Notes under the pieces: model-generated
Told to the model about the DNA's origin: nothing
Databases searched by the model: none
The model's input: only the letters and a program-made list of their open reading frames with translations
Origin: Escherichia phage C6
DNA: 64,000 nucleotides
Reading direction: 5' to 3' (one strand)
Sequence record: MW679410.1
Made by a program: the position numbers and the translations under genes
Shown: one piece after another, positions 1-64,000 of the stretch
How the letters are laid out: each line of letters begins with the position of its first letter
Position numbering within the stretch: the first letter of the stretch is position 1

Positions 1-786
1 ACTTAATGATGGTGAAATATTGAAGTCATTAGGAACCTGTGAACGTTCTAGTGCCAGGACACAAGTTTCTTCATACACACCAGCCAATTTAATAGCTTCA
101 GGCAAAGCCTCGAACTTCTCACGAGAAGTCATGACTTCAGAACCTTCCTTCATATAAAAGGTATATGCAGGGCGTCCGGCCAATGCCACAGCTTCATGGA
201 TAGAGTCATGGTCTAGGGTATAAATGGTGTCATTAAAGAACGATGATTTGTTTACATCTAATTTAGGATGAGAATAGCTCAACGTTTCTTTTTGACGTTG
301 CAGCATAATTTCCTGGAGTTCTTCATTCAGGGTGATACCTTTATTACGAAGGTATTTGATGTGGGACATAGTTTTCAGGAAGAACGGATTATTCTTCAGG
401 AAACGATGAGAGGTTTTGATAGCCAGACAGATATCAGGCGTAGCCCAATAGAAACCTGTAAGACGGTCCTTTTTAATATGATTTTCAGCATATTTCAGGA
501 GACGATAACTTGAGGTGAAATCTTCGTCTTGGAGCTCACCAGTGATTTCACGTACGTTAGTCAGAGCACGAACGATATATGCTTCAAAATAGGTTTCTTT
601 ACCGTTGTACATGCATTTAAAAGCCTGGACATCAGGGTTATCCACAGGAACATGGGCGCCGAACATCCGAGCTTTAAAGTGATTCCATGAGCCTTGGTCG
701 GCAATGAAATCCCAATCAGAATTTTCGATATACTTATTTTCAATCAGACCAGCGTGGTGCAGTGCACGAGAACCAATAACTAGCAT
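1..786 (-). CDS. hypothetical protein, partial (ATG at 786-784, reading frame open to window edge; 3' end outside window)
   Basis: Own reverse-complement translation MMLVIGSRALHHAGLIENKY... runs in frame to position 1 with no stop; absent from ORF track, which appears to list only stop-terminated ORFs. Confidence 0.5.
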   Translation of the reverse strand, partial: MLVIGSRALHHAGLIENKYIENSDWDFIADQGSWNHFKARMFGAHVPVDNPDVQAFKCMYNGKETYFEAYIVRALTNVREITGELQDEDFTSSYRLLKYAENHIKKDRLTGFYWATPDICLAIKTSHRFLKNNPFFLKTMSHIKYLRNKGITLNEELQEIMLQRQKETLSYSHPKLDVNKSSFFNDTIYTLDHDSIHEAVALAGRPAYTFYMKEGSEVMTSREKFEALPEAIKLAGVYEETCVLALERSQVPNDFNISPSLS

Positions 787-808
787 CATAATATTTTCCT
801 CAGTAAAC

Positions 809-1048
809 TTAAATTTCGGCAACGTAAGTGTTATGCAATTCCCACATATCATTGGAATTACTCTCAACGATAGGAATTATCTCATTAGAAATTTCTTCTG
901 CATAAGGGTCATTGATACAGTGAGCATCTTCAAAACGAACACCGTAATCAGACTTCTTATAAGCAAAGCCATAAATCTTTTTAAACTTGGCACGAGTAAT
1001 GCGTACTGGTTCATTAGACTTATCGGACATCGGAGCGTAATACCACAT
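809..1048 (-). CDS. hypothetical small protein (79 aa)
   Basis: ORF track; SD GAGGAG 5 nt upstream of ATG at 1048. Confidence 0.5.
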   Translation of the reverse strand: MWYYAPMSDKSNEPVRITRAKFKKIYGFAYKKSDYGVRFEDAHCINDPYAEEISNEIIPIVESNSNDMWELHNTYVAEI

Positions 1049-1091
1049 ATGTTCTCCTCATGTTTGTGTAGGGTAATAGTAACACGTATTT

Positions 1092-1421
1092 TTAGAGTTG
1101 TACATCACTTCTGCAATATTCTAAAAATAATTTATCGTTGTCTACCGTATCCCAACGACGCCAAGATGGATTCCAGACCAAAGCGTTGTCACCACAATCA
1201 TTGAGCTTAAAATGGTCGTAGTACATAGCTATACGTCTAGTTTCGTCACCAGAGAACCCCAGTATAGGCTCGCCATGGGTGTGATACATATGATGGTGCA
1301 TTGAGAGGTCGCATTTGTAAAACATCTCACGTTTACCACGAACGAACAAGAAAGCTTGCCCATTCATATAGAATTCTTTATCTGTTTTCAAAAGATATTT
1401 GAATACTGAATCTTTATGCAT
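1092..1421 (-). CDS. hypothetical protein (His-rich segment HHHMYHTH)
   Basis: ORF track; start moved to ATG at 1421 preceded by GGAGG. Confidence 0.5.
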   Translation of the reverse strand: MHKDSVFKYLLKTDKEFYMNGQAFLFVRGKREMFYKCDLSMHHHMYHTHGEPILGFSGDETRRIAMYYDHFKLNDCGDNALVWNPSWRRWDTVDNDKLFLEYCRSDVQL

Positions 1422-1451
1422 AAATCCTCCTACCACATCCATGTGGTTAAA

Positions 1452-1679
1452 TTATTTTCCTAACGAAACACGAGTAGGTTTTTTACCAAAATAGTCTTCA
1501 TAAGAACCATCTAAACGGCCTGCTTTAGACCGACAATACGAATCATACTTTTTGTAATAAGTCATCTCGGTATTATAACGTGGGTGTCTATCGGCCATAA
1601 TAATACTTAGTGGCCAACCTTTGGCATAATCGCGAAGACTGTTTATTTTACGAATGTATCGTTTTTTCAATTTTAGCAT
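1452..1679 (-). CDS. hypothetical basic small protein (75 aa)
   Basis: ORF track; ATG overlaps last codons of upstream paralog (ATGCTAA). Confidence 0.45.
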   Translation of the reverse strand: MLKLKKRYIRKINSLRDYAKGWPLSIIMADRHPRYNTEMTYYKKYDSYCRSKAGRLDGSYEDYFGKKPTRVSLGK

Positions 1680-1897
1680 GAGCTTGGGTACCAGATTTCA
1701 CCATCGGCACGAGCAACGAAGGTACGACCAGCTTCTTCACCATAACAAGAGCTGTTCAGCCAATCTTCGAGACGAACTTCGCCGTCATAATCGTCGAGCT
1801 CAACACCAAAATCCTGAGCAGAAGCCATATCTTTTACTTTCTTATACAGTGCAGCCAGTTCAAGTGCCGCTTTTTCTAATTCATTAATAGTAGTCAT
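1673..1897 (-). CDS. small acidic protein, paralog 5 of tandem family, C-terminus ...EIWYPSSC
   Basis: ORF track trimmed to ATG at 1897 (SD AAGGTG); C-terminal W-x-x-SS-C motif shared with four upstream genes. Confidence 0.6.
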   Translation of the reverse strand: MTTINELEKAALELAALYKKVKDMASAQDFGVELDDYDGEVRLEDWLNSSCYGEEAGRTFVARADGEIWYPSSC

Positions 1898-1907
1898 TTT
1901 TATCACC

Positions 1908-2117
1908 TTAGCAAGACATAGAGGATGTAAACCAGAAACCTTCACCTTCTGGAATACCGTAATCATCACGGACCCATTCGTAATCATCATATTCCGGACT
2001 AGAAGCTGGAATATATTCTTCGCCACCAGCGTGGAAGTGCTGACCTGTTTCGTCAGCCACGGACTGGCCTTTACGTACTAATTCGCGGATTTGTTTTTCA
2101 ATTTCATCAATAGTCAT
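1908..2117 (-). CDS. small acidic protein, paralog 4, C-terminus ...GFWFTSSMSC
   Basis: ORF track trimmed to ATG at 2117 (SD AAGGAA); conserved junction sequence with paralog 5. Confidence 0.6.
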   Translation of the reverse strand: MTIDEIEKQIRELVRKGQSVADETGQHFHAGGEEYIPASSPEYDDYEWVRDDYGIPEGEGFWFTSSMSC

Positions 2118-2127
2118 TTTTATTTCC

Positions 2128-2325
2128 TTAGCATTCGTAAGAGGAGGACACCCAAGAGGTACCACTAATAGTAATACAACCGTTATAAAGCGTGATATGT
2201 CGTTCTAGGTCACGAACACCATCGATATAGATATCAGCTTCTTCGCGTTCTTCTTTACAAATCTGGATAACGTTTTCAATAGCTGCCGCGGCAGTACGGA
2301 TTGCACAATCTAGTTCACGAGACAT
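2128..2325 (-). CDS. small acidic protein, paralog 3, C-terminus ...SWVSSSYEC
   Basis: ORF track; SD AAGGAA overlapping stop of paralog 2. Confidence 0.6.
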   Translation of the reverse strand: MSRELDCAIRTAAAAIENVIQICKEEREEADIYIDGVRDLERHITLYNGCITISGTSWVSSSYEC

Positions 2326-2334
2326 AATAATTCC

Positions 2335-2616
2335 TTAACATTCAGAAGAAGAGGATACCCATCCACCATTTTCTAGGCTGGTAGTGTAATCATGTTGGTT
2401 TACAATAGCGTACTGAGCTTCACCGTATTCTTCCCAGTGGGCAAGGTCGGCTTTCAGGGCGCCAGGAGAATAATAGTCACCGCCCATACCGCGAGCAGGG
2501 TATATATTAAAATGAGTCTCATATTTGTTAGCAATTTCCTCAGCACGACGAATAGCTTTATGGATATCATTTACTGCTTCAGCCAGTTCTTTATTTTTAC
2601 GGTAATCATTCATCAT
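2335..2616 (-). CDS. small acidic protein, paralog 2, C-terminus ...GGWVSSSSEC
   Basis: ORF track; SD AAGGAA overlapping stop of paralog 1. Confidence 0.6.
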   Translation of the reverse strand: MMNDYRKNKELAEAVNDIHKAIRRAEEIANKYETHFNIYPARGMGGDYYSPGALKADLAHWEEYGEAQYAIVNQHDYTTSLENGGWVSSSSEC

Positions 2617-2625
2617 AGCGTTTCC

Positions 2626-2916
2626 TTAGCACATTGCTGAAGAGGAGACCCAAGCACCAACTGTAACGACGCCGTTTTCAACTTCACCGCCGTTGTTTTC
2701 AATTTCATCTTTAAACCACTGGGAGCATTCATAACCGACAGGATAATATGTACGGCCTGAACCATAATCACCGGTACCGAATTGGATACCATACTTATCG
2801 GCAATAGCTTCACATTCATGTTCGATGGTATTCACTTTACGCAACAGGTCATAGATGGCTTTTTCTGCAGATTTTTCGTCGTTGTGTTCTGGGATTTCAA
2901 TTTCAATTTTATTCAT
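2626..2916 (-). CDS. small acidic protein, paralog 1, C-terminus ...GAWVSSSAMC
   Basis: ORF track; ATG overlaps stop of upstream membrane protein gene (ATGA). Confidence 0.6.
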   Translation of the reverse strand: MNKIEIEIPEHNDEKSAEKAIYDLLRKVNTIEHECEAIADKYGIQFGTGDYGSGRTYYPVGYECSQWFKDEIENNGGEVENGVVTVGAWVSSSAMC

Positions 2917-3266
2917 GATTTACATTCCTTAATAAAGATTTCAAGGTCATTACGTTTAGTTTGATTTACATACTCATTATAATTAGCCATCTCTAAAGCA
3001 TATCTCTTACGGATGGGAGCATTCAAAGCGTTTGTATGGCAAATATCATACACAACAGGGATAAAATAAGCCACGACAGCAGGAGCGATTATCATATAGA
3101 AACCCATCTCAATAGGCATGACTCCTTCGATTGCCGCCATAACCGTGGTCATTACCAGACCAACCAGACCTCCTAGCATACCGGTGACAATTCCCATAAA
3201 TAAGGAAATAGCAATATCATATTCAGCCAATTGATAAACATGTGATGAAAGACTAGGCCGTTCCAT
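2913..3266 (-). CDS. small hydrophobic (predicted membrane) protein, 117 aa
   Basis: ORF track 2913..3440 trimmed to internal ATG at 3266 just past stop of upstream gene; long hydrophobic stretches. Confidence 0.55.
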   Translation of the reverse strand: MERPSLSSHVYQLAEYDIAISLFMGIVTGMLGGLVGLVMTTVMAAIEGVMPIEMGFYMIIAPAVVAYFIPVVYDICHTNALNAPIRKRYALEMANYNEYVNQTKRNDLEIFIKECKS

Positions 3267-3795
3267 TTTGAACCTCTTTAGCGTATTCGCGACATTCAGC
3301 AATAAAACGATTAAGCTTCCGTTGTTGTTTTCGAATCTCTGATGTATACTCATTAGCCAAAATAATAAGCTCATCTTTATCGTAATTTTTAATATCCGAA
3401 TAACTCGGGCGGCGGTCGACCATACCAAAGTGGTCACCATTTTCTAACATCAAATAGCATACTAAATGGTAATCATCGTCAGCATCAACAAGCTGTTTAC
3501 AATCACTTGGTTCATTTAAAGCGTATACTGAATAGCATAATCCAGAGAATTCCACTCGTTGAATACCCAGATTTAAGTCAATAATTTCTAAAGCTTCTGC
3601 AAAAGAAAGGTCCTCAGCTAAAGCAAAGATAAAAGGTAATTTGCTAGTGTATCCACGGCTATTTGTTCGACTTAAGAAATCATTGGAATAACCTAAGTCT
3701 TGGCGAATTCTATAAAGAACTGAATTAGTTTCATGTGAAAGACCACTATGCTTAAACCAATCAATATTTGATATCAGGTCATCATATAAACTCAT
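3253..3795 (-). CDS. hypothetical protein (180 aa)
   Basis: ORF track; SD GGAGGAGAGG upstream of ATG at 3795. Confidence 0.6.
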   Translation of the reverse strand: MSLYDDLISNIDWFKHSGLSHETNSVLYRIRQDLGYSNDFLSRTNSRGYTSKLPFIFALAEDLSFAEALEIIDLNLGIQRVEFSGLCYSVYALNEPSDCKQLVDADDDYHLVCYLMLENGDHFGMVDRRPSYSDIKNYDKDELIILANEYTSEIRKQQRKLNRFIAECREYAKEVQNGTA

Positions 3796-3818
3796 AATAT
3801 TCTCCTCTCCTCCAAATA

Positions 3819-3836
3819 GGGAGACCGAAGTCTCCC
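3819..3836 (-). terminator. GC hairpin GGGAGACUUCGGUCUCCC (UUCG loop) followed by U-rich tract on minus strand
   Basis: Inverted repeat read directly; same hairpin recurs at 5335-5350 and 41705-41722. Confidence 0.5.
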
Positions 3837-3843
3837 GGTAACA

Positions 3844-4437
3844 TTACTTAAGTGAATTAATGTAGTCGTCGATATCAGCAGAAGTCGTATCCATTCCAAC
3901 TTGTGGGCCTTTAAATGTTTCTACACGCAGCAGGGTATCTTCAATATCAATCTTAGTCAATGCAGCGATTTCAACAACATCATCGGCAGTAGCAATACCA
4001 AGGGCAGCCATATTACGAGTTTCACGGATGTACTCGAGCTTAACGGCTAGTTCCTGACGAGAGTCATCAAGTTCCTTGACCTTCAGTTTAATTTCATTAC
4101 GCATTTCGATATAATCATCGGCTTTCTTACGAAGCTGAGTAGCTGTACGACGATAAAGGAGACCGAGTTTAGCATGTACCTGGACATCAGCGCCTTCGGC
4201 AATCAGTTTACGAATTTCACGTTCTTTAGAAGCAGCGAGCTGGTCTTTTTCATTAGCCAACGCACGAATACGTTTTTCTTCATTCACAGACTTAACATGA
4301 GCAGTCTGGAGTTCAGTGATTTTATCAATCAGGGTAGAAGCAGCTTTAGTATACTGGTCTTCGATTGACAGGTTCTGAGTCATTGCGGTGCCCAGTTTAG
4401 AACGAATGAATTCAACGAGTTTCTTTAAAGTGTTCAT
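3844..4437 (-). CDS. hypothetical coiled-coil-rich protein (197 aa)
   Basis: ORF track; heptad-like charged/hydrophobic pattern. Confidence 0.6.
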
Positions 4438-4479
4438 AGTATTTCCTTCAGTTGATTAAGATTTATAATCCATGAGGAC

Positions 4480-4509
4480 ATTATACCCTGTCCTCTGAGG
4501 GTTGTAAAC
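4480..4509 (-). promoter_or_regulatory. early-type sigma70 promoter (GTTTAC -N18- TATAAT) for gene 3844..4437
   Basis: -35 GTTTAC and -10 TATAAT read on minus strand, -10 embedded in short inverted repeat. Confidence 0.45.
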
Positions 4510-4512
4510 ATT

Positions 4513-4785
4513 TTATTTCATTTTTGCTAGGCAGATTTCATTGGCTTCCCATTGAGCTTGCTTAATAATAGCTTTGGATACAGGAGCCCTTTGGCCATAA
4601 GTTTTTGACGTTGAGAGAACAATACATTTGTTTGCTTCATTATGCCAGCCCCATGATTTTTCGCCATGGGTACCTTTAACTACAGCTGACACCTCAACAG
4701 AGCAACCACCATCAGAAATCTTGGTTTCGACAATCCATTCATTTCTCTCGGCTGCTTCAAGTTCTAATCTAGTTTTTTTCTTCAT
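4513..4785 (-). CDS. hypothetical protein (90 aa)
   Basis: ORF track. Confidence 0.5.
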   Translation of the reverse strand: MKKKTRLELEAAERNEWIVETKISDGGCSVEVSAVVKGTHGEKSWGWHNEANKCIVLSTSKTYGQRAPVSKAIIKQAQWEANEICLAKMK

Positions 4786-4969
4786 ACATGGCAGCCCAAT
4801 CAGTTTTTGCCAAGTTGAAAGTAAGAGCTTTCTCTAATTCTTTGGCAGCTTTTTGTTGTTCAGGTGTTAATGAATTATACAACTCTTGCATTTCTTTATC
4901 TTCGATATTCATTATGTTCTCCTCAAATTACGGGCTCATAATATCTTAATCATGAGCCCATGTAAACTT

Positions 4970-5233
4970 TTATTTCATATTATTGAAATAATCTTCCGCA
5001 TCAAAATCGTTATCATGATAAACTTTGGTAGACGATTTGGCGTAACCTTCAGCTGAGAACATATTAATCACAACTTTAATTGTATACCACTGTCCATCTT
5101 CATTACCCATTACTGCATAGGTTTCATACACTGGGTGTTCAGGACCGATAACCTTAATATCGTTAACTGTGGCACCAAATTCTTCCGGAACGCATTTCAT
5201 AAAGAAATTAAACAATTCACCATAATTATCCAT
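4970..5233 (-). CDS. hypothetical acidic protein (87 aa)
   Basis: ORF track start is GTG; moved to ATG at 5233 preceded by AAGGAG. Confidence 0.55.
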   Translation of the reverse strand: MDNYGELFNFFMKCVPEEFGATVNDIKVIGPEHPVYETYAVMGNEDGQWYTIKVVINMFSAEGYAKSSTKVYHDNDFDAEDYFNNMK

Positions 5234-5268
5234 TTTACTCTCCTTCACTCTGTTGTTTTGATAGGTCT

Positions 5269-5297
5269 ATAGTATCATGTTTAAAGTAGGTGTAAAC
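5269..5297 (-). promoter_or_regulatory. early-type promoter GTTTAC -N17- TACTAT
   Basis: Motif read on minus strand upstream of gene 4970..5233. Confidence 0.45.
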
Positions 5298-5334
5298 AAC
5301 TTTGTGAAATTATTTTTAGTCTAAACCCCCAAAA

Positions 5335-5350
5335 AGGAGACCGAAGTCTC
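5335..5350 (-). terminator. GC hairpin GGAGACUUCGGUCUCC + U5 on minus strand
   Basis: Inverted repeat followed by TTTTT immediately downstream of stop of gene 5357..5974. Confidence 0.55.
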
Positions 5351-5356
5351 CTTTCA

Positions 5357-5974
5357 TTATTTACGGGTCTTTTCGAACTGAGCGGCGTCACCAGCAAGGC
5401 GGCGTGCTTGACGAAGTTTGTTGTCGATTTCTTCGTGCATAGGCTGGGTATACTTAAGGCCTTCAACCGTCAGATAGAGACGATAAAGGTCTGGGGTATC
5501 CAGGTTGTTAATGTGCTGTCCGTTACGAAGAGCATTGAACTCTCGAACGAGTTGTTTAGTTTCAGATTCGATTTCCGAAACCAAAGAAGCCAGTTGATTA
5601 TATTTTTTAACTATAGTGCTGGTGTCAAACTTGATTTTAGGTTTAGGAGCTTCTTTTACCGGTTCGGCTTTAGGCGTTGGTTTCGGCGCTGCAACTTTGG
5701 TCTGGGCCACAGGTTTAGCAACAGGAGCTTTAGCTGGTTTAGCAGGCTTAGTAGCGCCGCCAGCTACGATATCTTTAAAAGCTTTGGAAGCTTTGTAATA
5801 TTCTTTCTGGTTACTAGTATCAAAACCATACATATCATAAACGTTTTTAAAGAACTCAGTACTAGTTTTAGCCCCAGAAATTTTATCATAAGCGGCTTGC
5901 CACATATCTTTAGTCATGCGCACGCCGGCTTCAGTCAGAATGTTTTCGTTCAAAAATTCATTGTAAGTTTTCAT
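5357..5974 (-). CDS. capsid internal protein, IPIII-like, with N-terminal capsid targeting sequence MKTYNEFLNE and Ala/Pro/Lys-rich low-complexity linker
   Basis: N-terminus matches the T4 internal-protein targeting sequence MKTYQEFIAE as recalled; position between tRNA cluster and early genes. Confidence 0.7.
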   Translation of the reverse strand: MKTYNEFLNENILTEAGVRMTKDMWQAAYDKISGAKTSTEFFKNVYDMYGFDTSNQKEYYKASKAFKDIVAGGATKPAKPAKAPVAKPVAQTKVAAPKPTPKAEPVKEAPKPKIKFDTSTIVKKYNQLASLVSEIESETKQLVREFNALRNGQHINNLDTPDLYRLYLTVEGLKYTQPMHEEIDNKLRQARRLAGDAAQFEKTRK

Positions 5975-6002
5975 TATTGTTTCCTGTGTTAATTAACTTA
6001 TC

Positions 6003-6010
6003 TATTTATA
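6003..6010 (-). promoter_or_regulatory. late promoter TATAAATA for IPIII-like gene
   Basis: Exact TATAAATA on minus strand about 29 nt upstream of ATG 5974. Confidence 0.5.
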
Positions 6011-6017
6011 CAAAAAA

Positions 6018-6039
6018 GGCCCAACCTTTCGGAAGGGCC
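6018..6039 (-). terminator. GC-rich hairpin followed by U6 on minus strand, downstream of tRNA cluster
   Basis: GGCCCAACCTTTCGGAAGGGCC with flanking A/T runs; near-identical copy at 48161-48188. Confidence 0.5.
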
Positions 6040-6217
6040 TTTAACCTAGGGTAACCTTGTCGGGGTTCCACCTGCTAGGCAAGTGTTCAAAAATAAGGTG
6101 CGCCGTTTCAGCTGTGAGATAAGGGACTTTAAGAGGAACTCATGTACGCCTTAAAGTCGGGTCTTATTCAGGGAACTTCAGTCCGACGACTTACCGGTAG
6201 CGACCCGGTTTCTTGTT

Positions 6218-6293
6218 TGGCCGAGACAGTAGGGATCGAACCTACGACCCAGGACTTAGAAGGTCCTTGCTCTTCCTTCTGAGCTATGCCTCG
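6218..6293 (-). tRNA. tRNA-Arg (anticodon TCT)
   Basis: Hand-folded cloverleaf: 7-bp acceptor stem, GCTC/GAGC D-stem, anticodon loop CTTCTAA, T-loop GGTTCGATCC, encoded CCA. Confidence 0.8.
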
Positions 6294-6297
6294 TATT

Positions 6298-6372
6298 TGG
6301 CGGACATGCATGGATTCGAACCATGGACCAATTGATTAACAGTCAACTGCTCTGCCACTGAGCTACACATCC
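6298..6372 (-). tRNA. tRNA-Asn (anticodon GTT)
   Basis: Anticodon loop CTGTTAA, T-loop GGTTCGAATCC, acceptor stem pairs with G-U wobbles, encoded CCA. Confidence 0.75.
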
Positions 6373-6376
6373 AAAT

Positions 6377-6450
6377 TGGTGGCCCTGGGTGGAATCGAAC
6401 CACCATCCAGCGATTATGAGTCGCTCGCTTGACCGTCCAGCTACAGGGCC
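6377..6450 (-). tRNA. tRNA with CAT anticodon (Met or lysidine-type Ile2)
   Basis: Perfect 7-bp acceptor stem GGCCCTG/CAGGGCC, anticodon loop CTCATAA, T-loop GGTTCGATTCC; anticodon arm resembles E. coli tRNA-Ile2 as recalled. Confidence 0.75.
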
Positions 6451-6455
6451 TTAAT

Positions 6456-6722
6456 TTAAATTACAAATCCAGCAGGAGCATTATCATCTTTAGCCATGTG
6501 CTGAATTGTATGATAAGTCATTTCTTCAGGAGCAACCAGATAAGCCGCAGCGTTAACTAGTGGAATTATTTTTGGTTTAGCGAATGTGCTATCGGCAATT
6601 GTCATAAAGGGCTCGCCGTCGGTCTCAACTTCGCCAAATTGACATTCATATGAAATAGAACAACGTTTGGTAGTTGTTGTCTTGGTTTCCGGGTCATAAA
6701 AAGCTAATTTTAATACTAACAT
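6456..6722 (-). CDS. hypothetical protein (88 aa)
   Basis: ORF track trimmed to ATG at 6722 with SD GAGGTG. Confidence 0.5.
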   Translation of the reverse strand: MLVLKLAFYDPETKTTTTKRCSISYECQFGEVETDGEPFMTIADSTFAKPKIIPLVNAAAYLVAPEEMTYHTIQHMAKDDNAPAGFVI

Positions 6723-6852
6723 AAACACCTCAAATAAAAATTAAGTAAAGTAAGTTTGATTAATAGACCTTGTCTATTATGAAAGGTTCTTTGAGGGAAG
6801 AACCTTTGGTAATAGAGGGTATTAATGATAGAGTAATAATATCACATAATTC

Positions 6853-7329
6853 TTAAAGCATATCAAGTGCTTTAACACTAGGTATTTGGATTTCTTCTTC
6901 AACGATGTACAGCTTAACATAAGAAATTACGCGCATGAAATCGCCGTCATATTCACAAGCCATACCAAGGAGCTCAGTAAGGGCTTCATTCAAGTAGTAT
7001 GCTTCTTCATCGTCATTCAACAAGGCTTCTAAGTCTTGAATACCTAGGACCTTATCCAAAAATTCAGGAGTCAACTGACCGGATTTTACACCAGATTCAA
7101 TGTGAGCAATAACCAAATGCTTAACTACGTCCCAGTCTTCGTTACCACATTTATTGTGGTTGTTGCAATGCGAACCATGGAAAAGTTCTAAGATGTATTT
7201 GTACTGTTGGATTTCCTGTTCTTCTACACCAAATACAGTCTGGGTTTTATAGTTATCACCATCATTTTCCCAAGTTTCGATTTCAAGAACATAACCTTTA
7301 GGAATAACTTGTCCAAATTTAATATTCAT
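6853..7329 (-). CDS. hypothetical acidic protein (158 aa)
   Basis: ORF track start is GTG; ATG at 7329 overlaps upstream stop (ATGA). Confidence 0.55.
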   Translation of the reverse strand: MNIKFGQVIPKGYVLEIETWENDGDNYKTQTVFGVEEQEIQQYKYILELFHGSHCNNHNKCGNEDWDVVKHLVIAHIESGVKSGQLTPEFLDKVLGIQDLEALLNDDEEAYYLNEALTELLGMACEYDGDFMRVISYVKLYIVEEEIQIPSVKALDML

Positions 7330-7616
7330 TGTGGCCACATATTAATGTAATCAAGTTTAATAGAAGCAATCTTCAAAGGATTTTTAAATATGTCATATTC
7401 GACCAATCCGTTTTCAGTTGCGGTATAAAAAGTAAAGTTAACAGAATTATAACGATGGCTGTTAACTTTGAGTTTAACATCACTTGAACTACGGCCAATA
7501 TTAACCTGTTGAACATCAAGCACAGCATCTTTGCCGTAATTTCGAATCAACAACTCGGCTGCAACCTGATCGGATTTATAGCCATTCTCTGGATTAGTAA
7601 CCTTAACGTATAGCAT
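7326..7616 (-). CDS. hypothetical protein (96 aa)
   Basis: ORF track; start abuts upstream stop (TAAATG). Confidence 0.5.
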   Translation of the reverse strand: MLYVKVTNPENGYKSDQVAAELLIRNYGKDAVLDVQQVNIGRSSSDVKLKVNSHRYNSVNFTFYTATENGLVEYDIFKNPLKIASIKLDYINMWPQ

Positions 7617-7997
7617 TTAACCCTCGTCTACAATTGTGTGGGTATTGGCATTAACAATTTGCCACCAGTCAAAACGATTAGACCCATATTGAGGCTTATT
7701 CTCGTTTTCTTTAATGATATCACGTAGTTCATCTTCAGTAGCAGCTTTTGCGATTAAGTCGGCATAGCCGCCACGAGGATAATAGTTATCACCTGCGAAA
7801 AGTAAAAAGTTTGTTTTGATATTATTGAACTCTTCAAGAGTAATAACCGTTCCGTTTGGTTGAACAATATCTATATAACTATATCCTAATTTCTGAGCTT
7901 CGGAAACCGCTTCAAGCAGGGTATCATGGGCCCATCCAATTTGACAATCGGGTTTTTCGGATGGATTAGCTTGGTAGTCCGCATACACTTTATACAT
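7617..7997 (-). CDS. hypothetical protein (126 aa)
   Basis: ORF track trimmed to ATG at 7997 (SD GGTGAG). Confidence 0.55.
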   Translation of the reverse strand: MYKVYADYQANPSEKPDCQIGWAHDTLLEAVSEAQKLGYSYIDIVQPNGTVITLEEFNNIKTNFLLFAGDNYYPRGGYADLIAKAATEDELRDIIKENENKPQYGSNRFDWWQIVNANTHTIVDEG

Positions 7998-7998
7998 T

Positions 7999-8184
7999 TT
8001 ACTCACCTTTAGAGATTTTATCCATAACAAAAGAGATTGAACCAATTAAAAATGCCACTACTAAAGAGATTATATTCTCGGAAGTTGAAAGCATATCGAG
8101 CATGAATCCTGCAAACATACTAAAGCCAAAAGCAGTAACGGCGGCCAGTGCAGTAACATTTCTAATTAATTCACAACGTTTCAT
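7999..8184 (-). CDS. small membrane protein (61 aa, two hydrophobic segments)
   Basis: ORF track start is TTG; ATG at 8184 preceded by GGAG. Confidence 0.5.
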   Translation of the reverse strand: MKRCELIRNVTALAAVTAFGFSMFAGFMLDMLSTSENIISLVVAFLIGSISFVMDKISKGE

Positions 8185-8220
8185 TTTATTCTCCAATCAC
8201 TCATTTGTTTTGATAGGGCT

Positions 8221-8250
8221 ATAGTACCATCACTAGAGCCCGTTGTAAAC
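8221..8250 (-). promoter_or_regulatory. early-type promoter GTTTAC -N18- TACTAT
   Basis: Motif on minus strand upstream of 7999..8184 operon. Confidence 0.45.
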
Positions 8251-8252
8251 AA

Positions 8253-8525
8253 TTATTTTAAATAAATTGCATACTTTTTATAACCAGCCGTTTCGTGACG
8301 CAGCCCTTTTTCATTAGCAAAACGTTCAATATTGTTAATTTGATTCCGGTCAAGCTCTGAAGTATCAAAAACAAAAAAATTTCGCTTATTGCCTAAAGTT
8401 ACGTGATTAGTCAAATCAATGTTATAGAGATGATTTATATCATCAATCATAGTCTTAACAGATTTGTTAATTTTTACTTCCTCATTAAGAATAGATTCAG
8501 AGATAAATTCTTGATAAGTTTTCAT
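8253..8525 (-). CDS. capsid internal protein (IPI-like) with capsid targeting sequence MKTYQEFISE
   Basis: N-terminal targeting-sequence match; located immediately before 57B as IPI is in T4 (recalled). Confidence 0.65.
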   Translation of the reverse strand: MKTYQEFISESILNEEVKINKSVKTMIDDINHLYNIDLTNHVTLGNKRNFFVFDTSELDRNQINNIERFANEKGLRHETAGYKKYAIYLK

Positions 8526-8526
8526 T

Positions 8527-8752
8527 TTATTCTACGCCAGCGGCTTTCAAAAGTTTTTTAAGATTGGCCGTGCCTTGAGCAGAAAATGTGACCTTGCCGT
8601 CTTTTTCGCCGATACTCCCGGTCAATTTAGCAAGTTTATCACTAGGGATTTTTTTAAAATCAGCCAATGTACCGTCAAAGGTTTTTGTAACAACTGGCAG
8701 TTGGTCTTCGTGTTTTTTTAGCTTCGGTAATAAATTCTTGATAAGTTTTCAT
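8527..8752 (-). pseudogene. internal-protein-like gene (CTS MKTYQEFITE) interrupted by frameshift at A7 homopolymer
   Basis: ATG at 8752 gives MKTYQEFITEAKK then premature stop; frame shifted by one nt is open to TAA at 8527. Removing one A from the 7-A run (plus-strand T7 at 8713-8719) restores a 74-aa ORF. Confidence 0.5.
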
Positions 8753-8789
8753 TTTGATTTCCGTTTGGTTAGTTTGTTTTGATAGGTCT

Positions 8790-8818
8790 ATAGTATCATG
8801 CCTATAGACCTTGTAAAC
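8790..8818 (-). promoter_or_regulatory. early-type promoter GTTTAC -N17- TACTAT
   Basis: Motif on minus strand upstream of internal-protein genes. Confidence 0.45.
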
Positions 8819-8825
8819 AACTTTT

Positions 8826-9503
<678 letters not shown>

Positions 9504-9511
<8 letters not shown>

Positions 9512-10265
9512 TTTTATTTCCTAATAATTTATCAATAGTAGTGTATAGTTCAGAAAGAGTGCCGTTATTTTCAACAACAACGTCACCAGGTAAAATTGGT
9601 AGACCCGCTTCAGTGATGTGCGAGTCTTGTACTTGACCGGTTTCAGAGCGAACCACATGAATAATCGTAGCACCCATCGCTCTGAGCGAATCAATTTCGT
9701 GTGTTTGACGAACATCAGGTACGACATAGTATTTCGCATCAGAGTATATTTTATCAAAATAGTCTAAAGCGAACAACTTAACCCAATACATCTTATCAAA
9801 TTGGTTAACAATAATATCAGTCCCAAGGGTCTGCATGAGACGACGTACTGACCAATTGTTATTTTTATTTATTACTTCAAACAGTTGGTCTTTTGTTTCT
9901 TCAGACAGATACTGGACTGGGGTAAGACCATAATGATATGCGGTACGAACATCCATTCCTGGAATAGGAAGGATATTATTCAGTTTGACAATAGCATTTT
10001 CAAAGATATCAATCACATCATATGGTTTTAAAGGAAGGATTTCTTCACGGTCGTAACCTATACCTTCAAAACAGTTAAAATCGAGTTTAGGCATATAACT
10101 ACGGTCGAATACAGGGTCATCAGAGATGTATTCATAAGCTTCAGCCAGATACTTTTTAATAGGACCTGCGAGCTGAAATTTTACCGAATCCATATTTTCG
10201 ATTACATAGTTAGCAACGGTATCCTTACCGCTACGTTTGATTCCTACAATTGATATTAGTTTCAT
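9504..10265 (-). CDS. 1: gp1 deoxynucleoside monophosphate kinase
   Basis: P-loop GIKRSGKDT near N-terminus; size and synteny. Confidence 0.9.
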
Positions 10266-10855
10266 TATTTTCTCATAGATGGATGCATAGACATACGAGC
10301 CACTCGTTGTTCGGCATACGAATCAATTTGTGGACGACCTGTAACTATTGTACCATCTATTTCTACAGCAAACGATTTGAAGTTGAATGTTGCTGTGGCA
10401 ATTATCGCTGGGTCAGAATCCTCTTTATAAGAGTACTGGATTTCCGAGAGGTCGGATGGCCAACCACCGTAGTAATGAATGCTCATTACTATTTTCTGTT
10501 TGTTGTTATCAAGGATGTGGAGGGTGATAGCTTCTGGTTGACCTTTAGGATGCCAGGCTTCTGAATCATGGGTTACGTAGTTGTTTAATGACAACATCCA
10601 CTTATAAACGTCAAGCCATGATTTCAATTCACGGTCTACAAGAAAGTTCACAATCAATGGGTCGAATTCTACAGTAGAACCTGGAAGCTTAGCACGATGT
10701 ATACCCTGGGTCGATCCTGGGACGTCTGAGATCGGAATATGGATACCAGGTAGTGTTACATCTTGCACGTTCAATTTGAATGCCTGCGTCATTCCTGCAT
10801 CACTAACCTCTAAGATAAAGTTGGTGGTGTTAGTTTGGTTAAATAAACCGTTCAT
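10265..10855 (-). CDS. 3: gp3 tail completion / tail tube terminator protein
   Basis: Synteny between gene 1 and gene 2; size. Confidence 0.7.
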   Translation of the reverse strand: MNGLFNQTNTTNFILEVSDAGMTQAFKLNVQDVTLPGIHIPISDVPGSTQGIHRAKLPGSTVEFDPLIVNFLVDRELKSWLDVYKWMLSLNNYVTHDSEAWHPKGQPEAITLHILDNNKQKIVMSIHYYGGWPSDLSEIQYSYKEDSDPAIIATATFNFKSFAVEIDGTIVTGRPQIDSYAEQRVARMSMHPSMRK

Positions 10856-10868
10856 AGGATTCCTATAT

Positions 10869-10894
10869 TGCTTAAGTCCCAGACAGTGTATAAT
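10869..10894 (+). promoter_or_regulatory. middle-promoter-like element: MotA box TGCTTAA, 13 nt, extended -10 TGTATAAT
   Basis: Read on plus strand between gp3 start and HNH gene end; points antisense into HNH gene. Confidence 0.35.
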
Positions 10895-10937
10895 GGTCCT
10901 AGGTCTGTTCCATTCAATAACTGGCTGGGATAATAGA

Positions 10938-11588
10938 TTATTTTATAAATTCACGTAGTCTTACTGGTGTCATAAAAGGCCATTTGGCTATAGTTGGTTT
11001 TATCCAGTATCTTTCGTGACATGTAGCTTTAAATGCCCGAACCATATCTTTGGCCTCTTCTATAGTATCCACACCAAATTGTTCACAAGTTTCCTTTCTG
11101 GCTTTATCCCATCTCCTTTTAGAAAGCTCTGATTGGAGTTCTTTATTGGCAAAATGGCCATTATTCCTATTATGAGTGGTTCCTTTTGTAGGACTCCATC
11201 CTCGTCCCTTTACAAATCCTTCAGGAATCGGTTCACCCGGAAACAGCTTAATACACTTCTTGCCATTATTATAATAAACCTTTCCTGTTTGGGTTGCCGT
11301 GATATTCTCAGAGTGCTTACGTTTAAGCCAGCCGTAAAGCTTATTATAACGACGAGGGCCTTGAGTCATTGTCATAGCTGCAAAAGTTAGACCAGGATGT
11401 CCTGGATGCATTTTAACTAATAGTTGATGTGCTAAATAATGTTCTTCAGGAGTTAAATCAACTAAGTTTGTAGATTCATCACCTCCACCCATACATCTAG
11501 GTAAAATATGATGAGATTCGGTATAACAGGATAGTGCTCGTCCTTGAGCACGTGTAATTAATGAAGAATATATTTTCTGGTAATTCAT
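10938..11588 (-). CDS. HNH-family homing endonuclease (free-standing, inserted between genes 3 and 2)
   Basis: Motif SHHILPRCMGGGDESTNLVDLTPEEHYLAH (H-H...N...H); not part of T4 3-2 junction as recalled; start moved to ATG 11588 overlapping gp2 stop. Confidence 0.75.
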   Translation of the reverse strand: MNYQKIYSSLITRAQGRALSCYTESHHILPRCMGGGDESTNLVDLTPEEHYLAHQLLVKMHPGHPGLTFAAMTMTQGPRRYNKLYGWLKRKHSENITATQTGKVYYNNGKKCIKLFPGEPIPEGFVKGRGWSPTKGTTHNRNNGHFANKELQSELSKRRWDKARKETCEQFGVDTIEEAKDMVRAFKATCHERYWIKPTIAKWPFMTPVRLREFIK

Positions 11589-12424
11589 TATGCATTCTTC
11601 CAAACTTTCTGAGCTGAGTAACGCTTGCCTTTCGATACAAATTGCTGAAGTGGTAATCCTATTACATTAGCCCAATCAGCAGGTTTTATCTCTACTAAAG
11701 GTCCTTTAATATTTCCAGGGATATAAGCCTTAATCATCACGTCGGCTCCAGCGAATCCTTTTACCTTACTCCAATCGATTTTTAATTTAGTCGAGTTCGT
11801 AATGGTAGGCGTACTCGCGTATTGCTTCAGCAATTCTTCCAGAAATTGTTGGCGTGCTTTAGGCGGGATATAGTGTAAGTTCAGCCCGTACATTAAATTA
11901 TGCTTACCTAACCCAAGATAAATGATTAAAGGATATTTGTCCCAGTATGGTAGGGTATCCTTATGTTTGGCATCATAGATATAAGCATAAAGCTTACCGG
12001 GAGATGGTTTAGATACCTGGTGTCCACGAATTCCTTTCTTTAATGTTTCTGTAAACCATTTAGCTGATTTATTGTTTACAGCGGCGCCTTCGTTAGCAAT
12101 CTTATCACGAATACTCTTTCTAAAACTATTCACCAAAATTAATTGGCGTTCGGCTTTGGTTAATTTATTGCCAGGTTTATTCTGAAGTTTTTCAACCTGT
12201 ACAGCAGTTTTAATTCGACTCGAATATCGAGACATCGCAGATGTAAAGCTAGAATATTTAATGCCTTTATCTTCAGCGAATTTCTTAGCCGAGACACCTT
12301 TAGCCTTAGCTTTAGCGTATTCAACACCTAAAGCTATCCATTGTTGTTCTGAACGGGTAGGCTTGGAACCCTTTGTGGTTTCAGTAGCCTCATTGATGTA
12401 GGAAAATATACTCATCCTTTCCAT
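11588..12424 (-). CDS. 2: gp2 DNA end protector protein
   Basis: Size and synteny. Confidence 0.85.
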
Positions 12425-12861
12425 CCTAATTTTTTCAGTGAATGTTCGGTAATCAATCTAAAGGTGATACCCATTTTATCTGCTGTAGCTTTAGCTGCTT
12501 TCCACTTATCAGTATTAACAGACCAAGTATAATGTTCGTTGATATATCTCTTTTTAGCAGCTGTAGTCATTTTAACAGGCACCGCAGGAGCATGGGTTTC
12601 TTTAAAAGGTTTGACTTCAAAAAAGAATTGTTGGCCTGTATCAAATTTAACCCAGAAGTCCATAAAATATCGTCTTTTCTTTCCTTCGGCATTGCAAAAG
12701 TATGGGATAACCACCTCTTCTGAATTCCACTGGACTACATTAGGATGGTTGTCAAGCCAACGCATAAACCATGCTTCCCAAGAGGAACGATATTGGATTT
12801 TCTTCCAATCACCTTTATATTTTTGTAAGTTTGTAGGTTTAAATTTCCCTGAGTAAGCCAT
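12412..12861 (-). CDS. 4: gp4 head completion protein
   Basis: Size and synteny; divergent from gene 53. Confidence 0.85.
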
Positions 12862-12872
12862 AGTTGCCTCCT

Positions 12873-12895
12873 TATAAATATTAATATTATTTATA
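12873..12895. promoter_or_regulatory. divergent late promoters: TATAAATA plus strand 12873-12880 (gene 53), TATAAATA minus strand 12888-12895 (gene 4)
   Basis: Two exact TATAAATA boxes back to back, each about 27 nt from its ATG. Confidence 0.65.
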
Positions 12896-12907
12896 CTCGG
12901 AGGCCCT

Positions 12908-13510
12908 ATGCTCTTCTCATTTTTCGATCCTATCGATTACGAATCAAAAACAGTCAAGCCGGATTCGGGCTCATTAACAAATGCCGATGTACTGAGCGTG
13001 CCGATGACTGATATATTTAGAAATTATAAAGAATATTTTGATAAAGTGGCTAAAAATTATACACTAAAGACTTATTATATCAACGGGGCTCCTCGTCCAG
13101 AAGAATTGGCCAATCAACTTTATGGCAACGTCCAATTATATTGGGTTTTATTGATGTGCAATAATATATATGACCCCTATTACGGCTGGATTACAGGTCA
13201 AGAAGTTGCATATCAAGCGGCAATCCAAAGATATTCTACTGCAGGTGGTAATCAAGTTCTTTATCACGTTAATGAAAAGGGTGAGAAATTCTGGAATCTT
13301 GTTAATACTCCAGAAAACCCGTATACTTGGTATGATAAAGGCGATACAGAAAAACGTTATCCTCAATATGAGGGCCCTTTGGCCGCAGTAGATATTTACG
13401 AGGATGCTATTCGTAAAAATGAATATAAGCGCGAAATAAAGATTGTAGACCCTAATGATATTGAGTCCTTTATTTCTGCCCTTATTCGCGAAATGGAGAA
13501 AGCCCTCTAA
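12908..13510 (+). CDS. 53: gp53 baseplate wedge protein
   Basis: Size and synteny before gene 5. Confidence 0.9.
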   Translation: MLFSFFDPIDYESKTVKPDSGSLTNADVLSVPMTDIFRNYKEYFDKVAKNYTLKTYYINGAPRPEELANQLYGNVQLYWVLLMCNNIYDPYYGWITGQEVAYQAAIQRYSTAGGNQVLYHVNEKGEKFWNLVNTPENPYTWYDKGDTEKRYPQYEGPLAAVDIYEDAIRKNEYKREIKIVDPNDIESFISALIREMEKAL

Positions 13511-15252
13511 TGATTAACATGTCTGATAATGTAAGTTGGTTCGTCGGTGTAGTTGAAGACCGAATGGACCCACTCAAACAGGGCCGCGTGCGTGTACGCG
13601 TATGGGGTATGCATCCCTATGAAAAAGTACAGGGCCCTGTAAAAGGCCTTCGTACAGAAGATTTACCATGGATGTCGGTATTAATGCCTACATCTTCTGC
13701 CTCTGTTTCTGGTATACAAACCGCTATGACTGGTATGGTCCCTGGTACACAAGTTTATGGCCACTTTCTTGATAAATGGAAATTAAACGGGCTTGTCCTT
13801 GGTACATACGGTTCCGCTTCAAAACAAAAAGCAAACCCTAATGAAGGCTTTAGTGACCCAACAGGCCAATATCCGCTTTATTTAGGTAACGATGCCGCTG
13901 CACTAAACCGAGGTGGTGAAGTTGGATATGATGCAACTTCTAACGTAATACAAGATGCAAACACTGATGTAGGTATTAATCCTGATGGTTTAGATTTAAG
14001 TCAAGTCAAGCCTGACGATAATCCTAATTTCACAATAGAAAACATGCTTCATCGTGATGAAGGGCTTAGACTGAAGGTATATTGGGACACTGAAGGATAT
14101 CCTACTATAGGTATAGGTCACCTTATTACGCCACAACCTATTAGAGATATGAACCAGATAAACAAAATATTATCTAATCAGGTAGGTCGAGAAGTTAAAG
14201 GTAACCCTGGTGCAATATCAATGGACGAGGCTTCTAAATTATTCCAAGAAGACCTTAAAAAAGTCCAAAACGATATAGGCAGGCATAGTGTTGTAGGTCC
14301 TGTTTACAATAAAGAAAACCGTTCAAGGCAAATGGCTCTTGAAAACATGGCTTTCCAAATGGGATTAGGTGGATTGGCTAAATTCCGTGGTATGCTCAGT
14401 GCTATGTTAATAGGTGATTATAAAAAGGCATTTGAGGAAGCTCGTAATTCAGTGTGGTTTAACCAAACTAAAGGACGTGCATCAAGGGTGTCAATGATTA
14501 TCCTCACAGGTAACATGGAATCATATGGTATTATGGCCCCTAAAGAAAGGTCATTTAAAGGGCGTTCGTATAGAATGATTCAAACCTTTGCAGCCCCTAC
14601 AAATTCAGACCCTGCCGACCCATGGACTCCAGAAGATACAAGGATTCTTTTTAAAGAACCCGATTCTAGTTATAAAGGCGAATATCCATATGTCCAAACC
14701 ATGCAAACTGAAGGTGGACATGTCCAAGAATTTGATAACACCCCAGGTCAAGAACGTTATCGTTTAATCCATCCAACCGGTAGTTATGAAGAAGTTGCTC
14801 CTGATGGTCGCAAAACTTCTAAGACGGTAGCCGATGGGTATTATATGACCCAAGGCGATTCTAATACTTATGTTGGTGGTAATAATAAAGTCAACATAGG
14901 TGGTGATGAAACCTATTATAATATGGCAAACGTGCGCCGTCAAACTGACGGGTCCGAAAGCATCCATATTCGTGGTAATGAAACCAAAACAGTAGAAGGT
15001 GATGGAACCCTTATTGTTAAAGGAAACGTTACGGTTATTGTCGAGGGTAATGCAGATATAACTGTTAAGGGTGATGCAAAAACACTAGTTGAAGGCAACC
15101 ATGATTATACAGTAAATGGAAACGTTAAATGGTCGGTAAATGGAAACGTTGATATGACTGTTGCAGGCAATTGGTCTGAAACTATGTCAACCATGAGTTC
15201 TATCGCATCAGGTCAATATACTATTGATGGTTCGAGGATTGACATTGGCTAA
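13510..15252 (+). CDS. 5: gp5 baseplate hub / tail-associated lysozyme
   Basis: T4-lysozyme-like motif DTEGYPTIGIGHL in middle; C-terminal VxGxxxxx beta-helix repeats. Confidence 0.95.
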   Translation: MINMSDNVSWFVGVVEDRMDPLKQGRVRVRVWGMHPYEKVQGPVKGLRTEDLPWMSVLMPTSSASVSGIQTAMTGMVPGTQVYGHFLDKWKLNGLVLGTYGSASKQKANPNEGFSDPTGQYPLYLGNDAAALNRGGEVGYDATSNVIQDANTDVGINPDGLDLSQVKPDDNPNFTIENMLHRDEGLRLKVYWDTEGYPTIGIGHLITPQPIRDMNQINKILSNQVGREVKGNPGAISMDEASKLFQEDLKKVQNDIGRHSVVGPVYNKENRSRQMALENMAFQMGLGGLAKFRGMLSAMLIGDYKKAFEEARNSVWFNQTKGRASRVSMIILTGNMESYGIMAPKERSFKGRSYRMIQTFAAPTNSDPADPWTPEDTRILFKEPDSSYKGEYPYVQTMQTEGGHVQEFDNTPGQERYRLIHPTGSYEEVAPDGRKTSKTVADGYYMTQGDSNTYVGGNNKVNIGGDETYYNMANVRRQTDGSESIHIRGNETKTVEGDGTLIVKGNVTVIVEGNADITVKGDAKTLVEGNHDYTVNGNVKWSVNGNVDMTVAGNWSETMSTMSSIASGQYTIDGSRIDIG

Positions 15253-15286
15253 TATTTTACCTATGAGCACAGATTTAGGAGACTCC

Positions 15287-15784
15287 ATGGAAGGAAGCTC
15301 TATCGATGTTACGTTTACCGCTCAATTAGAAACAAACGAAACATTAGTTGAAATAAATATAACAGAATATGAGCCTACAGAAGGCATTATTGTCGATGGG
15401 GCCCGTTTATATGGAACCTATGAATCAGTATTTGGATTCTCTGAGGATGCATTAAAATACCGATTAAATGATGAATTTAAAACTGCAGGCTCATGGAAAG
15501 ATTTACCAGAGGACAAGAGCACTCAATTATACCTCTGGAAAGCTCCTAGTAATCTCCAGAAGACGTTTTCTTACACAGTCACATTAACCTATGACTTTCA
15601 AGAAGAGTCATCAGGAGGTGATACAGGGAGCTCAGGAGGGAGTAATTCTAGAGCCGGTAACGAAACAGACCCTCCTCCAGCACCTGTAAGAAAAACCCTT
15701 ACTAAGGTTTATACCAAGGTTATAGTGGGTAATTGGAGCAAGTGGGCTTCACAATTAAGAGAATATGTATACGCGAGGCCATAA
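15287..15784 (+). CDS. 5.1: gp5.1-like protein
   Basis: ORF between 5 and 5.4; start chosen at ATG after AGGAGA. Confidence 0.55.
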
Positions 15785-16077
15785 TGTCAGGCTTAAGTTA
15801 TAACCAATGTATAACAGCAGGTCATGAAGCATGGCCTCCTACAGTAATAAATGCCACCCAAGGTAAAGTATTTACAGGTGGTATTCCTGTATTAGTTGCA
15901 GGAGACCCTATTACAGAACACACAGAAATTAAAAAACCATATGAAACCCACGGTGGGGTAACCCAACCTAGAACATCTAAGGTATATGTTACAGGCAAAA
16001 AGGCTGTCCAGATGGCAGACCCTATTTCATGCGGAGATACAGTCGCACAAGCCTCATCCAAAGTATTCATAAAATAG
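15784..16077 (+). CDS. 5.4: gp5.4 PAAR-repeat baseplate spike tip protein
   Basis: 97-aa product from internal ATG overlapping 5.1 stop; synteny. Confidence 0.8.
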
Positions 16078-16085
16078 GAATTAAA

Positions 16086-18044
16086 ATGGCTACTCCTACG
16101 AATTACCAATTAACAAGAACCGTTAACGCTATCCCAAAAGTATTTGTGGGAGCTACGTTTGAAGAAATTAAAAAGAATATTATAGATTGGCTTTCTAGCC
16201 AGGACGAATTTAAGGATTATGATTTCGTTGGTTCTCGAATGAATATCCTTATTGATATGCTTGCTTATAATACCCTTTATATGCAACAGTTTGCTAACAC
16301 CGCGCTCTATGAATCATTTATTGGTACGGCTAACATGCGTTCTTCAGTAGTCCAGGCTGCACAAGATAATGGGTATCTTCCTAGTTCTAAATCAGCGGCA
16401 AAAACCACCGTAATGCTTACGTGTACTCAAGCCCTTAATGAAAAGAATATTCGTATTCCACGTGGTACTAAATTCCTGGCTTATGCTCGTGATACATCCG
16501 CCGATCCATATGCTTTTGTGACCACTGATAACGTTATTGCAGTTCGTGATGTTAATAACCAGTATTGGCCCATTGTTTCTCTGGCTCAAGGACGTATTAT
16601 TCGTACCGAACTTAAATATGACCCTAAAACTCCTATTCTTATTCGTGACCCGGATATTGATAGACAAGAAGTTAAACTTTATGTTGATGGTGCAGAATGG
16701 ATTAACTGGACCAATAAATCAATGGTTCATGCTGGTAGCACCTCGACAATTTACTATATGCGCGAAACCGTAGATGGTAATACTGAATTCTTCTTTGGTG
16801 AGGGTGAAGCCGAGAAATCTGTTGCAGGTGGAGTATTAGAAGCTAATTATATTGGCGGTCTAAAACCTGTTAAAGATTCTACCATTGTTATAGAATACCT
16901 TCGTACAGATGGTGAAGTTGCAAACGGTGCTGTCGACTTCAGTTATGCCGACTCCTTGGCTTATATTACTGTAGAAAAAATTACCGAAAACTATAACGAC
17001 GACCCTGATTATGTTGGCGCCGATGGTGGTGGTGACCCTGAAGATATTGAACGTATTCGCGAGTTGGCTGTAGTTAAGCGCGAAGCCCAGATGCGTGCTG
17101 TAACAGGAACCGACTACGATACATTCGTATCCGAACGTTTTGGTTCTATTGTACAAGCAGTACAAACCTTTACAGACCCAAATAAACCAGGTTATGCTTT
17201 TGTAACCATTAAACCTAAATCAGGGTTGTATTTGACCGCGGTCCAACGTGAAGATATTCAAGACTACCTAAAAGAATTTAACTTGGCCCCTATTACCGCT
17301 TCTGTTATTTCTCCCGATTATTTGTTCTTAAAGCATAAAATTAAGGTTTCGTATGCCTTGAATAAATTACAGGAATCTGAACAGTGGTTATCGGCTCAAA
17401 TTCTTTCTCAGATAGACCGTTATTATATTAACGAAGTAGAAATTTTTAACCATGGATTTGCCAAGTCAAAAATGCTGACTTATATTGATAATGCTGACCA
17501 TAGTATTTTAGGCTCCTCTGCTACCATAACAATGGTTCGTGAAGTATTGAACTTTTTCAAAACCCCTGAATCAGGTATTAAATACTATAATCAATACACT
17601 AACCGTTCTGTGGTTTCTAGTGAATTTGAGTTTGTCCCTACTATCGTTTCTGAAGACAGCCTGGCATATAATGTCAGAATTGCGGCTACAGATAAAGACG
17701 AACGTGGTGATGGTAAAATTGTTATTGGTCCTTTCCGTCCCGGAGATGTAATCGAAAACCAATATATTAAACCATATACAGGAAATGACTTTGATAAAAT
17801 GCCTGCTCCTGCAGACCAATCCGTTTATTACGTTATAGGTGAAATTGATTATTATTCAGATTTCATTTTCTGGGACATTGCGGCTATCGGTTTATCGTCC
17901 GATCGTTTTGAAGTTCAATCTATAGAACTTTATGCGGGACCTGACCAAGACAACATCTTTACCAAAGACGGTTCGTTAATCGTATTTGAAGATGACCTCC
18001 GCCCTCAATACACGACCATTGAATTAGAACCTATTACAATATAA
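16086..18044 (+). CDS. 6: gp6 baseplate wedge protein
   Basis: N-terminus MATPTNYQLTRTVNAIPKVF matches recalled T4 gp6 start; start moved to ATG with AGGAA SD. Confidence 0.95.
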   Translation: MATPTNYQLTRTVNAIPKVFVGATFEEIKKNIIDWLSSQDEFKDYDFVGSRMNILIDMLAYNTLYMQQFANTALYESFIGTANMRSSVVQAAQDNGYLPSSKSAAKTTVMLTCTQALNEKNIRIPRGTKFLAYARDTSADPYAFVTTDNVIAVRDVNNQYWPIVSLAQGRIIRTELKYDPKTPILIRDPDIDRQEVKLYVDGAEWINWTNKSMVHAGSTSTIYYMRETVDGNTEFFFGEGEAEKSVAGGVLEANYIGGLKPVKDSTIVIEYLRTDGEVANGAVDFSYADSLAYITVEKITENYNDDPDYVGADGGGDPEDIERIRELAVVKREAQMRAVTGTDYDTFVSERFGSIVQAVQTFTDPNKPGYAFVTIKPKSGLYLTAVQREDIQDYLKEFNLAPITASVISPDYLFLKHKIKVSYALNKLQESEQWLSAQILSQIDRYYINEVEIFNHGFAKSKMLTYIDNADHSILGSSATITMVREVLNFFKTPESGIKYYNQYTNRSVVSSEFEFVPTIVSEDSLAYNVRIAATDKDERGDGKIVIGPFRPGDVIENQYIKPYTGNDFDKMPAPADQSVYYVIGEIDYYSDFIFWDIAAIGLSSDRFEVQSIELYAGPDQDNIFTKDGSLIVFEDDLRPQYTTIELEPITI

Positions 18045-18072
18045 GCCTCTTAGGAGGCTTTGAGGAGATTTA

Positions 18073-21000
18073 ATGTCTGTGCAAGCGCCTTCCGTTACTA
18101 GTTTGAGAATTGATAAACTCTCGGCTAACCATGTAAGTATTCTTTGGGATGACGTAGGCGCCAATTTCTATTATTTCGTAGAACTGGCCCAAACCAAGGA
18201 TGCGGGTGAATCTATACCCGATGATAAGTTATTTTGGAGAAATTTAGGTTACACCCCGAACAATAACTGGTTCGAAGAAAGATTTATTTCTCCTAATTCG
18301 TTTTATAAAATGCGTGTCGCTGTAGCTGCTCAAGGATTTGAACAATCCGACTGGGTTTATACAGAAGAATTCGAGACATTTTCTACTAACGCATATACCT
18401 TCGAGCATATGCGTGAATTCACTTTATCCAATAAATTCATTGAAGAAAAATTTACCAAAAATAACCAGAGTTACGTGGATTTTAATAGTGATGCCATTAT
18501 GGCTTCTATGATGACCGAAGATTTTACTTGGACTCCGGCATATTCACACCTTTCTTCAATTTCCAATTATGTATTAAAAGCCGACCGCTTCCACGAGATT
18601 CAAGGAAGTATCCAAGCTGTTTGTAAAGACCCTAATCGTTCTATTTTAATGGAGCTTGGTGGCGTACTTTACCTTTTAGAAAGATTCCAGAACACTGCTA
18701 AGGTATCTAACGATAAGGCCCAGAACTGGCATTATATCCGTTTGTTTAATGATAGAGTAGGTAATCCGGTTTCACGTACGGCTCATTATCAAACAGACAC
18801 GACAACTTATGTTCTAGGTTATGACCGTATATTTTACGGACGTAAATCAAGTGATATTCGTTGGTCTGCTGATGATGTACGATTTAGCTCACAAGACGTG
18901 ACATTTGCCAAAATTGGTAGTGATATCGACCTGGACTTTGAAATCGAAATTTTCGGTTCTTATGCTCGTTTACCATTAGCTATTTCTACTATCGCAGAAG
19001 CTATGTGCGCTTCGGATGATTTTATTTACGTTGCTGCTCGTGACAGAGTTTATAAAGCAAAAACTACTGATGCCCCTATTGATACCGACCCGGGTTCTCC
19101 TACTTATGGTGAAAAAATATTTGAAAGCGGATATTCGACAATAACCGGTAATCCTAAAGCAGTTTGTTATAAATTGGATTCTATCCAAGGAAATACCTTT
19201 GCCTTAATTACGGGTGAAGTTAAAGAAGAAAGAATGGACCCTACTAAAGAAGAAAACGTGGTTGATTCCGAATCTAAAGGTGTTTATTGGTTGGATGTCG
19301 AAACTGATACATGGACCCGAGTATTTGGTAATACTGAAGAAGAGAGACGTCGTATTGAGCATGGTTATACTAGCATGTCTACCGATGGCGAAGAAATATT
19401 CTTTAGCTCAAGTAACTTCAAATATGAAGTAGAAGTTGATAACGAATTACCTTTGGAATACCCTATTATGGCTTCAGCGGTAAAATACGTTAAGGACGAA
19501 CAGTGGATTCACGATAAACATTATCTGATGATGAGCTTTAGAGCTAACAGTAAGTCAGATTTTAAAGAATTCAAACCTGGTCGAATGGCCTATTATGCTG
19601 AACCATTCTTTAGTTGGTCTAGACGTGACGGGACCCGTTCTTGGATTACCACAAGTAATCATGCAATGGTTGTTTATAATGATGCCTTGTATCAGAAAAT
19701 TATTGATTTAAACAGTGGTTCTTCTCCTGAACGTATTATTCGTGAAATTTGGGATAAAGGCTTTTGTACCGTAACATGTCCTAACATCGAATTCAATGGG
19801 TTTAAAAAATACTCTTCAGGTATAATGATTCACAAATCATCGGGTGAATTGGTTGGATATTTCGAGTTCGACTACCGAGTTCGAGATGAAGTTAGAATAA
19901 TCTGGAAGCCTAAAGAAATAATGTTTACGGCTGAACTTCAAAACCAAGAGCATGAAATTCCATGGACCCCTAAAGAGGAAACCGGCGAACAAGACCCAGA
20001 TTTGCGTCCTTTATTGGTTAAAATGGTTCCTGATAGTTATTTGCTTCAAGATTCTAACTTTGAAAAATTCTGCGAATATTACCTCCAGTTTATTAGTGAT
20101 GGCTCCGGCACTCATTATAATAATCTATTAAATCTTATTCGTAACCAATACCCTAGAGAAGAAGATGCGTGGGAATACTTATGGTCTGAAATCTATAAAC
20201 GCAATATCTATTTGTCTAAAGAAAAACGCGACGAAGTAGTTCGTTTCTTCCAAGCAAGACAATCGGATTTCTGGTCTACAAAAGGTACCGAAGCTTCATA
20301 TAAATTCCTGTTTAAATTGCTTTATAACGAAGATGTTGAAATTGACATCGAGTCCAAGAACTCGATTGAATATGATATCATCGTAGAATCCGACAATATC
20401 AGTGAAGATATCGTAGGCCAAACGATTTATACCCCTACAGGAAGAAGTAATGTTACTTATATAGAACGAAATTACAAAGATGGTAAATTGCAATGGCGTT
20501 TAACCATTCACAATCTTTTAGGCCGTTTTATAGTTGGACAAGAGATTAAATCTGAACGCACCTCATTTAAAGGTATGATAGTGCAGGGTGTACGCGGTAA
20601 AGAATTGTTAAGTAACAATATCGATTATATTAACCGTAACCGTTCTTATTATGTTATGACTATTAAATCCAACCTCCCTACTTCTCGATACCGTAATGAC
20701 GTGTTGAGATTTGTCCACCCTGTAGGATTTGGTTTTATAGGTATTACGTTGCTTTCTATGTTTGTTAATGTTGGTTTGACATTAAAGCACACGGAAACCA
20801 TTATTAATATACTTAAGAACTATAAGTGGGACTCAGGTCTTCCGTCCGAGTGGTACGATAGAGTTGCTGTAATCGGATTTGATGGTAATATAGAAAGAGA
20901 CCCTAGAACAGGACTTCCGGTTTATAACGTTGGACCTAAAGCAGGCGAGCCGTTCCCTATTCCTGTTGATTATGATGCAGAAAATGATTTCTCTGTATTC

Positions 21001-21165
21001 CAAGGTCAATTACCTCATGAACGTATTAAAAAGCATAGTCCTTTATTTGACCAAAGTGCAGTAACATTTTCAAAATGGCGTGCTTTAGTTGATGACAGAC
21101 TTAAAGCTGATATTGGAAACCCTAGAGACCCGCAAGACCCAACTCAGGTAAAAATTGATGATTAA
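18073..21165 (+). CDS. 7: gp7 baseplate wedge protein
   Basis: 1030 aa; synteny. Confidence 0.95.
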   Translation: MSVQAPSVTSLRIDKLSANHVSILWDDVGANFYYFVELAQTKDAGESIPDDKLFWRNLGYTPNNNWFEERFISPNSFYKMRVAVAAQGFEQSDWVYTEEFETFSTNAYTFEHMREFTLSNKFIEEKFTKNNQSYVDFNSDAIMASMMTEDFTWTPAYSHLSSISNYVLKADRFHEIQGSIQAVCKDPNRSILMELGGVLYLLERFQNTAKVSNDKAQNWHYIRLFNDRVGNPVSRTAHYQTDTTTYVLGYDRIFYGRKSSDIRWSADDVRFSSQDVTFAKIGSDIDLDFEIEIFGSYARLPLAISTIAEAMCASDDFIYVAARDRVYKAKTTDAPIDTDPGSPTYGEKIFESGYSTITGNPKAVCYKLDSIQGNTFALITGEVKEERMDPTKEENVVDSESKGVYWLDVETDTWTRVFGNTEEERRRIEHGYTSMSTDGEEIFFSSSNFKYEVEVDNELPLEYPIMASAVKYVKDEQWIHDKHYLMMSFRANSKSDFKEFKPGRMAYYAEPFFSWSRRDGTRSWITTSNHAMVVYNDALYQKIIDLNSGSSPERIIREIWDKGFCTVTCPNIEFNGFKKYSSGIMIHKSSGELVGYFEFDYRVRDEVRIIWKPKEIMFTAELQNQEHEIPWTPKEETGEQDPDLRPLLVKMVPDSYLLQDSNFEKFCEYYLQFISDGSGTHYNNLLNLIRNQYPREEDAWEYLWSEIYKRNIYLSKEKRDEVVRFFQARQSDFWSTKGTEASYKFLFKLLYNEDVEIDIESKNSIEYDIIVESDNISEDIVGQTIYTPTGRSNVTYIERNYKDGKLQWRLTIHNLLGRFIVGQEIKSERTSFKGMIVQGVRGKELLSNNIDYINRNRSYYVMTIKSNLPTSRYRNDVLRFVHPVGFGFIGITLLSMFVNVGLTLKHTETIINILKNYKWDSGLPSEWYDRVAVIGFDGNIERDPRTGLPVYNVGPKAGEPFPIPVDYDAENDFSVFQGQLPHERIKKHSPLFDQSAVTFSKWRALVDDRLKADIGNPRDPQDPTQVKIDD

Positions 21166-22162
21166 TTCAACAGTAATATACCGTTCTATTGTTACTTCTA
21201 AATTTAGAACGGAAAAGATGTATAACTTTTACAGAACAATCGGTGATGGTGAAGACCAGAACACGATGTATGTATCTTTCGGGAGAGCCCAACCATGGGC
21301 TCCTAACGAAAACGACCCAGGCTTTGCACCACCTTATCCTGTAGATGATTCTGAGGGCGTAGAAGACGTCTGGACAAACATGATGGGTTGTGTTAAGGTT
21401 TATAAGAGTATGTTGGATTGTGTTGTTCCTCGCAAAGACTGGGGCGATACCTCTTATCCTAACCCTTTCACTTTCCAAATCGGTGAAATTGTAGTGGCTA
21501 ACAGCCAACCTCAAAACCGTACTGATGTTGGTGCAGGTTGGATGGTTTATCGTTGTGTAGACGTGCCTGAATCAGGAGCATGTTCTATTTTATCTCTTGA
21601 TAACAAAACCGAGTGTATTAAACTTGGCGGTAAATGGACTGCTAACGTTCCTTCAGTTAAAGCTCCAGCAGGACAAGGCGATACGGAAGGTATGGTAGAC
21701 ACTGGTGATGGTTATCTTTGGGAATACCTTTATGAGATTCCACCTGATGTAAGTATCAACCGTTGCACTAATGAATATATTGTGGTTCCATGGCCAGAAG
21801 AAATTGCTGAAGACCCTGAACGTTGGGGATACGAGAATAACCTTACTTGGCAGCAAGATGATTATGGTTTAATTTATCGTATTAAAGGCAATACTATTCG
21901 TTTTAAAGCATTCTTGGATTCAGTTTACTTCCCTGAATTTAGTCTGCCTGGTAACAAAGGGTTTAGACAGCTTTCGATAATTTCTAACCCGTTAGAAGCT
22001 AAAGCTCACCCATCCGATCCGATCATTAAAGCTGAAAAAGAGTACTATGATGTTATAGACCTCTCCCGCCATTCAGGTGAAATGATTTATATGGAAAACC
22101 GTCCTCCGGTTATTCGTTCCATGGACCAAACAGAAGAAATTAACATTATCTTCGAATTCTAA
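21158..22162 (+). CDS. 8: gp8 baseplate wedge protein
   Basis: ORF track start is TTG; ATG at 21158; strong similarity to recalled T4 gp8. Confidence 0.95.
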   Translation: MINSTVIYRSIVTSKFRTEKMYNFYRTIGDGEDQNTMYVSFGRAQPWAPNENDPGFAPPYPVDDSEGVEDVWTNMMGCVKVYKSMLDCVVPRKDWGDTSYPNPFTFQIGEIVVANSQPQNRTDVGAGWMVYRCVDVPESGACSILSLDNKTECIKLGGKWTANVPSVKAPAGQGDTEGMVDTGDGYLWEYLYEIPPDVSINRCTNEYIVVPWPEEIAEDPERWGYENNLTWQQDDYGLIYRIKGNTIRFKAFLDSVYFPEFSLPGNKGFRQLSIISNPLEAKAHPSDPIIKAEKEYYDVIDLSRHSGEMIYMENRPPVIRSMDQTEEINIIFEF

Positions 22163-22165
22163 TAA

Positions 22166-22183
22166 GGGCCGCAAGGCCCTTTC
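22166..22183 (+). terminator. hairpin GGGCCGCAAGGCCC (GNRA loop) + T-rich tract
   Basis: Read directly after gp8 stop. Confidence 0.5.
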
Positions 22184-22188
22184 GGGGG

Positions 22189-22196
22189 TATAAATA
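22189..22196 (+). promoter_or_regulatory. late promoter TATAAATA for gene 9
   Basis: Exact box 27 nt upstream of ATG 22223. Confidence 0.65.
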
Positions 22197-22222
22197 CATT
22201 ATATCAATAATGAGGCATACCT

Positions 22223-23083
22223 ATGATTAAGCAAACTGGTAAGTTACTAATTGACGTCGGTGAGATTGGTAATGCCAGCACCGGCGACATCTTATATGAC
22301 GGTGGTGTTAAACTGAACACCGACTTAAACAACATCTATAATACTTTTGGCGACCAACGTAAAACAGCCCTTACAGGCGAAACTACCGGTCAAAAATTAC
22401 ATGCCACTGGATACTATCAAAAATTCGGTGATACTGACCAAGCAGGTTCTGTTGATTTAGGCTCTTTGGTGGATGTCGATGCTTCTACGGGTTCTATAGT
22501 TTTAACAACTGTAAAAGGAGCTGTGGGCGAAGGTATTGAAATAATTAACTCTAATGGAAGTATTTCAGCTACCAACTATCTTGAAATCCGTATATTGGAT
22601 TCGTTTTTGAACCATCCTACATCAAGCTTAAGAATAGTAACTCCTTATACTCGAATTCTTTTATGGTGTGTAAGTGATATAAATGGTATAGCTGTATGGG
22701 ATTATTCTATTGAGAGTATGTTTGGTGACAAACGAGTACCATTAAATAGAACATATAACATTTCTAACGTACCTAGAGATATCCCAGTGGTTTTTTCAGG
22801 TCAATATTCTTTAGTTAAGCTTTTAGTTACGGCAGTAAATGCCAATGAAACCATTTATAAAGCTTCTGAATATCTTTTGTTTATGGATAACCAAGCTAAA
22901 AAAATATATTCTACGGAATACGCTGTTATCCGTCGTGGACAAGCCACTGATGAAGACGAAATTTACAATCTCGATTTTAAATTTGATACATCCAACTATA
23001 TAGTGGCTACGGCATCATCTGAAATCCCTATGAGATTGGCAATTAAAGTCGTAGATACCCAAACTATTGGAGTCCCAGTATAA
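22223..23083 (+). CDS. 9: gp9 baseplate wedge, long tail fibre attachment
   Basis: Similarity to recalled T4 gp9; synteny. Confidence 0.95.
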   Translation: MIKQTGKLLIDVGEIGNASTGDILYDGGVKLNTDLNNIYNTFGDQRKTALTGETTGQKLHATGYYQKFGDTDQAGSVDLGSLVDVDASTGSIVLTTVKGAVGEGIEIINSNGSISATNYLEIRILDSFLNHPTSSLRIVTPYTRILLWCVSDINGIAVWDYSIESMFGDKRVPLNRTYNISNVPRDIPVVFSGQYSLVKLLVTAVNANETIYKASEYLLFMDNQAKKIYSTEYAVIRRGQATDEDEIYNLDFKFDTSNYIVATASSEIPMRLAIKVVDTQTIGVPV

Positions 23084-24894
23084 TGAAACAAGAATTAAAA
23101 ATCGGCCAGGCCGTTGACGATGGCTCCGGAGATTACCTGCGCGCAGGTGGTCTAAAAATCAATAATAACTTTAATGAGTTATATTATCAATTAGGTGATG
23201 GAGATAATCCACACGCTGCTGGTGCCTGGAAACAATATTCTACTGCAGACGGTCCTTTACTTAATGCCGTTATGGGTCATAGCTATACATTGAATACTCA
23301 AGGTGGAAGGATTAACGTTCAACTTCCTAAAGGCACCCCATCAGAATATAACTTTGTAATTCGTTTACGTGACGTTTATTCCTCTTGGCAAGCTAACCCT
23401 GTGACTATTATACCGGCCCCAGGCGATACAATTAAAGGTTCCGCTGTACAGGTTGAAATAGCTCGTAATTTTGCTGACCTTGAACTTGTTTACTGTGCCC
23501 CAGGACGTTGGGAATATGTTGAGAACAAGCAAGTTAACCGTATTCCAAATAACGACCTCGCTACTGTAGCAACTAAACAGTTTATTGCCACTGAAGGCCA
23601 GACCGATTTCTTGGATATTTTCCCAGGTCTAACCTATAATATTTCAAGTCTTAGCGTTATCCAACGTGGTAACAACTTGTTCTACGGTGTGGATGATGTA
23701 TTTGATGAAGCTACTTCTGAGTTTGGTAGCCCAGGCGCAAACCCGGGTGAATTAGTTGAATTGAACGGTAAAGATATCCGTTTGAAATATCCTTGTGAAG
23801 CTGGCGATACGGTAATTATTAAATCATATAACGATGGATTGGCCCAATGGCGTAGTTCTTATAATCGTCGCGATATTACTATTTTAGATAGAACCCTGAC
23901 CCATGAAACCACAGTTAATGGTTCTAAAGTAGTATTAGACCTTTCTACTATACAGACTATTACATCGGCAGAATTAAACGTTTCTCCTACAAGCCCTATT
24001 AACCCTAATGCTTGTCAGGTAATGCTTAACAGTACTTTATTGCATCAAGCTGGTACTGCAGGGTTCCCTGCTTTCTATTGTGAAGGTGTTGATACAGATG
24101 ATGCAGGCCTTTGTGCAGATTCAGGTGGTGTATGGACCCAATCTAAATCTGATTATATTTTGAATATAGCAGATGATGACAAAATAGAGTCATTTGAATT
24201 TGGACGTAAACTGGAACATGGCGATATCCTTACTGTGATTTGGTATAATAACGATATCGGTACCACTATGACTATTGATGAGATTTTAGATACCACAAAC
24301 GATATCTATATTTCTCAAGGTCCTTCGGTATCTTTGACTGGCCAGGTTCGTATTACTGATGTGGATAATCCATTTTCTCCTAACTTTGAACCTGTAGCAG
24401 AATCTGAAGTTTCTATTAATACGGCAGCAGTGATGTTTGATTTGTTCCACCCTATTGGAACGATTTATGAGAACACCGTGAACCCTAATAACCCTGCAAC
24501 TTATATGGGTATGGGTAGCTGGAAACGTCTGTCTGATAGTTTCCTTGTAGGTTGGTCTCCGGATGCTGACTCGTTGTTCAATGCGAACAATAATGATTTA
24601 GACTCTGGTGGTGTTCCTAAATCTACTGCAGGCGGTACAGGTGGTTCTCATAATATTTCCATTAAATATGAAAACGTTCCTGAACTTAATACAGACGACA
24701 ATGTATTAGTTGCTGATGATAATGGCCCTATTGTTATTGGTGGTTGTTTGGTAGACCCGGATGCCCAAGGCCCGGCTTATACAAAATATCGTGAAGATAA
24801 AGCTACGATAAACAAACAGCAATCTACATCGCCTATTCCTATTGATACTTTGCCTCCATATACAACCGTTTATCGCTGGGTGAGGATTGCGTAA
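23083..24894 (+). CDS. 10: gp10 baseplate wedge protein
   Basis: Size and synteny. Confidence 0.95.
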   Translation: MKQELKIGQAVDDGSGDYLRAGGLKINNNFNELYYQLGDGDNPHAAGAWKQYSTADGPLLNAVMGHSYTLNTQGGRINVQLPKGTPSEYNFVIRLRDVYSSWQANPVTIIPAPGDTIKGSAVQVEIARNFADLELVYCAPGRWEYVENKQVNRIPNNDLATVATKQFIATEGQTDFLDIFPGLTYNISSLSVIQRGNNLFYGVDDVFDEATSEFGSPGANPGELVELNGKDIRLKYPCEAGDTVIIKSYNDGLAQWRSSYNRRDITILDRTLTHETTVNGSKVVLDLSTIQTITSAELNVSPTSPINPNACQVMLNSTLLHQAGTAGFPAFYCEGVDTDDAGLCADSGGVWTQSKSDYILNIADDDKIESFEFGRKLEHGDILTVIWYNNDIGTTMTIDEILDTTNDIYISQGPSVSLTGQVRITDVDNPFSPNFEPVAESEVSINTAAVMFDLFHPIGTIYENTVNPNNPATYMGMGSWKRLSDSFLVGWSPDADSLFNANNNDLDSGGVPKSTAGGTGGSHNISIKYENVPELNTDDNVLVADDNGPIVIGGCLVDPDAQGPAYTKYREDKATINKQQSTSPIPIDTLPPYTTVYRWVRIA

Positions 24895-25559
24895 TGACTT
24901 TAACAGAAATGAAAAGCGGGTTAAAATCCCGCCTTGCCGACTTTTTAGAATTTTCTTTTACAACTAATCAACCTGCCGCAGTGGCAGGTCAACGCCCTAT
25001 TGGTGGTCCATCGGCAAACCAAACCCAAAAAGGCGTTTATTATCCTACAGTCCAAAGTGCTATTGATGATATTGCTTTCCGTGCAGAACTTCCCGTTAAT
25101 GCAGTGATAACTACTACTGAAAACAGGGCACCTGGCTTTATTCAACAATCAGATAAATTAACTTTCTCTGGCTCCATTTCTTCTGGTGGCGAATTAGGCG
25201 ATACGGTTATTATTAAGGTATTCGGTTTGCCTGTTGAAGTTATTGTAGGTGATTCTTCGGTCCTGGTTGCTTCTAAAGTTAACGATGCTTTTATAAGCGC
25301 TATTGCCGATAGTTATATTTTGGCAGAAACGTCTATCGACCCTCTAGACCAGTCTACTTTAAACATTAAATATAATGACTACCAAAACCATATTTTTGAG
25401 CCATTTAAACAAGCAGGATGCACCATTTCTCAGACTATAGTTCAAGAGCCTCGTGCAGGTTATGGATACTGGGAATATTTAGGTTCTACTACAGAATCTA
25501 TGACAGGTGGAACCGTAAATGGAACAACAACCTTATATCACTATAAGCGAGTAAGTTAA
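24894..25559 (+). CDS. 11: gp11 baseplate wedge, short tail fibre attachment
   Basis: Size and synteny. Confidence 0.95.
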   Translation: MTLTEMKSGLKSRLADFLEFSFTTNQPAAVAGQRPIGGPSANQTQKGVYYPTVQSAIDDIAFRAELPVNAVITTTENRAPGFIQQSDKLTFSGSISSGGELGDTVIIKVFGLPVEVIVGDSSVLVASKVNDAFISAIADSYILAETSIDPLDQSTLNIKYNDYQNHIFEPFKQAGCTISQTIVQEPRAGYGYWEYLGSTTESMTGGTVNGTTTLYHYKRVS

Positions 25560-27091
25560 TGTCTACAAATACACTAAAACACATAAGTGATAAATCAGAA
25601 TTTAAAACATTCGACCCTACCGGGTCGAATTTTGACCCCTCTATTACTAATGTCCAGGATGCATTGGCGTCTATTTCCGCTATAGGTGTTACAGGTAATA
25701 TACCTTCGGCTTCTGAAACAGAACAGGGTATTATTAGATTAGCGACCCAACAAGAAGTTATTGATGGCACTGATACTTTCTCTGCGGTAACTCCGGCCAC
25801 TTTAAAAGGCCGTTTAGATATTCCTACTCAAGCAACAGAAACTTATGTAGGTATCACCCGTTACGCCACTAATGCTGAAGCCATTGCTGGGACAGAAACC
25901 CAGGCTGCAATCGTAGCATCGTCTTTGAAAGCTACTATAGATTATACGTTCACCAATCGTTTAGCCACAGAGAACACTACAGGCGTACTCAAGATTTCAA
26001 CCCTGCCGGCTGCTCTAGCAGGTACAGACGATACAACGGCAATGACACCTCTGAAAACCGCTCAGGCAATTGGTGCCGCTACATCCGCATTACCGACTTA
26101 TGCCAGTGCTACTCAAACTACTGAGGGTATTGTTAGAATCGCAACAAATGCCGAAGTGGCAAGTGGGTCGTTAACTAATGGTGTGGCTATTTCTCCATCA
26201 GGGCTTATTTCTTTAACTTCTAATACTTCTCGACGTGGACTGGTTCAATTAGCCACTGGAGCTGAAGTTTCAGCCGGAACTGACCCTAATAAAGCTATTA
26301 CACCTCAAACACTTTTGTCAAGAACAGGTAATACCGGTAGAATAGGCCTTCTTAAAACCACAACTACCGTAGGTTCTGGTGATAGTAATACGGCATTGGC
26401 ATATAATGCTAACGTTATTTCTACCACAGGCGGCACCATTAATGGTACTTTAAACGTTAACGGTACTTTACGTCGCAATGGGCGTGATGTTGTTACTATC
26501 GACCAATTAAAAGATTCTGTCCCTATCGGTACTATTGTTATGTGGGGAGGCCAGATTAATAATATCCCTGCAGGTTGGGCTGTTTGTGATGGTGGTAACT
26601 CCGGTGAACAAGGATTCCGAAATGTAGTTGGTAGTAAATGGGGTTCAACCGGCGCTCGTCCTGATTTCCGTGGATTATATCCTCGCGGTGCAAACCAAAC
26701 TAATGACGGTGGATTAAAAGAATGGGACGCTAACGTCAGAATTAGAGATGCCAAAGGTAATGATGCCAAAGGTAAACCTAAATTAGGTGTAGGTTGTGGT
26801 TCATATGGCCATGGTACTGTACAAGCCCAGCAACTTCGTTTCCATAAACACGCCGGCGGCTTTGGTGAACATGACAATGCGGGTGCATTTGGTAATACCG
26901 TTCGTTCCAACTTTGCTGGTACTCGTAAAGGCCTGGACTGGGATAACCGTTCTTACTTTACAAACGAAGGATACGAAATTGACGGTTCAGGTTCACGAGA
27001 TTCAAGAACTACTCTAAACAGCGAAGGGTTGGTTGGTAACGAAAACCGTCCTTGGACTATGTCCATCCTATTCATTATTAAAGTTGCTTAA
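25559..27091 (+). CDS. 12: gp12 short tail fibre
   Basis: Size and synteny. Confidence 0.9.
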   Translation: MSTNTLKHISDKSEFKTFDPTGSNFDPSITNVQDALASISAIGVTGNIPSASETEQGIIRLATQQEVIDGTDTFSAVTPATLKGRLDIPTQATETYVGITRYATNAEAIAGTETQAAIVASSLKATIDYTFTNRLATENTTGVLKISTLPAALAGTDDTTAMTPLKTAQAIGAATSALPTYASATQTTEGIVRIATNAEVASGSLTNGVAISPSGLISLTSNTSRRGLVQLATGAEVSAGTDPNKAITPQTLLSRTGNTGRIGLLKTTTTVGSGDSNTALAYNANVISTTGGTINGTLNVNGTLRRNGRDVVTIDQLKDSVPIGTIVMWGGQINNIPAGWAVCDGGNSGEQGFRNVVGSKWGSTGARPDFRGLYPRGANQTNDGGLKEWDANVRIRDAKGNDAKGKPKLGVGCGSYGHGTVQAQQLRFHKHAGGFGEHDNAGAFGNTVRSNFAGTRKGLDWDNRSYFTNEGYEIDGSGSRDSRTTLNSEGLVGNENRPWTMSILFIIKVA

Positions 27092-27100
27092 GGAAATAAA

Positions 27101-28645
27101 ATGATTGACAAACTGAGTATTAAAGAACTTCCGTTTGTCGATGGTGTACCCGATGCATCCCAAGAGCGTATCCGTTGGATACGCAATGGAGAATGTATTG
27201 AAGGAGCCACGACTAAATACGGTCACGACGGTAATTTGAATGCCCCTGCTTTAGGAGTACAAACCAACGTAGTTAGATTAGAAGAAAACAGTATAGCTTC
27301 TAAAGACAAAATTAACGAGCTTGTGGATAACGTTAATTTGATTAATGAAGCCCTAGATATTTCTACTGATACGGGTGTTATTCAGCAAATTGAAAAGAAC
27401 CGAGTTGATATACTGGCTGTGGATGAAAAGGCTTCCGAAACTAAACAAGAATTGGGTGACTTAACCGTTAATTTTAATTTTTTAGAAGAAGATGTAGGTT
27501 ATTACGACCCGTCTTTAGATGGCCCATATCTCACCGTCAGAGAAAATATAAATCTTCTTAAATCTGAAATTGGTCATTATGCGAACCAGGATATAAACAG
27601 CCAACCGCTTCCTCCAGGTGAAACTTCTGAAGCCACCGGCATGAAACGTCGCATTATGGATAATACCAGTGCTATTGTCGACCATTCACAACGTATAGAT
27701 ACCCTTGAAAAGAATTACGAAGATTCTGATGTAGGGCAACTTGGGCTTAAGATTAACGAAATTCGTGAAGAACTCGGCCCTCATATCGATACCGTAGGTA
27801 AACAACCAGCGTATACCAGGATTTCTACTCTTGAAACTGCTGCTATAAGCTTTAACGAATCAATAGATTCTATCAAAACCAGTATAGGTTTTAATAAAGG
27901 CCCTATTGATACAAGAGTAACCACGCTGGAAACTAAAACTTCCACTTTAGAAAACACGGTTAATAACGGTTTGGTTCCTAGAGTTACTGCGGTGGAAACC
28001 GCTATCGGTGCGGCAGATACCCCTACTTCTATTAACGGTAGATTAGGTGGCTTACGTACCGATGTTAATGAACTAAAAACTATAGTAGGTGCTAGTTCAT
28101 CCGAAGGGCTTCGTTTCCAGGTTTCCGATATAGACCGTAAAATTGGTGCCGATGTAAGTCCGGCTGCGGGAACAATTAATAAACGTTTGAATGACCTTAC
28201 GACTCAAGGTAATACTTCAGCCTCAACTATTCAGGATTTACAGGCTGAAATTGGTAACAACCAAACGGGTATTAAAGGTTCTATTCTTAAAATTACCAAC
28301 CAAATTGAAGGAACAAACCCTAACGGTAGTACTGTAGAAGAACGAGGGTTAATAAATTCTGTTAAAGGCCTTGAAGCTCAAATGCCTACTAAATTGAGTG
28401 ATGCTCCTGCCGATGGTAAATTATACGGACGTAAAGATGCGGCTTGGGCTGAAATCCTTGGCACTACAGAAATTGATACAGTCAAAGCTTCTTTATTGGT
28501 GGCTGAAGGTAAAATCACTGCACTAGAAACTGAGTTGGCTAAACGCCCTCCTGTTGCTCCTGTGGCTGACGGACTTCCGTATGTTCTGGTTGATAACGCA
28601 TGGGTACTATTGTCAGATTTTGTGACTTTAAACCCAGCACCATAA
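27101..28645 (+). CDS. wac: fibritin (whisker antigen control), coiled coil with C-terminal foldon-like end
   Basis: Long coiled-coil sequence, C-terminal ...YVLVDNAWVLLSDFV; synteny after gene 12. Confidence 0.9.
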   Translation: MIDKLSIKELPFVDGVPDASQERIRWIRNGECIEGATTKYGHDGNLNAPALGVQTNVVRLEENSIASKDKINELVDNVNLINEALDISTDTGVIQQIEKNRVDILAVDEKASETKQELGDLTVNFNFLEEDVGYYDPSLDGPYLTVRENINLLKSEIGHYANQDINSQPLPPGETSEATGMKRRIMDNTSAIVDHSQRIDTLEKNYEDSDVGQLGLKINEIREELGPHIDTVGKQPAYTRISTLETAAISFNESIDSIKTSIGFNKGPIDTRVTTLETKTSTLENTVNNGLVPRVTAVETAIGAADTPTSINGRLGGLRTDVNELKTIVGASSSEGLRFQVSDIDRKIGADVSPAAGTINKRLNDLTTQGNTSASTIQDLQAEIGNNQTGIKGSILKITNQIEGTNPNGSTVEERGLINSVKGLEAQMPTKLSDAPADGKLYGRKDAAWAEILGTTEIDTVKASLLVAEGKITALETELAKRPPVAPVADGLPYVLVDNAWVLLSDFVTLNPAP

Positions 28646-28646
28646 T

Positions 28647-28668
28647 AAAAGGGCTTCGGCCCTTTTTT
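28647..28668 (+). terminator. hairpin GGGCUUCGGCCC + U6
   Basis: Read directly after wac stop. Confidence 0.6.
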
Positions 28669-28670
28669 GC

Positions 28671-28678
28671 TATAAATA
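28671..28678 (+). promoter_or_regulatory. late promoter TATAAATA for gene 13
   Basis: Exact box upstream of ATG 28700. Confidence 0.65.
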
Positions 28679-28699
28679 CGGTTATTAGAGGAATAAAAC

Positions 28700-29632
28700 A
28701 TGGCAAGCGAATCATTTAACCCTAAGCAACTCAAGGACGCTATCCTGCGCCGCCTGGGTGCGCCGATTACAAATATTGAAGTAACTACAGACCAAGTATA
28801 CGATTGCATCCAGCGAGCCCTAGAGCTCTACGGTGAGTATCATTATAACGGGTATAACAAAGGTTATCAGGCTTTTTATATCGGTCATGACGATGAAGAA
28901 AAATTCCGTAATGGGGTATTTGACCTTAAAGGCCGTAATATATTTGCAGTGACACAAATTTTGAGAACCAATGTAGGTTCTTTAACATCTATGGACGGGC
29001 AAGCAACTTATCCATGGTTTACTGATTTTGTATTAGGCCTAGCCGGAATTAATGGTGGGTTAGGGTCTTCGTGTAACAGTTTCGGACCTAATGCCTTCGG
29101 TGCTGACCTTGGTTATTTTACCCAACTAATGCAATATCGTTCTATGATGCAGGACCTTTTGGTTCCACTACCTGATTATTGGTATAATGATGCCACTGAA
29201 CAGTTGAAGGTAATGGGTAACTTTGTTAAAGGCGATTTTATTGTAATTGAAGTTTATACTCGCTCTTTTAATGGGGTTGATTCTATGGTAGGAAATACCG
29301 TAGGATACGGTTATGCTTCAGCTTGTGGTGAAGATGCATGGAGCCCGGGTGCTATTTGGGATAATCCAGCGCGTCGTATTTCTGGTATGCGTGTAGGTGA
29401 GGACCTTGGTCTTCAAGATGGTGCATATAATAACCGTTGGGTTAAAGATTATGCTACGGCATTGGTTAAAGAAGTCAATGGTAATATTTTGGCCAAACAC
29501 CAAGGCATGCAACTTGCAGGTGGAACCACCGTGGATGGTATTCGATTGATTGAAGAAGCTCGTTTAGAAAAAGAACGTCTTCGTGAAGAATTAGATTTGC
29601 TCGACCCACCAACACCTATTTTAATTGGATAA
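28700..29632 (+). CDS. 13: gp13 neck protein
   Basis: Size and synteny. Confidence 0.9.
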
Positions 29633-29634
29633 TT

Positions 29635-30408
29635 ATGGCTACTTTCGATTCGAGTTTATTCGCTAAGCTAGAAGATAATACTGGCTATGCTAATACGAAC
29701 GAAACTGAAATAATGAACCCTTTCGTCAACTTTTATCGCCATGAGAATACCCAAACATTGGCTGATGCTTTAGTTGCTGAGTCTATTCAAATGCGTGGTA
29801 TTGAGCTTTATTATATACCACGTGAATACGTTAAACCAGACCAGCTATTTGGCGAAGACCTTCAGAACAAATTTACTAAAGCCTGGAAGTTTGCAGGATA
29901 TTTGGATTCCTTTGAAGGTTATTCCGGTGACAATACTTATTTCAGTAAGTTCGGTATGATGGTTAATGATGAAGTAACAATCACAATTAACCCTAACCTT
30001 TTTAAACATCAATGCAATGGCACTGAACCTGTTTCAGGCGACTTGATTTATTTCCCAATGGACAACAGCCTATTCGAAATTAACTGGGTACAACCTTACG
30101 ACCCATTCTATCAAGTGGGTGCTAACGTCCAGCGTCGAATCACTGCTACCAAGTTCATTTACAATGGTGAAGAACTTCGTCCTGAATTACAGAGAAATGA
30201 AGGTATTAATATTCCTGAGTTTAGTGAGCTTGATTTAATGCCTGTTAAGAATATCGACGGGTTGGCTGATATCTCTGACATTCAATACGAAGAGGTCAAT
30301 GAGATTAATGCTGAAGCGGCTGAATTCGTACATCCTTATGTTGTAATTAATGGACGAGGAGAAAATGCTCCTCCTACAGCATTTGATGATGCTTTTTTAG
30401 ATGATTAA
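29635..30408 (+). CDS. 14: gp14 neck protein
   Basis: Size and synteny. Confidence 0.9.
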
Positions 30409-30446
30409 ATAATACATGGCGCATGGTGCGCCATTTAGGAGGTTTG

Positions 30447-31309
30447 ATGTTTGGACATTGGTATAATAGTTCGCTACGTCGCTATATTGTTTTGATGGGT
30501 GATTTATTTTCCCATGTTCAAGTAGCACGTCAAAGAGAAGATACAGGACTTAAATTTATTAAGGTTCCTATTACGTATGCTTCTAAAGAAAGATTTATGG
30601 CAAATTTGGGTAAATGGACTGCTGTTCAAAATATTCCAAACCCTAATATGTCTCCTAAAGAACGAGCTGAACAAAAAGCTAAAGTGGAAACAGTTCTTCC
30701 ACGTATGAACCTTCAAATGGTTGATATGCTTTATAACTCACAATACAAAACAGCTCTTCAGAACAGAACCCAAATTCAATTTGAGAATGGTGACCCGAGA
30801 AAACGAGTTAGCCAATATTCTCCTACTCCGGTTAAAATGATTTTCGAACTGGGTATTTACACTAGAACCCAAGATGATATGTTCCAAATTGTGGAACAGA
30901 TTATGCCTTATTTCCAACCTCATTTTAATACTACAATTACCGAACTCTATACAAACGAGATTAAATTTGACCGTGATATTCGTATTGTGTTCCAGTCTAT
31001 TGCAATGGACGAACAATTAGAAGGTGATACCTCTTCTCGTCGTCGTTTAGAATGGTCTATGATGTTTGAGGTTAACGGGTGGTTATATCCTCCAGTTAAA
31101 GAAATGGAAGGCGAAATTAAAACCATTTATCTTGATTTCTTTGCTAATTCAAAGGAACTCGCTCCTGAAGGTAATTTCGAATCGGTTGATAGCGAAGTGG
31201 TTCCGAGAAATGTAGAACAAACAGAATGGGATGGAAGCTCCGTTCAAACATATTCACAAGATATTCCAGTGCCTGTCGAGCCCGCGCCTCCAGCACCAAG
31301 GAGAAACCC

Positions 31310-31313
<4 letters not shown>
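30447..31313 (+). CDS. 15: gp15 tail sheath stabiliser / tail terminator
   Basis: Start moved to ATG after GGAGG; synteny. Confidence 0.9.
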
Positions 31314-33620
<2,307 letters not shown>

Positions 33621-33652
33621 ATAACAATAAAGCATAACCAAGAGGATTCAAA

Positions 33653-35635
33653 ATGTCTTTATTATCACCGGGCATTGAGCTCAAAGAAACGTCCGTACAG
33701 AGTACTGTCGTTCGTAACGCAACGGGTCGTGCAGCGCTGGTTGGTAAATTCCAGTGGGGCCCTGCTTTCCAGGTAACTCAAATTACTAACGAAGTTGAAC
33801 TGGTGGATTTGTTTGGAGGTCCTAACAACGAAGTGGCAGATTATTTTATGTCTGGTATGAACTTCCTCCAGTATGGTAACGACCTTCGTACTGTTCGTGT
33901 TGTTAACCGTGAATTCGCTAAAAACGCATCTCCTGTTGCAGGCAATATAGAAACCACTATTACTACGGCTGGTTCTAACTATGCAGTAGGCGATAAAATC
34001 AATATTAAATATAACCAAACTGTAATCGAATCTGAAGGCCGTGTGACTTCTGTAGATACGGATGGTAAAATTCTTTCCGTGTTTATCCCATCAGCAAAAA
34101 TTATTGCTTATGCACGTTCTTTAAACCAGTATCCTACCCTGGGTCCGGCTTGGACGGCTGAAGTTACTTCCGCTTCTTCTGGTGTTTCTGGTACTATTAC
34201 CGTAGGTAAAATTGTTACCGATTCTGGTATTCTTTTGACTGAAGCCGAGAATAGTGAAGAAGCTATTACTTCTCTTGAATTCCAAGCCTCTCTTAAGAAA
34301 TTTGCTATGCCTGGCGTAGTGGCTCTTTATCCAGGCGAAATTGGTTCTACTCTGGAAGTAGAAATCGTTTCCAAAGCAGCTTACGATGCAGGTTCTACTA
34401 AAATGCTGGATATTTATCCGGGTGGTGGTTCTCGTGCTTCTATTGCCAAGGCGGTATTTAATTACGGTCCACAAACAGATGACCAATACGCGATTATTGT
34501 TCGTCGTGATGGCGCTATCGTAGAATCCGTCGTACTTTCTACCAAAGAAGGTGAAAAAGACGTTTACGGTAATAACATTTATCTCGATGACTATTTCGCT
34601 AAAGGCACTTCTAACTATATTTTTGCTACCTCTTTGAACTGGCCTAAAGGCTTCAGTGGTATCATTAATCTGATGGGTGGTGTATCTGCTAACGATCAGG
34701 TTACTGCAGGTGATTTGATGCAGGGTTGGGATTTGTTTGCCGACCGTGAAGCACTCCATATTAACCTTTTGATTGCTGGTGCTGTTGCTGGTGAAGGCGA
34801 TGAAGTTGCTTCTACCGTTCAGAAACACGTGGTGAGCATTGCTGATGAACGTCAAGATTGCTTAGCCTTTATTTCTCCTCCTAAAGGACTGTTGGTTAAC
34901 GTTCCATTGACTCGTGCAGTAGATAACCTTATTGACTGGCGTACAGGTGCAGGTACTTTCGATACCAACAACATGAACATTAGCACCACTTATGCTGCTA
35001 TTGATGGTAACTATAAATATCAGTATGACAAATATAATGACGTAAACCGTTGGGTGCCTCTGGCAGCCGATATGGCCGGTTTGTGTGCGCGTACAGATGA
35101 TGTTTCTCAGCCTTGGATGTCTCCGGCTGGTTATAACCGTGGTCAGATTCTTAACGTTCTGAAATTGGCAATTGAACCGCGCCAAGCTCAACGTGACCGC
35201 ATGTACCAAGAAGCTATTAACCCAGTTGTTGGTTTTGCTGGTGGTGATGGTTTCGTATTGTTTGGTGATAAGACTGCAACTAAAGTTCCATCTCCGATGG
35301 ACCATATTAACGTTCGCCGTCTGTTCAACATGCTTAAGAAAAATATCGGTGATGCCTCTAAATATAAACTGTTTGAATTGAACGACAACTTCACTCGTTC
35401 AAGCTTCCGTATGGAAGTTTCTCAGTACTTAGATGGTATTAAGGCACTTGGTGGGATTTATGAAGGACGTGTGGTTTGCGATACTACAGTGAACACCCCT
35501 GCGGTTATCGACCGTAATGAGTTTATTGCTAATATCTACGTTAAACCGTCGAGATCAATAAATTACATCACGTTGAACTTCGTTGCAACGAGCACTGGTG
35601 CTGATTTTGATGAATTGATTGGACCTTTAGTATAA
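33653..35635 (+). CDS. 18: gp18 tail sheath protein
   Basis: 660 aa; synteny. Confidence 0.95.
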   Translation: MSLLSPGIELKETSVQSTVVRNATGRAALVGKFQWGPAFQVTQITNEVELVDLFGGPNNEVADYFMSGMNFLQYGNDLRTVRVVNREFAKNASPVAGNIETTITTAGSNYAVGDKINIKYNQTVIESEGRVTSVDTDGKILSVFIPSAKIIAYARSLNQYPTLGPAWTAEVTSASSGVSGTITVGKIVTDSGILLTEAENSEEAITSLEFQASLKKFAMPGVVALYPGEIGSTLEVEIVSKAAYDAGSTKMLDIYPGGGSRASIAKAVFNYGPQTDDQYAIIVRRDGAIVESVVLSTKEGEKDVYGNNIYLDDYFAKGTSNYIFATSLNWPKGFSGIINLMGGVSANDQVTAGDLMQGWDLFADREALHINLLIAGAVAGEGDEVASTVQKHVVSIADERQDCLAFISPPKGLLVNVPLTRAVDNLIDWRTGAGTFDTNNMNISTTYAAIDGNYKYQYDKYNDVNRWVPLAADMAGLCARTDDVSQPWMSPAGYNRGQILNVLKLAIEPRQAQRDRMYQEAINPVVGFAGGDGFVLFGDKTATKVPSPMDHINVRRLFNMLKKNIGDASKYKLFELNDNFTRSSFRMEVSQYLDGIKALGGIYEGRVVCDTTVNTPAVIDRNEFIANIYVKPSRSINYITLNFVATSTGADFDELIGPLV

Positions 35636-35760
35636 TCTATTATCCCAGGCTGTAATATAAAGAACCTAAAACTATTATACCATGTGTTTGGTTACAGCGT
35701 ACATCACGTAGAATTGCGCCTGGGATTGATTATTCTTTAGGAATATGATTTATCAACTGT

Positions 35761-35768
35761 TATAAATA
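35761..35768 (+). promoter_or_regulatory. late promoter TATAAATA for gene 19
   Basis: Exact box in 18-19 intergenic region. Confidence 0.6.
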
Positions 35769-35781
35769 AATTAATCAGAAC

Positions 35782-35802
35782 GTTCCTGGTGTGTCCAGGA
35801 AC
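35782..35802 (+). promoter_or_regulatory. 5' UTR hairpin GTTCCTGG-tgtgt-CCAGGAAC between late promoter and gene 19 SD
   Basis: Perfect 8-bp inverted repeat read directly. Confidence 0.4.
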
Positions 35803-35820
35803 TGACTTATGAGGCATCCC

Positions 35821-36312
35821 ATGGAGTTGACAGATATCACTCGTGCATTTGAGTCAGGTGACTTTGCACGCCCTAACCTTTTCGAAGTGGAAATTCCATT
35901 TCTCGGTAAAAACTTTAGCTTTAAATGTAAAGCAGCACCTATGCCGGCAGGCATTGTAGAAAAAGTACCGGTTGGCTACATGAACCGTAAAATTAACGTA
36001 GCTGGTGACCGTACGTTTGATGATTGGACTATTACCATTTATAACGATGATGCACATGACACTCGTCAAGCAATTGTTGATTGGCAGAATCTCTGTCATG
36101 GTATGACCAATGAAATTACGGGTGCAGCACCTGCAGAATATAAGAAACAAGCAGTAGTTCGCCAGTTCCATCGTGACGGCAAGACTGTGACCAAAGAAGT
36201 TACAATTTACGGCTTATGGCCTACTAACGTTGGTGAAGTCCAGATGGATTGGGATTCAAACAACGAAGTTGAAACGTTTGAAAGTACGTTCGCTATCGAT
36301 TGGTGGGAATGA
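35821..36312 (+). CDS. 19: gp19 tail tube protein
   Basis: 163-aa product from ATG 35821 closely matches recalled T4 gp19. Confidence 0.95.
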   Translation: MELTDITRAFESGDFARPNLFEVEIPFLGKNFSFKCKAAPMPAGIVEKVPVGYMNRKINVAGDRTFDDWTITIYNDDAHDTRQAIVDWQNLCHGMTNEITGAAPAEYKKQAVVRQFHRDGKTVTKEVTIYGLWPTNVGEVQMDWDSNNEVETFESTFAIDWWE

Positions 36313-36313
36313 G

Positions 36314-36321
36314 TATAAATA
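36314..36321 (+). promoter_or_regulatory. late promoter TATAAATA for gene 20
   Basis: Exact box upstream of ATG 36370. Confidence 0.6.
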
Positions 36322-36369
36322 GAATTATCAAGGAGCTTCGGCTCCTTATCCCATTCATCGGAGACTCTA

Positions 36370-37944
36370 ATGGCAAACTTTAATACAATATTAAGTTTTC
36401 TTAAGCCATGGGCTAATGAAGACGAAAAAGAATATAAACAACAAATTAATAACAATTTAGAGTCTGTCACCGCACCTAAGCTTGATGATGGCGCTCGCGA
36501 AATTGAGACACAAGAGCAAAATATTCCTTATAATGCTCTTATGCAACAGATGTTTGGTAGTAATGAGCCTGAAGTTAAAAATACCAGGGAACTTATTGAT
36601 ACCTACCGTAATTTAATGAATAACTATGAAGTCGACAACGCCGTACAGGAAATTGTGTCTGATGCTATTGTCTATGAGGATGATAAAGAAGTAGTTGCAT
36701 TGAATTTAGACGGGACAGAATTTAGTCAAGCAATTAAAGATAAAATCTTGGCCGAATTCAGTGAAGTTTTAAACCTTTTAAATTTCCAACGTAAAGGCAC
36801 TGACCATTTCCAACGCTGGTATGTAGACTCAAGAATTTTCTTTCATAAAATTATAAACCCTAAAAAAATGAAAGAGGGCGTACAAGAGCTTCGTCGCTTG
36901 GACCCACGCCAAGTCCAATATATTCGTGAAATCGTTACACGTATGGAAGACGGTGTTAAAATTGTAGACGGATATCGTGAGTTTTTCGTTTACGACACAG
37001 GTCATGAAAGCTATTGCGCAGATGGACGCATTTATTCAGCTGGGACTAAAGTTAAAATTCCTCGTGCTGCTGTGGTTTATGCCCATTCAGGATTATTAGA
37101 TTGTTGTGGTAAAAACATCATTGGCTATTTGCAACGTGCTATTAAGCCTGCAAACCAGCTTAAATTGATGGAAGATGCAATGGTCATCTACCGTATTACA
37201 CGTGCTCCTGACCGTCGTGTGTTTTATATCGATACAGGTAATATGCCTTCACGTAAGGCTGCAGCACAAATGCAACATATCATGAACACGATGAAAAACC
37301 GTGTGGTGTATGATGCTTCGACAGGTAAAATTAAAAACCAACAACACAATATGTCCATGACTGAAGACTATTGGTTGCAACGTCGTGACGGTAAAGCGGT
37401 AACAGAAGTTGATACAATGCCAGGTGCTACTGGTATGAGTGATATGGATGACGTTCTTTATTTCCGCACAGCACTTTATCGTGCGCTGCGTGTTCCTGAA
37501 TCACGTATCCCTAGCGAGTCTAATTCTGGTGTTATGTTTGATGCCGGTACAGCAATCACTCGTGACGAATTAAAATTCTCTAAATGGATTCGTCAGCTAC
37601 AAAACAAATTTGAAGAAATTTTCCTAGACCCATTAAAAACAAACCTCATTCTTAAAAAGATTATTACAGAAGATGAGTGGGAAAAGGAAATAAATAATAT
37701 TAAAGTTACGTTTAACCGTGATAGCTATTTCAGTGAAATGAAAGATGCTGAAATCATGGAACGCAGAATCAATATGCTAACGATGGCTGAACCATTTATT
37801 GGTAAGTACATTTCACATCAAACGGCTATGAAAGATTTCCTCCAAATGACTGACGAAGAAATTAATCAAGAAGCTAAGCAAATTGAAGAAGAGTCTAAAG
37901 AGGCTCGTTTCCAAAACCCAGATGAAGAAGAAGAGGATTTCTAA
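36370..37944 (+). CDS. 20: gp20 portal vertex protein
   Basis: 524 aa; synteny. Confidence 0.95.
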
Positions 37945-38198
37945 TGGAAGATTTAATCGAAGCTATTAAATCAAACGACCTCGTAGCAGTTCGTAAAGCA
38001 GCAGCCCCGCTTATCGAATCTCGAGTAGCCGCTTTGATTGAAGCCCGTAAAGCAGAAATTGCTCGCTCCGTTATGATTGAAGGCGAAGAAGCTGACGAAG
38101 ATGACGAAGACGAAGATGACAAAAAATCCGATAAAGCAGATAAGAAAGACAAAAAAGAATCTGACGATGCGGATGATGACGACGAGGACGATGAATAA
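37944..38198 (+). CDS. 67: gp67 prohead core protein (acidic C-terminus)
   Basis: Size and synteny. Confidence 0.85.
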
Positions 38199-38626
38199 TG
38201 TTCCTTATCCCTGATGATTACGAATTAACTCTAGAAAGCGTAGAGGCCAAAATTCCAGAAGCACAGGGACGTTTTGCTGCTCTTTCTGAAGCGCTAGAGA
38301 AAAGCGATATAAATAATCTTGTAGAGAACATGATTGCTGAAGGCGATATCGAATGTGCTATCGCTCTTGGTTCTTTAAATGAATCAATGGCTCTTAACGA
38401 ATTTATCGTTAAACACGTTTCCTCTAAAGGTGTGCTTACTCGTACTAAAGATATTAAAACCCGTCAACGTAACGCATTCCAAACGACCGGGTTATCTAAA
38501 GCAAAGCGTCGTCAGATTGCTCGTAAAGCATCTAAAACCAAACGTGCTAATCCATCTACTCAAGTACGTGCCGAACGTAAGCGTAAGAAAGCCCGTTCTA
38601 AACGTAAAGCTTTTGGACTTAACTAA
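38198..38626 (+). CDS. 68: gp68 prohead core protein
   Basis: Size and synteny. Confidence 0.85.
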
Positions 38627-39261
38627 TGAAACCTGAATTGCTCATCGAACATTGGGGACAACCAGGTGAAATTATCGATGGGGTTCCTATGTTGGAATCT
38701 CATGATGGAAAAAATTCTGGGCTTGCTCCCGGCCTTTATATAGAAGGCATTTTCATGCAAGCAGAGGTAGTTAACCGTAATAAACGCCTTTACCCAAAAC
38801 CTATTTTGGAAAAAGCCGTTGCCGATTATATGGCGGAACAGGTTGCTACTAAACAAGCTTTAGGAGAATTAAACCACCCACCTCGTGCTAACGTTGACCC
38901 TATGCAAGCCGCTATTATTATTGAAGATATGTGGTGGAAAGGTAATGATGTTTATGGACGTGCACGTATCATCGAAGGTGACCATGGCCCAGGTGATAAA
39001 CTAGCTGCAAATATCCGAGCAGGTTGGGTTCCTGGTGTTAGTTCTCGTGGTCTTGGTTCTTTAACCGAAACCAACAAAGGATATAAGCGTGTAAACGAAG
39101 GTTATAAATTAACCGTCGGTGTTGATGCAGTATGGGGACCATCTGCTCCTGATGCTTATGTAACTCCAAAGCAAATTACAGAATCACAAACGGTAGAAAC
39201 CGATACCAGTGCCGATGACGCCTTTATGGCTCTCGCAGAGGCCATGAAAAAAGCGTTATAA
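38626..39261 (+). CDS. 21: gp21 prohead core scaffold / prohead protease
   Basis: Size and synteny. Confidence 0.9.
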   Translation: MKPELLIEHWGQPGEIIDGVPMLESHDGKNSGLAPGLYIEGIFMQAEVVNRNKRLYPKPILEKAVADYMAEQVATKQALGELNHPPRANVDPMQAAIIIEDMWWKGNDVYGRARIIEGDHGPGDKLAANIRAGWVPGVSSRGLGSLTETNKGYKRVNEGYKLTVGVDAVWGPSAPDAYVTPKQITESQTVETDTSADDAFMALAEAMKKAL

Positions 39262-39264
39262 ATA
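39257..39264 (+). promoter_or_regulatory. late promoter TATAAATA for gene 22, overlapping gp21 stop
   Basis: Exact box. Confidence 0.55.
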
Positions 39265-39291
39265 TTATTATCTAAACAACAGGACTACAAA

Positions 39292-40107
39292 ATGCTTAAA
39301 GAACAACTGATCGCCGAAGCACAGAATATTGATGCTTCCGTTGCTCTTGACAGTATTTTCGAATCAGTTAATATTTCTCCGGAAGCAAAAGAAACTTTCG
39401 GCACTGTATTCGAAGCTACCGTCAAGCAACACGCCGTGAAACTGGCTGAATCTCACATCGCTAAAATCGCTGAAAAAGCGGAAGAAGAAGTCGAGAAAAA
39501 TAAAGAAGAAGCTGAAGAAAAAGCCGATAAGAAAATCCAAGAAGCTGCCGGTCGTTTCCTTGACCACGTTGCTAAAGAATGGATGGCTGAAAACCAGCTG
39601 GCTGTTGATAAAGGTATTAAAGCCGAACTGTTCGAATCCATGTTGATGGGTATGAAAGAACTGTTTGTTGAACACAATGTGGTTGTTCCAGAAGAAGCAG
39701 TAGATGTTGTTGCTGAAATGGAAGAAGAGCTCCAAGAGCAGAAAGATGAAACCGCTCGTCTGTTCGAAGAAGTTGGTAAGCGCGATGCGTATATTAATTA
39801 CGTACAGCGTGAAGTTGCTGTTACGGAAGCAACTAAAGACCTGACTGAATCTCAAAAAGAAAAAGTTAGTTCTCTGGTAGAAGGCATGGATTATTCCGAT
39901 GCATTCGGTAAAAAAATTGGCGCTATTGTTGAAATGGTTAAAGGTCAGTCCGACGTTGAAAACCCAATCACCGAAGCCGCTATAAATAAAAATGTAGACG
40001 ATGCTGCGGCACTGAATTACATTTCAGAAGCAGTTGAAGAAAAAGGCGCTAAGCCTACCCTGTCCTTCGCGGACCTGTCTGCAATCGCAGCATCACGAAT
40101 TTCTTAA
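39292..40107 (+). CDS. 22: gp22 prohead core scaffolding protein
   Basis: Acidic coiled-coil; synteny. Confidence 0.9.
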   Translation: MLKEQLIAEAQNIDASVALDSIFESVNISPEAKETFGTVFEATVKQHAVKLAESHIAKIAEKAEEEVEKNKEEAEEKADKKIQEAAGRFLDHVAKEWMAENQLAVDKGIKAELFESMLMGMKELFVEHNVVVPEEAVDVVAEMEEELQEQKDETARLFEEVGKRDAYINYVQREVAVTEATKDLTESQKEKVSSLVEGMDYSDAFGKKIGAIVEMVKGQSDVENPITEAAINKNVDDAAALNYISEAVEEKGAKPTLSFADLSAIAASRIS

Positions 40108-40128
40108 TTTAATAAGGTTATACAACAC

Positions 40129-41688
40129 ATGAAAAAGAATGCATTAGTTCAAAAATGGTCCGCTCTGCTGGAAAACGAAGCCCTTCCTGAAATCGTGGGT
40201 GCTTCTAAACAAGCTATCATCGCTAAAATTTTCGAAAATCAGGAACAAGACATCCTGACTGCCCCGGAATACCGTGATGAAAAAATCTCCGAAGCATTTG
40301 GTTCTTTCCTGACCGAAGCTGAAATTGGTGGTGACCACGGTTATGATGCTACCAATATCGCAGCTGGCCAGACTTCTGGTGCTGTAACTCAGATTGGGCC
40401 GGCAGTAATGGGTATGGTTCGTCGTGCTATTCCTCATCTGATTGCTTTTGATATTTGTGGTGTTCAGCCTCTGAATAACCCTACCGGCCAGGTATTTGCC
40501 CTGCGCGCAGTTTATGGTAAAGACCCTATTGCTGCTGGCGCTAAAGAAGCTTTCCATCCGATGTATGCTCCGAACGCTATGTTCTCTGGTCAGGGCGCTG
40601 CTCAGACTTTTGAAGCACTGGCTGCAAGCAAAGTTCTGGAAGTTGGTAAAATTTATTCCCACTTCTTCGAAGCTACCGGTTCTGCACACTTCCAGGCTGT
40701 TGAAGCTGTAACCGTTGATGCAGGCGCTACTGATGCCGCTAAACTGGATGCTGCTGTTACCGCTTTGATTGAAGCTGGTCAGTTGGCTGAATTGGCTGAA
40801 GGTATGGCTACTTCTATCGCTGAACTTCAGGAAGGTTTTAACGGTTCCCAGGATAACCCGTGGAACGAAATGGGCTTCCGTATCGACAAACAAGTTATCG
40901 AAGCTAAATCCCGTCAGCTGAAAGCAAGCTACTCTATCGAACTGGCACAGGACCTTCGTGCAGTACACGGTATGGATGCAGATGCTGAACTGTCCGGTAT
41001 CCTTGCTACCGAAATTATGCTCGAAATCAACCGTGAAGTTATCGATTGGATTAACTACTCTGCACAGGTTGGTAAATCTGGTATGACCAACACCGTTGGC
41101 GCTAAAGCTGGTGTGTTTGACTTCCAGGACCCGATTGATATCCGTGGTGCTCGTTGGGCCGGTGAGAGCTTTAAAGCCCTTCTGTTCCAGATTGATAAAG
41201 AAGCAGCCGAAATCGCTCGTCAGACCGGTCGTGGTGCTGGTAACTTCATCATCGCTTCCCGTAACGTAGTTAACGTACTGGCTGCAGTTGATACTTCTGT
41301 AAGTTATGCAGCTCAAGGTCTGGGTCAAGGTTTCAACGTTGACACAACCAAAGCAGTATTTGCCGGTGTTCTTGGTGGTAAATATCGCGTTTACATCGAC
41401 CAGTATGCACGTTCCGATTACTTCACCATCGGTTATAAAGGCGCTAACGAAATGGACGCAGGTATCTACTATGCTCCGTACGTTGCACTGACCCCGCTGC
41501 GTGGTTCCGATCCGAAGAACTTCCAACCGGTAATGGGCTTCAAAACTCGTTACGGTATCGGTATCAACCCGTTTGCTGACCCGTCTGCACAGGCTCCTAC
41601 CAAACGTATTCAGAGCGGTATGCCTGACATCGTTAACAGCCTTGGTCTGAATGGTTACTTCCGTCGCGTATATGTTAAAGGTATCTAA
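40129..41688 (+). CDS. 23: gp23 major capsid protein
   Basis: Strong similarity to recalled T4 gp23. Confidence 0.97.
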   Translation: MKKNALVQKWSALLENEALPEIVGASKQAIIAKIFENQEQDILTAPEYRDEKISEAFGSFLTEAEIGGDHGYDATNIAAGQTSGAVTQIGPAVMGMVRRAIPHLIAFDICGVQPLNNPTGQVFALRAVYGKDPIAAGAKEAFHPMYAPNAMFSGQGAAQTFEALAASKVLEVGKIYSHFFEATGSAHFQAVEAVTVDAGATDAAKLDAAVTALIEAGQLAELAEGMATSIAELQEGFNGSQDNPWNEMGFRIDKQVIEAKSRQLKASYSIELAQDLRAVHGMDADAELSGILATEIMLEINREVIDWINYSAQVGKSGMTNTVGAKAGVFDFQDPIDIRGARWAGESFKALLFQIDKEAAEIARQTGRGAGNFIIASRNVVNVLAAVDTSVSYAAQGLGQGFNVDTTKAVFAGVLGGKYRVYIDQYARSDYFTIGYKGANEMDAGIYYAPYVALTPLRGSDPKNFQPVMGFKTRYGIGINPFADPSAQAPTKRIQSGMPDIVNSLGLNGYFRRVYVKGI

Positions 41689-41704
41689 GATATAACCTTA
41701 TTAT

Positions 41705-41722
41705 GGGAGACTTCGGTCTCCC
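41705..41722 (+). terminator. hairpin GGGAGACUUCGGUCUCCC + U-rich after gene 23
   Basis: Read directly. Confidence 0.55.
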
Positions 41723-41737
41723 ATTCTTGTTTCTGTA

Positions 41738-42004
41738 CTATGCAATCTTAACTCGACGATTGATGATATCACGGAAGTCAATACGATTTTCTTGGATTTT
41801 CAGCCAGTTACCAGATTTGTCTTTGGTATGGGTAGAGTATTCACCGTTCCACCAGAAGTCAGTTTCATAAGCTAGGGCTTCGTATTTCTTAACCAATGCA
41901 TTAACTGCATTACCGTTAGGATTGGTACCAAATTTTTCTACCAGAGCTTTGATGTCTTTGTCAAGGTTAGAAAGTGTAGTACGGATAAAGTTTAATTTGT
42001 TCAT
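41738..42004 (-). CDS. hypothetical protein (88 aa) antisense-oriented between genes 23 and 24
   Basis: ORF track trimmed to ATG 42004 with GAGGAG SD; own early-type promoter upstream. Confidence 0.5.
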   Translation of the reverse strand: MNKLNFIRTTLSNLDKDIKALVEKFGTNPNGNAVNALVKKYEALAYETDFWWNGEYSTHTKDKSGNWLKIQENRIDFRDIINRRVKIA

Positions 42005-42033
42005 TTTTAATCTCCTCATGTTTTGATAGGTCT

Positions 42034-42063
42034 ATAGTAACACGACGCTTTTTGTGTGTAAAC
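42034..42063 (-). promoter_or_regulatory. early-type promoter GTTTAC -N18- TACTAT
   Basis: Motif on minus strand. Confidence 0.45.
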
Positions 42064-42069
42064 CACTTT

Positions 42070-42077
42070 TATAAATA
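42070..42077 (+). promoter_or_regulatory. late promoter TATAAATA for gene 24
   Basis: Exact box upstream of ATG 42107. Confidence 0.6.
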
Positions 42078-42106
42078 AAATTATATTCTCAATAAGGAAA
42101 ATAGCA

Positions 42107-43387
42107 ATGGCTAAAATTAACGACCTTTTAAAAGAGTCGACCACTACTTCGAGTTCTTCGATTGGTCGTCCAAATTTAGTAGCTTTAACCAGAGCTACGA
42201 CCAAACTGATTTATACCGACCTTGTAGCTCAGCAGCGTACTAACCAACCTTTGGCTGCTCTATATGGTATCAAATATCTTACAGAAAAAAACGAATTATC
42301 TTTCCAGACAGGTGCTACTTATTCTGGTGCAGTATCCGCTAAAGACCGTGCCTCTATCCCAGTTTTCACTGCAGGTGCTGTTTACGCTAAAGATGATTTG
42401 TTCCAATTTGAAAACGTAGTTTATAAAGCTTTGGTAGCAACACCATTTGCAGGTGCTACTGGCGATGAATACGAACAACTTCAAGAAGCTATTGTTAAGT
42501 TGACTATTCGTATTATGTCCGAAGCCGCACTGACTGAGCGTTTTGAAGGCCTCCAGGATGTAGATGTTTCTGAAGCCAAATTCGTCGTTAATAAATGGAA
42601 CGCTCCAGTTAAATCCCGTAAGTTGAAGAGTACTGTTACTGTAGAACTGGCTCAAGACCTCGAAGCAAATGGTTTCGATGCCCCTAATTTCTTGGAAGAC
42701 CTCCTGGCTACTGAAATGGCTGATGAAATCAACAAAGATATTCTTCAGTCCCTGGTTACGGTTTCCAAGCGTTATAAAGTTGAAGGTTTGTGTGATGACG
42801 GCTTAATTGACCTGAGTTATGCTAACTCACCGGAAGCTTCTCGCAAGCTTTATGAAATAGTTTGTGAAATGGTTTCTCATATCCAGCGCGCAACCTCTTA
42901 TACGGCAACTTATGTAGTAGCGAGTACTCGCGTAGCCGCTGTTCTGGCTGGTTCTGGCTGGTTAAGACATACCCCACAGAACGACAAATATCTTTCTGCA
43001 AATGCATACGGATTCCTGGAAAATGGTTTGCCTGTGTATTGTGATACCAACACGCCAATTGATTATGTTACTGTAGGTGTTAAAGAGGAATTTGGTGGGA
43101 AAGAAGCAGTAGGTTCTTTGTTCTATGCGCCGTATACAGAAGGCCTTGATTTGGCTGACCCTGAACATGTGGGTACATTTAAAGTGGTCGTTGACCCTGA
43201 AAGCCTGCAACCATCTATTGCATTAATGGTTCGTTATGCACTGGCTGCTAACCCTTATACGGTTACTTCCGATGATAAACAAGCCCGTATTATTGATGCG
43301 ACTAATATGGATTTGATGGCGGGACGTTCTGATATGTCCGTATTGCTTGGTGTGAAACTTCCTAAAGTTTTGACTGAATTAAACTAA
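42107..43387 (+). CDS. 24: gp24 capsid vertex protein
   Basis: Size and synteny. Confidence 0.95.
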   Translation: MAKINDLLKESTTTSSSSIGRPNLVALTRATTKLIYTDLVAQQRTNQPLAALYGIKYLTEKNELSFQTGATYSGAVSAKDRASIPVFTAGAVYAKDDLFQFENVVYKALVATPFAGATGDEYEQLQEAIVKLTIRIMSEAALTERFEGLQDVDVSEAKFVVNKWNAPVKSRKLKSTVTVELAQDLEANGFDAPNFLEDLLATEMADEINKDILQSLVTVSKRYKVEGLCDDGLIDLSYANSPEASRKLYEIVCEMVSHIQRATSYTATYVVASTRVAAVLAGSGWLRHTPQNDKYLSANAYGFLENGLPVYCDTNTPIDYVTVGVKEEFGGKEAVGSLFYAPYTEGLDLADPEHVGTFKVVVDPESLQPSIALMVRYALAANPYTVTSDDKQARIIDATNMDLMAGRSDMSVLLGVKLPKVLTELN

Positions 43388-43389
43388 CA

Positions 43390-43413
43390 AAAAAGGGACC
43401 TTACGGTCCCTTT
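43390..43413. terminator. bidirectional hairpin GGGACCUUACGGUCCC flanked by A6 and U3
   Basis: Between convergent genes 24 and rnlB. Confidence 0.55.
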
Positions 43414-43419
43414 GTCGTC

Positions 43420-44424
43420 TTACGACACTAATTCAATCCATACTGCTCGTAGGGTATCTTTTACACACTCAACGAGCTGCTTTTTAACTTCAACAGGATT
43501 TTCTGCATCGGTTAATTCTAATTCTTCACGGGCGGCTTCTTCTAAGATATCTTGGACTGTCAAGCCCATTACCTTTCCGAAATCCTTTTTAGATACTTCG
43601 CCAATCTTACTGATGACATTATTAATGCGGTTAACAGTCACATAATCGGTGAATTGCCACATCAAATCCATATCGTCTTGGGATAAAACTACCACAGTCT
43701 TGATAGGCTTATCGGACTTTTTCTTCTCGCTGAATTTAGAGTTCTTACATTTAATCGCTACGCGATTTCCGTTTGGAAGCCAGGTAGGAATATCAGGTTT
43801 AAGTACAAAGCCTTCGGCTGTAAATACTTTACCTTCTACCTTAGGAATAAAGTCTGTCGAGTTTGCAATAGTTAGGCCAGCGTTATCCACTGCAAAATTA
43901 TAATCAGGAATAACTGAATCAAAGTCGTTAGGTAATTTAATAAGGTCTTCAAAGCTACCGGTGGCCAGACATGGAGCTACCTTAAACTTATGGATAATAC
44001 AGAAGGCTTCCATCAATGTATCGGTTAGAACAGATTCTGAACCATCTTCCTTAGTAACTCGGATATCGAACACATAAAAGTCTTTATCGCCGTAGTCCAC
44101 ATTCTTCTGGATACCTGTCCCAGCGAATTCGCCATAAATCTGGTACGACTGATAATTAATCGATTCAATTAGATGTTGAACAGATTTAATAGAATCAGCA
44201 TAGTTCTTAAGTACAATTTCATAACCATAGAAATCTTCAGCAGGGAGGATAGGGCCAGTGCGCTTGGCGCATGTGACTGCGTCACGTTCTATGATTAAAC
44301 TAAAGTTGGTTCCATGAATCTTCTCACGTGCCACCCATTCACCACTGGTCAAACCATTAGTACGGAGTTTTTCGATAAACTTACTGTTGTAGTGGTTTTC
44401 GAGACTGCTATATTTCTTGAACAT
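43420..44424 (-). CDS. rnlB: RNA ligase 2 (Rnl2)
   Basis: Nucleotidyltransferase motif I KIHGTN; very high similarity to recalled T4 Rnl2. Confidence 0.95.
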
Positions 44425-44510
44425 AAATCACCATAATAAATATAATTAAATAGAAGAGCTAGTAGTCTTCTGTCACCAAGCCAAATGGTTTAACGGAAGG
44501 ACCTAGACCC

Positions 44511-44536
44511 ATTATAACACACCTAAATTTAAAGCA
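44511..44536 (-). promoter_or_regulatory. middle-type promoter: MotA box TGCTTTA, 13 nt, TATAAT
   Basis: Read on minus strand upstream of rnlB. Confidence 0.45.
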
Positions 44537-44538
44537 TA

Positions 44539-44748
44539 TTACTTTGAACTAGAACGCGCTTTGCGCCGAACCTTGTTGTTCAATCTTTTACGATAAACAA
44601 CCTTTTCTTTCGCTTTAAATTTGGCCTTGGCTTGTTCTACATCAACCCATGCTTTGGCCATGTCCTTAGCGGTCCCGCCCATTTTTTTAGCAATTTCTAT
44701 AAAATTCAACCCAGATTCGTGTAAAAAATGTACTTTAACCTTATCCAT
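44539..44748 (-). CDS. hypothetical small basic protein (69 aa)
   Basis: ORF track. Confidence 0.5.
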   Translation of the reverse strand: MDKVKVHFLHESGLNFIEIAKKMGGTAKDMAKAWVDVEQAKAKFKAKEKVVYRKRLNNKVRRKARSSSK

Positions 44749-44834
44749 AACAATTCTCTCGTTGAGTTGGTAAAACCCATCTTAACATAGAATTTTTAAC
44801 TTGTAAACAGGAATTTTGTACTTTAACGCAAAAT

Positions 44835-44848
44835 GGGCCTTGCGGCCC
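44835..44848 (-). terminator. hairpin GGGCCGCAAGGCCC + U-rich on minus strand after hoc
   Basis: Read directly. Confidence 0.5.
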
Positions 44849-44852
44849 TTAA

Positions 44853-45701
44853 TTAATAAACGTAATCGTATATAATACCAGCTTCTAAAGCGGTGCGATG
44901 AATAATTCGACCATTACGAGATTCTTGTACATCAACCTCCGGATAGTCGGTAATCATTTTTTGAAGTGTGTATCGGTGCAAATAATACGGGCTATCCGGG
45001 TCATCTGTTTTCCAGTCTTGCCCAGCAATAGTCATTTTCTGAATTTCATCCATAACCCACCAACCACACCAGATATAAGCCGAATTGCGTACTGGCAATG
45101 GATGCACATAAGGTAATTCACCGTCAGGAACAGGTGCTACTTTAGCTGTGACTGTTACATTACCAGTTTTCGTAACAGTCGTCGGGTTATAATCAGTCGC
45201 CGAAACCACAACAGAAACTTCAATAACCTGTGAACCTTCAGCGCCTGTATCGATTGCTAGAGTATCCGTGGTGCCAGCAACAGGAGAACCGTCTTTCTTC
45301 CAAGAATAGGCAAAAGTAGCTCCACTCGGTGCGCCGACGACATCCGCTTTAAAAGAGGCCGGGGTGTCTTCCGGAACATTAATTGATTCTGGGGTTAATG
45401 TCACAGAAACATCAGACATAGTTTTATTCTGGATAGTTAAAGTTGTTTCGGCTTCAGCAGTTTCCGGTTCGCCTTCCGTTGGTGTAGTTGTTGCAACAAC
45501 TTTAATAGTCTTACTGCCTGCTGGACCAGCTGCGACATAATCCATTGCTGCAGTCACAGAAGATTGAGGAACGCCATCAACGGTCCAGACAAATGATTCG
45601 GTACCTTCAGCTGCAGCACCGGAACCGGTCGCAGTGAAATTGGTTGTTGCTCCAATAACGGCCGTAGCCGCCAAAGGAGCAATAGTTACGGTATAAGCCA
45701 T
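44853..45701 (-). CDS. hoc: Hoc-like outer capsid decoration protein (Ig-like domains)
   Basis: Thr/Val/Ala-rich Ig-like repeats; synteny before inh. Confidence 0.8.
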   Translation of the reverse strand: MAYTVTIAPLAATAVIGATTNFTATGSGAAAEGTESFVWTVDGVPQSSVTAAMDYVAAGPAGSKTIKVVATTTPTEGEPETAEAETTLTIQNKTMSDVSVTLTPESINVPEDTPASFKADVVGAPSGATFAYSWKKDGSPVAGTTDTLAIDTGAEGSQVIEVSVVVSATDYNPTTVTKTGNVTVTAKVAPVPDGELPYVHPLPVRNSAYIWCGWWVMDEIQKMTIAGQDWKTDDPDSPYYLHRYTLQKMITDYPEVDVQESRNGRIIHRTALEAGIIYDYVY

Positions 45702-45710
45702 AATAAACCC

Positions 45711-46382
45711 TTATTTTAAAGTGACAAAAGATGAGTTACGAGTTTCTCGTACTAGAACAGACCCATTACGATTGATGTAATAAATCAAGCTGAATAGTGT
45801 TTGGTGTGCGGTAGGATGTTGGAAACTGGTCGGGCGTTCTTTCCAATCCGGAGTTTCAGAAATCCATTGATAAATCCACCAAGGAACGGTGCAATAACCT
45901 GGGTTCTTACCAATAAGCAAAAGATTAGGACTGAAGTTTTCAGGTAAAGAGAATACAGGTTTTTCCAATTCAACAACCTTGGCTACAGCTTCTTTGAATT
46001 TCTCTTCGTCAAACGGAACATCCTCTTCAATAATCTCTACCTTAGGATGTTCGGCTACCTCAACGACTTCAACAACTGCCTCAGGAGCATCGAACAACAG
46101 GGTTGCTTCTTCTTTAGCAGGTTCAGCACCATCAACAAATTCGTTAGCACCTGTAAGTTCGTCGGCAGCATCAATCAAATCAGAAATGGACAACCCTTCG
46201 GTTTCCGGAAGTGGTTCGTCGGCCAAGGCTTTAAGACCTTCAGTGATATCGATAATCAAATTATCAAACGAACGGGTTTTCTTAAGTTTTAAACCGAACT
46301 GTTCACCGTATTCGATTAACTTAGCTTTAGCTTCTTTTTTATCTTCGAGTGCACGAAGCTCTTCAATATATTGAGTATCCAT
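45711..46382 (-). CDS. inh: Inh-like inhibitor of prohead protease
   Basis: Synteny between hoc and uvsW; size. Confidence 0.7.
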   Translation of the reverse strand: MDTQYIEELRALEDKKEAKAKLIEYGEQFGLKLKKTRSFDNLIIDITEGLKALADEPLPETEGLSISDLIDAADELTGANEFVDGAEPAKEEATLLFDAPEAVVEVVEVAEHPKVEIIEEDVPFDEEKFKEAVAKVVELEKPVFSLPENFSPNLLLIGKNPGYCTVPWWIYQWISETPDWKERPTSFQHPTAHQTLFSLIYYINRNGSVLVRETRNSSFVTLK

Positions 46383-46402
46383 AATTAGTCTCTTGTTGGT
46401 GT

Positions 46403-46423
46403 ATAAATATAACTATATTTATA
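46403..46423. promoter_or_regulatory. divergent late promoters: TATAAATA plus 46403-46410 (uvsW), TATAAATA minus 46416-46423 (inh)
   Basis: Two exact boxes read directly. Confidence 0.6.
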
Positions 46424-46437
46424 ACTGAGAATTACTT

Positions 46438-47934
46438 ATGCAAATTCAAGTACATTTTGATAATTTTAGTCATGTCCGTATTGAATGCGATGAATCTACA
46501 TTCTACGAACTCAGAGACTATTTTAGCTTTGAAGCTGATGGATATAAATTCAACCCTAAATTTCGTTATGGACAATGGGATGGTCGTATTCGTCTTCTGG
46601 ATTATAACCGTAAACTGCCTTATGGATTGGTTCCACAGATTAAAAAATTCGCTGAACAATTTGAATACTCTCTGTGGATTGACCCACGTATTCTTGAACA
46701 GGAAGATATTTCTCGTGAAGATTTTGACTCATGGGTTGCTTCTCAAGAAATTTATTCAGGGTCTACCAAGATTGAGCCTCATTGGTATCAGAATGAAGCC
46801 GTATACAACGGCCTGACAAAACGTCGCGCAATTCTGAATTTACCTACATCCGCAGGTAAATCATTAATCCAGGCACTCCTGAGTCGATATTACGTTGAGA
46901 ACTATGAAGGTAAAATCCTTATTCTGGTTCCTACTACTGCACTCGTTGACCAGATGATTAATGACTTCATTGATTATCGTCTGTTCCCTAAAGCAGCAAT
47001 GCTTGGTATTCGTTCAGGTACTGCTCGTGATTCTGATGCAATGATTTACGTTTCGACTTATCAAACCGCTATCAAGCAACCTAAAGAATGGTTCGCTCAG
47101 TTTGGTATGTTTATGAACGACGAATGCCATTTGGCCACAGGTAAATCTATTTCTACTATCATCGAAGGCCTAACCAACTGTATGTTTAAATTCGGTTTGT
47201 CCGGTTCTTTAAAAGATGGTAAAGCTAATTTAATGCAATATATGGGTTTGTTTGGTGATGTGTTTAAGCCGGTATCCACTTCACAGTTGATGGAAGAAGG
47301 ACAGGTTACTGACCTTAAAATCAACAGTATTTTCCTTCGATACCCAGACGAATTCACAGTTAAGATGAAAGGTAAAGATTACCAATCAGAAATTAAAGTC
47401 ATTACTAAGGCTACTCGTCGTAATAAATGGGTTGCTAATTTAGCTGTTAAACTCGCTAAGAAAGAAGAGAACGTATTCCTGATGTTTAAAAACATCGAAC
47501 ACGGTAAAACTCTTTTTGAAATGGTTAAAGAGCAACATAAAGAAGTTTATTATGTATCAGGTGAAGTTAATACCGAAACGCGTAATGCTCTGAAAGTAAT
47601 GGCGGAAAATGGTAAGGGTATTATTGTTGTGGCAAGTTACGGTGTGTTCTCTACCGGTATTTCCGTTAAGAACCTTCACCACGTTGTATTTGCCCATCCA
47701 GTAAAATCTAAAATCATTGTACTCCAGACAATTGGTCGTGTACTCCGTAAACATGCTTCTAAATCAACAGCACAAGTATGGGATATCATCGACGACATGG
47801 GTGTTAAGCCTAAATCAGCTACGGCTAAAAAGAAATATGTTCATTTGAACTACGCCCTCAAACACGCTTTAGAACGTATTCAACGTTATGCTGATGAGAA
47901 ATTTAATTACGTAATGAAACAGGTGGATTTATGA
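46438..47934 (+). CDS. uvsW: UvsW helicase
   Basis: Strong similarity to recalled T4 UvsW incl. helicase motifs (LPTSAGKS, DECH). Confidence 0.97.
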   Translation: MQIQVHFDNFSHVRIECDESTFYELRDYFSFEADGYKFNPKFRYGQWDGRIRLLDYNRKLPYGLVPQIKKFAEQFEYSLWIDPRILEQEDISREDFDSWVASQEIYSGSTKIEPHWYQNEAVYNGLTKRRAILNLPTSAGKSLIQALLSRYYVENYEGKILILVPTTALVDQMINDFIDYRLFPKAAMLGIRSGTARDSDAMIYVSTYQTAIKQPKEWFAQFGMFMNDECHLATGKSISTIIEGLTNCMFKFGLSGSLKDGKANLMQYMGLFGDVFKPVSTSQLMEEGQVTDLKINSIFLRYPDEFTVKMKGKDYQSEIKVITKATRRNKWVANLAVKLAKKEENVFLMFKNIEHGKTLFEMVKEQHKEVYYVSGEVNTETRNALKVMAENGKGIIVVASYGVFSTGISVKNLHHVVFAHPVKSKIIVLQTIGRVLRKHASKSTAQVWDIIDDMGVKPKSATAKKKYVHLNYALKHALERIQRYADEKFNYVMKQVDL

Positions 47935-48158
47935 AAACCTTTAAAGAAGTTATTCAAGAAGCATCTATTGAAAGCTTCATGTCTAAAATTAGTTCTTGTC
48001 AGACCATGGACGGTCTGGAGGAATTGGAGAAGTATTACAAAACTCGTAGTAAGGAAGCCGAACTTCGTGATTCGGATGATATTAGCGTGCGCGATGCATT
48101 GGCTGGTAAGAGAGCTGAATTGGAGTCGATGGACGACGAGGAAGAGGAAGATTTCTAA
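47931..48158 (+). CDS. uvsW.1: UvsW.1 small acidic protein
   Basis: Size and synteny. Confidence 0.85.
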   Translation: MKTFKEVIQEASIESFMSKISSCQTMDGLEELEKYYKTRSKEAELRDSDDISVRDALAGKRAELESMDDEEEEDF

Positions 48159-48165
48159 ACAAAAA

Positions 48166-48188
48166 GGGCCCAACCTTTCGGAAGGGCC
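48166..48188 (-). terminator. GC hairpin followed by U5 on minus strand (near-identical to 6018-6039)
   Basis: Read directly. Confidence 0.5.
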
Positions 48189-48218
48189 AATAACCATAAA
48201 ATGGCTATACACACTAGA

Positions 48219-48386
48219 CTAAATTAATAATTGGGTTTCGTTCAGCTGTTCTTCAGTGTTTTCCGTAACTGGCAAGCTTTGAACGTAATTATAGCATGGA
48301 CCCGGATGAACCGGACCTTTTTCTGTTTCAACAACCAATGCAGCATCGATTGGAGTTTTACAGACAACGCAAATCTTATCTGACAT
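48219..48386 (-). CDS. small Cys-containing protein (55 aa, CVVC...C), uvsY.-2-like
   Basis: Own translation MSDKICVVCKTPIDAALVVETEKGPVHPGPCYNY...; SD AAGGAG; below ORF-track size cutoff. Confidence 0.55.
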   Translation of the reverse strand: MSDKICVVCKTPIDAALVVETEKGPVHPGPCYNYVQSLPVTENTEEQLNETQLLI

Positions 48387-48512
48387 GATTGTCTCCTTAG
48401 TTTAACTTACATATCTATTTATTACTTGCTAAAGCGGCATTAATGAATTCTTGGAGAAGTTTCATCTTATCGGCATCTACTTTAATGGGTTTGGTATTTT
48501 TAGTACGTCTCA

Positions 48513-48947
48513 TTATTTACCTGCCTCAAATTGTCTCATCTCATGCATAGTCTTAAGGTTAAAACCACGCGCCTTAATAGCATCAAGTGCCGAACTACAG
48601 AAGTCCTGTAATAAAGCCCAATACTGGATTGATGTATCGATTTTAATTACACTAGAATCTGCAGCCATTACAGTCTTTAATTCAGACTTCTCATATTGGT
48701 CCATACAAACCTCATCACCAGGCTCTCCGCGTCCCGTGTAGAAATCTAATCGCTTCTTAAGTGAGGTCTTTTTCTGGATTTCTAATCTCATTATTTCTTT
48801 CTTACAATTCGTATACAGTCTTAGCCATTTGCTGTGCAGCAAAACGTTGTTCTGTACTTCATACTGTAACCGAGTTCCATCAATCTTTAAATCTTCATCC
48901 AAAGCATCTTGAAACGACTCTAATTTATATTCAATCTCTTTACTCAT
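48513..48947 (-). CDS. uvsY: UvsY recombination mediator
   Basis: Similarity to recalled T4 UvsY; start moved to ATG 48947. Confidence 0.9.
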   Translation of the reverse strand: MSKEIEYKLESFQDALDEDLKIDGTRLQYEVQNNVLLHSKWLRLYTNCKKEIMRLEIQKKTSLKKRLDFYTGRGEPGDEVCMDQYEKSELKTVMAADSSVIKIDTSIQYWALLQDFCSSALDAIKARGFNLKTMHEMRQFEAGK

Positions 48948-48978
48948 CGCATGTTTCCTGTGTAATAACCATAGGACC

Positions 48979-49006
48979 ATTATACACTATTCATTTGAAT
49001 AGCAAT
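48979..49006 (-). promoter_or_regulatory. middle-type promoter: MotA-like box TGCTATT, 13 nt, extended -10 TGTATAAT
   Basis: Read on minus strand 32 nt upstream of uvsY ATG. Confidence 0.45.
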
Positions 49007-49395
49007 TAACCACTCTGTGAGAGCTGGATTCTAATTTGCTCTAATGTATCAGGGTCATCAACGATACTAAACTGAACGGTCACGATAATCGAGTTATCAT
49101 CGTACACAGGTGTCACACCTACAGCCAGGGCAGAAATTCTAGGTTCGAAGTTCCGCACAGCGGAAACTATATTACGCTTAATAGTATCCGTGATTAATGG
49201 GGTGATATTCTCAAACAATTGGTTACTGATGTCGCAACCAAATTCCGGCATAAAAGGGCGTGAACCTTTGCGAGTAGTAATAATGCCTAACAAACTATTT
49301 TTTACTGCACGAGCGCCTGTAGCTTTAGCGACGTCTCTATTCCAAGACGTCCTCATTTCAGGGTCTAAATCCGAATACATTTTATTGATATTCAT
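49006..49395 (-). CDS. 25: gp25 baseplate wedge protein
   Basis: Strong similarity to recalled T4 gp25. Confidence 0.95.
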   Translation of the reverse strand: MNINKMYSDLDPEMRTSWNRDVAKATGARAVKNSLLGIITTRKGSRPFMPEFGCDISNQLFENITPLITDTIKRNIVSAVRNFEPRISALAVGVTPVYDDNSIIVTVQFSIVDDPDTLEQIRIQLSQSG

Positions 49396-50018
49396 TACAT
49401 CACCTTAAAGAACTCTTTAAGTCCCTCAATAACGTGGACGGTATGTTCACCACATTCACAAGAAATAGGTATGGCCAAAATAGGCTTAGGGGCGACTAGG
49501 GCATCATAAACTTCTTTTATATCTTTTTCTGTTATCACAGAATAAAGGTCATCAAGTTCCGCATCGCTTAAATCGGAAAGAAAAAGCTTTTCGCCTGCAG
49601 AAGTTAAAATATAATCGATACACCCTGCGACCATCATAGCCCTATTTTTATCTTCAAAGAGTTTAGGGTATCTGAAAACAATTTTAAAGTTGCCAAAGTC
49701 TTTAATAACATCAGGCTCTTTACCTAATGTTGCGCGAGTTAGTGTCATAGGGACAACCTGTGAGCGACCACAACTACAAACCCACTCACGTTCTATATTC
49801 ACTTCAGCTAATGAATGGGCCCACAGGTTTATCACCAGGAGCTCAGATTCTTGCTTGTTTAAATCACGAGCATCTGTGCAATTGGAAATGAGTTCATTGA
49901 TAAAGGACTCTATTCTGCCTTCTAATTTAGCTTGGAGCAAGTCCTTATACTCTCTGAGGGTAAATGCTCTGCATTTTATGGTTTTGTTTTTAATTTTTAC
50001 GTCAAAAGTATAATTCAT
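49395..50018 (-). CDS. 26: gp26 baseplate hub protein
   Basis: Size and synteny. Confidence 0.9.
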   Translation of the reverse strand: MNYTFDVKIKNKTIKCRAFTLREYKDLLQAKLEGRIESFINELISNCTDARDLNKQESELLVINLWAHSLAEVNIEREWVCSCGRSQVVPMTLTRATLGKEPDVIKDFGNFKIVFRYPKLFEDKNRAMMVAGCIDYILTSAGEKLFLSDLSDAELDDLYSVITEKDIKEVYDALVAPKPILAIPISCECGEHTVHVIEGLKEFFKVM

Positions 50019-50036
50019 TGTCTTCTCCTTTAAGCT

Positions 50037-50048
50037 TATTTATAAATA
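50037..50048. promoter_or_regulatory. overlapping divergent late promoters within palindrome TATTTATAAATA (minus box 50037-50044 for gene 26; plus box 50041-50048 for gene 51)
   Basis: Read directly. Confidence 0.6.
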
Positions 50049-50068
50049 CATCAATAAGAGGACACCCT

Positions 50069-50821
50069 ATGGCTAATATAGTACGTTGTGAAATGCCTGA
50101 TGGAGTCCACCGATTTAAACCTTTTACAGTAGCTGATTATCGTGATTTTATTTTGATTCGAAATGACATGAATAATAAATCACCTGAAGAGCAAAAACAA
50201 ATTTTAGATGAGTTACTGGAAGAATACTTCGGTGAATATCCTATGTCATGGCGCCCGTATATGTTCATTGAACTTTACACGTCATCACTCGGCAAGACCA
50301 AAATTCCTATCCGATACACTTGCAGTAAGTGCGAAAAGGATAGACAAGTTTTATTCAATTTGAAACAGGCCAAGTTAGATAATCCCACAATTGAAGTGGC
50401 GGGCTTGAAGCTAACATTCAAATTTCCGGAAATAGAATATCCAGACAAATCTGAATTGATTTTGAACACCCTCCAAACCGTAGAAGATGAAAACGGAAAA
50501 TATAATTGGACTGACCTTTCTGAAGAAGACCAATTAGCCGTAATAGATGCTATAGACTTATCCACTTTAGAGGATATAGTCAAACAAACCAGCCCTATTA
50601 ATTTCGAACTCAAATATGGATGTTGTAATCGTAGAACGATTGCGTATACCGATATTTTAGAGGTGTTTAAGCTTATAGTCAATCCGGATGAGATATTTTT
50701 ATTTTACCAAATAAACCATTTATTGGTAAAGAACAATTATTCATTAGAAAGCATTATGCAGATGATTCCAATCGAACGCGGTATTGCTTTGTCTTTGGTT
50801 GAAAAGGACCTTAAGAAATGA
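50069..50821 (+). CDS. 51: gp51 baseplate hub assembly protein
   Basis: Start moved to ATG with AAGAGGA SD; synteny. Confidence 0.85.
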
Positions 50822-51987
50822 GTTCAAAAACTATGCAACGTGAAGGCTTTCCTAATATCAGTATACGCCTTTACGAAGATTATGACGCCTGGTTAGAGCA
50901 TCGTTTTGTTGAACTAGGCGCTACATTTACTACTCTAACAATGCGAGATGGACTTTACGGTAGTAATGAAGGGTTGCTCCAGTTTTATGATGCAAAGAAC
51001 CTTCATACTAAAATGGATGGCGAACAGATTATTCAAATTTCTGTTAAGAATGCTAACTCCGAGCGTACCCAATCAAGAATTTATGGAAGTAAACACTTTG
51101 CTGTAGGAGTGGATTCGAAGGGCGACAATATCATAACAATACAACTCGCCCCAATCCACTTTTTAGAAAATCTTAAATTCGGGCGTATGTTCTTCCCTAG
51201 TGTCCAAGAAACATTAACTGAAATGATTGGTGTTATTTACCAAGACCGTCCACTTCTTGCACCTCCATTGAACGGGATAAACGTTTATGTTCCTAATGTT
51301 CCTTGGTGTGATTCAATGGACCGTTATATGGAATTTGTACGAGAAGTAGGTATGGCCGTTGAATCTGATAAATTTGTATTTGTCTGGGAAGATATAGATG
51401 GTATTTCTATCATGGACTACGAATTTATGGTTAATCAAGAGCCAATTAATTTTGTGGTAGGTGAGCCTCGTTTAATAGGCCAATACGTCCAAGATATGGA
51501 CACTCCTATCGCATTTGATTTTGAATGGTTAACTAAAGCCAACCAGCATTCCAGAAAACCATATGAAAACGCTACTGTATACGCACACTCTTTCTTAGAC
51601 AAAAACGCCACACGAATTACTTTTGGTGATGGGCAAAACAGTATATTGGTTTCTCGCTCTGGTGGATATTCTGATTATACCTACCGAAATGGATTTGAAG
51701 AAGCCGATAGATTAGTTACTATGGCCCAATACGATGGCTATGCTCATTGTAAGGTATACGGTAACTTTGAACTAACTCCAGGCGATAAGATTAATTTCTA
51801 TGACCCTAAAAACCAATTCCAATACGATTTTTATGTAGACGAAGTTATTCATGAAGTGAGTAACAATACATCAATTACAAACCTTTATATGTTTACTAAT
51901 GGTAAGCCTATTAAGATTGAAGAACCACCGAAGGTTAAAAATGAACTTAAAACTGATACTCCCGATCAAGAAAATAACGCTGGGTGA
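50818..51987 (+). CDS. 27: gp27 baseplate hub protein
   Basis: Size and synteny. Confidence 0.95.
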
Positions 51988-52468
51988 CAAAGAGATTTCT
52001 ATTCCTAAATTGGGCCTTAAACACCAGAAATTGGTTAAAGATGAAAAGGACCCTTACAAGGCTCTTCACATATTAATGAATTCCATTTATAAAGGTTTAT
52101 CTGCGGCAGAGACCGATTTTGCAGCTCTTCATCTTTTAGAATTTAATGGAAGATTAAAAAGTAAAGTAACCAAAGACGGATTTACTTATAACTTAAATGA
52201 CCTTTATATCTGCCAGCGACTTGAATTCCAATTCCAAGGTAAAACATTTAAATTTAAATCACACGAACCATTTCAAACATTTGGTCCTGTTGATAGTGTA
52301 TTACAATCTCTTTACCTTGGTGATGATGTACCAGATTTTCTGGATATGCCTGCCTTTGTTGCTACATGGGCCGACGATATAACTTCTACCATAGCTATCC
52401 CTGGTCCTAATGGTCCTATCAAAGGATTGCTTAAAATCATGGATATCTTAAATGAAGAACGAATCTAA
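51941..52468 (+). CDS. 28: gp28 baseplate hub distal protein
   Basis: Start moved to internal ATG 51941; similarity to recalled T4 gp28. Confidence 0.85.
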
Positions 52469-54188
52469 TCAGAATAGTTTTCGTCGCAATAAACTGATTG
52501 AAGAAATGGCTCCTCAGCGTCGTGCTGAGGCGCTAGCCCAAACTCAGAACGACGAATTAGGAAATATATCAGATGTTTTATCCGATTCCCAGGCGGCGTC
52601 TGAATTGCTCTCTGAAGTGGTTGAGACAAAGTCCAATCAGATTATTAGTTCTGTAGACCGAGTAGATAAAAGCGTCCAAGACGTTGTCGCTGGAACAGAA
52701 TTAACAGCCGAAGCTATATCAGAACAAACCCAACAGTCTAAAGCTCTTTCGGATGCATTAAACGAAAAGATTAATAAGCTTTCTAATATGTTGGAGGCTA
52801 AATTTTCTGGTATTTCTATTCCACCGGAAGGGAGCTCATTAAAGGTTATTGAAGACTCTATTCCTGAAGAACCTAAGGCCGAAACTCCTAAAGTTCCTGC
52901 CGTTATTGAAGATATTCTCCCTCCGGAAGACAATAAACCTGACGCTGAATTTGTGCCTGAGCCTCCTAAAAATTCAGATGAAGGTAAAGAAGGTGATAAG
53001 TCTTCTCTTTCTGATAAAATTGAAGCCCTTACTAAAATAACTGAAAAGGGATTTAAAGCTTCTGTAAGTGTCGCTGATAGAATTTCAGGCATGCTTTTTA
53101 AGTATACCATTACTGCCGCCGCTGAAGCTGCTAAACTCGCCGCAGGTTTAGTCCTTTTAATATTTGGTATAGATGCCATTCGTGTATACTTCCAATATTT
53201 CATGGACCAATTTGAGTCAGGGTGGAAAGAATTTAACGATAAGTTTAAAGAGTGGGGCCCGTTACTTGAAGGGCTAATGACATGGGCCAAGAATGCCGAG
53301 GCTATGTTTAGTGAAGGGAACTGGTTAGGCCTGGCCGAAGCTATTATTCGCGGTATGGTTAATCTTACTAAAAATATGGCACAGCTTTTAATGCTCGGTA
53401 TTTCTAAGTTGATTTCGGCTATTTTAAGTAAAATACCTGGTATGGGTGATTTGGCTGAAAACGTAGAGGCTTCCGCTTTAATGTCGTATCAACAAAATAC
53501 TGGAGCCACTTTAGATGACGAAGACCAAACTAAAGTAGCCAAGTACCATGATAGACGTTCTGCTGAGGCTTTAGAAACAGCCGAGAAAATGAATAAGAAG
53601 TATAAGGATAAACCCGAGCTTATAAACCAGGCAGAGAAATACGGTAATCTTACTAAAGAACAAGCCGACCAATTACGCGCAGGTGGAATTGACACAAGCT
53701 TCCGTGACCTCCCTGAAGAAGAACGTTTAGATTATTTCAAGAAACGTGATAAAGCCCAAGCTGATATTATTCGTTTGACCCAAACTGCCGATAATATAAT
53801 GAAGCCTGATTCTAAAGATATCGAAAACGCTAAAGCATATAAAGCTGATATCGAGAAACAATTGGCTGACCCTATTATGGCTAAAGGTGGTGCACCGAAG
53901 GACCTTAATATCCAGCAATTACTTGATAAGATGAATAAATCTTTAGAGAAATTTAACGAAGCTGAAAAGCCTAAACCTGCTTCTGTAGCTGAATCCCCTG
54001 AAAATACCCAGGTTAAAAAGGTTGATGAGCAAATGAGAGCAAAGGAAAATGCTAAATATAGTCAGCAGGCTCCAACACAAATAAATCAGCAAACGAATAT
54101 CAAGAAAACGAGTAAGACTAGTTATAATTTACCTCCACAGTCCTCTACTCCGGCTCCTGGTATGCGTCAAGCTACTAAAGTTAATTAG
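52452..54188 (+). CDS. 29: gp29 baseplate hub / tail length determinator
   Basis: Size and synteny. Confidence 0.9.
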   Translation: MKNESNQNSFRRNKLIEEMAPQRRAEALAQTQNDELGNISDVLSDSQAASELLSEVVETKSNQIISSVDRVDKSVQDVVAGTELTAEAISEQTQQSKALSDALNEKINKLSNMLEAKFSGISIPPEGSSLKVIEDSIPEEPKAETPKVPAVIEDILPPEDNKPDAEFVPEPPKNSDEGKEGDKSSLSDKIEALTKITEKGFKASVSVADRISGMLFKYTITAAAEAAKLAAGLVLLIFGIDAIRVYFQYFMDQFESGWKEFNDKFKEWGPLLEGLMTWAKNAEAMFSEGNWLGLAEAIIRGMVNLTKNMAQLLMLGISKLISAILSKIPGMGDLAENVEASALMSYQQNTGATLDDEDQTKVAKYHDRRSAEALETAEKMNKKYKDKPELINQAEKYGNLTKEQADQLRAGGIDTSFRDLPEEERLDYFKKRDKAQADIIRLTQTADNIMKPDSKDIENAKAYKADIEKQLADPIMAKGGAPKDLNIQQLLDKMNKSLEKFNEAEKPKPASVAESPENTQVKKVDEQMRAKENAKYSQQAPTQINQQTNIKKTSKTSYNLPPQSSTPAPGMRQATKVN

Positions 54189-54196
54189 GATTAATA

Positions 54197-55285
54197 ATGA
54201 AAGCAAAAGAACTTGACTTTGATGTAGCCTCCTTGTTTAAAGGAGGTTCAAAGACCTCCGCCGGGCAGTCTAAAGCTAAACCGGCTCAAACTACGGTAAC
54301 GGCCCAATACCCGGCAGAAAGGGCCTCTGGCAATGACACCTCTACAGATATGGTGTTAAGCGATTTATATAAAAACGGCTTACTTTTTACAGCGTATAAT
54401 TTTAGCTCTCGTGTATCACCTGATTTGCGTAATGACCGATCAAGTCAAATGACTAAAAAGTTTTCAAAAGCCTCTAGTAAACTTACCGGTAATACCGGAG
54501 GATTCAGCGCGGTTAAAAACTTGTTCAGTAATAACTCTAAAGGAGTTAAATTTGACAACCAAGCTTTGGCAAATATTTTACTCCCACGTTCTAAATCTGA
54601 CGTAGATTCGGTATCGCATAAATTTAATGATGTCGGTGAATCATTAATTACTAAAGGTGGTGGTACTGCTACAGGTATTTTAAGTAACATTGCAAGTACT
54701 GCTGTATTTGGTGCATTGGAATCTGTAACTAACGGCGTAATGGCTGATTCAGGTGAACAGATATACACCACTGCCCGTAGTATGTACGCCGGCCCAGATA
54801 ACCGTACTAAGGTATTCACTTGGGAAATGACTCCACGAAACGCTCAAGACCTTATCCAGATTATTAAAATATACGAAATCTTTAATTACTATTCTTATGG
54901 TGAAACCGGCAACTCAGCCTTCGCTGGTGAATTAAAAGAGAAGATTGATACCTGGTATCGTTCTACGTTTAAAAAAGAAGCTATTGACAAGTTTGACGGT
55001 AAGCTATTAGGGGAAAGTATTACAAGCTTCCTTTCTAATGTTATTGTGGTAAGTAACCCGACCATTTGGTATATCCGAAACTTTGGCGATAGCAGTTCAT
55101 ATGATGGTCGTGAAGATATTTTTGGTCCATGCCAAATCCAAAGTATACGATTTGATAAAACCCCTGATGGTCATTTTAACGGATTGGCTATTGCTCCTAA
55201 CTTACCATCTACATTTAGTTTAGAAGTTACTTTCCGTGAAATCATTACTTTAAACCGTGGCTCACTTTATACGGAAGGATTCTAA
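54197..55285 (+). CDS. 48: gp48 baseplate-tail tube junction protein
   Basis: Size and synteny. Confidence 0.9.
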   Translation: MKAKELDFDVASLFKGGSKTSAGQSKAKPAQTTVTAQYPAERASGNDTSTDMVLSDLYKNGLLFTAYNFSSRVSPDLRNDRSSQMTKKFSKASSKLTGNTGGFSAVKNLFSNNSKGVKFDNQALANILLPRSKSDVDSVSHKFNDVGESLITKGGGTATGILSNIASTAVFGALESVTNGVMADSGEQIYTTARSMYAGPDNRTKVFTWEMTPRNAQDLIQIIKIYEIFNYYSYGETGNSAFAGELKEKIDTWYRSTFKKEAIDKFDGKLLGESITSFLSNVIVVSNPTIWYIRNFGDSSSYDGREDIFGPCQIQSIRFDKTPDGHFNGLAIAPNLPSTFSLEVTFREIITLNRGSLYTEGF

Positions 55286-56238
55286 TGTATACTTTACAAG
55301 AATTTCAGAATCAGGCAATTAATATTGACCTACAAAGGAATAACCTGTTTAGTGTAGTATTTGCTACAGTTCCTTCTTCTAAATCTCAAGCGCTCCTCGA
55401 CCAGTTCGGTGGAGCTTTATTTAACAATATCCCATTGAATACCGATTTGTTTGGTATTACACAAGGAGAGTTGACCCAAGGTGTTACGACATTAGTGACA
55501 GCGGGCACTCAGAAGTTGATTCGTAAGTCAGGTATAAGTAAATATCTGATTGGAGCTATGTCATCCAGGGTTGTGCAGAGCTTACTAGGAGAGTTTGAAG
55601 TAGGTACATATCTGATGGATTTTTTCAATATGGCTTATCCTACGGCAGGTCTTTTAGTCCACGCCGTTAAAATCCCGGATAATACTTTGAACTATGAAAT
55701 GGATTTGAACCACAACTCGCCTAATATCAAAATTACCGGAAGAGAATATTCTCCTCTGGTATTAAGCTTCCGTATGGATTCTGAAGCTGCCAACTACCGT
55801 GCTTTTAATGACTGGGTCAATAGTGTTCAAGACCCAATTACACAATTAAGAGCATTACCTGAGGATGTTGAAGCTGACATTCAAGTCAACCTTCATTCTC
55901 GTAATGGATTACCCCATACAGTAGTAATGCTTAATGGGTGTGTTCCTGTTAGTGTTTCGTCACCGGAATTATCCTACGACGGTGATAACCAAATTGCTTC
56001 GTTTGATGTTACATTTGCTTATAGAAGTGTGCAGACGGGTGCAGTCGGTAAACAGGCGGCTTATGAATGGCTGGAAGATAAAGTCCTTAAAGGAGTGGCG
56101 GGCATAAGTGAGAGTAATTCACTGAGTTCTTCAGTAGCTAAATTAAGCCGACTTTCAGGAGCTTCTAGTGGATTAACAGGATTGGTTAATACATTTGGTG
56201 GGCGTGCTATTAATAGTGGAATATCGAGGTTGCTATAA
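55285..56238 (+). CDS. 54: gp54 baseplate tail tube initiator
   Basis: Size and synteny. Confidence 0.9.
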   Translation: MYTLQEFQNQAINIDLQRNNLFSVVFATVPSSKSQALLDQFGGALFNNIPLNTDLFGITQGELTQGVTTLVTAGTQKLIRKSGISKYLIGAMSSRVVQSLLGEFEVGTYLMDFFNMAYPTAGLLVHAVKIPDNTLNYEMDLNHNSPNIKITGREYSPLVLSFRMDSEAANYRAFNDWVNSVQDPITQLRALPEDVEADIQVNLHSRNGLPHTVVMLNGCVPVSVSSPELSYDGDNQIASFDVTFAYRSVQTGAVGKQAAYEWLEDKVLKGVAGISESNSLSSSVAKLSRLSGASSGLTGLVNTFGGRAINSGISRLL

Positions 56239-56245
56239 CAAAAAA

Positions 56246-56263
56246 GGAGAGCGTACGCTCTCC
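56246..56263. terminator. hairpin GGAGAGCGUACGCUCUCC between convergent gene 54 and minus-strand gene
   Basis: Perfect 7-bp inverted repeat flanked by A5 and T3. Confidence 0.5.
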
Positions 56264-56271
56264 TTTAGGGG

Positions 56272-56562
56272 TTATTTACGGAACGAAATGAAACCTGCTG
56301 TGGTCATTAGCGGTTGCTTTTTAACAAACACCGTAACTGAAATAGGAGCTTCAGATTCGAGTTGTCCTGTCACTACACCGTTAAAAATGTTTTCGGTTTG
56401 TTCTGGATGAGAAAAATTCTCAACAGGTCGGATATCAAACTGTTTGTCTTCACCGAAAACTCGACGTAATTCATTACCCACTGCACTGTCAAACTCTTCA
56501 GAAGCAGGGATAACGTTTTCAACTACCAGTTCTTGACCATTAAAACGGAATGCAGATTTCAT
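56272..56562 (-). CDS. hypothetical protein (96 aa)
   Basis: ORF track; GGAG SD; early-type promoter upstream. Confidence 0.5.
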   Translation of the reverse strand: MKSAFRFNGQELVVENVIPASEEFDSAVGNELRRVFGEDKQFDIRPVENFSHPEQTENIFNGVVTGQLESEAPISVTVFVKKQPLMTTAGFISFRK

Positions 56563-56590
56563 AATGTTCTCCTCATGTTTGTGTAAGGTA

Positions 56591-56620
56591 ATAGTACCAC
56601 ATCCTTGTGGTGTTGTAAAC
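56591..56620 (-). promoter_or_regulatory. early-type promoter GTTTAC -N18- TACTAT
   Basis: Motif on minus strand. Confidence 0.45.
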
Positions 56621-58743
56621 TACATTTTGAATTTATTTGGCAGAGCAGAGATATCCAAAGATGCAGCAAGGATTTCCATAGCTTCGTTGCTTTCAGAAAC
56701 GGATTCATTAACCAAGAATTGACTGAATCCATGCATCAGGCGAACTTCACCAGTTTCCATCAAATGGTCGCCATCGTAAACAGATTCGCTGAGCTCTGAA
56801 GGAGGTGTTACTGTAGCTTCCATAAGATATTTGTGAGATACCCTATCATTCATAGCAAAAGCCGCTACTTTATCAACCTTCAACAATAATCCACGCGGAA
56901 GGATAATTTCTGCTTCTTCGGCATATTCTGTAAGGTCACCAGGAGCGATAACTTTAACTGCTTCAGCACCTCGAATAACCATACCAATTTCAGCAATTCT
57001 ATCCGCAGGACCTTCAGGTGCAATTGGATTACCAAACTCGTCTTCTTCCCATTCTACCTCTTCGTCATCGACTTCACCCACATCAGATGAACTACCACTA
57101 GCCAATTTAAACAACTCATCAGCGGAGGATAAAGAACCTTCACCACCAACAAAAACGGCTTGGTTGTCGAGGGCCATATAATTTTTACCAAATTCACCAA
57201 AGATGTTAGGCTTTAATGAGGCTGACACAAAGTTCTTAAAGTAAAATGTTTTGTTATCGATATTATGACGCAGAATTTTGTATGGCAAATCCTGACCACG
57301 ATACAAAATAGTACCCTTAGGAAGTTTAATACCCTTAGTAAATGCTGAGTCTAAATCCTTAATCAATTTAATAGCCGTTGTATTGTTTTCGGATTCAGGT
57401 TTACCTAAAAGGAACAAGTTCATAGGAGCATATTCAGCTGCGCAATATTCAATAATAGCATTGCTTTCGTCTTTGGTTAGGTCCTTAGGTTTAATGAGCT
57501 CACCTGAATAAGCATATGCATCACTAATAGAATCGTTAATTAGTTTATAAACGGCTTCCATAGCGAAAGCAATTCGAGAGGCCTTTTCTGAAGGGGAGCC
57601 TTTAAAACGGGTACTCAGGTTATTAACAATTTTCTTAATAATATCCAGACTATTGGTTGTATTGATTTGCGAAAGACCGCTTAAAAGTCTATCGACTTCT
57701 GTATTAAAAAATGCCATATTATTAGAGTAAATTTCAAACCCTTGTTTATCTCTATTAGCATAATTTAGTTTAAATTTACTATCAGTCATTAAAGCGTGCG
57801 TGAGAGCAATGGTGTATCTAAAGTTGGCAAGGTCCTCGCTCTTAGATTTAAACTGAGAAGCCTGGCGCATTTTGGTAATAGCACCTTTTTTAAAGTTCTG
57901 ACTAATCTGTTCAATACCTTCATTCTCAGGGCCTTCAGCCGTGTGAACCGGTACAGAAGCTTCAAACTCGTTATAAACCTGCAATTCTTTAGGGGACAAA
58001 GTTTCAGGCTCAGCAGTAGAATACTGCGCGGCTGCTGCCATACGACGCGAAATCTTAGTACGAGTAATGACAGCCTTATCAGTACGTTTTTCTTCAACTT
58101 GTGCAATAGATGCCGCTACGGCTTCGACCTTACTTACGGCCTGGCCGGTTTTCTTAGAAACATACACTTCGCCAACTTTAGACTCAACTTTAGTATAAAG
58201 ATCGGCATTAATTTCAGGCATACCCTTGATATCTTCAATATTAGCCCCGCGACGTACTAAAAGAACGTAGGTATGTTTTCCGCTGAATTGGAACATGTCG
58301 TCAACAACTTTAAACTTACCACCGGTACGGGCCATAGCCAAACGAGCTAATACGCGCTGAACGGTAGGGCCTTTACCTTTCATTTTCTTAGTAGGGAAAC
58401 GGAATAAAACCGCGTCCATTTTAAGTTTGTTTATTTGTTCATATATGGTATCGAAAATGGTGTTCAGTGTACCGAGTGGATCGGTACCCAAACCACCCTT
58501 GAGTTCTGCCGGAGCGCCTTTAGCAGATAAACTCATTAAGATAACATGGACGTACTTATCGCCCGCCTTAACCATCTTAATAGCGTCGCCTTCAGACGCA
58601 TAAGATACCATACGTGCTACTAAATTGTCATTACCAGGAGCATGTACCGCAAAAATCTGCGGTACGCCTGAGCCAGGTTTAAGATTTGTTACTGGGTAAT
58701 TTTTTTTATCACTTTTATCAAAAACTTCGTTTAAATTTTCCAT
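56620..58743 (-). CDS. alt: Alt-like ADP-ribosyltransferase, paralog 3 (707 aa)
   Basis: Location between gene 54 and gene 30; R-S-E-type motifs (YRGQ, FVSASL, EAEIILP) in C-terminal third; N-terminal ~235 aa shared with two upstream paralogs. Confidence 0.75.
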   Translation of the reverse strand: MENLNEVFDKSDKKNYPVTNLKPGSGVPQIFAVHAPGNDNLVARMVSYASEGDAIKMVKAGDKYVHVILMSLSAKGAPAELKGGLGTDPLGTLNTIFDTIYEQINKLKMDAVLFRFPTKKMKGKGPTVQRVLARLAMARTGGKFKVVDDMFQFSGKHTYVLLVRRGANIEDIKGMPEINADLYTKVESKVGEVYVSKKTGQAVSKVEAVAASIAQVEEKRTDKAVITRTKISRRMAAAAQYSTAEPETLSPKELQVYNEFEASVPVHTAEGPENEGIEQISQNFKKGAITKMRQASQFKSKSEDLANFRYTIALTHALMTDSKFKLNYANRDKQGFEIYSNNMAFFNTEVDRLLSGLSQINTTNSLDIIKKIVNNLSTRFKGSPSEKASRIAFAMEAVYKLINDSISDAYAYSGELIKPKDLTKDESNAIIEYCAAEYAPMNLFLLGKPESENNTTAIKLIKDLDSAFTKGIKLPKGTILYRGQDLPYKILRHNIDNKTFYFKNFVSASLKPNIFGEFGKNYMALDNQAVFVGGEGSLSSADELFKLASGSSSDVGEVDDEEVEWEEDEFGNPIAPEGPADRIAEIGMVIRGAEAVKVIAPGDLTEYAEEAEIILPRGLLLKVDKVAAFAMNDRVSHKYLMEATVTPPSELSESVYDGDHLMETGEVRLMHGFSQFLVNESVSESNEAMEILAASLDISALPNKFKM

Positions 58744-58746
58744 TAT

Positions 58747-60792
58747 TTACCCTTGGGTGAATTTTTCTGGGATTTCGTCAAAATTAATACATGAAGCCAA
58801 AAGAGGCATTATATCCACCTTGGTCGATTTGACAAATGAATCAAAAGACACAGGGTTGTCGGTCTCTGTTTCTACGCCTTGGTAAACAACCAATTCGCCG
58901 GTTTCCATCAATGCATCACCATCATAGATAACCGCATTTTCTGCTAGTTGGTCTGTGGTCTGGATATCAGCTTCCAATAATTTGGTGTTGTAGTTTCCTT
59001 TATATGAGGCATCTGTAATTTTAGTAATCTTAACAGTAGTTCCACGTGGAAGAATAACCTCTTGTTCTGTTGGAGAACCTGACAATTCACCGGGCACAAT
59101 TACGTTAATAGAGTCTGCACCGGAAATTTTCCAACCGATGTTCATCATTGTATTTTCGGAACTCGTCAGCATACTTGGAAGAACAATTTCATTATCGCCT
59201 TGGAAAGATGTCCCAACGCGATAGTCCTGATGAACTGCGGCCATTGCGACGTTTGATACCCAGCCGCCAAAGATAATCGGCTTAAGGGACGTTGATACAT
59301 AGTTCCTGAAATAAAACAATTTTGAGTGTTTGATTTTATCAAAAGTGTTAACATTTAAATATTGACCACGCCAAAGTGTAATATCAGGTGGCAATTTATG
59401 GCCAATTTCAAATGCCGCATCCATATCATTAATTACTTCAATTACGCGATAACTATCAATAAATTCTGCATCCTCTTCATAATAATTACCCAACAAATAA
59501 TTATTAACATCGGTATAATATTGGCCGCAATAAGAAGAAATAGCCTCACGCTGCTCATACTCAAATCGATTATCGCTATAACTGGCTGTAAAATGCATAA
59601 CACTTTCTGACGCTTCATTAGCAAAATCGGTAACAGCAGCACTTATACGTTGAGCATACTCTTGTTCCCAAAGCTCTGCCGCATATTCGGCCGCATCCAT
59701 ATTAGGAGGAGCCTCATTCATTTTTCTTTCGATAAATGCAGCTTTGCGAAGGTTAAGAACCTCTGCACATGATTCGGCAAAAATCTGCATCTGCTTCATA
59801 CTGCCGACAGGAGCACGTTTAAGTTCACGATGCATACGGTTAAAAATTGGGTCAGAGTCTTCGACTCGAATTTCTTCTTTCCAAACACCGTTTGCTCGCA
59901 TAGCCATATCTGCCGCGCGCATACGCTCCATAGTATTCGTTTCAGAAGGTTGAATAAAAATTTCTAGTTCTTCATAATCGTCGATAAGTTCCGCTGTTGC
60001 TGGGGCACTAAATTTTGATGCCTCTGCATCAATCTCATTCCAACCTTCCGGAACTTCATCTCGAGGAGAATACTGGGCTGCGGCTACAGCACGCCTAGAA
60101 ATCTTGGTAGTAGTAATAACGGCCTTATCCGTACGTTTTTCTTCGACTGCCGCTATACTAGCAGATAGTGCTTCTATTTTGGTTACCGATTGGCCTGTTT
60201 TCTTGGATACATAAACCTCACCAACTTTAGACTCAACCTTAGTGTAAAGGTCTGCATCAATTTCAGGCATACCTTTTATGTCCTCAATATTAGCTTGTTT
60301 ACGAACCAGTAAAACGTATGTATGTTTGCCTGTAAATTGATACATATCATCGACAACTTTAAACTTGCCGCCAGTACGAGCCATCGCCAAACGTGCCAAT
60401 ACACGTTGAACAGTAGGACCCTTACCTTTCATTTTCTTGGTAGGGAACCGGAAAAGAACTGCATCCATACGAAGAGCTTTAACTTGTTCGTATACAGTAT
60501 CGAAAATGGTGTTCAGTGTACCAAGTGGGTCAGAACCTAACCCGCCTTTCAACTCGGCTGGGGTACCCTTAGCAGACAAACTCATCAAAATAACATGAAC
60601 ATATTTGTCGCCCGGCTTAACCATTTTAATAGCGTCTCCTTGAGACGCATAAGATACCATACGAGCAACCAGATTATCATTACCTGGTGCTTGGATAGAG
60701 AAAATCTGTGGAATACCGGAACCCGGTTTAAGATTTGTTACTGGATAGTTTTTAGCGGAATCACTATCAAAAACCTCATTTAAATTTTCCAT
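58747..60792 (-). CDS. alt: Alt-like ADP-ribosyltransferase, paralog 2 (681 aa)
   Basis: As above; motifs WRGQ, YVSTSL, DNEIVLP. Confidence 0.75.
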   Translation of the reverse strand: MENLNEVFDSDSAKNYPVTNLKPGSGIPQIFSIQAPGNDNLVARMVSYASQGDAIKMVKPGDKYVHVILMSLSAKGTPAELKGGLGSDPLGTLNTIFDTVYEQVKALRMDAVLFRFPTKKMKGKGPTVQRVLARLAMARTGGKFKVVDDMYQFTGKHTYVLLVRKQANIEDIKGMPEIDADLYTKVESKVGEVYVSKKTGQSVTKIEALSASIAAVEEKRTDKAVITTTKISRRAVAAAQYSPRDEVPEGWNEIDAEASKFSAPATAELIDDYEELEIFIQPSETNTMERMRAADMAMRANGVWKEEIRVEDSDPIFNRMHRELKRAPVGSMKQMQIFAESCAEVLNLRKAAFIERKMNEAPPNMDAAEYAAELWEQEYAQRISAAVTDFANEASESVMHFTASYSDNRFEYEQREAISSYCGQYYTDVNNYLLGNYYEEDAEFIDSYRVIEVINDMDAAFEIGHKLPPDITLWRGQYLNVNTFDKIKHSKLFYFRNYVSTSLKPIIFGGWVSNVAMAAVHQDYRVGTSFQGDNEIVLPSMLTSSENTMMNIGWKISGADSINVIVPGELSGSPTEQEVILPRGTTVKITKITDASYKGNYNTKLLEADIQTTDQLAENAVIYDGDALMETGELVVYQGVETETDNPVSFDSFVKSTKVDIMPLLASCINFDEIPEKFTQG

Positions 60793-60795
60793 TAT

Positions 60796-62880
60796 TTACC
60801 CTTGGATGAATTTTTCTGGGATGTCATAGAGGTCTATGCATGAAGCCAAAAGAGGCAGTACATCAAACCGTGTAGATTTAACAAATGAATCAAAAGATAC
60901 AGGGCTTTCGGAAGTATCGAAGTCATCTTGATATACGACCAACTCGCCGGTTTCCATTAGTACGTCACCATCATATACCACAGATTCTTGAAGCTCATCT
61001 GTTGTCATAACTTCAGCTTGGATGAGTTTTGTATTACTAGATGTTGTTCCATCATTATTAGAAGCATCTGTTATTTTATTAACTTTGACCATTAATCCAC
61101 GCGGTAGAATAACTTCGGCTTCAGTTGCTATTCCGAGATTTCCTGGATATACTACATTAACTTTATGAGCCCCATCAATAGCCCATCCTATTTGAACTTT
61201 AACGTAATCAGGATTTTCCTTATACGCCCTTATTTCATTAGGGTTAATAGTTATTCCTTCTTCATTTTTATCGACTGTCAATTCATTACGAACTTCCGGT
61301 TCTAAAAGACCGATACCAGCGTGTGTAACACCAAATCGTCCAAAAATGATAGGGGTTAAAGAAGTAGATACAAAATTTCTGAAATAGAACACTTTATTTT
61401 TAACTAGTGCTTCGTATATAGGAGCAGTCATACTCTGTGCACGATAAACTGTAATGCCTTCTGGTATACGGTCACCATTTTCAAAAGCAGAATCCAAATT
61501 ATTAACTGCAGATTCGATATCTTTTTCGCTCATAACCTCATAGTTCTGAGGATTATAACGTCCTAAAAGAAGATTATTTATGTCTGTATATCCTGAACCA
61601 CAATATTCTCTGATGCCGCGCTTTTGTGATGGGGTATATTTAGAGCCCTCACGAGCAATAGTAATATCGACCATAATACCACCACCCACACCAGCAAAAC
61701 TATATACACGTTTTTTAATGAACTTGGTCTTGGCGGCTTTCCACTTCGCATCGGTCAATTCATTCCAGAGGTCGTCAGGTTGGCCTTTACGAGTTTTGTT
61801 ATGCCGGGCCAGCCATTCACCTTTGTATTCTTCGAAAACGGTATTAATAGCAGAGGCATATTTTTCTAGAGCTTTAACAGATGTCAAAGGTTCGTTTTTG
61901 ATGGCCGTAAGAATTTTATCTTTAATTTTCTCTTGGATTTCACCTATACCGTGAAGAGGAAACATTTTATAATCGTAATGCAATTCTTCAGCAGTGCCTT
62001 CAGCCACTATATTAGCAACCTTATTTTTAGCCGCAGGAGAATTGTTATTAGTAACCATTTCCTGAGCCTCAGGGATTAATGGAACTGTTGCTGGTTTATT
62101 AAAATCCGCTGCAGTAGCTTCATATTTCTTAAACAATTCACTTTCATTACGATAAGATTCCAATGATTGGCTTGCTGCAATAGCACGTCGCGAAATCTTA
62201 GTCTTGGTTATAACCATTTTATCAGTGCGACGTTCTTCAACCTTAGCAATACTGCCGGCAATAGCAGTTTCTTTAGTAACCTGCACACCTTCTTTTTTGG
62301 AAATATAAACTTCACCGACATCAGAATCTACCTTAGTGTATAATTCGGAATTAATTCCTGGCATACCTTTGATATCTTCGATATCAGCTTGTTTACGAAC
62401 TACTAAGATGTAAGTATGTTTACCGGTAAATTGGTACATAGCCGGAACTACTTTAAAACGTCCACCAGTTTTCTGTGCTACCAAACGTTGGATAATCCGT
62501 TGGACAATAGGTCCTTGTCCTTTCATTTTCTTGGTAGGAAAACGGAACATCACGGCATCCATACGAAGCTTTTTAACTTGGTCATAAACCACATCAAAAA
62601 TAGTATTAATCGCATCTACGGGAGTAGGGCCAAGGCCACCCTTAAGTTCGGCCGGAGTACCTTTAGCTGAAAGGCTCATAAGGATAACGTGGGCATATTT
62701 ATCACCCATTTTAACTTGTTTAATAGCATCACCTTCAGAAGCGTAGGATACCATACGCGCGACCAATTGGGATTCAACGTCTCCAATTTTCCAAATCTGG
62801 GGTACTTTAAGTTTAGGGTTCAAGTTTACTGTAGGCAGAGTGCCTTCGGACTCAAACACTTCATTTAATTGTTCGGTCAT
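60796..62880 (-). CDS. alt: Alt-like ADP-ribosyltransferase, paralog 1 (694 aa)
   Basis: As above; motifs YRAQ, FVSTSL, EAEVILP. Confidence 0.75.
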   Translation of the reverse strand: MTEQLNEVFESEGTLPTVNLNPKLKVPQIWKIGDVESQLVARMVSYASEGDAIKQVKMGDKYAHVILMSLSAKGTPAELKGGLGPTPVDAINTIFDVVYDQVKKLRMDAVMFRFPTKKMKGQGPIVQRIIQRLVAQKTGGRFKVVPAMYQFTGKHTYILVVRKQADIEDIKGMPGINSELYTKVDSDVGEVYISKKEGVQVTKETAIAGSIAKVEERRTDKMVITKTKISRRAIAASQSLESYRNESELFKKYEATAADFNKPATVPLIPEAQEMVTNNNSPAAKNKVANIVAEGTAEELHYDYKMFPLHGIGEIQEKIKDKILTAIKNEPLTSVKALEKYASAINTVFEEYKGEWLARHNKTRKGQPDDLWNELTDAKWKAAKTKFIKKRVYSFAGVGGGIMVDITIAREGSKYTPSQKRGIREYCGSGYTDINNLLLGRYNPQNYEVMSEKDIESAVNNLDSAFENGDRIPEGITVYRAQSMTAPIYEALVKNKVFYFRNFVSTSLTPIIFGRFGVTHAGIGLLEPEVRNELTVDKNEEGITINPNEIRAYKENPDYVKVQIGWAIDGAHKVNVVYPGNLGIATEAEVILPRGLMVKVNKITDASNNDGTTSSNTKLIQAEVMTTDELQESVVYDGDVLMETGELVVYQDDFDTSESPVSFDSFVKSTRFDVLPLLASCIDLYDIPEKFIQG

Positions 62881-62917
62881 AATAATTCCTCTTTAATAAC
62901 CTTATTTATGCCAGAAA

Positions 62918-62931
62918 AGGCCCGAAGGCCT
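62918..62931 (-). terminator. hairpin AGGCCUUCGGGCCU + U-rich on minus strand
   Basis: Read directly; overlaps stop of 62931..63113. Confidence 0.5.
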
Positions 62932-63113
62932 TAAAGTGGTAGCAACGTACGGTATACTTCAAATTTAGGACCCTTTTCATAGCGGTCGAAATTATCTTTA
63001 AAATCGGCGAACGCGATTTCATTTTCAAATTCAAGGACAATTTGGGACACCGCAGTGGAGACATCGCCACCTTCTTTATATCCAATAACCACGGTTTCTA
63101 AATAAACTTTCAT
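62931..63113 (-). CDS. hypothetical small protein (60 aa)
   Basis: ORF track trimmed to ATG 63113 adjacent to ligase stop; start uncertain. Confidence 0.4.
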   Translation of the reverse strand: MKVYLETVVIGYKEGGDVSTAVSQIVLEFENEIAFADFKDNFDRYEKGPKFEVYRTLLPL

Positions 63114-63114
63114 A

Positions 63115-64000
63115 TTATAACCCAGTTTGAGACCAATCACCGAATACATCTTCAAATGTATCAGCTTCTGTTTTATCGAAACGCCAACCTTTAATAATTG
63201 GAAGGAAAATACCTACGGTATCAGTACGTCCTTTAGAATGAACCCAACCATTACATTCACAGTCGGCAATACGGCCAATCAATTTACCTTCACGAGCTTG
63301 TTTCATAAGAAGTTCACGGTCTAAATCAGGACGGTCTTCCAATGGAATCAATACCTTTTTACCTGATTTATCTTTCTTATGGGTAGTATCTTTAAAGCCT
63401 GAACCACAGTCACTTGTAATTCGACGACAACGTGATACCAACTCGACACCACCTAGTTTGTTAGGGTCCTTCGAGTGTTCATAATAACCTACCACTTCTA
63501 AAGCAATATCAATTACTTCTTTGAACTTGATAAGATTCTTAGAACGGCGGTTTTCCCAGTAGGAGTCCATGTTCTTAAGGATAATACCTTCCAGGCCCTG
63601 GTCGACATATTTCTTATAAACGACTTTAGCTTCTTCAAGATTATTAACCCACTGGTTTTCGATAGCTTCAACACGCGTTGTACCATGCAATACGACATTA
63701 TGAGCAACCATAAGTTCTAAGGCTGTAAAGCGTACATCATACTTATCGCCTTTAATTTTACCTTCGGAATATACGACATCCAATGGGACATAATCCCACG
63801 CCTGTAATACCATACCAGCGGCTTCGGTCGGAGTAATAGTTCCTTGAAGAGCCTTGTTAGCCAAGCCGTTTGACGTGGAACGATCGGCGACAGTTTGGAA
63901 TTCCTTAGCCTTACTTAATTCAGGAAGTTCCTCATCAAACATACTAAACAAATCATTAGATGCTTTAGGTTCTACCTTAGGAGTATGGTAAACTAATTCG
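63115..64000 (-). CDS. 30: ATP-dependent DNA ligase, C-terminal portion (5' end beyond window)
   Basis: Ligase motifs IV (EGIILK) and V (LIKFK); synteny next to alt. Confidence 0.85.
   Translation of the reverse strand, partial: ELVYHTPKVEPKASNDLFSMFDEELPELSKAKEFQTVADRSTSNGLANKALQGTITPTEAAGMVLQAWDYVPLDVVYSEGKIKGDKYDVRFTALELMVAHNVVLHGTTRVEAIENQWVNNLEEAKVVYKKYVDQGLEGIILKNMDSYWENRRSKNLIKFKEVIDIALEVVGYYEHSKDPNKLGGVELVSRCRRITSDCGSGFKDTTHKKDKSGKKVLIPLEDRPDLDRELLMKQAREGKLIGRIADCECNGWVHSKGRTDTVGIFLPIIKGWRFDKTEADTFEDVFGDWSQTGL

Follow-up and report, generated by a model that had tools for sequence, protein, structure and literature searches.

A predicted homing endonuclease gene inserted beside a conserved antisense promoter-like motif at the gene 2/gene 3 junction of T4-type phages

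Background

Does an endonuclease gene lodged between two virion genes of a T4-type phage come with its own antisense promoter, or do the gene and the promoter-like sequence next to it have separate histories? The locus that raises this question lies in a stretch of 64,000 nucleotides from Escherichia phage C6 (MW679410.1; hereafter the window), a JS98/QL01-like Dhakavirus of the T4 type. A first-pass annotation, made from the letters alone, had described here a mobile HNH-motif ORF and, just downstream of its stop on the opposite strand, an element resembling a middle promoter that might damp the endonuclease or be a relic carried with it. Using comparative analysis of related genomes and of the sequence itself, we conclude that in all likelihood two separate things stand side by side at the gene 2/gene 3 junction, namely a Mob-type cassette and a promoter-like motif belonging to the phage backbone.

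Salmonella phage SHP1 and the Escherichia phages 04086, QL01 and E33 all match a 2.3-kb query around the HNH site at 97% identity. Going by the annotation of such relatives, the upstream neighbour of the HNH ORF is gene 2 (DNA end protector; 11588-12424) and its downstream neighbour gene 3 (tail completion/sheath stabiliser; 10265-10855), both on the minus strand. Gene 1 (9504-10265) and gene 4 (12412-12861) lie on the same strand, and genes 53 and 5 run on the plus strand from 12908. The HNH ORF, likewise on the minus strand, is separated from gene 3 by an intergenic spacer of 82 nt (10856-10937) that belongs to the phage backbone, being present with or without the insert.

The HNH gene and its family

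The minus-strand ORF in the program-made list covers 10938-11603 and opens with TTG; the end coordinate of 11603 in the first-pass annotation is there because this mechanical call begins at the TTG. All annotated relatives use instead the ATG at 11588-11586, which gives a coding sequence at 10938-11588 with 216 aa and a TAA stop. The stop codon of gene 2 occupies 11590-11588, and the minus strand reads TAATG (11586-11590), so that stop and start share one A. The earlier description of an HNH-motif ORF between two virion genes, with its ATG overlapping the gene 2 stop, is thereby borne out on both counts: genes 2 and 3 flank the 216-aa ORF, and the overlap is present in the sequence.

The motif can be traced as H26-H27...N41...H50...H54, which gives the catalytic His, the Asn and the metal-binding His at the distances typical of the HNH (beta-beta-alpha-metal) nucleases, and an alignment of 44 homologues reveals E24, H26, H27, P30, C32, G35, N41, E49, H50 and H54 to be invariant; the EcoKMcrA HNH motif can also be laid over this stretch one residue against one. 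Profile comparison recovered PHROG 655 'homing endonuclease' (2e-55; residues 1-193), and the N-terminal domain is related to T4 MobE (46% identity over 101 aa, E 1e-28) and T4 MobA (48% identity over the first 86 aa, E 2e-21). A Pfam search of the ORF matched no HNH model. In a Foldseek search with an AF2 model of the protein (pLDDT 88.8) the top-ranked matches were HNH domains, with non-significant E-values, and the solved structures that were compared with it likewise gave no significant match. The label 'homing endonuclease' is already attached to this ORF in QL01, dhabil and Kosakonia phage 305. The wider family is large, with 1456 homologues at E<=1e-10 whose C-terminal modules vary, a modular C-terminal design being usual among homing endonucleases; the full-length architecture combined with the gene 2/gene 3 location is confined to only about 25 clusters, corresponding to roughly 90 phage records. 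On these sequence features the ORF is classified as an ordinary Mob-type free-standing HNH homing endonuclease.

Filled and empty alleles

Among close relatives, 10 of the 87 matching phage records are filled at this site (QL01, E33, SHP1, dhabil and others), and about 45 Dhakavirus records are empty (JS98, IME08, Bp7 and many more). Comparison of the junctions defines the insert, in minus-strand orientation, as 650 bp (10938-11587) when the empty site is of the vB_EcoM_005/IME08/Bp7 type, and as 647 bp when it is of the JS98 type (JS98, IME341, IME281), in which a second TAA is kept. Correspondingly, the empty records cover either 1651 or 1653-1654 bp of the 2301-bp query. Filled junctions read CATAA/TG...AAATAA/TCTATT, and empty ones read CATAATCTATT (vB_EcoM_005) or CATAATAATCTATT (JS98). 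The possibility that vB_EcoM_005 represents a secondary loss allele of 653 bp was considered and rejected, as there are just two ordinary empty forms, shorter by 650 and 647 bp. The cassette thus consists of the ORF and nothing else, inserted exactly at the stop codon of gene 2, and both its filled and its empty state occur across backbones of 96-97% identity. The first-pass annotation had proposed such a junction comparison and had named uniform occupancy of the site as evidence against a mobile insertion; empty sites prove to be common, and the size gap of precisely 650 or 647 bp between Dhakavirus genomes with and without the ORF upholds the insertion.

The same site is filled in at least three other T4-like groups as well: in Kosakonia phage 305 (Kanagawavirus; 80% aa identity), the site being empty in loci L017-19; in the Tequatrovirus e11/2 (62%), the site being empty in T4; in locus L016 (62%), with empty sites in the related loci L014/15; and in Serratia phage SP1 and locus L022 (51%). 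Judged by these distributions, the gene 2/gene 3 junction has served repeatedly as a homing site, and has done so in several genera.

Expression of the cassette

On its own strand the HNH gene is preceded by a single late promoter, TATAAATA, which lies upstream of gene 4 at 12888-12895 (minus) and has a divergent partner of the same sequence serving gene 53 at 12873-12880 (plus). No second late promoter turned up when the stretch from 12888 to gene 3 was searched for TATAAATA, and we therefore infer a late operon 4-2-HNH-3 in which the cassette has no promoter of its own. The HNH gene would accordingly be transcribed late from the promoter at 12888-12895. The TAATG overlap is a layout typical of translational coupling, which suggests that translation of the HNH protein may occur at a low level, coupled to the termination of gene 2. 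Such embedding has parallels in T4, where mobE (UAAUGA) and six other promoter-less seg/mob cassettes show it, as reviewed by Edgell, Gibb and Belfort (PMC2988022).

Selection, divergence and mobility

The HNH gene shows a dN/dS of about 0.07 (versus dhabil and Kosakonia phage 305), the same as that of the essential gp2, and the protein is therefore under selection and kept functional. When the window is compared with QL01, the HNH gene has a synonymous divergence of 0.037, gene 3 of 0.147, gene 2 of 0.185 and gene 4 of 0.50. This low divergence of the cassette suggests a shared ancestry more recent than that of its flanks, which would fit recent transfer or conversion. Across genera the picture differs, the HNH protein and gp2 being respectively 79.6 and 82.4% identical to their counterparts in Kosakonia phage 305, 61.6 and 68.5% in e11/2, and 50.7 and 59.6% in SP1. 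Divergence that tracks the flanks in this manner would fit long residence and vertical descent as well as repeated homing, and the cassette has probably been cycling for a long time within lineages rather than jumping between genera.

These figures also bear on whether the gene has been domesticated, that is, whether it is vertically inherited, benefits the phage (e.g. by competitor exclusion or DNA processing) and is often lost by deletion. Its divergence between genera in step with gp2 and its dN/dS, as low as in essential neighbours, are what this reading expects, and both junctions carry short direct repeats, ATAA/TAAT, through which a precise deletion could arise. Yet both allele states coexist on 96-97% identical backbones, the cassette is several-fold less diverged than its flanks at synonymous sites in the window and QL01, and its architecture is the same as that of the proven mobile mobE of T4. 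Moreover, marker exclusion is how free-standing homing endonucleases are thought to persist, and the competitor-exclusion reading consequently overlaps with mobility itself. We regard domestication as improbable and favour a mobile cassette. If it acts as T4 MobE and the Seg enzymes do, the enzyme would nick or cut a related phage's empty allele in a mixed infection; with the filled allele as repair template, the cassette and nearby markers would then be copied into the previously empty phage. In kind, the endonuclease is nothing new: it is one more Mob-like selfish gene, annotated in sister genomes.

A promoter-like motif on the opposite strand

The plus-strand motif comprises a MotA-box-like sequence, TATTGCTTAA, at 10866-10875, which includes TGCTTAA at 10869-10875, and a -10 hexamer TATAAT at 10889-10894 that is invariant in all lineages possessing the spacer. 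It begins 44 nt past the HNH stop codon (10940-10938), on the opposite strand. The layout is TGCTTAA-13 nt-TATAAT, or equivalently TGCTTAA-11 nt-TGTATAAT; the element that the first-pass annotation had placed at 10869-10894 is indeed present on the plus strand, but its notation of 13 nt followed by TGTATAAT mixes the two counts. The TG in the motif is one base off the extended -10 position. The arrangement TATTGCTTAA-N13-TATAAT fits a MotA box combined with a sigma-70-type -10 consensus, the middle-promoter consensus being given in PMC1524935 as (a/t)(a/t)(a/t)TGCTT(t/c)A located 11-13 bp upstream of TAnnnT. From the position of these elements, transcription is predicted to start at about 10901-10902 and to proceed toward higher coordinates, which would make the transcript antisense to genes 2 and 4 and to the HNH gene.

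Matches to the loose pattern TGCTTNA-N11-13-TANNNT number 10 in the window versus 3.25 expected, and therefore a single match is non-significant on its own, its significance coming from conservation in other genomes. A relaxed form of the motif precedes 6 of the 89 TATAAT sites in the window, and on the plus strand it does so only here; this is also the only MotA-type site on the 'late' strand within the window, and similar boxes precede minus-strand genes elsewhere in it. MotA itself is encoded in the Dhakavirus genomes EcWhh-1 and KIT01, as a protein 50% identical to that of T4.

Conservation of the motif outside the cassette

The 650-bp insert does not include the motif, which sits in the spacer between genes 2 and 3, and the same spacer is found in the empty genomes of JS98, IME08 and vB_EcoM_005. 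Identity of the spacer to that of the window amounts to 98.8% in QL01 and dhabil and 92.9% in JS98, an empty genome; for Kosakonia phage 305 the value is 83.7%, versus 67-77% for the flanking genes. T4 displays the orthologous site on the same strand at about 75,968-75,993 as AATGCTTTA-N13-TATAATGG with TATAAT as the -10, and RB69 displays it, again on the same strand, as CGCTTTA-N12-TATAATGG with the same -10. To extend this survey, 38 IMG/VR loci were fetched with gp3; most of them have a (T/C)GCT(T/A) core 12-14 nt before a perfect TATAAT, antisense to genes 2/3, and these, with T4 and RB69 added, represent about 13 lineages. We infer that the lineages with the motif include phages like CC31, S16 and PM2 and the Acinetobacter phages 133, Acj61 and Ac42. 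Thus, the suggestion that the element is a relic carried with the endonuclease gene falls away: it sits outside the insert and is kept in empty Dhakavirus genomes, T4, RB69 and other insert-free genera. The antisense promoter-like element is, on this comparative evidence, an old feature of the backbone, extending from T4 to the Acinetobacter phages, and is not part of the mobile gene.

Across nine lineage representatives the MotA box carries 1.35 bits per column, with 2.0 in its GCT core, and the -10 hexamer carries 2.0, against 0.53 in the spacer between box and -10 and about 0.5 in the outer flanks. Such an information-content profile has a promoter-like shape. In the Serratia-type phages (L022, L043/44, SP1) a terminator-like hairpin replaces the motif in the spacer, and at least PS2 (L043) among them encodes MotA. 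Some good matches to the middle-promoter consensus in T4 are silent, as Stoskiene et al. reportedly found in 2007.

An independent prediction exists for RB69. Additional file 4 of Nolan et al. 2006 (PMC1524935) lists a predicted middle promoter, Pm:79256, on the plus strand at 79256-79296 with a score of 16.3, which puts it precisely in the interval separating gene 3 (78666-79250) from gene 2 (79353-80174) of RB69. All other plus-strand predictions for that phage score 8.1 or less, making Pm:79256 the sole strong one. A similar candidate in Aeromonas phage 44RR, whose sole plus-strand predicted middle promoter had been considered for the gene 3/gene 2 junction, was rejected as it sits in gene 51. 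The T4 GenBank and RefSeq records carry no regulatory feature at the orthologous site, and a literature search, which did not cover the T4 dRNA-seq start-site table, found no experimentally mapped T4 promoter or antisense RNA there; the dRNA-seq preprint itself reports 22 antisense start sites in T4 (bioRxiv 10.1101/2024.04.04.588121). The element is accordingly known computationally for RB69, and beyond that list entry the literature searched yielded no functional description of it.

Promoter or sense-strand mRNA structure

The spacer also harbors an imperfect inverted repeat, CCCAGACAGT ... ACTGGCTGGG (10877-10930), which encloses the -10 and is able to form a stem-loop in the late mRNA of the sense strand (-22.2 kcal/mol and z -2.46). 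This raises the alternative that the motif is not a promoter at all, that its conservation stems from an mRNA-stabilising or processing hairpin along with the translation initiation region of gene 3, and that its resemblance to a middle promoter is incidental. A hairpin is indeed present in the spacer of every lineage; those of T4 and RB69 are more stable as sense than as antisense RNA (-23.2 versus -19.4 and -26.0 versus -23.5 kcal/mol, respectively), G-U pairs take part in the T4 sense fold, the box precedes the Shine-Dalgarno sequence of gene 3 by 10-17 nt, and the Serratia-type phages have their terminator-like hairpin at this very place.

However, the hairpins of different lineages differ in sequence and in position relative to TATAAT: T4, RB69 and the CC31-like and S16-like phages have a CTTCC...GGAAG stem just downstream of the -10, whereas the Dhakavirus arms enclose it. 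One hairpin arm position is A-T in Dhakavirus and G-C in Kanagawavirus. The RNAalifold consensus across genera is weak (-1.8 kcal/mol) because the hairpins are not positionally homologous, and an Rfam search of 10200-12000 matched no family. By contrast, GCT and TATAAT are fixed at 12-14 nt from each other with the sequence between them free, which is the profile of a promoter and not of a helix, and the independent promoter model gave the RB69 site its high score. We therefore consider the sense-mRNA explanation rather unlikely as an account of the motif as a whole, although part of the spacer conservation may serve the late mRNA, since in its sense form the conserved bases overlap both a hairpin and the stretch ahead of the ribosome-binding site of gene 3. 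Most likely, the plus-strand motif is a conserved predicted MotA/AsiA-dependent middle promoter of the phage backbone that points against genes 2 and 3.

Possible roles of the predicted antisense promoter

If this promoter is active, one of the best-studied phages would make a conserved middle transcript that codes for no protein. Downstream of the promoter there is no conserved plus-strand ORF and no conserved terminator, and an ATG found there in T4 is absent in RB69 and Dhakavirus. The transcript would start near 10901 and run antisense to gene 2, crossing the HNH gene first in filled genomes.

This geometry invites the idea that the promoter was recruited or maintained for endonuclease control, with middle-time antisense transcription silencing premature HNH expression. 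The first 650 nt of the predicted transcript would be antisense to the HNH gene in filled genomes, and the homing endonucleases of T4 are under several layers of control (PMC2988022). Nevertheless, the element is equally conserved in many insert-free genomes and genera and so cannot owe its origin to the endonuclease; the HNH gene belongs to a late operon, with which a middle-time antisense RNA would barely overlap in time. Recruitment for endonuclease control is thus very unlikely in our assessment. Since the promoter-like element predates the insertion, any damping of the endonuclease would be incidental, at most a side effect of an active promoter.

A role in the backbone itself is possible, either origin-like or antisense-regulatory. 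The motif could be an uncharacterised functional element that furnishes an antisense RNA regulating the late 4-2-3 operon at its 3' end, or an R-loop primer or origin-like transcript, a proposal that we put forward tentatively and to which we attach a low probability. It points toward the gene 4/53 strand switch, about 2 kb away, which coincides with the minimum of the cumulative GC skew, a circumstantial proximity. If the proposal holds, insertion of the cassette immediately downstream of the start site would change what the transcript covers.

Comparison with known systems

In T4, oriF (uvsY) and oriG (gene 34) involve MotA-dependent middle promoters near late genes, and the oriF transcript has been shown to act as an R-loop primer; oriE, oriF and oriG are all close to transcription-strand switches, with no middle promoter known near oriE according to the same review (PMC3016281). 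T4 oriE, inside gene 5, is about 3.4 kb from the site orthologous to the promoter-like motif. The window site would share with oriF and oriG the middle-promoter type, and it too lies near a strand switch; of the middle promoter and the downstream DNA-unwinding element that make up such an origin, it is the promoter that the present evidence supports. The closest counterpart of the motif is RB69 Pm:79256, which has the same orthologous position, strand and layout; it is a computational list entry, and the excerpted text of PMC1524935 does not discuss its antisense orientation or cross-genus conservation.

As for the endonuclease, T4 MobA and PHROG 655 share with it the N-terminal catalytic domain, and neither its full-length architecture nor its location is general among such proteins. 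The likeness to T4 MobE, which is encoded between nrdA and nrdB, similarly lies in the N-terminal HNH domain; MobE is 141 aa long and its C-terminal half is unrelated to residues ~100-216 of the ORF. MobE further occupies a site in the nrd operon, in contrast to the gene 2/gene 3 site in the late virion operon. In organization the two are nonetheless closely alike, both being promoter-less and variably present among relatives, and the T4 nrdA/mobE junction, UAAUGA, has an AUG that overlaps the upstream stop by one base just as at the gene 2/HNH junction (PMC2988022).

Homing endonuclease genes and the insertion site

Examination of the gene neighborhoods of the compared loci revealed a second, different Mob-like HNH gene, situated upstream of gene 4 and towards gene 53, in L020, L023, L024 and L037 (positions ~515-955), i.e. 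in some putative PM2-like and CC31-like phages and additionally in L037. Its product shows 42-55% identity to the N-terminal domain of the HNH protein encoded between genes 2 and 3 in phage C6 (window 10938-11588, minus strand). Given this different Mob-like gene, homing endonuclease genes seem to have a hot spot in the gene 53-4-2-3 region.

The cassette bearing the HNH gene is inserted at the bases just past the gene 2 stop (window 11586-11590), and comparison of this site with its orthologs in L009, L013, L017, L018 and L045 showed that small indels vary among the empty genomes: 1) CATAATCTATT in the 005/IME08 type; 2) CATAATAATCTATT in the JS98 type; 3) a TAATCT duplication in L013; 4) a 9-nt TCTTCTTAA repeat in L017, an empty Kanagawavirus. 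The indels may represent variants of the target site or scars left by repair. In the Tequatrovirus e11/2 (L006 1460-1510) the terminal gene 2 codons adjoining the cassette are recoded relative to the empty T4 locus (L005), from TCAAATATCTAA to AGCAATGTACGATGA, a kind of change that can make a filled allele resistant to the nuclease it encodes. Recoding of the e11/2 kind is absent from the gene 2 end of the Dhakavirus genomes.

Promoter-like and terminator-like elements

In the Serratia-type phages L022, L043, L044 and L007 the gene 2/gene 3 spacer lacks the antisense MotA-type motif (TGCTTAA-N13-TATAAT; window 10869-10894, plus strand) and has instead a GC-rich hairpin with a T run after it when read in the sense direction; MotA is encoded by at least one phage of this type, Serratia phage PS2. 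On the other side of gene 3, a late gene, its stop is overlapped by the start of gene 1 at window 10265. Gene 1 codes for the dNMP kinase and is an early/middle gene in T4. A search of the minus strand inside or just upstream of gene 3 recovered neither a MotA-type nor a strong sigma-70-type promoter. A 335-aa ORF on the minus strand of the mainly plus-strand late region is preceded, at a distance of 86 nt and on the same strand, by a strong MotA-type site, TGCTTTA-N13-TATAAT (window 44511-44536); judging by its size, this ORF is probably rnlB.

Within the HNH coding region a short GC-rich inverted repeat (CCAGGATGTCCTGG; window 11392-11405) precedes a T-rich tail and reads on both strands. 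T4 mobE likewise contains an internal terminator, but the count of such sites here (four found versus 2.9 expected) is within chance.

Follow-up and report, generated by a model that had tools for sequence, protein, structure and literature searches.

A conserved small gene with an early-type promoter between capsid genes 23 and 24 of Escherichia phage C6, and its relationship to segD

Background

Why does a T4-like phage carry a small gene with an early-type promoter on the opposite strand between two of its late capsid genes? In a 64,000-nucleotide stretch of Escherichia phage C6 (MW679410.1; hereafter the window), the 418-nt gap between gene 23 and gene 24 contains an 88-aa open reading frame (ORF) on the minus strand. 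The initial annotation, made from the sequence alone, described this ORF as an early-promoter-driven gene located where T4 has the homing endonuclease gene segD, with a transcript running antisense toward the 3' end of gene 23. Here we consider what the gene encodes, how it may be expressed, how it is distributed among related phages, and how it is connected to segD. The 601 bases around the locus are 99.5% identical to Escherichia phage AnYang, and by its sequence the window matches a Dhakavirus of the JS98/JS10 group. The features discussed below are as follows.

40129-41688, plus strand: gene 23 (major capsid protein), the left flank
41703-41724: hairpin common to the two convergent genes, 13 nt past the ORF stop
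41738-42004, minus strand: 88-aa protein-coding gene of PHROG 6003 (JS98 ORF173c / JS10_0170 family), from the ORF list and its translation
42005-42017, minus strand: translation initiation region, GAGGAG (42012-42017) and a 7-nt A-rich spacer before the ATG, from the sequence
42034-42063, minus strand: T4-type early (sigma-70) promoter, GTTTACA, 17-nt spacer, TGT-TACTAT, from motif enrichment, a shared block, and conservation
42070-42077, plus strand: late promoter of gene 24, TATAAATA, pointing away from the early promoter, from the sequence
42107-43387, plus strand: gene 24 (capsid vertex protein), the right flank
56272-56620, minus strand: second locus, early promoter GTTTACA..TGGTACTAT (56591-56620) and a 96-aa ORF (56272-56562), an ortholog of T4 alt.-3

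Results and discussion

A conserved protein-coding gene in the gene 23-24 gap

The 88-aa ORF and its GAGGAG ribosome-binding site are present in the gap as initially described, with the start ATG at 42002-42004 and the stop TAG at 41738-41740 (minus strand). The protein has a mass of 10.3 kDa and a pI of 9.5, and it matches the PHROG 6003 profile over its full length (E 2.2e-49; residues 1-88 against profile positions 1-88 of 90). The gene is not new; it has been annotated since JS98 and JS10, and the existing annotation in AnYang, JS10, VR7, and others is "hypothetical protein". In AnYang the annotated form has 93 aa and begins at an in-frame ATG further upstream (42017-42019). Since this upstream ATG overlaps the ribosome-binding site and is missing from the Gapriver- and Mosigvirus homologs, the 88-aa form has the better start.

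Strong purifying selection acts on the ORF, with pairwise dN/dS values of 0.04-0.13 within the Dhaka- and Gapriverviruses; synonymous sites are near saturation in comparisons between genera. In an alignment of 20 family members, a VNGNAxN motif between the first two helices, A45, and Q71 are all conserved. The AlphaFold model of the protein (pLDDT 94.2, pTM 0.80) has the order helix, helix, beta-hairpin, helix. Taken together, the PHROG match, the homologs, the dN/dS values, and the confident fold identify this as a true protein gene.

The homology and structure searches proposed in the initial annotation thus yielded a conserved family (PHROG 6003) and no structural relative in the PDB or BFVD. 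Sequence searches of the PDB, with the single protein and with the family profile as queries, returned no match, and neither did searches of Pfam, NCBIfam, and PADLOC for a function of the family. The protein resembles neither SegD nor any GIY-YIG, NUMOD, or HTH domain. Membership in Pfam DUF5380 was considered and rejected, the match being partial (12.7 bits, E 0.12) and below the gathering threshold of 29 bits; similar sub-threshold matches occur in 5 of the 20 family members. An exhaustive phmmer search over 1.8 billion representatives recovered members of the family and three sequences that were rejected on inspection, two as repeat-protein artefacts (P0009 and P0013) and one as probably chimeric (P0010). 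The family HMM detected no paralog in the window and none among the six-frame ORFs of T4; a partial 12-bit match at 5360-5992 is not meaningful. Literature searches by locus tag or PHROG identifier returned no publication on this gene.

An early-type promoter back to back with a late promoter

The promoter initially described as GTTTAC-N18-TACTAT is present upstream of the gene, and the same site can be read as TTTACA-N17-TACTAT. Its -35 element GTTTAC occupies 42058-42063 and its -10 element TACTAT occupies 42034-42039 (minus strand), the latter preceded by TGT (an extended -10), and the transcript is predicted to start near 42027. The T4 early consensus has GTTTAC at -36 to -31, and early promoters of their own are common on novel ORFs of T4-like phages (PMC1524935). 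Upstream of the -35 element the sequence (TATAATTTTATTTATAAAAGTG) is A/T-rich, and the late promoter of gene 24 falls, in reverse complement, within this A/T-rich region. As the initial annotation had it, the two promoters stand back to back, with 6 nt separating TATAAATA from the -35 hexamer; gene 24 starts with the ATG at 42107.

Scans with a generic sigma-70 consensus are uninformative in A/T-rich DNA, where shuffled sequence yields as many sites. The early motif GTTTAC-N17-19-TANNNT occurs 11 times in the window versus 2.9 expected, a count reached in 0 of 100 shuffles. Eight of these 11 sites have GTTTACA on the minus strand, each with TG one base before the -10 hexamer. Four minus-strand promoters (at 5297, 8250, 8818, and 42063) have in common a 21-nt block, TACTATAG(A/C)CCTATCAAAACA, which spans the -10 element and the beginning of the transcript. 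We also aligned ten loci, with taxa from the Dhakaviruses (AnYang, EcoM005, JS10, Bp7, and VR5), the Gapriverviruses (VR7 and SP18), and the Mosigviruses (TU01), plus the region upstream of T4 segD. GTTTACA, the spacing, and a TAnnAT-type -10 element are kept in the Dhaka-, Gapriver-, and Mosigviruses of this alignment while the spacer sequence varies freely; GGAG and AAAATGA are kept in 10/10 aligned relatives, T4 segD included, and TATTTATA is invariant at the gene 24 late promoter. Its sequence, the enrichment in the window, and the conservation in relatives support the assignment of this promoter to the phage's own early class, suggesting that the 88-aa gene would be expressed early.

The translation initiation region, GGAGATTAAAA, agrees at 10 of 11 positions with GGAGRAYARAA, the consensus of strong RegB sites (PMC3014915). 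As predicted from this motif, the mRNA of the 88-aa gene fits the RegB-controlled early type; regB was not found in the 64-kb window. A second promoter-like site, TTGCTA-16-TATAAT at 42080-42107 (minus strand), was rejected both as a promoter and as a MotA box. What is conserved in it belongs to the start region of gene 24 on the opposite strand, its -10 element is not conserved, and its spacing is unsuited to a MotA box.

A hairpin shared by convergent genes

The stop codons of gene 23 and the ORF are 49 nt apart, and the hairpin at 41703-41724 falls within those 49 nt. For gene 23 it forms a canonical intrinsic terminator. Read in the ORF sense, it is simply a hairpin, because it is followed there by AUAAUAAGG (tail AUAAUAAGGUUAU, without a U-tract). 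An intrinsic terminator being a G+C-rich hairpin with a U-tract behind it, this hairpin is not one for the minus-strand transcript of C6. The predicted transcript does point toward the 3' end of gene 23, as originally proposed. However, read-through into gene 23 has not been conserved, since in the Gapriverviruses VR7 and SP18 the same hairpin is followed in the ORF sense by TTTTTATTT, a T-run, making it a bidirectional terminator.

Beyond gene 24, another hairpin with a T-run is located at 43392-43413, after rnlB and just past the gene 24 end, and an early-type promoter, GTTTACA..TGTTAAGAT, is found at 44779-44808 (minus strand) upstream of the 24.3/rnlB minus-strand unit. A single gene 24 followed by rnlB is present in this window (42107-44424), AnYang, and SP18; gene 24 is duplicated in tandem in JS10, VR7, Bp7, VR5, and two metagenomic relatives.

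Distribution and exchange of the cassette

Searches with tblastn located the 88-aa gene in about 130 Dhaka- and Gapriverviruses and a Mosigvirus version in about 120 further records. Homologs in these three genera occupy the gap between genes 23 and 24. Large protein collections contribute a few extra metagenomic members of the family, and P0023 and P0008, on T4-like metagenomic contigs, are likewise encoded on the opposite strand between genes 23 and 24. The comparison of this gap across relatives, which the initial annotation had called for, shows that the ORF is conserved and that the gap exists in four states. Nothing lies in the gap of most Tequatroviruses (FL12) and of a Jiaodavirus, in which TATAAATA comes immediately after the terminator of gene 23. 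In T4 and T6 the gap contains segD alone. The 88-aa gene is present by itself in this window, JS10, Bp7, VR5, VR7, SP18, TU01, and two metagenomic T4-like contigs. The 88-aa gene is followed by segD in EcoM005, IME341, 04086, and IME08.

Exchange between genera is recorded in the Tequatrovirus vB_EcoM-G28 (L024, MG867727). The 3' end of gene 23 and the 5' end of gene 24 in this phage are 98% identical to T4, and the module between them (553-970 of L024) is of the Dhaka type, 90-98% identical, with the terminator, the 88-aa gene, and both promoters. The breakpoints coincide with the stop codon of gene 23 and the ATG of gene 24. The cassette thus moves between phages as a unit, and the G28 mosaic suggests that this exchange probably uses homology in the flanking capsid genes.

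The gene has also decayed. In RB69 (L018, NC_004928, 8292-8532), ORF188c and ORF189c are a frameshifted copy with two indels, in which the promoter, ribosome-binding site, and start codon are intact over the broken ORF; a promoter kept in this way could have a role of its own. The 88-aa gene is dispensable, because the RB69 copy is frameshifted and T4 has no homolog (family HMM against six-frame ORFs).

Relationship to segD

As stated in the initial annotation, T4 has segD in this gap, in the minus-strand orientation, and C6 has the 88-aa gene instead. The Dhakavirus SegD ortholog is 57% identical to T4 SegD. GIY-YIG Pfam matches are weak for both proteins, and only the SegE_GIY-YIG match of T4 SegD clears the curated cut-off. 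The 88-aa protein itself was rejected as a GIY-YIG (Seg) homing endonuclease, having no Pfam match.

In the phages with both genes, 3 nt separate the ORF stop from the segD ATG, and segD has been inserted exactly between that stop and the hairpin. With this placement Dhakavirus segD is without a promoter of its own and must use that of the ORF. In T4, the region upstream of segD (L007, NC_000866, 6233-6323, minus strand) contains ATTTACA-N17-TGATATTAT, GGAG, and AAAATGA, and aligns with the promoter and initiation region of the cassette. According to a 2010 review, no segD-specific promoter could be found in T4 (PMC2988022). The simplest history, we infer, is that the small gene and its promoter are the older residents of the gap, that segD was inserted behind them, and that the T4 line then lost the small gene.

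Recoded flanks (window 41674-41760) are common to all four of the segD-positive Dhakaviruses (L002, L025, L026, and L027). The 3' end of the ORF reads ..AAAGCAGCGTAA in three of them and ..AAAGCGGAGTAA in 04086, versus ..AAGATTGCATAG in segD-negative phages. The last four codons of gene 23 are AAGGGAATTTGA in the segD-positive Dhakaviruses versus AAAGGTATCTAA, and all of these changes are synonymous. This recoding looks like the target-site immunity associated with homing endonucleases, and we predict that the Dhakavirus SegD cut site would be at or near GTTAAAGGTATCTAA (the gene 23 end) or at the 3' end of the ORF. T4, which is segD-positive, retains an unrecoded gene 23 end. As a separate observation, tblastn alignments to segD-positive Dhakaviruses end at residue 72 of the 88-aa protein, although the EcoM005 protein matches the query without a difference through residue 86.

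Comparison with known systems

The locus is like the T4 segD locus in occupying the same gap, in having the same minus orientation relative to the late genes 23 and 24, and in having the terminator hairpin of gene 23 on one side and the gene 24 TATAAATA on the other. The two differ in content, since T4 encodes a 223-aa GIY-YIG endonuclease there and has no 88-aa homolog, and in the -35 element, which is ATTTAC in T4 and GTTTAC here.

A similar arrangement had been proposed at 56272-56620, between gene 54 and alt. The similarity is borne out for the promoter and the type of ribosome-binding site but not for a position within a late cluster, as the second gene is an alt.-3 ortholog that is co-directional with its neighbors at the tail of the alt early unit. 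Its 96-aa product is 58% identical to T4 Alt.-3 and matches Pfam DUF5498 (E 3e-34), and its early promoter (56591-56620) abuts the alt stop codon. The 88-aa gene resembles alt.-3 and other small T4 early ORFs in its promoter (GTTTACA..TGGTACTAT type), ribosome-binding site CATGAGGAGA, similar size, and convergence on a late gene. In contrast, DUF5498 is an unrelated family, and alt.-3 ends a long early unit rather than standing alone in a late cluster. Near this second locus, T4 Alt.-1 matches 58399-58743, 60448-60792, and 62698-62874 (minus strand), and Alt.-2 matches the first two of these. The T4 annotation describes Alt.-1 and Alt.-2 as copies of the alt N-terminus, which suggests that there may be three tandem alt-like genes in this phage.

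PeSL and ORFan cassettes have been described for RB49/phi1 and other T4-like phages (PMC2839356, Arbiol et al. 2010; PMC4122927, Comeau et al. 2014). The locus in C6 shares with them a small gene of unknown function, a strong sigma-70-like early promoter of its own, an A/T-rich upstream region, and a closing stem-loop, as well as a variable location with gain, loss, and exchange between relatives (the four gap states and the G28 swap). However, unlike in PeSL cassettes, the promoter has no stem-loop inside or adjoining it (fold -8.5 kcal/mol, z -0.81), the flanks are core late genes with no second PeSL beside the ORF, and the breakpoints of the G28 swap coincide with the stop of gene 23 and the start of gene 24. 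The missing stem-loop (z -0.81) rules out a PeSL identity in the strict sense for the promoter at 42063. Elsewhere in the window, the promoters at 4480-4509, 4938-4967, 8221-8250, and 8790-8818 (minus strand) have strong inverted repeats enclosing the -10 element (z -3.1 to -6.1) and are PeSL-like.

Members of the 88-aa family in Acinetobacter phage ABPH49 and in a metagenomic Logan contig are located inside long same-strand arrays of small ORFs. The Logan contig ERR2737659_215 (L017, 4880-5340), which is not T4-like, encodes a distant homolog with a promoter-like site upstream. This site consists of GGCGGGG-GGTTTACTT-CCCCGCC followed by TATTAT, so that the -35 element is within the G/C stem, as in PeSLs; a GGCCCC..GGGGCC hairpin is found downstream of the gene. 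The cassette is also comparable to the morons of lambdoid phages, as in both cases one non-essential gene, equipped with a promoter and a terminator of its own, is inserted on the opposite strand between two genes of another unit. Lambdoid morons are typically expressed from prophages, whereas this cassette is an early gene of a lytic phage.

Alternative explanations

The position of the early promoter raises the possibility that the function of the locus is at the RNA level, with the promoter directing antisense RNA into the 3' end of gene 23 or interfering with the late promoter of gene 24, thereby delaying or damping capsid expression, and with the ORF being secondary. The short distance between the early -35 element and the late TATAAATA, the Dhakavirus hairpin without a U-tract in the ORF sense, and the RB69 promoter kept over a frameshifted ORF are consistent with such a role. 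However, the protein is under strong purifying selection, its homologs in unrelated phages are encoded away from capsid genes, most Tequatroviruses have an empty gap, and early promoters have already been shut off when late-gene transcription begins (T4 biology; PMC3014915). Antisense control of gene 23 is itself unlikely because the hairpin in the Gapriverviruses VR7 and SP18 terminates in both directions, and we regard an RNA-level role as improbable overall. Transcription from this promoter might alternatively prime DNA replication in the manner of oriE and oriG of T4; the RefSeq record of T4 annotates primer RNAs at both, antisense to the late genes 5 and 34. No origin feature was found at the C6 locus, its promoter is of the early type, and the only nearby match resembling a MotA box (42080-42107) is explained by the start region of gene 24 and is not conserved. 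The constraint on the ORF is at the protein level and the cassette is absent from most Tequatroviruses, which makes origin priming highly implausible.

The proximity of segD could instead mean that the ORF is functionally part of the SegD homing element, as its partner, its immunity factor, or its landing site. T4 segD has the same location and orientation behind a homologous promoter-like sequence, segD starts directly behind the ORF in four Dhakaviruses, and the segD-positive alleles share recoding at the 3' end of the ORF and in the last four codons of gene 23. Most carriers of the ORF, including those in other phage types, are without segD, however, and purifying selection acts on the ORF where segD is absent. 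A functional tie is unlikely because most carriers lack segD and because the ORF has no nuclease or DNA-binding domain, and the association is best read as segD using the promoter of the cassette. The remaining explanation, a chance ORF beside a chance promoter match, draws on the equal yield of generic sigma-70 scans in shuffled and real sequence; against the protein family, selection, confident fold, conserved signals, and specific enrichment of the early motif, its probability is negligible.

A probable self-contained early accessory cassette

We favor the interpretation that the locus is a self-contained early accessory gene cassette, expressed early in infection, with a product that works at the protein level on a macromolecule of the host or the phage. 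The probability of this reading as a whole is roughly 0.65, and most of the doubt concerns its last step, the action of the protein on such a macromolecule. The cassette comprises the early sigma-70 promoter, the GGAG-type initiation region, the 88-aa ORF, and the hairpin, placed between the terminator of gene 23 and the late promoter of gene 24. Unmodified host RNA polymerase would start at about 42027 (minus strand) right after infection, and the resulting short mRNA would give a compact 10-kDa basic alpha/beta protein. Synthesis would stop with the shut-off of early promoters, and probably also through RegB cleavage at the GGAG ribosome-binding site; considering how well GGAGATTAAAA fits the RegB consensus, synthesis would end after a few minutes. 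Selection would act on the function of the protein, which is most likely a dispensable accessory factor of the host-takeover or counter-defence type, and antisense read-through to gene 23 would be a by-product. In some Dhakaviruses, segD has been inserted 3 nt behind the ORF stop and so uses the ORF promoter, while in T4 segD stands alone behind the related promoter-like sequence.

A bolder and doubtful, though conceivable, extension is that the 88-aa protein founds a family of early effectors with a new structure, perhaps inhibiting a host defence or host machine, and is carried in a cassette that spreads among three or four Tevenvirinae genera and unrelated Acinetobacter-type phages and serves as a natural promoter donor and homing platform for SegD. 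If true, this would account for the unusual antisense placement of T4 segD as well as for its unrecognised promoter.

Conclusions

The 88-aa gene is an ordinary small early accessory cassette of T4-like phages, of a well-known kind. By itself it matters little, being one more conserved hypothetical early gene of this group. Its confident 10-kDa fold without a relative in the PDB or BFVD, together with its clear expression logic, recommends it as an easy candidate when early effectors of phages are screened. The sharp G28 mosaic shows that exchange between genera can involve an entire intergenic module between two core capsid genes. The greatest use of this analysis lies in its side results on segD. 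T4 segD is located behind a degenerate copy of the cassette promoter and Dhakavirus segD would ride on the ORF transcript, and this promoter comparison bears on how, and whether, segD is expressed and homes.

Follow-up and report, generated by a model that had tools for sequence, protein, structure and literature searches.

A conserved sequence block downstream of the -10 element marks a uvsY-type subclass of middle promoters in T4-type phages

Results

The 64,000-nucleotide stretch of DNA analysed here (the window) comes from a JS98-like Dhakavirus, a T4-type phage, and contains three sites, designated A, B and C, with a common layout: a TGCT(T/A)nn MotA box, 13 nt, a (TG)TATAAT element and then a GGTCCTAGG-like sequence, hereafter the downstream block. 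Against TATAATGGTCCTAGG, site A shows one mismatch, site B two and site C none. A preliminary description of this DNA had listed three sites with a box and a 13-nt gap; all are present, and the intervals it gave run exactly from box to -10, the shared motif lying just 3' of them.

Site A, on the minus strand, sits between gene 25 and uvsY, as does its positional ortholog T4 PuvsY (origin oriF). Its MotA box TGCTATT (49004-48998, context aatTGCTATT), which departs from the T4 consensus at a single position, is found directly 3' of the gene 25 stop codon (49008-49006) and is separated by a 13-nt spacer from a TG plus TATAAT (48979..48986, hexamer 48984-48979). Right after the hexamer follows GGTCCTATGG (48978-48969), and the block as a whole (48966..48978) reads GGTCC (unit 1, -6 to -2), T, A, T and GGTTA (unit 2). 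From the start of T4 PuvsY, which has been mapped at the homologous A, we infer initiation at the A at 48972 (minus), upstream of the uvsY ATG at 48947. Site B, also on the minus strand, has the box TGCTTTA (44536-44530, context ataTGCTTTA) directly 3' of the stop codon (44541-44539) of a DUF2774/24.3-like ORF and, 13 nt from the box, a TGn plus -10 hexamer, TGTTATAAT (44511..44519, TATAAT at 44516-44511). The block GGGTCTAGGTCC (44499..44510) is composed of GGGTC, T, the putative start A at 44504 (minus) and GGTCC, and likeness to other members runs on to approximately 44480 (CTTCCGTTAAACC). With the rnlB ATG downstream at 44424, site B is the predicted promoter of this gene.

Site C is located on the plus strand. 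Its box TGCTTAA (10869-10875, context tatTGCTTAA) is the complement of sequence directly upstream of the Shine-Dalgarno and ATG (10855) of the minus-strand gene 3, and is followed after 13 nt by GTG and the -10 hexamer TATAAT (10886..10894, hexamer 10889-10894). Directly 3' of TATAAT is GGTCCTAGGTC (10895-10905), and the whole block (10895..10924) comprises GGTCC, T, the presumptive start A at 10901 (plus), GGTCT and GTTCCATTCAATAAC. The site points antisense into a homing-endonuclease ORF, whose position is that of gene 2 in relatives, and runs against the flanking late genes. A fourth copy, site E (35662..35699, minus), is found in the gene 18/19 intergenic region antisense to gene 18 and consists of a CGCTGTA box-like sequence, 13 nt, TATAAT (35679-35674) and AGTTT-TA-GGTTC; in other Dhakaviruses unit 1 of this site is GGTTT. 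Sites C and E alone carry a second block, CTGGGATAATAGATTAT, which at C (10925..10941, plus) lies directly against the stop codon of the upstream ORF on the late strand and at E (35635..35651, minus) overlaps the gene 18 stop codon, and which is part of an inverted repeat enclosing the promoter. We considered an inverted repeat around the -10, as seen in early promoters, as the basis of the shared motif; since it is missing at A and B, it does not explain the motif.

In T4 the middle-promoter consensus is (a/t)(a/t)(a/t)TGCTT(t/c)A near -30, placed 12±1 bp from a sigma-70 -10 element TAtaaT (PMC2988021). Sites A, B and C fit this consensus in box, 13-bp spacer and perfect TATAAT, and JS98, the closest annotated relative (94.8% identical to the window), encodes MotA and AsiA. 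The genes motA and asiA themselves lie outside the window. Together with the orthology of site A to the mapped PuvsY and the existence of a mapped T4 PrnlB, these observations bear out the earlier proposal that the sites are middle-promoter-like, and we regard it as very probable that all three are real middle promoters of a conserved subclass. The general consensus was rejected as an explanation of the block: downstream of the -10, the 58 mapped T4 middle promoters show variable, AT-rich sequence, and the block is absent from other MotA-type sites in the window (2981, minus; 8074, minus).

Within the window, the 15-mer with up to 3 mismatches occurs 11 times versus 1.9 expected, and among the 9-mers following the 89 window TATAAT sites the number of pairs at least 7/9 identical (6 observed, 7.6 expected) is not above chance, making the in-window 9-mer likeness alone weak evidence. 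In the JS98 genome, 7 matches with up to 2 mismatches (0.33 expected) and 3 with up to 1 mismatch (0 expected) place the motif well above chance, at approximately 20-fold over-representation. When an nhmmer profile made solely from non-Dhakavirus uvsY promoters was run on both strands of the window, the best match was site B, at 22.6 bits (E=7e-6). Second and third came C with 14.9 bits (E=0.002) and A with 12.5 bits (E=0.012), followed in fourth place by site E (35681-35656, minus, 8.1 bits), with noise at 6.9 bits or less; in JS98 site E scores 15.3 bits. The significance of the motif thus follows from two independent results, the cross-phage profile ranking and the over-representation in JS98, which rule out chance as its origin.

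Nearly all of the uvsY promoters at 37 IMG/VR loci (UvsY 46-100% identical) conform to TATAAT GG[TG]yyTA.G.yCC.TT; Citrobacter phage Merlin, Escherichia phage EcS1 and Enterobacter phages are among these loci. A scan of T4 with a profile built without T4 returned as MotA-box-bearing matches PnrdC.7, P34i, PuvsY and two unlisted plus-strand promoters, one in the gene 3/2 intergenic region (~75,988, the counterpart of site C) and the other between srd and modA (~11,885); it also ranks two unrelated box-less matches, 132587 (minus) and 7192 (minus), among the family. The mapped T4 starts of PuvsY (115371), PnrdC.7 (53325) and P34i (153011) all fall on the predicted A. The five T4 copies, at 11.9(+), 53.3(-), 76.0(+), 115.4(-) and 153.0(-) kb, are syntenic with those of JS98, which possesses in addition B and E, the two sites that are present in Dhakavirus and not in T4. 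The module, here termed uvsY-type, is conserved across genera of the Tevenvirinae and very probably represents a distinct and ancient subclass.

The downstream block spans the discriminator (GG at -6/-5), the start (the A of yTA) and the first transcribed bases, and consists of two direct GGKYY units, one on either side of the start. Across 13 lineages of uvsY promoters, the information content per position is 1.2 bits over the 7 bases that follow the -10 and 0.29 in the spacer. Conservation peaks at the first two of these bases, both G (2.0 and 1.6 bits), and decays downstream; likeness among members extends to about +30. Set beside the variable sequence after the -10 at the 58 T4 promoters, these values uphold the earlier suggestion that conservation here exceeds what a promoter needs. 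Units 1 and 2 tend to co-vary (permutation p=0.005, a test that ignores phylogeny and turns marginal once lineages are merged). In P34i the sequence of unit 1 depends on an Asp/Asn codon and that of unit 2 on a synonymous Gly codon; the units agree in 9 lineages and disagree in 2 (p ~0.05-0.08). In JS98 the units vary from site to site (GGTCC, GGGTC, GGTTC), whereas the two units of one site tend to agree. This pattern suggests that the block works in cis and not through one trans-acting factor. We judge it more likely than not that selection maintains the block and that it has a cis-acting role.

The accompanying idea of an RNA-structure site did not hold up: shuffled versions of the transcripts from A, B, C and E fold equally well (z -0.6 to +0.8), and Rfam gave no match at the sites, its only hits being three tRNAs. 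On these grounds a structured leader or known RNA was set aside. Three further candidates were likewise dismissed, the first two from our own reading of the sequences: a sigma-dependent pause element in unit 2, whose TAnnnT match is inconsistent among members, a primase GTT site, which is absent from T4 PuvsY, and an NAD-capping consensus, which does not fit.

Approximately half of the family consists of orphan promoters aimed antisense into neighbouring genes, which argues against the block being a folded RNA or a coding leader. Site C is such an orphan, antisense to late gene 2; it is kept in T4 without being among the 58 mapped middle promoters, and this anti-gene-2 promoter is present in Dhakavirus, the T4-likes and two further loci (L051 and L055). 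The anti-modA promoter occurs in four lineages. Inside gene 34, the 19 distinct P34i sequences share invariant synonymous choices (Ala GCA, Glu GAA, His CAT and Tyr TAT), the one exception being a Glu-to-Lys change. No small ORF downstream of site C is common to T4, JS98 and the window. Introduction of site C by the homing endonuclease was discounted, as IME08, JS98 and T4 lack that gene and yet have the site. A literature search brought up neither 5'-end nor antisense-transcript data on these T4 sites.

Discussion

The best overall explanation, to which we assign a probability of about 0.5, is that these sites represent a uvsY-type MotA/AsiA middle-promoter module that acts in cis and may serve R-loop priming. 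MotA would occupy the TGCTT box at about -30, sigma-70 would read the TG and perfect TATAAT, and, going by established knowledge of E. coli promoters, the GG after the -10 would sit at the discriminator contact of sigma region 1.2 and the G at +2 at the core recognition element. Initiation would take place 7 nt past the -10, on the A of yTA, where the T4 homologs PuvsY, PnrdC.7 and P34i start. The block would thus amount to the discriminator and the start site together with the initial 6 to 30 bases of the transcript, and may influence initiation or the nascent transcript in cis. The likeliest job of such transcripts, by extension from T4 PuvsY (oriF) and P34i (oriG), where this has been demonstrated, would be to form persistent RNA-DNA hybrids that prime replication.

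In one respect these findings are ordinary: the biology of middle promoters is well established, and for two of the three sites the gene concerned has a known T4 middle promoter. However, a subclass with a conserved discriminator, start and initial-transcript block appears to be undescribed in the literature that we found. It holds both proven R-loop origin promoters, as well as at least two conserved antisense orphans of T4 that are missing from the 58 mapped middle promoters. PuvsY and P34i are the R-loop primer promoters of oriF and oriG (T4 annotation and reviews), and reviews describe the T4 origins as having no common motif and oriF and oriG as sharing little homology; the peak positions of T4 origins considered here come only from a review and GenBank notes. 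Although speculative, it is tempting to think that the module is the missing common signature of T4-type transcript-primed origins, with A and C (perhaps also B and E) being origins, where the direct repeat around the start would make the nascent RNA persist as a hybrid; we consider this unlikely. A priming role at B and C is for the time being a tentative possibility. Several points count against priming: the R-loop at oriF is independent of specific sequences and its unwinding element can be replaced by heterologous ones, and the classic plasmid screen for T4 origins yielded only two (PMC3016281). The two proven T4 origins have moreover the lowest scores of the profile matches (7.0 and 7.9 bits), and the +1 to +60 regions are only modestly AT-rich (60-68% at the window sites, 60% in the window, 62-78% in T4 members).

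The G's at -6/-5 sit at positions that contact sigma region 1.2, the G at +2 falls where the core recognition element is contacted by the beta subunit, and lambda PR has GATAATGGTTGC. The block could be an element of promoter kinetics, in which TGn, a perfect -10, GG, T-1/A+1 and G+2 maximise polymerase contacts and yield strong, partly MotA-independent promoters, any remaining likeness being common descent and no R-loop role being involved. This account is possible, if doubtful as the full story. Promoter strength by itself could account for the GG discriminator and the yTA start; the two G's after the -10 are the most conserved positions of a block that decays downstream, all members have a perfect TATAAT with an upstream TG, the imperfect MotA boxes of several (CGCTTT, TGCTAT, CGCTGTA) are consistent with compensation, and TATAATGGTCCC is also found in early promoters of the same phages. 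Unexplained, however, are the repetition of unit 1 in unit 2 (+2 to +6) and the tendency of the two to co-vary, homology to about +30, as in TTCCATTCAATAAC, and the half of the members that are conserved orphans with nothing to express. If the orphan copies (C, E, anti-modA and 34i) instead produced antisense regulatory RNAs against the 3' ends of their neighbours, the block would be a 5' RNA motif; antisense orientation kept across genera and a distance of 20-60 nt from the stop codon of the facing gene speak for this. Yet it is improbable, given transcripts devoid of structure or terminator (z ~0) and of any Rfam family, a block that also heads the ordinary mRNAs of uvsY, rnlB and nrdC.6/7, and unrelated targets of mixed timing (modA early; genes 2, 18 and 34 late), and T4 has no characterised trans-acting RNA (PMC3014915).

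We see very little likelihood that the likeness arose by recombinational copying of mobile promoter cassettes of the PeSL/PmSL type, with a functionless block. T4-like phages are known to carry such cassettes, the MotA-type PmSL included (PMC4122927), Dhakavirus has B and E as extra copies relative to T4, site C adjoins the homing-endonuclease indel, and leaders are alike across different genes and phages (e.g. T4 PnrdC.7 and the uvsY promoter of locus L070). Five positions are nevertheless syntenic between T4 and JS98, the block is conserved although the spacer has fully diverged, and P34i is maintained through synonymous sites in a core gene. Neither A nor B has a terminator stem-loop right upstream, the inverted repeat at C and E encloses the promoter, and all four sites lie syntenically in core-gene intergenic regions that are not hyperplastic, with only C next to an indel. 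Equally slim are the prospects of a site for a separate sequence-specific protein, be it a repressor switching these promoters off or an origin initiator on two direct half-sites: half-sites do flank the start, and RepEB mutations reduce replication from all T4 origins (PMC3016281), but half-site spacing is variable (6, 7, 8 and 10 nt) and units that differ among sites of one genome while matching within a site do not resemble the specificity of one protein.

Compared with known systems, the uvsY-type module shares with PeSLs and PmSLs (Arbiol 2010; Comeau 2014) the character of short repeated promoter elements, PmSL being a Mot box plus -10. PeSLs, in contrast, have a terminator stem-loop just upstream and adjoin ORFans in hyperplastic regions, whereas uvsY-type modules occupy syntenic core positions across genera. 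T4 MotA/AsiA middle promoters have the same arrangement of a MotA box 12±1 bp (13 here) from the -10, often with an upstream TG, and include mapped PuvsY and PrnlB, although T4 PrnlB lies inside gene 24.2 and is not sequence-homologous to site B. The 58 mapped members of this class have nothing in common after the -10. What sets the uvsY-type subclass apart is its conserved GG discriminator, its fixed start and the conservation of its initial transcribed sequence. The G's at -6/-5 and +2 are those of the sigma-70 discriminator and core recognition element (e.g. lambda PR, GATAATGGTTGC), a comparison that leaves the second GGKYY unit and conservation to about +30 unexplained. T4-type R-loop origins are defined by experiment, through a persistent R-loop and autonomous replication of plasmids in infected cells (PMC3016281). 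As regards T4 oriF and oriG, site A corresponds by position to the oriF promoter as its ortholog, both origin promoters belong to the family, the middle-mode promoter that such origins require is predicted at our sites, and C and E resemble P34i of oriG as orphans antisense to a late gene; the AT-rich unwinding element of these origins is not clearly recognisable at the window sites. By analogy only, the nearest parallel to a direct repeat located at a primer promoter is ColE1 RNA II, where, in work by Masukata and Tomizawa in 1990, a repeated G-rich/C-rich element is said to anchor the transcript to its template and so allow it to become a replication primer. In ColE1 both repeats are transcribed and far apart, whereas here unit 1 lies upstream of the start.

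Three sites share sequence beyond the -10 element

The preliminary description had reported three look-alike promoter sites, and all three are present as it gave them, its coordinates running from the MotA box through the -10 and the additional motif lying directly past them. Site A (minus strand) consists of the MotA box TGCTATT (49004-48998), a 13-nt spacer, TATAAT (48984-48979) and then GGTCCTATGG, and is flanked by the stop codon of gene 25 and the ATG of uvsY (48947). At site B (minus strand) the box TGCTTTA (44536-44530), 13 nt, TATAAT (44516-44511) and GGGTCTAGGTCC are found between a DUF2774/24.3-like ORF and rnlB, while site C (plus strand; TGCTTAA at 10869-10875, 13 nt, TATAAT at 10889-10894, then GGTCCTAGGTC) is on the strand opposite to both of its flanking ORFs, gene 3 (10265-10855, minus) and a homing-endonuclease-annotated ORF (10938-11603, minus). 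Positions 44000-49500 are 97.8% identical to Escherichia phage AnYang and 94.8% to JS98, both T4-type phages of the genus Dhakavirus; the gene order per the JS98 annotation is rnlB, 24.3-like ORF, hoc, inh, uvsW, uvsY.-2, uvsY, 25, 26, and JS98 encodes both MotA and AsiA.

Within the window the evidence for a non-chance motif is mixed, and the case depends on other phages: with up to 3 mismatches allowed there are 11 occurrences of the motif 15-mer (1.9 expected), and among the 9-mers following 89 window TATAAT sites, pairs identical at 7 or more of 9 positions numbered 6 against 7.6 expected, not above chance. A motif-frequency scan, proposed in the preliminary description, counted 7 occurrences of this 15-mer across the complete JS98 genome when 2 or fewer mismatches were allowed (0.33 expected), well above chance. 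An nhmmer profile made from non-Dhakavirus uvsY promoters only, spanning -3 to +32 around the -10, ranked B (22.6 bits), C (14.9) and A (12.5) highest on both strands of the window, followed by a fourth copy, site E, at 35681-35656 (minus; 8.1 bits), with the remainder at 6.9 bits or less.

A promoter family in T4-type phages

We gathered the family via UvsY, from 37 IMG/VR loci whose UvsY is 28-100% identical to that of the window; its hosts include Citrobacter phage Merlin, Escherichia phage EcS1 and Enterobacter phages. Except at the three most divergent loci (L020, L086 and L089), which fall outside the shared pattern, the uvsY promoters have a (T/C)GCTT box, 12-14 nt, TG and a perfect TATAAT, followed by GG(T/G)yyTA.G.yCC.TT. 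In a gapless alignment of 13 uvsY-promoter lineages the -10 hexamer is invariant (2.0 bits per position), the next two bases, both G, carry 2.0 and 1.6 bits, and the seven bases after the -10 average 1.2 bits per position, compared with 0.29 for the box-to-(-10) spacer.

In JS98 the profile matched B, a site upstream of nrdC.6, E (gene 18/19), C and A, as well as the srd/modA spacer (plus strand) and a site inside gene 34. A T4 scan with a profile built without T4-like sequences returned five matches bearing a MotA box, namely PnrdC.7, PuvsY, P34i, the gene 3/gene 2 spacer (plus; TAATGCTTTA, 13 nt, TATAAT GGGTCTAAGTCCCTTCCATTCAAT) and the srd/modA spacer (plus; TATAAT GAATCTAAGTCCTTCCATT), and also ranked among them two unrelated matches lacking the box (132587- and 7192-). 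PnrdC.7, PuvsY and P34i are T4 middle promoters mapped by experiment, and their starts (53325, 115371 and 153011) are exactly the A of yTA, 7 nt past the -10. From the sequence and from homology to these mapped promoters, sites A, B and C are middle promoters with a predicted start at this A, and we put the probability that they belong to a conserved subclass at roughly 0.85. The two plus-strand T4 sites, which are absent from the table of 58 mapped middle promoters and from the NC_000866 annotation, are by sequence well-formed MotA-type promoters, at ~75,960-76,010 antisense to gene 2 and at ~11,860-11,910 antisense to modA.

If uvsY transcription starts at 48972 (minus), the mRNA would begin with AUG and open a leaderless ORF of 10 codons (48942-48972) ending over the uvsY start codon; this ORF is not kept across all Dhakaviruses (L010 has ACGG).

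Anatomy of the conserved block

The block of conserved bases is not a general middle-promoter consensus. In all 58 mapped T4 middle promoters the bases after the -10 are variable and mostly AT-rich, with GG directly following in only PnrdC.7, P24.3, P34i and P52, and the block is absent from the MotA-type window sites 2981- and 8074-. The earlier remark that conservation exceeds what a promoter needs thus holds, because other MotA-type promoters in T4 and the window do without the block. The accompanying suggestion of an RNA-structure site is not supported: predicted transcripts of A, B, C and E are no more stably folded than shuffled sequences (z -0.62 to +0.81), and an Rfam scan of the window found three tRNAs and nothing else.

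Unusually stable hairpins do occur in the late-gene sense RNAs across C (10850-10945, minus, gene 2(HEG)/3 spacer; z=-2.5) and E (35625-35740, plus, gene 18/19 spacer; z=-2.7), where they enclose the promoter complement and begin directly past the stop codon (TAATCTATTATCCCAG...). A second block common to C and E (CTGGGATAATAGATTAT) adjoins the upstream stop codon and belongs to the hairpin's inverted repeat. The stem varies by lineage (CCCAGTTT/AAACTGGG in L051). This is a separate C/E feature that explains nothing of the motif shared with A and B.

By reference to the mapped T4 starts, the block spans the discriminator (-6 to -1), the start itself and the initial bases of the transcript, and it reads as two direct GGKYY units separated by a short spacer that holds the start A: GGTCC-TA-GGTCT at site C, GGGTC-T-AGGTC at B, GGTTC-TA-GGTTC at JS98 nrdC.6, GGGTT-AC-GGGTT in EcS1 and GGCTT-TGA-GGCTT in L055. 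Units match their own partner at a mean of 3.73 of 5 positions versus 3.39 for partners from other promoters (permutation p=0.005, phylogeny not corrected for). P34i lies antisense inside the gp34 peptide ESGTLW(D/N)HYTL..EA(N/S)ETQ, and across 19 distinct sequences its box, 13-nt spacer and TATAAT are preserved by invariant synonymous choices (Ala GCA, Glu GAA, His CAT, Tyr TAT), with one Glu-to-Lys change as the sole exception. Unit 1 there is fixed by the Asp/Asn codon and unit 2 by a synonymous Gly codon; they are concordant in 9 lineages and discordant in 2 (Fisher p=0.045, or ~0.08 once two related lineages are merged). Because the JS98 units differ from site to site (GGTCC, GGGTC, GGTTC) yet tend to agree within a site, the pattern points to a repeat that would act in cis rather than via one sequence-specific protein, and we favor, with some reserve, a block that is selected and cis-acting. 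Likeness among members runs to about +30, e.g. TTCCATTCAATAAC (site C, T4 anti-gene 2, Merlin PuvsY).

Other repeats and promoters

Early (GTTTAC-type) promoters have variable, compensating inverted repeats on either side of the -10 (e.g. GAGGACagggTATAATGTCCTC, GGGACCagagTATAATGGTCCC), so that if a hairpin or cruciform formed, its loop would contain the -10. Examples are window 4450-4490 (minus), T4 7192- and JS98 39442-, 136586-, 167118-, 134145- and 130458-; several run on into AyGGATTATAAA. Two families of repeated intergenic cassettes of 60-69 nt (1049-1117, 42007-42075, 56564-56632; and 5253-5312, 8205-8264, 8774-8833) are early-promoter-like on the minus strand, with GTTTAC and internal palindromes such as AGGTCTATAG...CTATAGACCT. 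A 40-nt repeat, 90% identical between 6007-6046 and 48156-48195, holds a GC-rich hairpin (GGCCCAACCTTTCGGAAGGGCC) and is probably a shared terminator. The alt (ADP-ribosyltransferase) region, 58015-62765, contains three tandem diverged copies of ~2 kb, 65-84% identical and spaced by 2049 and 2094 nt; two alt paralogs are annotated in JS98.

Orphan members and replication origins

Site C, site E, P34i and the srd/modA site are each aimed at the 3' end or interior of an opposite-strand gene, and no conserved ORF lies downstream of any of the four. The anti-gene-2 promoter is kept in Dhakavirus, T4-likes, L051 and L055, being missing solely in genomes where genes 2 and 3 adjoin, and the srd/modA promoter is kept in four lineages. 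Site C is native to the gene 2/gene 3 spacer, since JS98, IME08 and AnYang all keep it and lack the endonuclease-annotated ORF. That ORF (216-221 aa; homing or intron-like endonuclease per the annotation of relatives) is an insert separating genes 2 and 3, its junctions falling near 10942 and 11580 with 11 bp of overlap, and site C is oriented antisense into it; a Pfam search gave no match at E<=0.01.

Orphans make up three of the five T4 family members, while the mapped middle promoters include just one, P34i. PuvsY (oriF) and P34i (oriG), the two for which R-loop priming of replication is established in T4, are members. The T4 replication review holds that no local motif is common to the origins and that oriF and oriG have little homology (PMC3016281). 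In T4 the five syntenic copies map to 11.9, 53.3, 76.0, 115.4 and 153.0 kb, and the five early-active origins have been placed near soc (~15 kb; GenBank 16.8), rI.-1 (~59 kb), repEA (~79 kb), 115.3 kb and 152.9 kb (PMC3016281, GenBank). Two copies coincide with origins and three are offset by 3-6 kb, a speculative correspondence that we treat as a lead, not a result.

Possible mechanism and relation to known promoters

In E. coli promoters, sigma region 1.2 is contacted by G's at -6/-5, and the core recognition element includes a G at +2. With TG and the perfect -10 as well, the module has all downstream sigma-70 contacts at optimum, and the conserved initial transcribed repeat may act in cis on the nascent transcript. 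Its most plausible role would be in a transcript that persists as an RNA-DNA hybrid and primes replication, as for the T4 members. Against this, PuvsY and P34i are the weakest profile matches in T4, the region downstream of the start is only modestly AT-rich, and oriF forms R-loops without requiring any particular sequence, its unwinding element being replaceable (PMC3016281). For sites B and C we consider a role in R-loops or priming less likely than not. Our literature search found neither the subclass nor its repeat architecture described, nor the conserved orphan copies (two of them in T4); the promoters as such are of an already known kind.

Follow-up and report, generated by a model that had tools for sequence, protein, structure and literature searches.

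The alt locus and its neighbours

The stretch of Escherichia phage C6 that was analysed (64,000 nucleotides, sequence record MW679410.1; hereafter the window) is about 97% identical to the Dhakavirus phages fDHCT2, QL01 and MX01, and the region described here is the alt locus of a Dhakavirus, i.e., a T4-like coliphage of the Straboviridae. Three Alt genes (altA, altB and altC) lie in tandem on the minus strand, separated by 3-nt spacers (ATA, following the TAA stop codon). The order of the locus is ligase, alt.1, the alt array, alt.-3 and genes 54, 48 and 29, which is the order found in T4, RB14, QL01, SP18 and VR7; in T4, alt likewise lies between gene 30/alt.1 and alt.-3/gene 54. The alt.-3 homologue has 58% identity to alt.-3 of RB14 and 86% to that of VR7. 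The coordinates and lengths of the three reading frames, the spacers and the N-termini (MTEQLNEVF in altA, MENLNEVF in altB and altC) are as given in the original prediction, which had been made without database searches.

Table 1. Features of the alt locus, in positions of the window
Feature	Positions	Strand	Remarks
altA, 694 aa	60796..62880	-	closest in type to RB14/T2 Alt
altA N-propeptide, aa 1-7	62860-62880	-	ends at LNE
altA N module, aa 8-235	62176-62859	-	
altA cassette (helical middle and ART), aa 236-632	60985-62175	-	
altA C-propeptide, after LQE-632	60796-60984	-	
altA catalytic R480	61441-61443	-	
altA catalytic S505	61366-61368	-	
altA catalytic E587 and E589	61114-61122	-	
altB, 681 aa	58747..60792	-	cassette type of Gaprivervirus Alt; copy missing from two-copy Dhakaviruses
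altB N-propeptide, aa 1-6	60775-60792	-	ends at LNE
altB N module, aa 7-236	60085-60774	-	
altB cassette, aa 237-618	58939-60084	-	
altB C-propeptide, after LAE-618	58747-58938	-	
altB catalytic R475	59368-59370	-	
altB catalytic S500	59293-59295	-	
altB catalytic E576 and E578	59059-59067	-	
altC, 707 aa	56620..58743	-	type of RB14 alt.-2 and IME08 altb
altC N-propeptide, aa 1-6	58726-58743	-	LNE at aligned position
altC N module, aa 7-236	58036-58725	-	
altC cassette, aa 237-653	56785-58035	-	acidic insertion between STS and ExE motifs
altC C-propeptide, after LSE-653	56620-56784	-	
altC catalytic R482	57298-57300	-	
altC catalytic S507	57223-57225	-	in S-A-S motif
altC catalytic E610 and E612	56908-56916	-	
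altA/altB junction	60765..60911	.	altA C-propeptide end, CAAGGG-TAA-ATA-ATG, next N-module start
altB/altC junction	58716..58862	.	second copy of junction repeat
Hairpin GGCC-TTCG-GGCC, then T-rich run	62919..62930	-	just past alt.1; read from sequence
T4 late-promoter-like box CATAAATA	62903..62910	-	putative
Sigma-70/T4-early-like site TTTACA-17-TACTAT with TG	56591-56619	-	before alt.-3; consensus match only
alt.-3 homologue, 96 aa	56272..56562	-	conserved small gene closing the locus
Terminator-like hairpin, 10-bp stem	56243-56266	-	after alt.-3; consensus match only

Each of the three products matches the Alt-like profile phrog_802 end to end (E = 1e-249 to 1e-262) and also exceeds the cut-off of Pfam PF03496. 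They are full-length homologues of T4 Alt, far beyond chance, with the N module, the ART domain, the C-terminal tail and the R-S-ExE motif in common; profile searches, alignment, fold search and synteny all lead to Alt, and the central prediction (three Alt homologues with a shared N module and intact R-S-E motifs) is supported; neither of the outcomes named beforehand as overturning it, a lost catalytic residue or proteins unrelated to Alt, was observed. T4 Alt is an NAD+:arginine mono-ADP-ribosyltransferase that is packaged and injected; overall, the three proteins are 33-49% identical to it (42-45% in the N module, 11-35% in the middle, 38-64% in the ART domain). That T4 carries a single alt, as originally stated, is correct for intact copies (one, compared with three here), but T4 also has the frameshifted, decayed stump of a second copy.

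Repeated junctions between tandem paralogues can mislead an assembler, and a repeat collapsed or expanded in this way might have given a false three-copy array. There is next to no chance of this: the complete array is present at 94-97% nucleotide identity over 7 kb in the independently sequenced fDHCT2, QL01, MX01 and AnYang (96-97% in the first three, which have the same array as the window), UGJNEcP3/4 and KIT01 also carry an array with a different first cassette, and the copies are only about 77% identical in nucleotides even in the N module. The three-gene array is thus real, but it is not new. The GenBank records of fDHCT2, QL01 and MX01 already list three Alt-like genes, and three-copy arrays are annotated in QL01, MX01, WG01, AnYang and KIT01. 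Two-copy arrays are common (RB14/T2 alt and alt.-2, JS10/IME08 alta and altb, SP18 alta and altb), and alt duplications were mentioned briefly by Nolan et al. 2006 (PMC1524935); the T4 record notes them too. Thus, the novelty implied in the original prediction was overstated. No paper on Dhakavirus alt copies was found in the literature.

Upstream of altA there is a hairpin, likely to be a terminator for the upstream (gene 30/alt.1) transcripts, and a putative late-promoter box; its ATAAATA core starts 29 nt ahead of the altA start codon (ATG), and a Shine-Dalgarno sequence, AAGAGG, comes after it. T4 alt also has an upstream hairpin and late-promoter box. The identical hairpin precedes the first alt gene in T4, RB14, QL01, IME08, WG01, UGJNEcP4 and KIT01, SP18 and VR7 have the variant GGGC-TTCG-GCCC, and the combination of hairpin and box is conserved across three genera. 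The altA box departs from the canonical TATAAATA, which is perfect at the equivalent site in T4, RB14, SP18 and VR7; this counts against late expression of the T4 type. No such box was found before altB or altC, nor was ATAAATA enriched across the window. The three genes would be co-transcribed late in infection from the one promoter upstream of altA, and translation of altB and altC could be coupled across the 3-nt gaps, as the Shine-Dalgarno sequence of each downstream gene (AAGGG) sits within the last codons of the upstream gene.

Catalytic residues and prohead cleavage motifs

Each protein starts with a short propeptide; an N module of about 230 aa, an effector cassette (an all-helical middle and the ART domain) and a C-terminal propeptide follow. 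Alignment with T4 and RB14 Alt revealed that R, S-T/A-S and E-x-E are all present and no catalytic residue is missing from any copy; the motifs are those originally described (YRAQ, FVSTSL and EAEVILP in altA; WRGQ, YVSTSL and EQEVILP in altB; YRGQ, FVSASL and EAEIILP in altC). In a profile search of the PDB, the Y-R and ExE motifs align with those of the enzyme components of binary toxins. The C3-like and binary toxins compared (Vis, CPILE-a/BECa, iota Ia, Certhrax, C3bot and VIP2; Pfam PF03496) are, however, secreted bacterial proteins that act on eukaryotic actin or Rho, and have neither the Alt N module, nor gp21 propeptides, nor delivery by a phage capsid. T4 ModA and ModB belong to the R-S-E ART clade and to the same phage group (PMC5512222, PMC9503650), but are small, made early after infection and not packaged, and they lack the N module, the helical middle and the C-propeptide, whereas altA, altB and altC align over their whole length with Alt profiles and not with proteins of Mod size.

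Alt belongs to the prohead core, and in alt- mutants more DNA is packaged (PMC3012670, PMC11404850), so at least one copy might be a pseudo-enzyme or a purely structural part of the head core, kept for capsid assembly or DNA-packaging volume. The S-A-S that replaces S-T-S in altC may favour such a role and speak against all three copies being active, although the first Ser is retained. Either is nevertheless very improbable: none of the three copies has lost R, the first S or either E; among 122 homologues, S and both E never vary and R is conserved in at least 90%; a fold search places the ART domain with confidence on active toxins; and whole-gene dN/dS of each copy against its orthologues is 0.03-0.20, i.e., all three are under strong purifying selection. 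In T4 Alt, a glutamate of the ExE-type motif is essential, E577A being inactive (PMC11404850).

T4 Alt is cleaved at ITE-6 and LTE-619 to give a protein of 68.2 kDa (PMC5694885), and the numbering used here agrees with these figures. The two motifs for the prohead protease gp21 mapped in T4 Alt are kept at aligned positions in all three proteins: LNE at the N-terminal end of each, and LQE (altA), LAE (altB) or LSE (altC) at the C-terminal end. In the structure model of altB, a low-confidence linker lies directly past LAE-618. Trimming by gp21 after L-N-E and L-x-E would remove 6-7 and 54-63 residues, respectively, and leave mature proteins of about 68-71 kDa with predicted pI of 8.9 (altA), 5.2 (altB) and 6.3 (altC).

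Divergence and mosaic history of the three copies

The shared N-terminal block of about 235 aa ends at KISRRA, as predicted, in altA and altB, whereas in altC it ends at KISRRM; its identity is 70% (A-B), 66% (A-C) and 87% (B-C). The predicted divergence in the centre was found (middles 10-21% identical between pairs), but the ART domains (33-39%) and the C-terminal tails (38-68%) have diverged as well. Synonymous divergence of the N modules between paralogues is saturated, which implies that the copies are ancient, not recent duplicates, and the modules carry discordant histories. Perfect nucleotide stretches shared by altB and altC, originally proposed to drive recombination, exist but reach 26 nt at most (the 25-mer at 60498-60522 and 58449-58473 on the minus strand lies within a 26-nt exact match), and, with dS saturated at about 1.8, nothing indicates recent gene conversion between these two. 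The T8 run that had been noted is the sole homopolymer run of 8, but it lies at 58700-58707, 3 nt from the position given.

The repeated junction between genes is of more relevance as a substrate for recombination: a repeat search found a direct repeat of 147 nt (84% identity, with a 27-nt exact core), the two copies being 2049 nt apart, i.e., one gene unit. An identical sequence is found at the a/b junction of IME08.

Each copy is a mosaic of N module, cassette (helical middle and ART) and C-terminal propeptide. The first copy in UGJNEcP4/KIT01 is 98%/94% identical to altA in the N module and 95% in the C-propeptide, but 35% in the middle and 63% in the ART domain, with breakpoints near aa 240 and 615; a cassette has thus been swapped between near-identical flanks in related phages. 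Compared with RB14 alt, altA has 45% identity in the N module, 66% in the middle and 95% in the ART domain (about 92% nt, dS 0.48), whereas the genes beside alt (gp54, gp48, ligase) have 55-64%. The altB cassette is 79% identical to that of VR7 alt (Gaprivervirus) and its N module 40%. IME08 alta and altb are the counterparts of altA and altC (96-99% in each module), as are RB14 alt and alt.-2 by type, so altB is the extra member relative to two-copy Dhakaviruses; the altB and altC cassette types are lacking in, or were lost from, T4. In other three-copy relatives the first cassette is of another kind (UGJNEcP4, KIT01), or the extra gene is (type D in WG01), giving compositions [A,C], [A,B,C], [A',B,C] and [D,A,C]. 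Among 121 full-length homologues, 18 N-module clusters and 27 cassette clusters occur in 36 combinations. Each of the three cassettes is an old lineage of its own, and the array was probably built and remodelled by homologous recombination at the KISRR hinge, at the gp21 C-site with the C-propeptide, and at the gene junction. No description of module-level mosaicism of alt arrays was found in the literature.

This divergence bears on whether all three copies serve one function (ADP-ribosylation of the alpha subunit of RNA polymerase, which T4 Alt carries out), the extra ones raising or buffering the amount of packaged enzyme. The copies share architecture, catalytic motifs and both cleavage motifs, and seem to be organised as a single operon; a single copy is enough for T4, and Alt can be dispensed with (PMC9026906). 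Such redundancy is improbable, as the ART domains and middles differ so much, the mature pI spans 5.2 to 8.9, the N-module dS is saturated, and each type is a separate lineage across genera under purifying selection, unlike dosage duplicates.

Probable delivery and targets of the Alt proteins

The explanation we consider probable is that the locus encodes three intact Alt-family arginine-type (R-S-ExE) mono-ADP-ribosyltransferases, expressed late, packaged, trimmed and injected in the manner of T4 Alt, from an array remodelled by recombination. The proteins would be incorporated into the prohead core and, once mature, ejected with the DNA, so that host proteins are ADP-ribosylated as soon as the next infection begins. 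The sets of host proteins, or the sites, that are modified probably differ among the three cassettes; the original suggestion of three injected enzymes with different targets gains strength from the conservation of the gp21 sites and from how far the ART cassettes have diverged, the evidence for different targets consisting of sequence divergence and charge. A broad range of targets is described for T4 Alt itself (Depping 2005, as cited in PMC9503650), and the three copies could therefore have many targets in common.

As a special case of this explanation, the cassettes might be kept and shuffled because they inactivate different host defence proteins, as the T-even internal proteins do, instead of tuning transcription. 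Cassette swaps among close relatives and ART transfer between genera suggest that gene content is under diversifying pressure, and T4 Alt is reported to ADP-ribosylate the toxin MazF. Selection within each type is, however, strongly purifying, and the Alt proteins had no match among the PADLOC defence and anti-defence models; a counter-defence role is rather unlikely, though less so than redundant dosage. The comparison it draws on is that with the T-even internal proteins (IPI/II/III, variable locus), which also combine a conserved delivery part with an exchangeable payload at a fixed locus (PMC3012670, PMC9503650). This can be seen as an analogy only, as can the same delivery-plus-payload logic in polymorphic-toxin and MuF-fused effectors: the conserved part of Alt is a folded domain of about 230 aa, whereas that of the internal proteins is a 10-aa leader; the exchangeable unit of Alt is internal, with conserved sequence on both flanks, unlike in internal proteins and polymorphic toxins; and there is neither an immunity gene nor a MuF domain. 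The two N modules of SP18, in one genome, are only 43% identical, and an Alt-like protein of a Klebsiella phage (310 aa) has the ART domain and C-propeptide without an N module. The signal for packaging may thus lie outside the N module.

Three Alt-like genes and their catalytic residues

The three consecutive minus-strand open reading frames that had been predicted, with 3-nt gaps between them, were borne out by the ORF map and by the sequence, and are referred to here as altA, altB and altC. The 3′ ends of altA and altB both read CAAGGG-TAA, followed by ATA and then by the ATG start codon of the gene that follows; the ATA alone therefore accounts for the 3-nt gaps. The N-termini are MTEQLNEVF (altA) and MENLNEVF (altB and altC), and the shared N-terminal block of about 235 residues was likewise found (66–87% identity among the three copies). 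Its predicted end, KISRRA, does not hold for altC, which reads KISRRM. The 25-mer quoted in the original prediction was located at both expected places, and the T8 run exists, at 58700-58707 rather than at about 58703-58710. Apart from such small corrections, the earlier observation is confirmed.

Features of the alt locus in the window
Feature	Position	Strand	Description
altA	60796-62880	minus	ORF, 694 aa
altB	58747-60792	minus	ORF, 681 aa
altC	56620-58743	minus	ORF, 707 aa
Hairpin	62919-62930	minus	GGCC-TTCG-GGCC (UUCG-type), T-rich tail; upstream of altA
Late-promoter-like box	62903-62910	minus	CATAAATA; ATAAATA core 29 nt upstream of altA ATG
Early-type promoter-like site	56591-56619	minus	TTTACA-17 nt-TG-n-TACTAT (T4-early/sigma-70-like)
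alt.-3	56272-56562		after altC
Terminator-like hairpin	56243-56266	minus	strong, 10-bp stem; after alt.-3

The alternative that these proteins are not Alt homologues was addressed by database search, which returned end-to-end matches: the profile phrog_802, named “Alt-like RNA polymerase ADP-ribosyltransferase” in PHROG, spans residues 1-707, 1-680 and 1-693 of the three proteins (E = 1e-249 to 1e-262). Alignment with T4 and RB14 Alt revealed conserved blocks along the whole length of the window proteins. All three exceed the Pfam gathering threshold for PF03496 (ADPrib_exo_Tox), and this score together with the structural match of the catalytic domain assigns them to the C3/VIP2-like ADP-ribosyltransferase (ART) fold; the toxin ARTs set beside them were Vis (an arginine-specific ART), CPILE-a, Certhrax, C3bot2 and VIP2. 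The array also lies at the genomic position expected of Alt, the order being DNA ligase (gene 30)/alt.1, alt array, alt.-3/baseplate genes 54-48-29, as judged by comparing the ORF map of the window with the annotated records of QL01, RB14, T4, SP18 and VR7.

All of the predicted R-S-E motifs are present in the three proteins. Alignment to T4 Alt and both RB14 proteins shows that every copy retains the Arg, the Ser of the S-T/A-S motif (S-A-S in altC) and the two Glu of E-x-E. Across 122 aligned homologues, neither the Ser nor either Glu varies, and conservation of the Arg is 90% or more. Within the R-S-E ART clade, ExE instead of QxE is the arginine-type signature. The reading that one or more copies are pseudo-enzymes was rejected in view of the intact catalytic residues and the low dN/dS. 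T4 Alt carrying E577A is inactive (PMC11404850). The ExE glutamates of Alt from the T4 GT7 record count as E574 and E576, so the published label seems offset by one residue, probably through the way that the paper or the construct used in it was numbered; the published T4 LTE-619 site agrees exactly with the residue count made on the same protein.

Modular anatomy of the Alt proteins

About 40 copies of T4 Alt are carried in the capsid and injected with the DNA, and the enzyme ADP-ribosylates Arg265 of RNA polymerase alpha in an NAD-dependent manner. No virion proteomic data on Dhakavirus Alt copies came to light in the searchable literature. The prohead protease gp21 cuts T4 Alt after ITE-6 and LTE-619, leaving a mature protein of 68.2 kDa (PMC5694885); both the cleavage site and the mass are reproduced with the numbering used here. 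The gp21 motif, [L/I]-x-E, occurs near both termini of all three window proteins, which makes the positions aligned with the T4 sites candidate cleavage sites. The mature window proteins are predicted to be 68.3–71.2 kDa with pI 5.20–8.85, compared with 68.2 kDa and pI 8.41 for T4 Alt.

Catalytic residues, candidate gp21 sites and predicted mature forms
Protein	Catalytic residues	Candidate gp21 sites	Mature mass (kDa)	Mature pI
altA	R480, S505, E587/E589	LNE-7, LQE-632	69.5	8.85
altB	R475, S500, E576/E578	LNE-6, LAE-618	68.3	5.20
altC	R482, S507, E610/E612	LNE-6, LSE-653	71.2	6.32

In the altB model, residues 1-13 are disordered and residues 619-622, just past the C-site, form a low-confidence linker. 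From the aligned sites and this model, each protein can be read as a series of modules: a short N-propeptide; an alpha/beta N module of about 230 residues (pLDDT 87 when modelled alone); an all-helical middle (about residues 250-403 in altB, block-mean pLDDT 85–95); the ART domain; and a C-propeptide of 54–63 residues bearing the motif YDGDxLMETGE, which is invariant apart from the first copy of WG01.

When 1.84 billion representative proteins were searched exhaustively with phmmer, the N module turned up in 69 clusters only, always at the N-terminus, and nearly all of the proteins bearing it are 600–712 residues long. The idea of a general delivery domain carried on other effector types is not supported by so few clusters of nearly always Alt-sized proteins. 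An ART domain was found in 6 of the 10 atypical matches scanned against Pfam. Two distant metagenomic proteins, P0172 (1142 aa) and P0176 (541 aa), begin with the N module and gave no Pfam ART match, with degenerate ART-like motifs visible by eye in P0172; possibly, they join the N module to other payloads.

A Foldseek search with the N-module model gave no match below E 0.019 (TM-scores 0.2–0.3), and no Pfam GNAT family matched the module, even at E = 10. A conserved LKGGLG loop before the helix at residues 89-107 loosely resembles GNAT motif A; on the model, the GNAT-like resemblance appears weak and the module is not classed as GNAT. The N module may play a part in packaging but need not be the signal for it, since SP18 has two very different N modules and a Klebsiella phage, vB_Kpn_AM_K5, has an Alt-like protein without any. 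This 310-residue protein (8977-9909 of the phage record) consists of the ART domain and C-propeptide, without N module or helical middle, and its gene lies directly after large hypothetical-protein genes without N-module or ART similarity. A second Pfam family, PF26846.1, is in the precomputed annotation of every Alt homologue retrieved; the searchable papers make no mention of PF26846.

Copy number, age and exchange of cassettes

The 7-kb alt region is 97.2% identical to that of Escherichia phage fDHCT2 and 96.0–96.6% identical to those of MX01 and QL01 (genus Dhakavirus), whose GenBank/RefSeq records all list three genes named “Alt-like RNA polymerase ADP-ribosyltransferase”, arranged as in the window. 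JS10 and IME08 (alta, altb), SP18 and RB14 (alt, alt.-2) have two annotated copies, and T2 and other Tequatroviruses have two Alt-like places each. Alt-like matches were found at 1,789 separate places in 1,220 phage records; in a spread sample of 60 of these records, 34 have one place, 23 two, 2 three and 1 four, i.e., about 40% have at least two. More than one copy of alt is common, and two or three intact, anciently diverged versions of Alt are present in many relatives. An assembly artefact as the source of the three copies in the window was rejected.

In the original prediction, T4 was taken to carry a single alt. It has one intact copy, but beside this lies the frameshifted stump of a second paralogue. 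The T4 record itself states that alt.-1 and alt.-2 “reflect an old duplication of the first part of gene alt”. In T4 GT7 they lie 3′ of alt (5056-5402) and correspond to the first 116 or so codons of an RB14-type alt.-2 paralogue (96–98% amino acid identity), interrupted by a frameshift. T4 is therefore a two-copy phage in which one copy has decayed, and the stump is of the same paralogue type as altC. Nolan et al. (2006) mentioned alt duplications in 44RR, RB49 and T4 (PMC1524935). Given that report, the GenBank annotations and the note in the T4 record, tandem copies of alt were already known: the finding holds up and was rightly interpreted, yet it is ordinary in kind and reveals no new type of system. 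Literature searches on Dhakavirus alt copies, alt.-2, JS98 and QL01/WG01 found only Nolan et al. and GenBank notes, and alt goes unmentioned in Petrov (2010). In the searchable literature, the mosaic of modules and the exchange of cassettes set out below appear to be undescribed. In IME08, the annotated starts of alta (4050-6140) and altb (1923-4049) lie two codons and one codon, respectively, upstream of the ATG that all relatives use, and are probably mis-annotated.

The three copies are ancient types and not recent duplicates. Identity among them is 33–39% in the ART domains and 10–21% in the middles, and dS among their N modules is 1.8–2.5 (saturated), with dN/dS of 0.05–0.15. Each copy compared with its Dhakavirus orthologues gives dN/dS of 0.03–0.20. 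Recent duplication of altB and altC, or ongoing gene conversion between them, was ruled out: their N modules are 87% identical in amino acids and only about 77% in nucleotides, with dS of about 1.8 and a longest exact match of 26 nt. Homogenisation of the N module within each genome or genus was also dropped, since the two N modules of SP18 are 43% identical and the Gaprivervirus module (cluster N1) is 40% identical to those of Dhakavirus, despite flanking genes at 64–86%. The possibility that the copies serve merely to raise the dose of one enzyme is unlikely, because the divergence is deep and each type is conserved as such.

The modules of one gene can have very different relationships to those of another phage. 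Relative to RB14 alt, altA is 45% identical in the N module, 66% in the middle, 95% in the ART domain and 52% in the C-propeptide; relative to RB14 alt.-2, altC is 44%, 47%, 58% and 63% identical in the same modules; and relative to Gaprivervirus Alt (VR7, SP18 altb), altB is 40% identical in the N module, 79% in the cassette (helical middle plus ART domain) and 59–61% in the C-propeptide. The segment encoding the altA ART domain (about residues 400–625) is about 92% identical to RB14 alt in nucleotides (about 80% at third positions; dS 0.48), whereas the N module, middle and C-propeptide have reached saturation in dS, and divergence in amino acids is far greater in the neighbouring genes (gp54 64% identical, gp48 61%, ligase 55%, alt.-3 58%). 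This indicates that the ART segment was transferred fairly recently between the Tequatrovirus and Dhakavirus lineages. At closer range, the first copies of UGJNEcP4 and KIT01 resemble altA in the N module (98% amino acid and about 97% nucleotide identity in UGJNEcP4; 94% amino acid identity in KIT01) and C-propeptide (95%), but not in the middle (35%) or ART domain (63%). Identity switches near residues 240 and 615, the positions of the KISRR hinge and of the C-terminal gp21 site, as would be produced by cassette replacement between close relatives.

Alt arrays by cluster of N module (N), cassette (V) and C-propeptide (C)
Phage	First copy	Second copy	Third copy
Window, QL01	N6-V3-C6	N7-V1-C5	N7-V6-C3
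UGJNEcP4, KIT01	N6-V2-C6	N7-V1-C5	N7-V6-C3
WG01	N4-V5-C1	N6-V3-C6	N7-V6-C3
IME08	N6-V3-C6	N7-V6-C3	
SP18	N5-V5-C2	N1-V1-C7	
VR7	N1-V1-C7		
RB14	N2-V3-C8	N3-V7-C4	
T4	N2-V4-C8		

The 121 full-length homologues surveyed fall into 18 clusters by N module and 27 by cassette, and 36 pairings of the two are seen; 6 cassette clusters are joined to more than one N cluster, and 8 N clusters to two or more cassette clusters. The altA/altB junction is repeated directly at altB/altC (147 nt, 84% identity, 27-nt exact core) with a spacing of 2049 nt, exactly one gene unit, and the junction between the two alt genes of IME08 has the same sequence as those of the window. Recombination at a gene junction or inside the N modules would gain or lose exactly one gene. 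The first copy of WG01 (7629-9524; 631 aa) represents a fourth type of cassette, with SP18 alta as its nearest match; it retains an ITE site but is without the YDGDxLMETGE C-propeptide.

Alt is a textbook phage enzyme, delivered with the DNA, that reprogrammes the host; to our knowledge, nearly all experiments on it have used the single T4 copy. The best supported explanation of the array is that it encodes three functional Alt-family arginine ADP-ribosyltransferases, which would be made late, packaged, trimmed by gp21 and then injected, and which have different effector cassettes and hence probably different sets of targets; the array would have been built by recombination at conserved module boundaries. 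A role as injected counter-defence effectors is compatible with the evidence and would be analogous to that of variable internal proteins (PMC3012670). Searches of defence-system and NCBIfam libraries gave no matches.

It is the enzyme part of Alt that is exchanged, as a cassette, while the flanks on either side are conserved. On a wider and more tentative reading, which we hold to be possible at somewhat under even chances, T-even-like phages have, in their alt locus, a polymorphic array of injected effectors. The capsid- or ejection-associated N module and the protease-removed C-propeptide would be constant adaptors, between which cassettes of helical middle and ART domain would be swapped by recombination within and between genera, giving a phage one to three or more enzymes with differing host targets, possibly including defence proteins. 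The N module, with its confident fold and some 69 sequence clusters, might have an activity of its own. If this reading is true, the repertoire of cassettes would help to determine host takeover or host range. The arrays offer a ready-made natural panel for the target choice and specificity of Alt, and one that bears also on the functions of the N module and of both propeptides, and on any part that injected ARTs may play in host range or counter-defence.

Expression signals in the array

Upstream of altA, the hairpin is followed by CATAAATA and then by a Shine-Dalgarno sequence. The box deviates from the late-promoter consensus at its first base, and its ATAAATA 7-mer is not enriched in the window. 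T4, RB14, SP18 and VR7 have the perfect T4 late-promoter box, TATAAATA, at this place; Dhakaviruses carry the former, Tequatrovirus and Gaprivervirus phages the latter. The hairpin and box before the first alt gene are kept in all three genera, although the hairpin stem of SP18 and VR7 is a variant one. No comparable hairpin or late box precedes altB or altC, and internal sigma-70-like promoters in the array number 15, against 21 expected from shuffled sequence. The AAGGG Shine-Dalgarno sequence for the downstream gene lies inside the last codons of the upstream alt gene, in both altA and altB. To judge from these signals, a single late transcript of the array with translational coupling is the likeliest arrangement. 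The early-type promoter-like site is placed between the altC stop and alt.-3, and with the terminator-like hairpin beyond alt.-3, expression of this gene may be separate from that of the alt genes.
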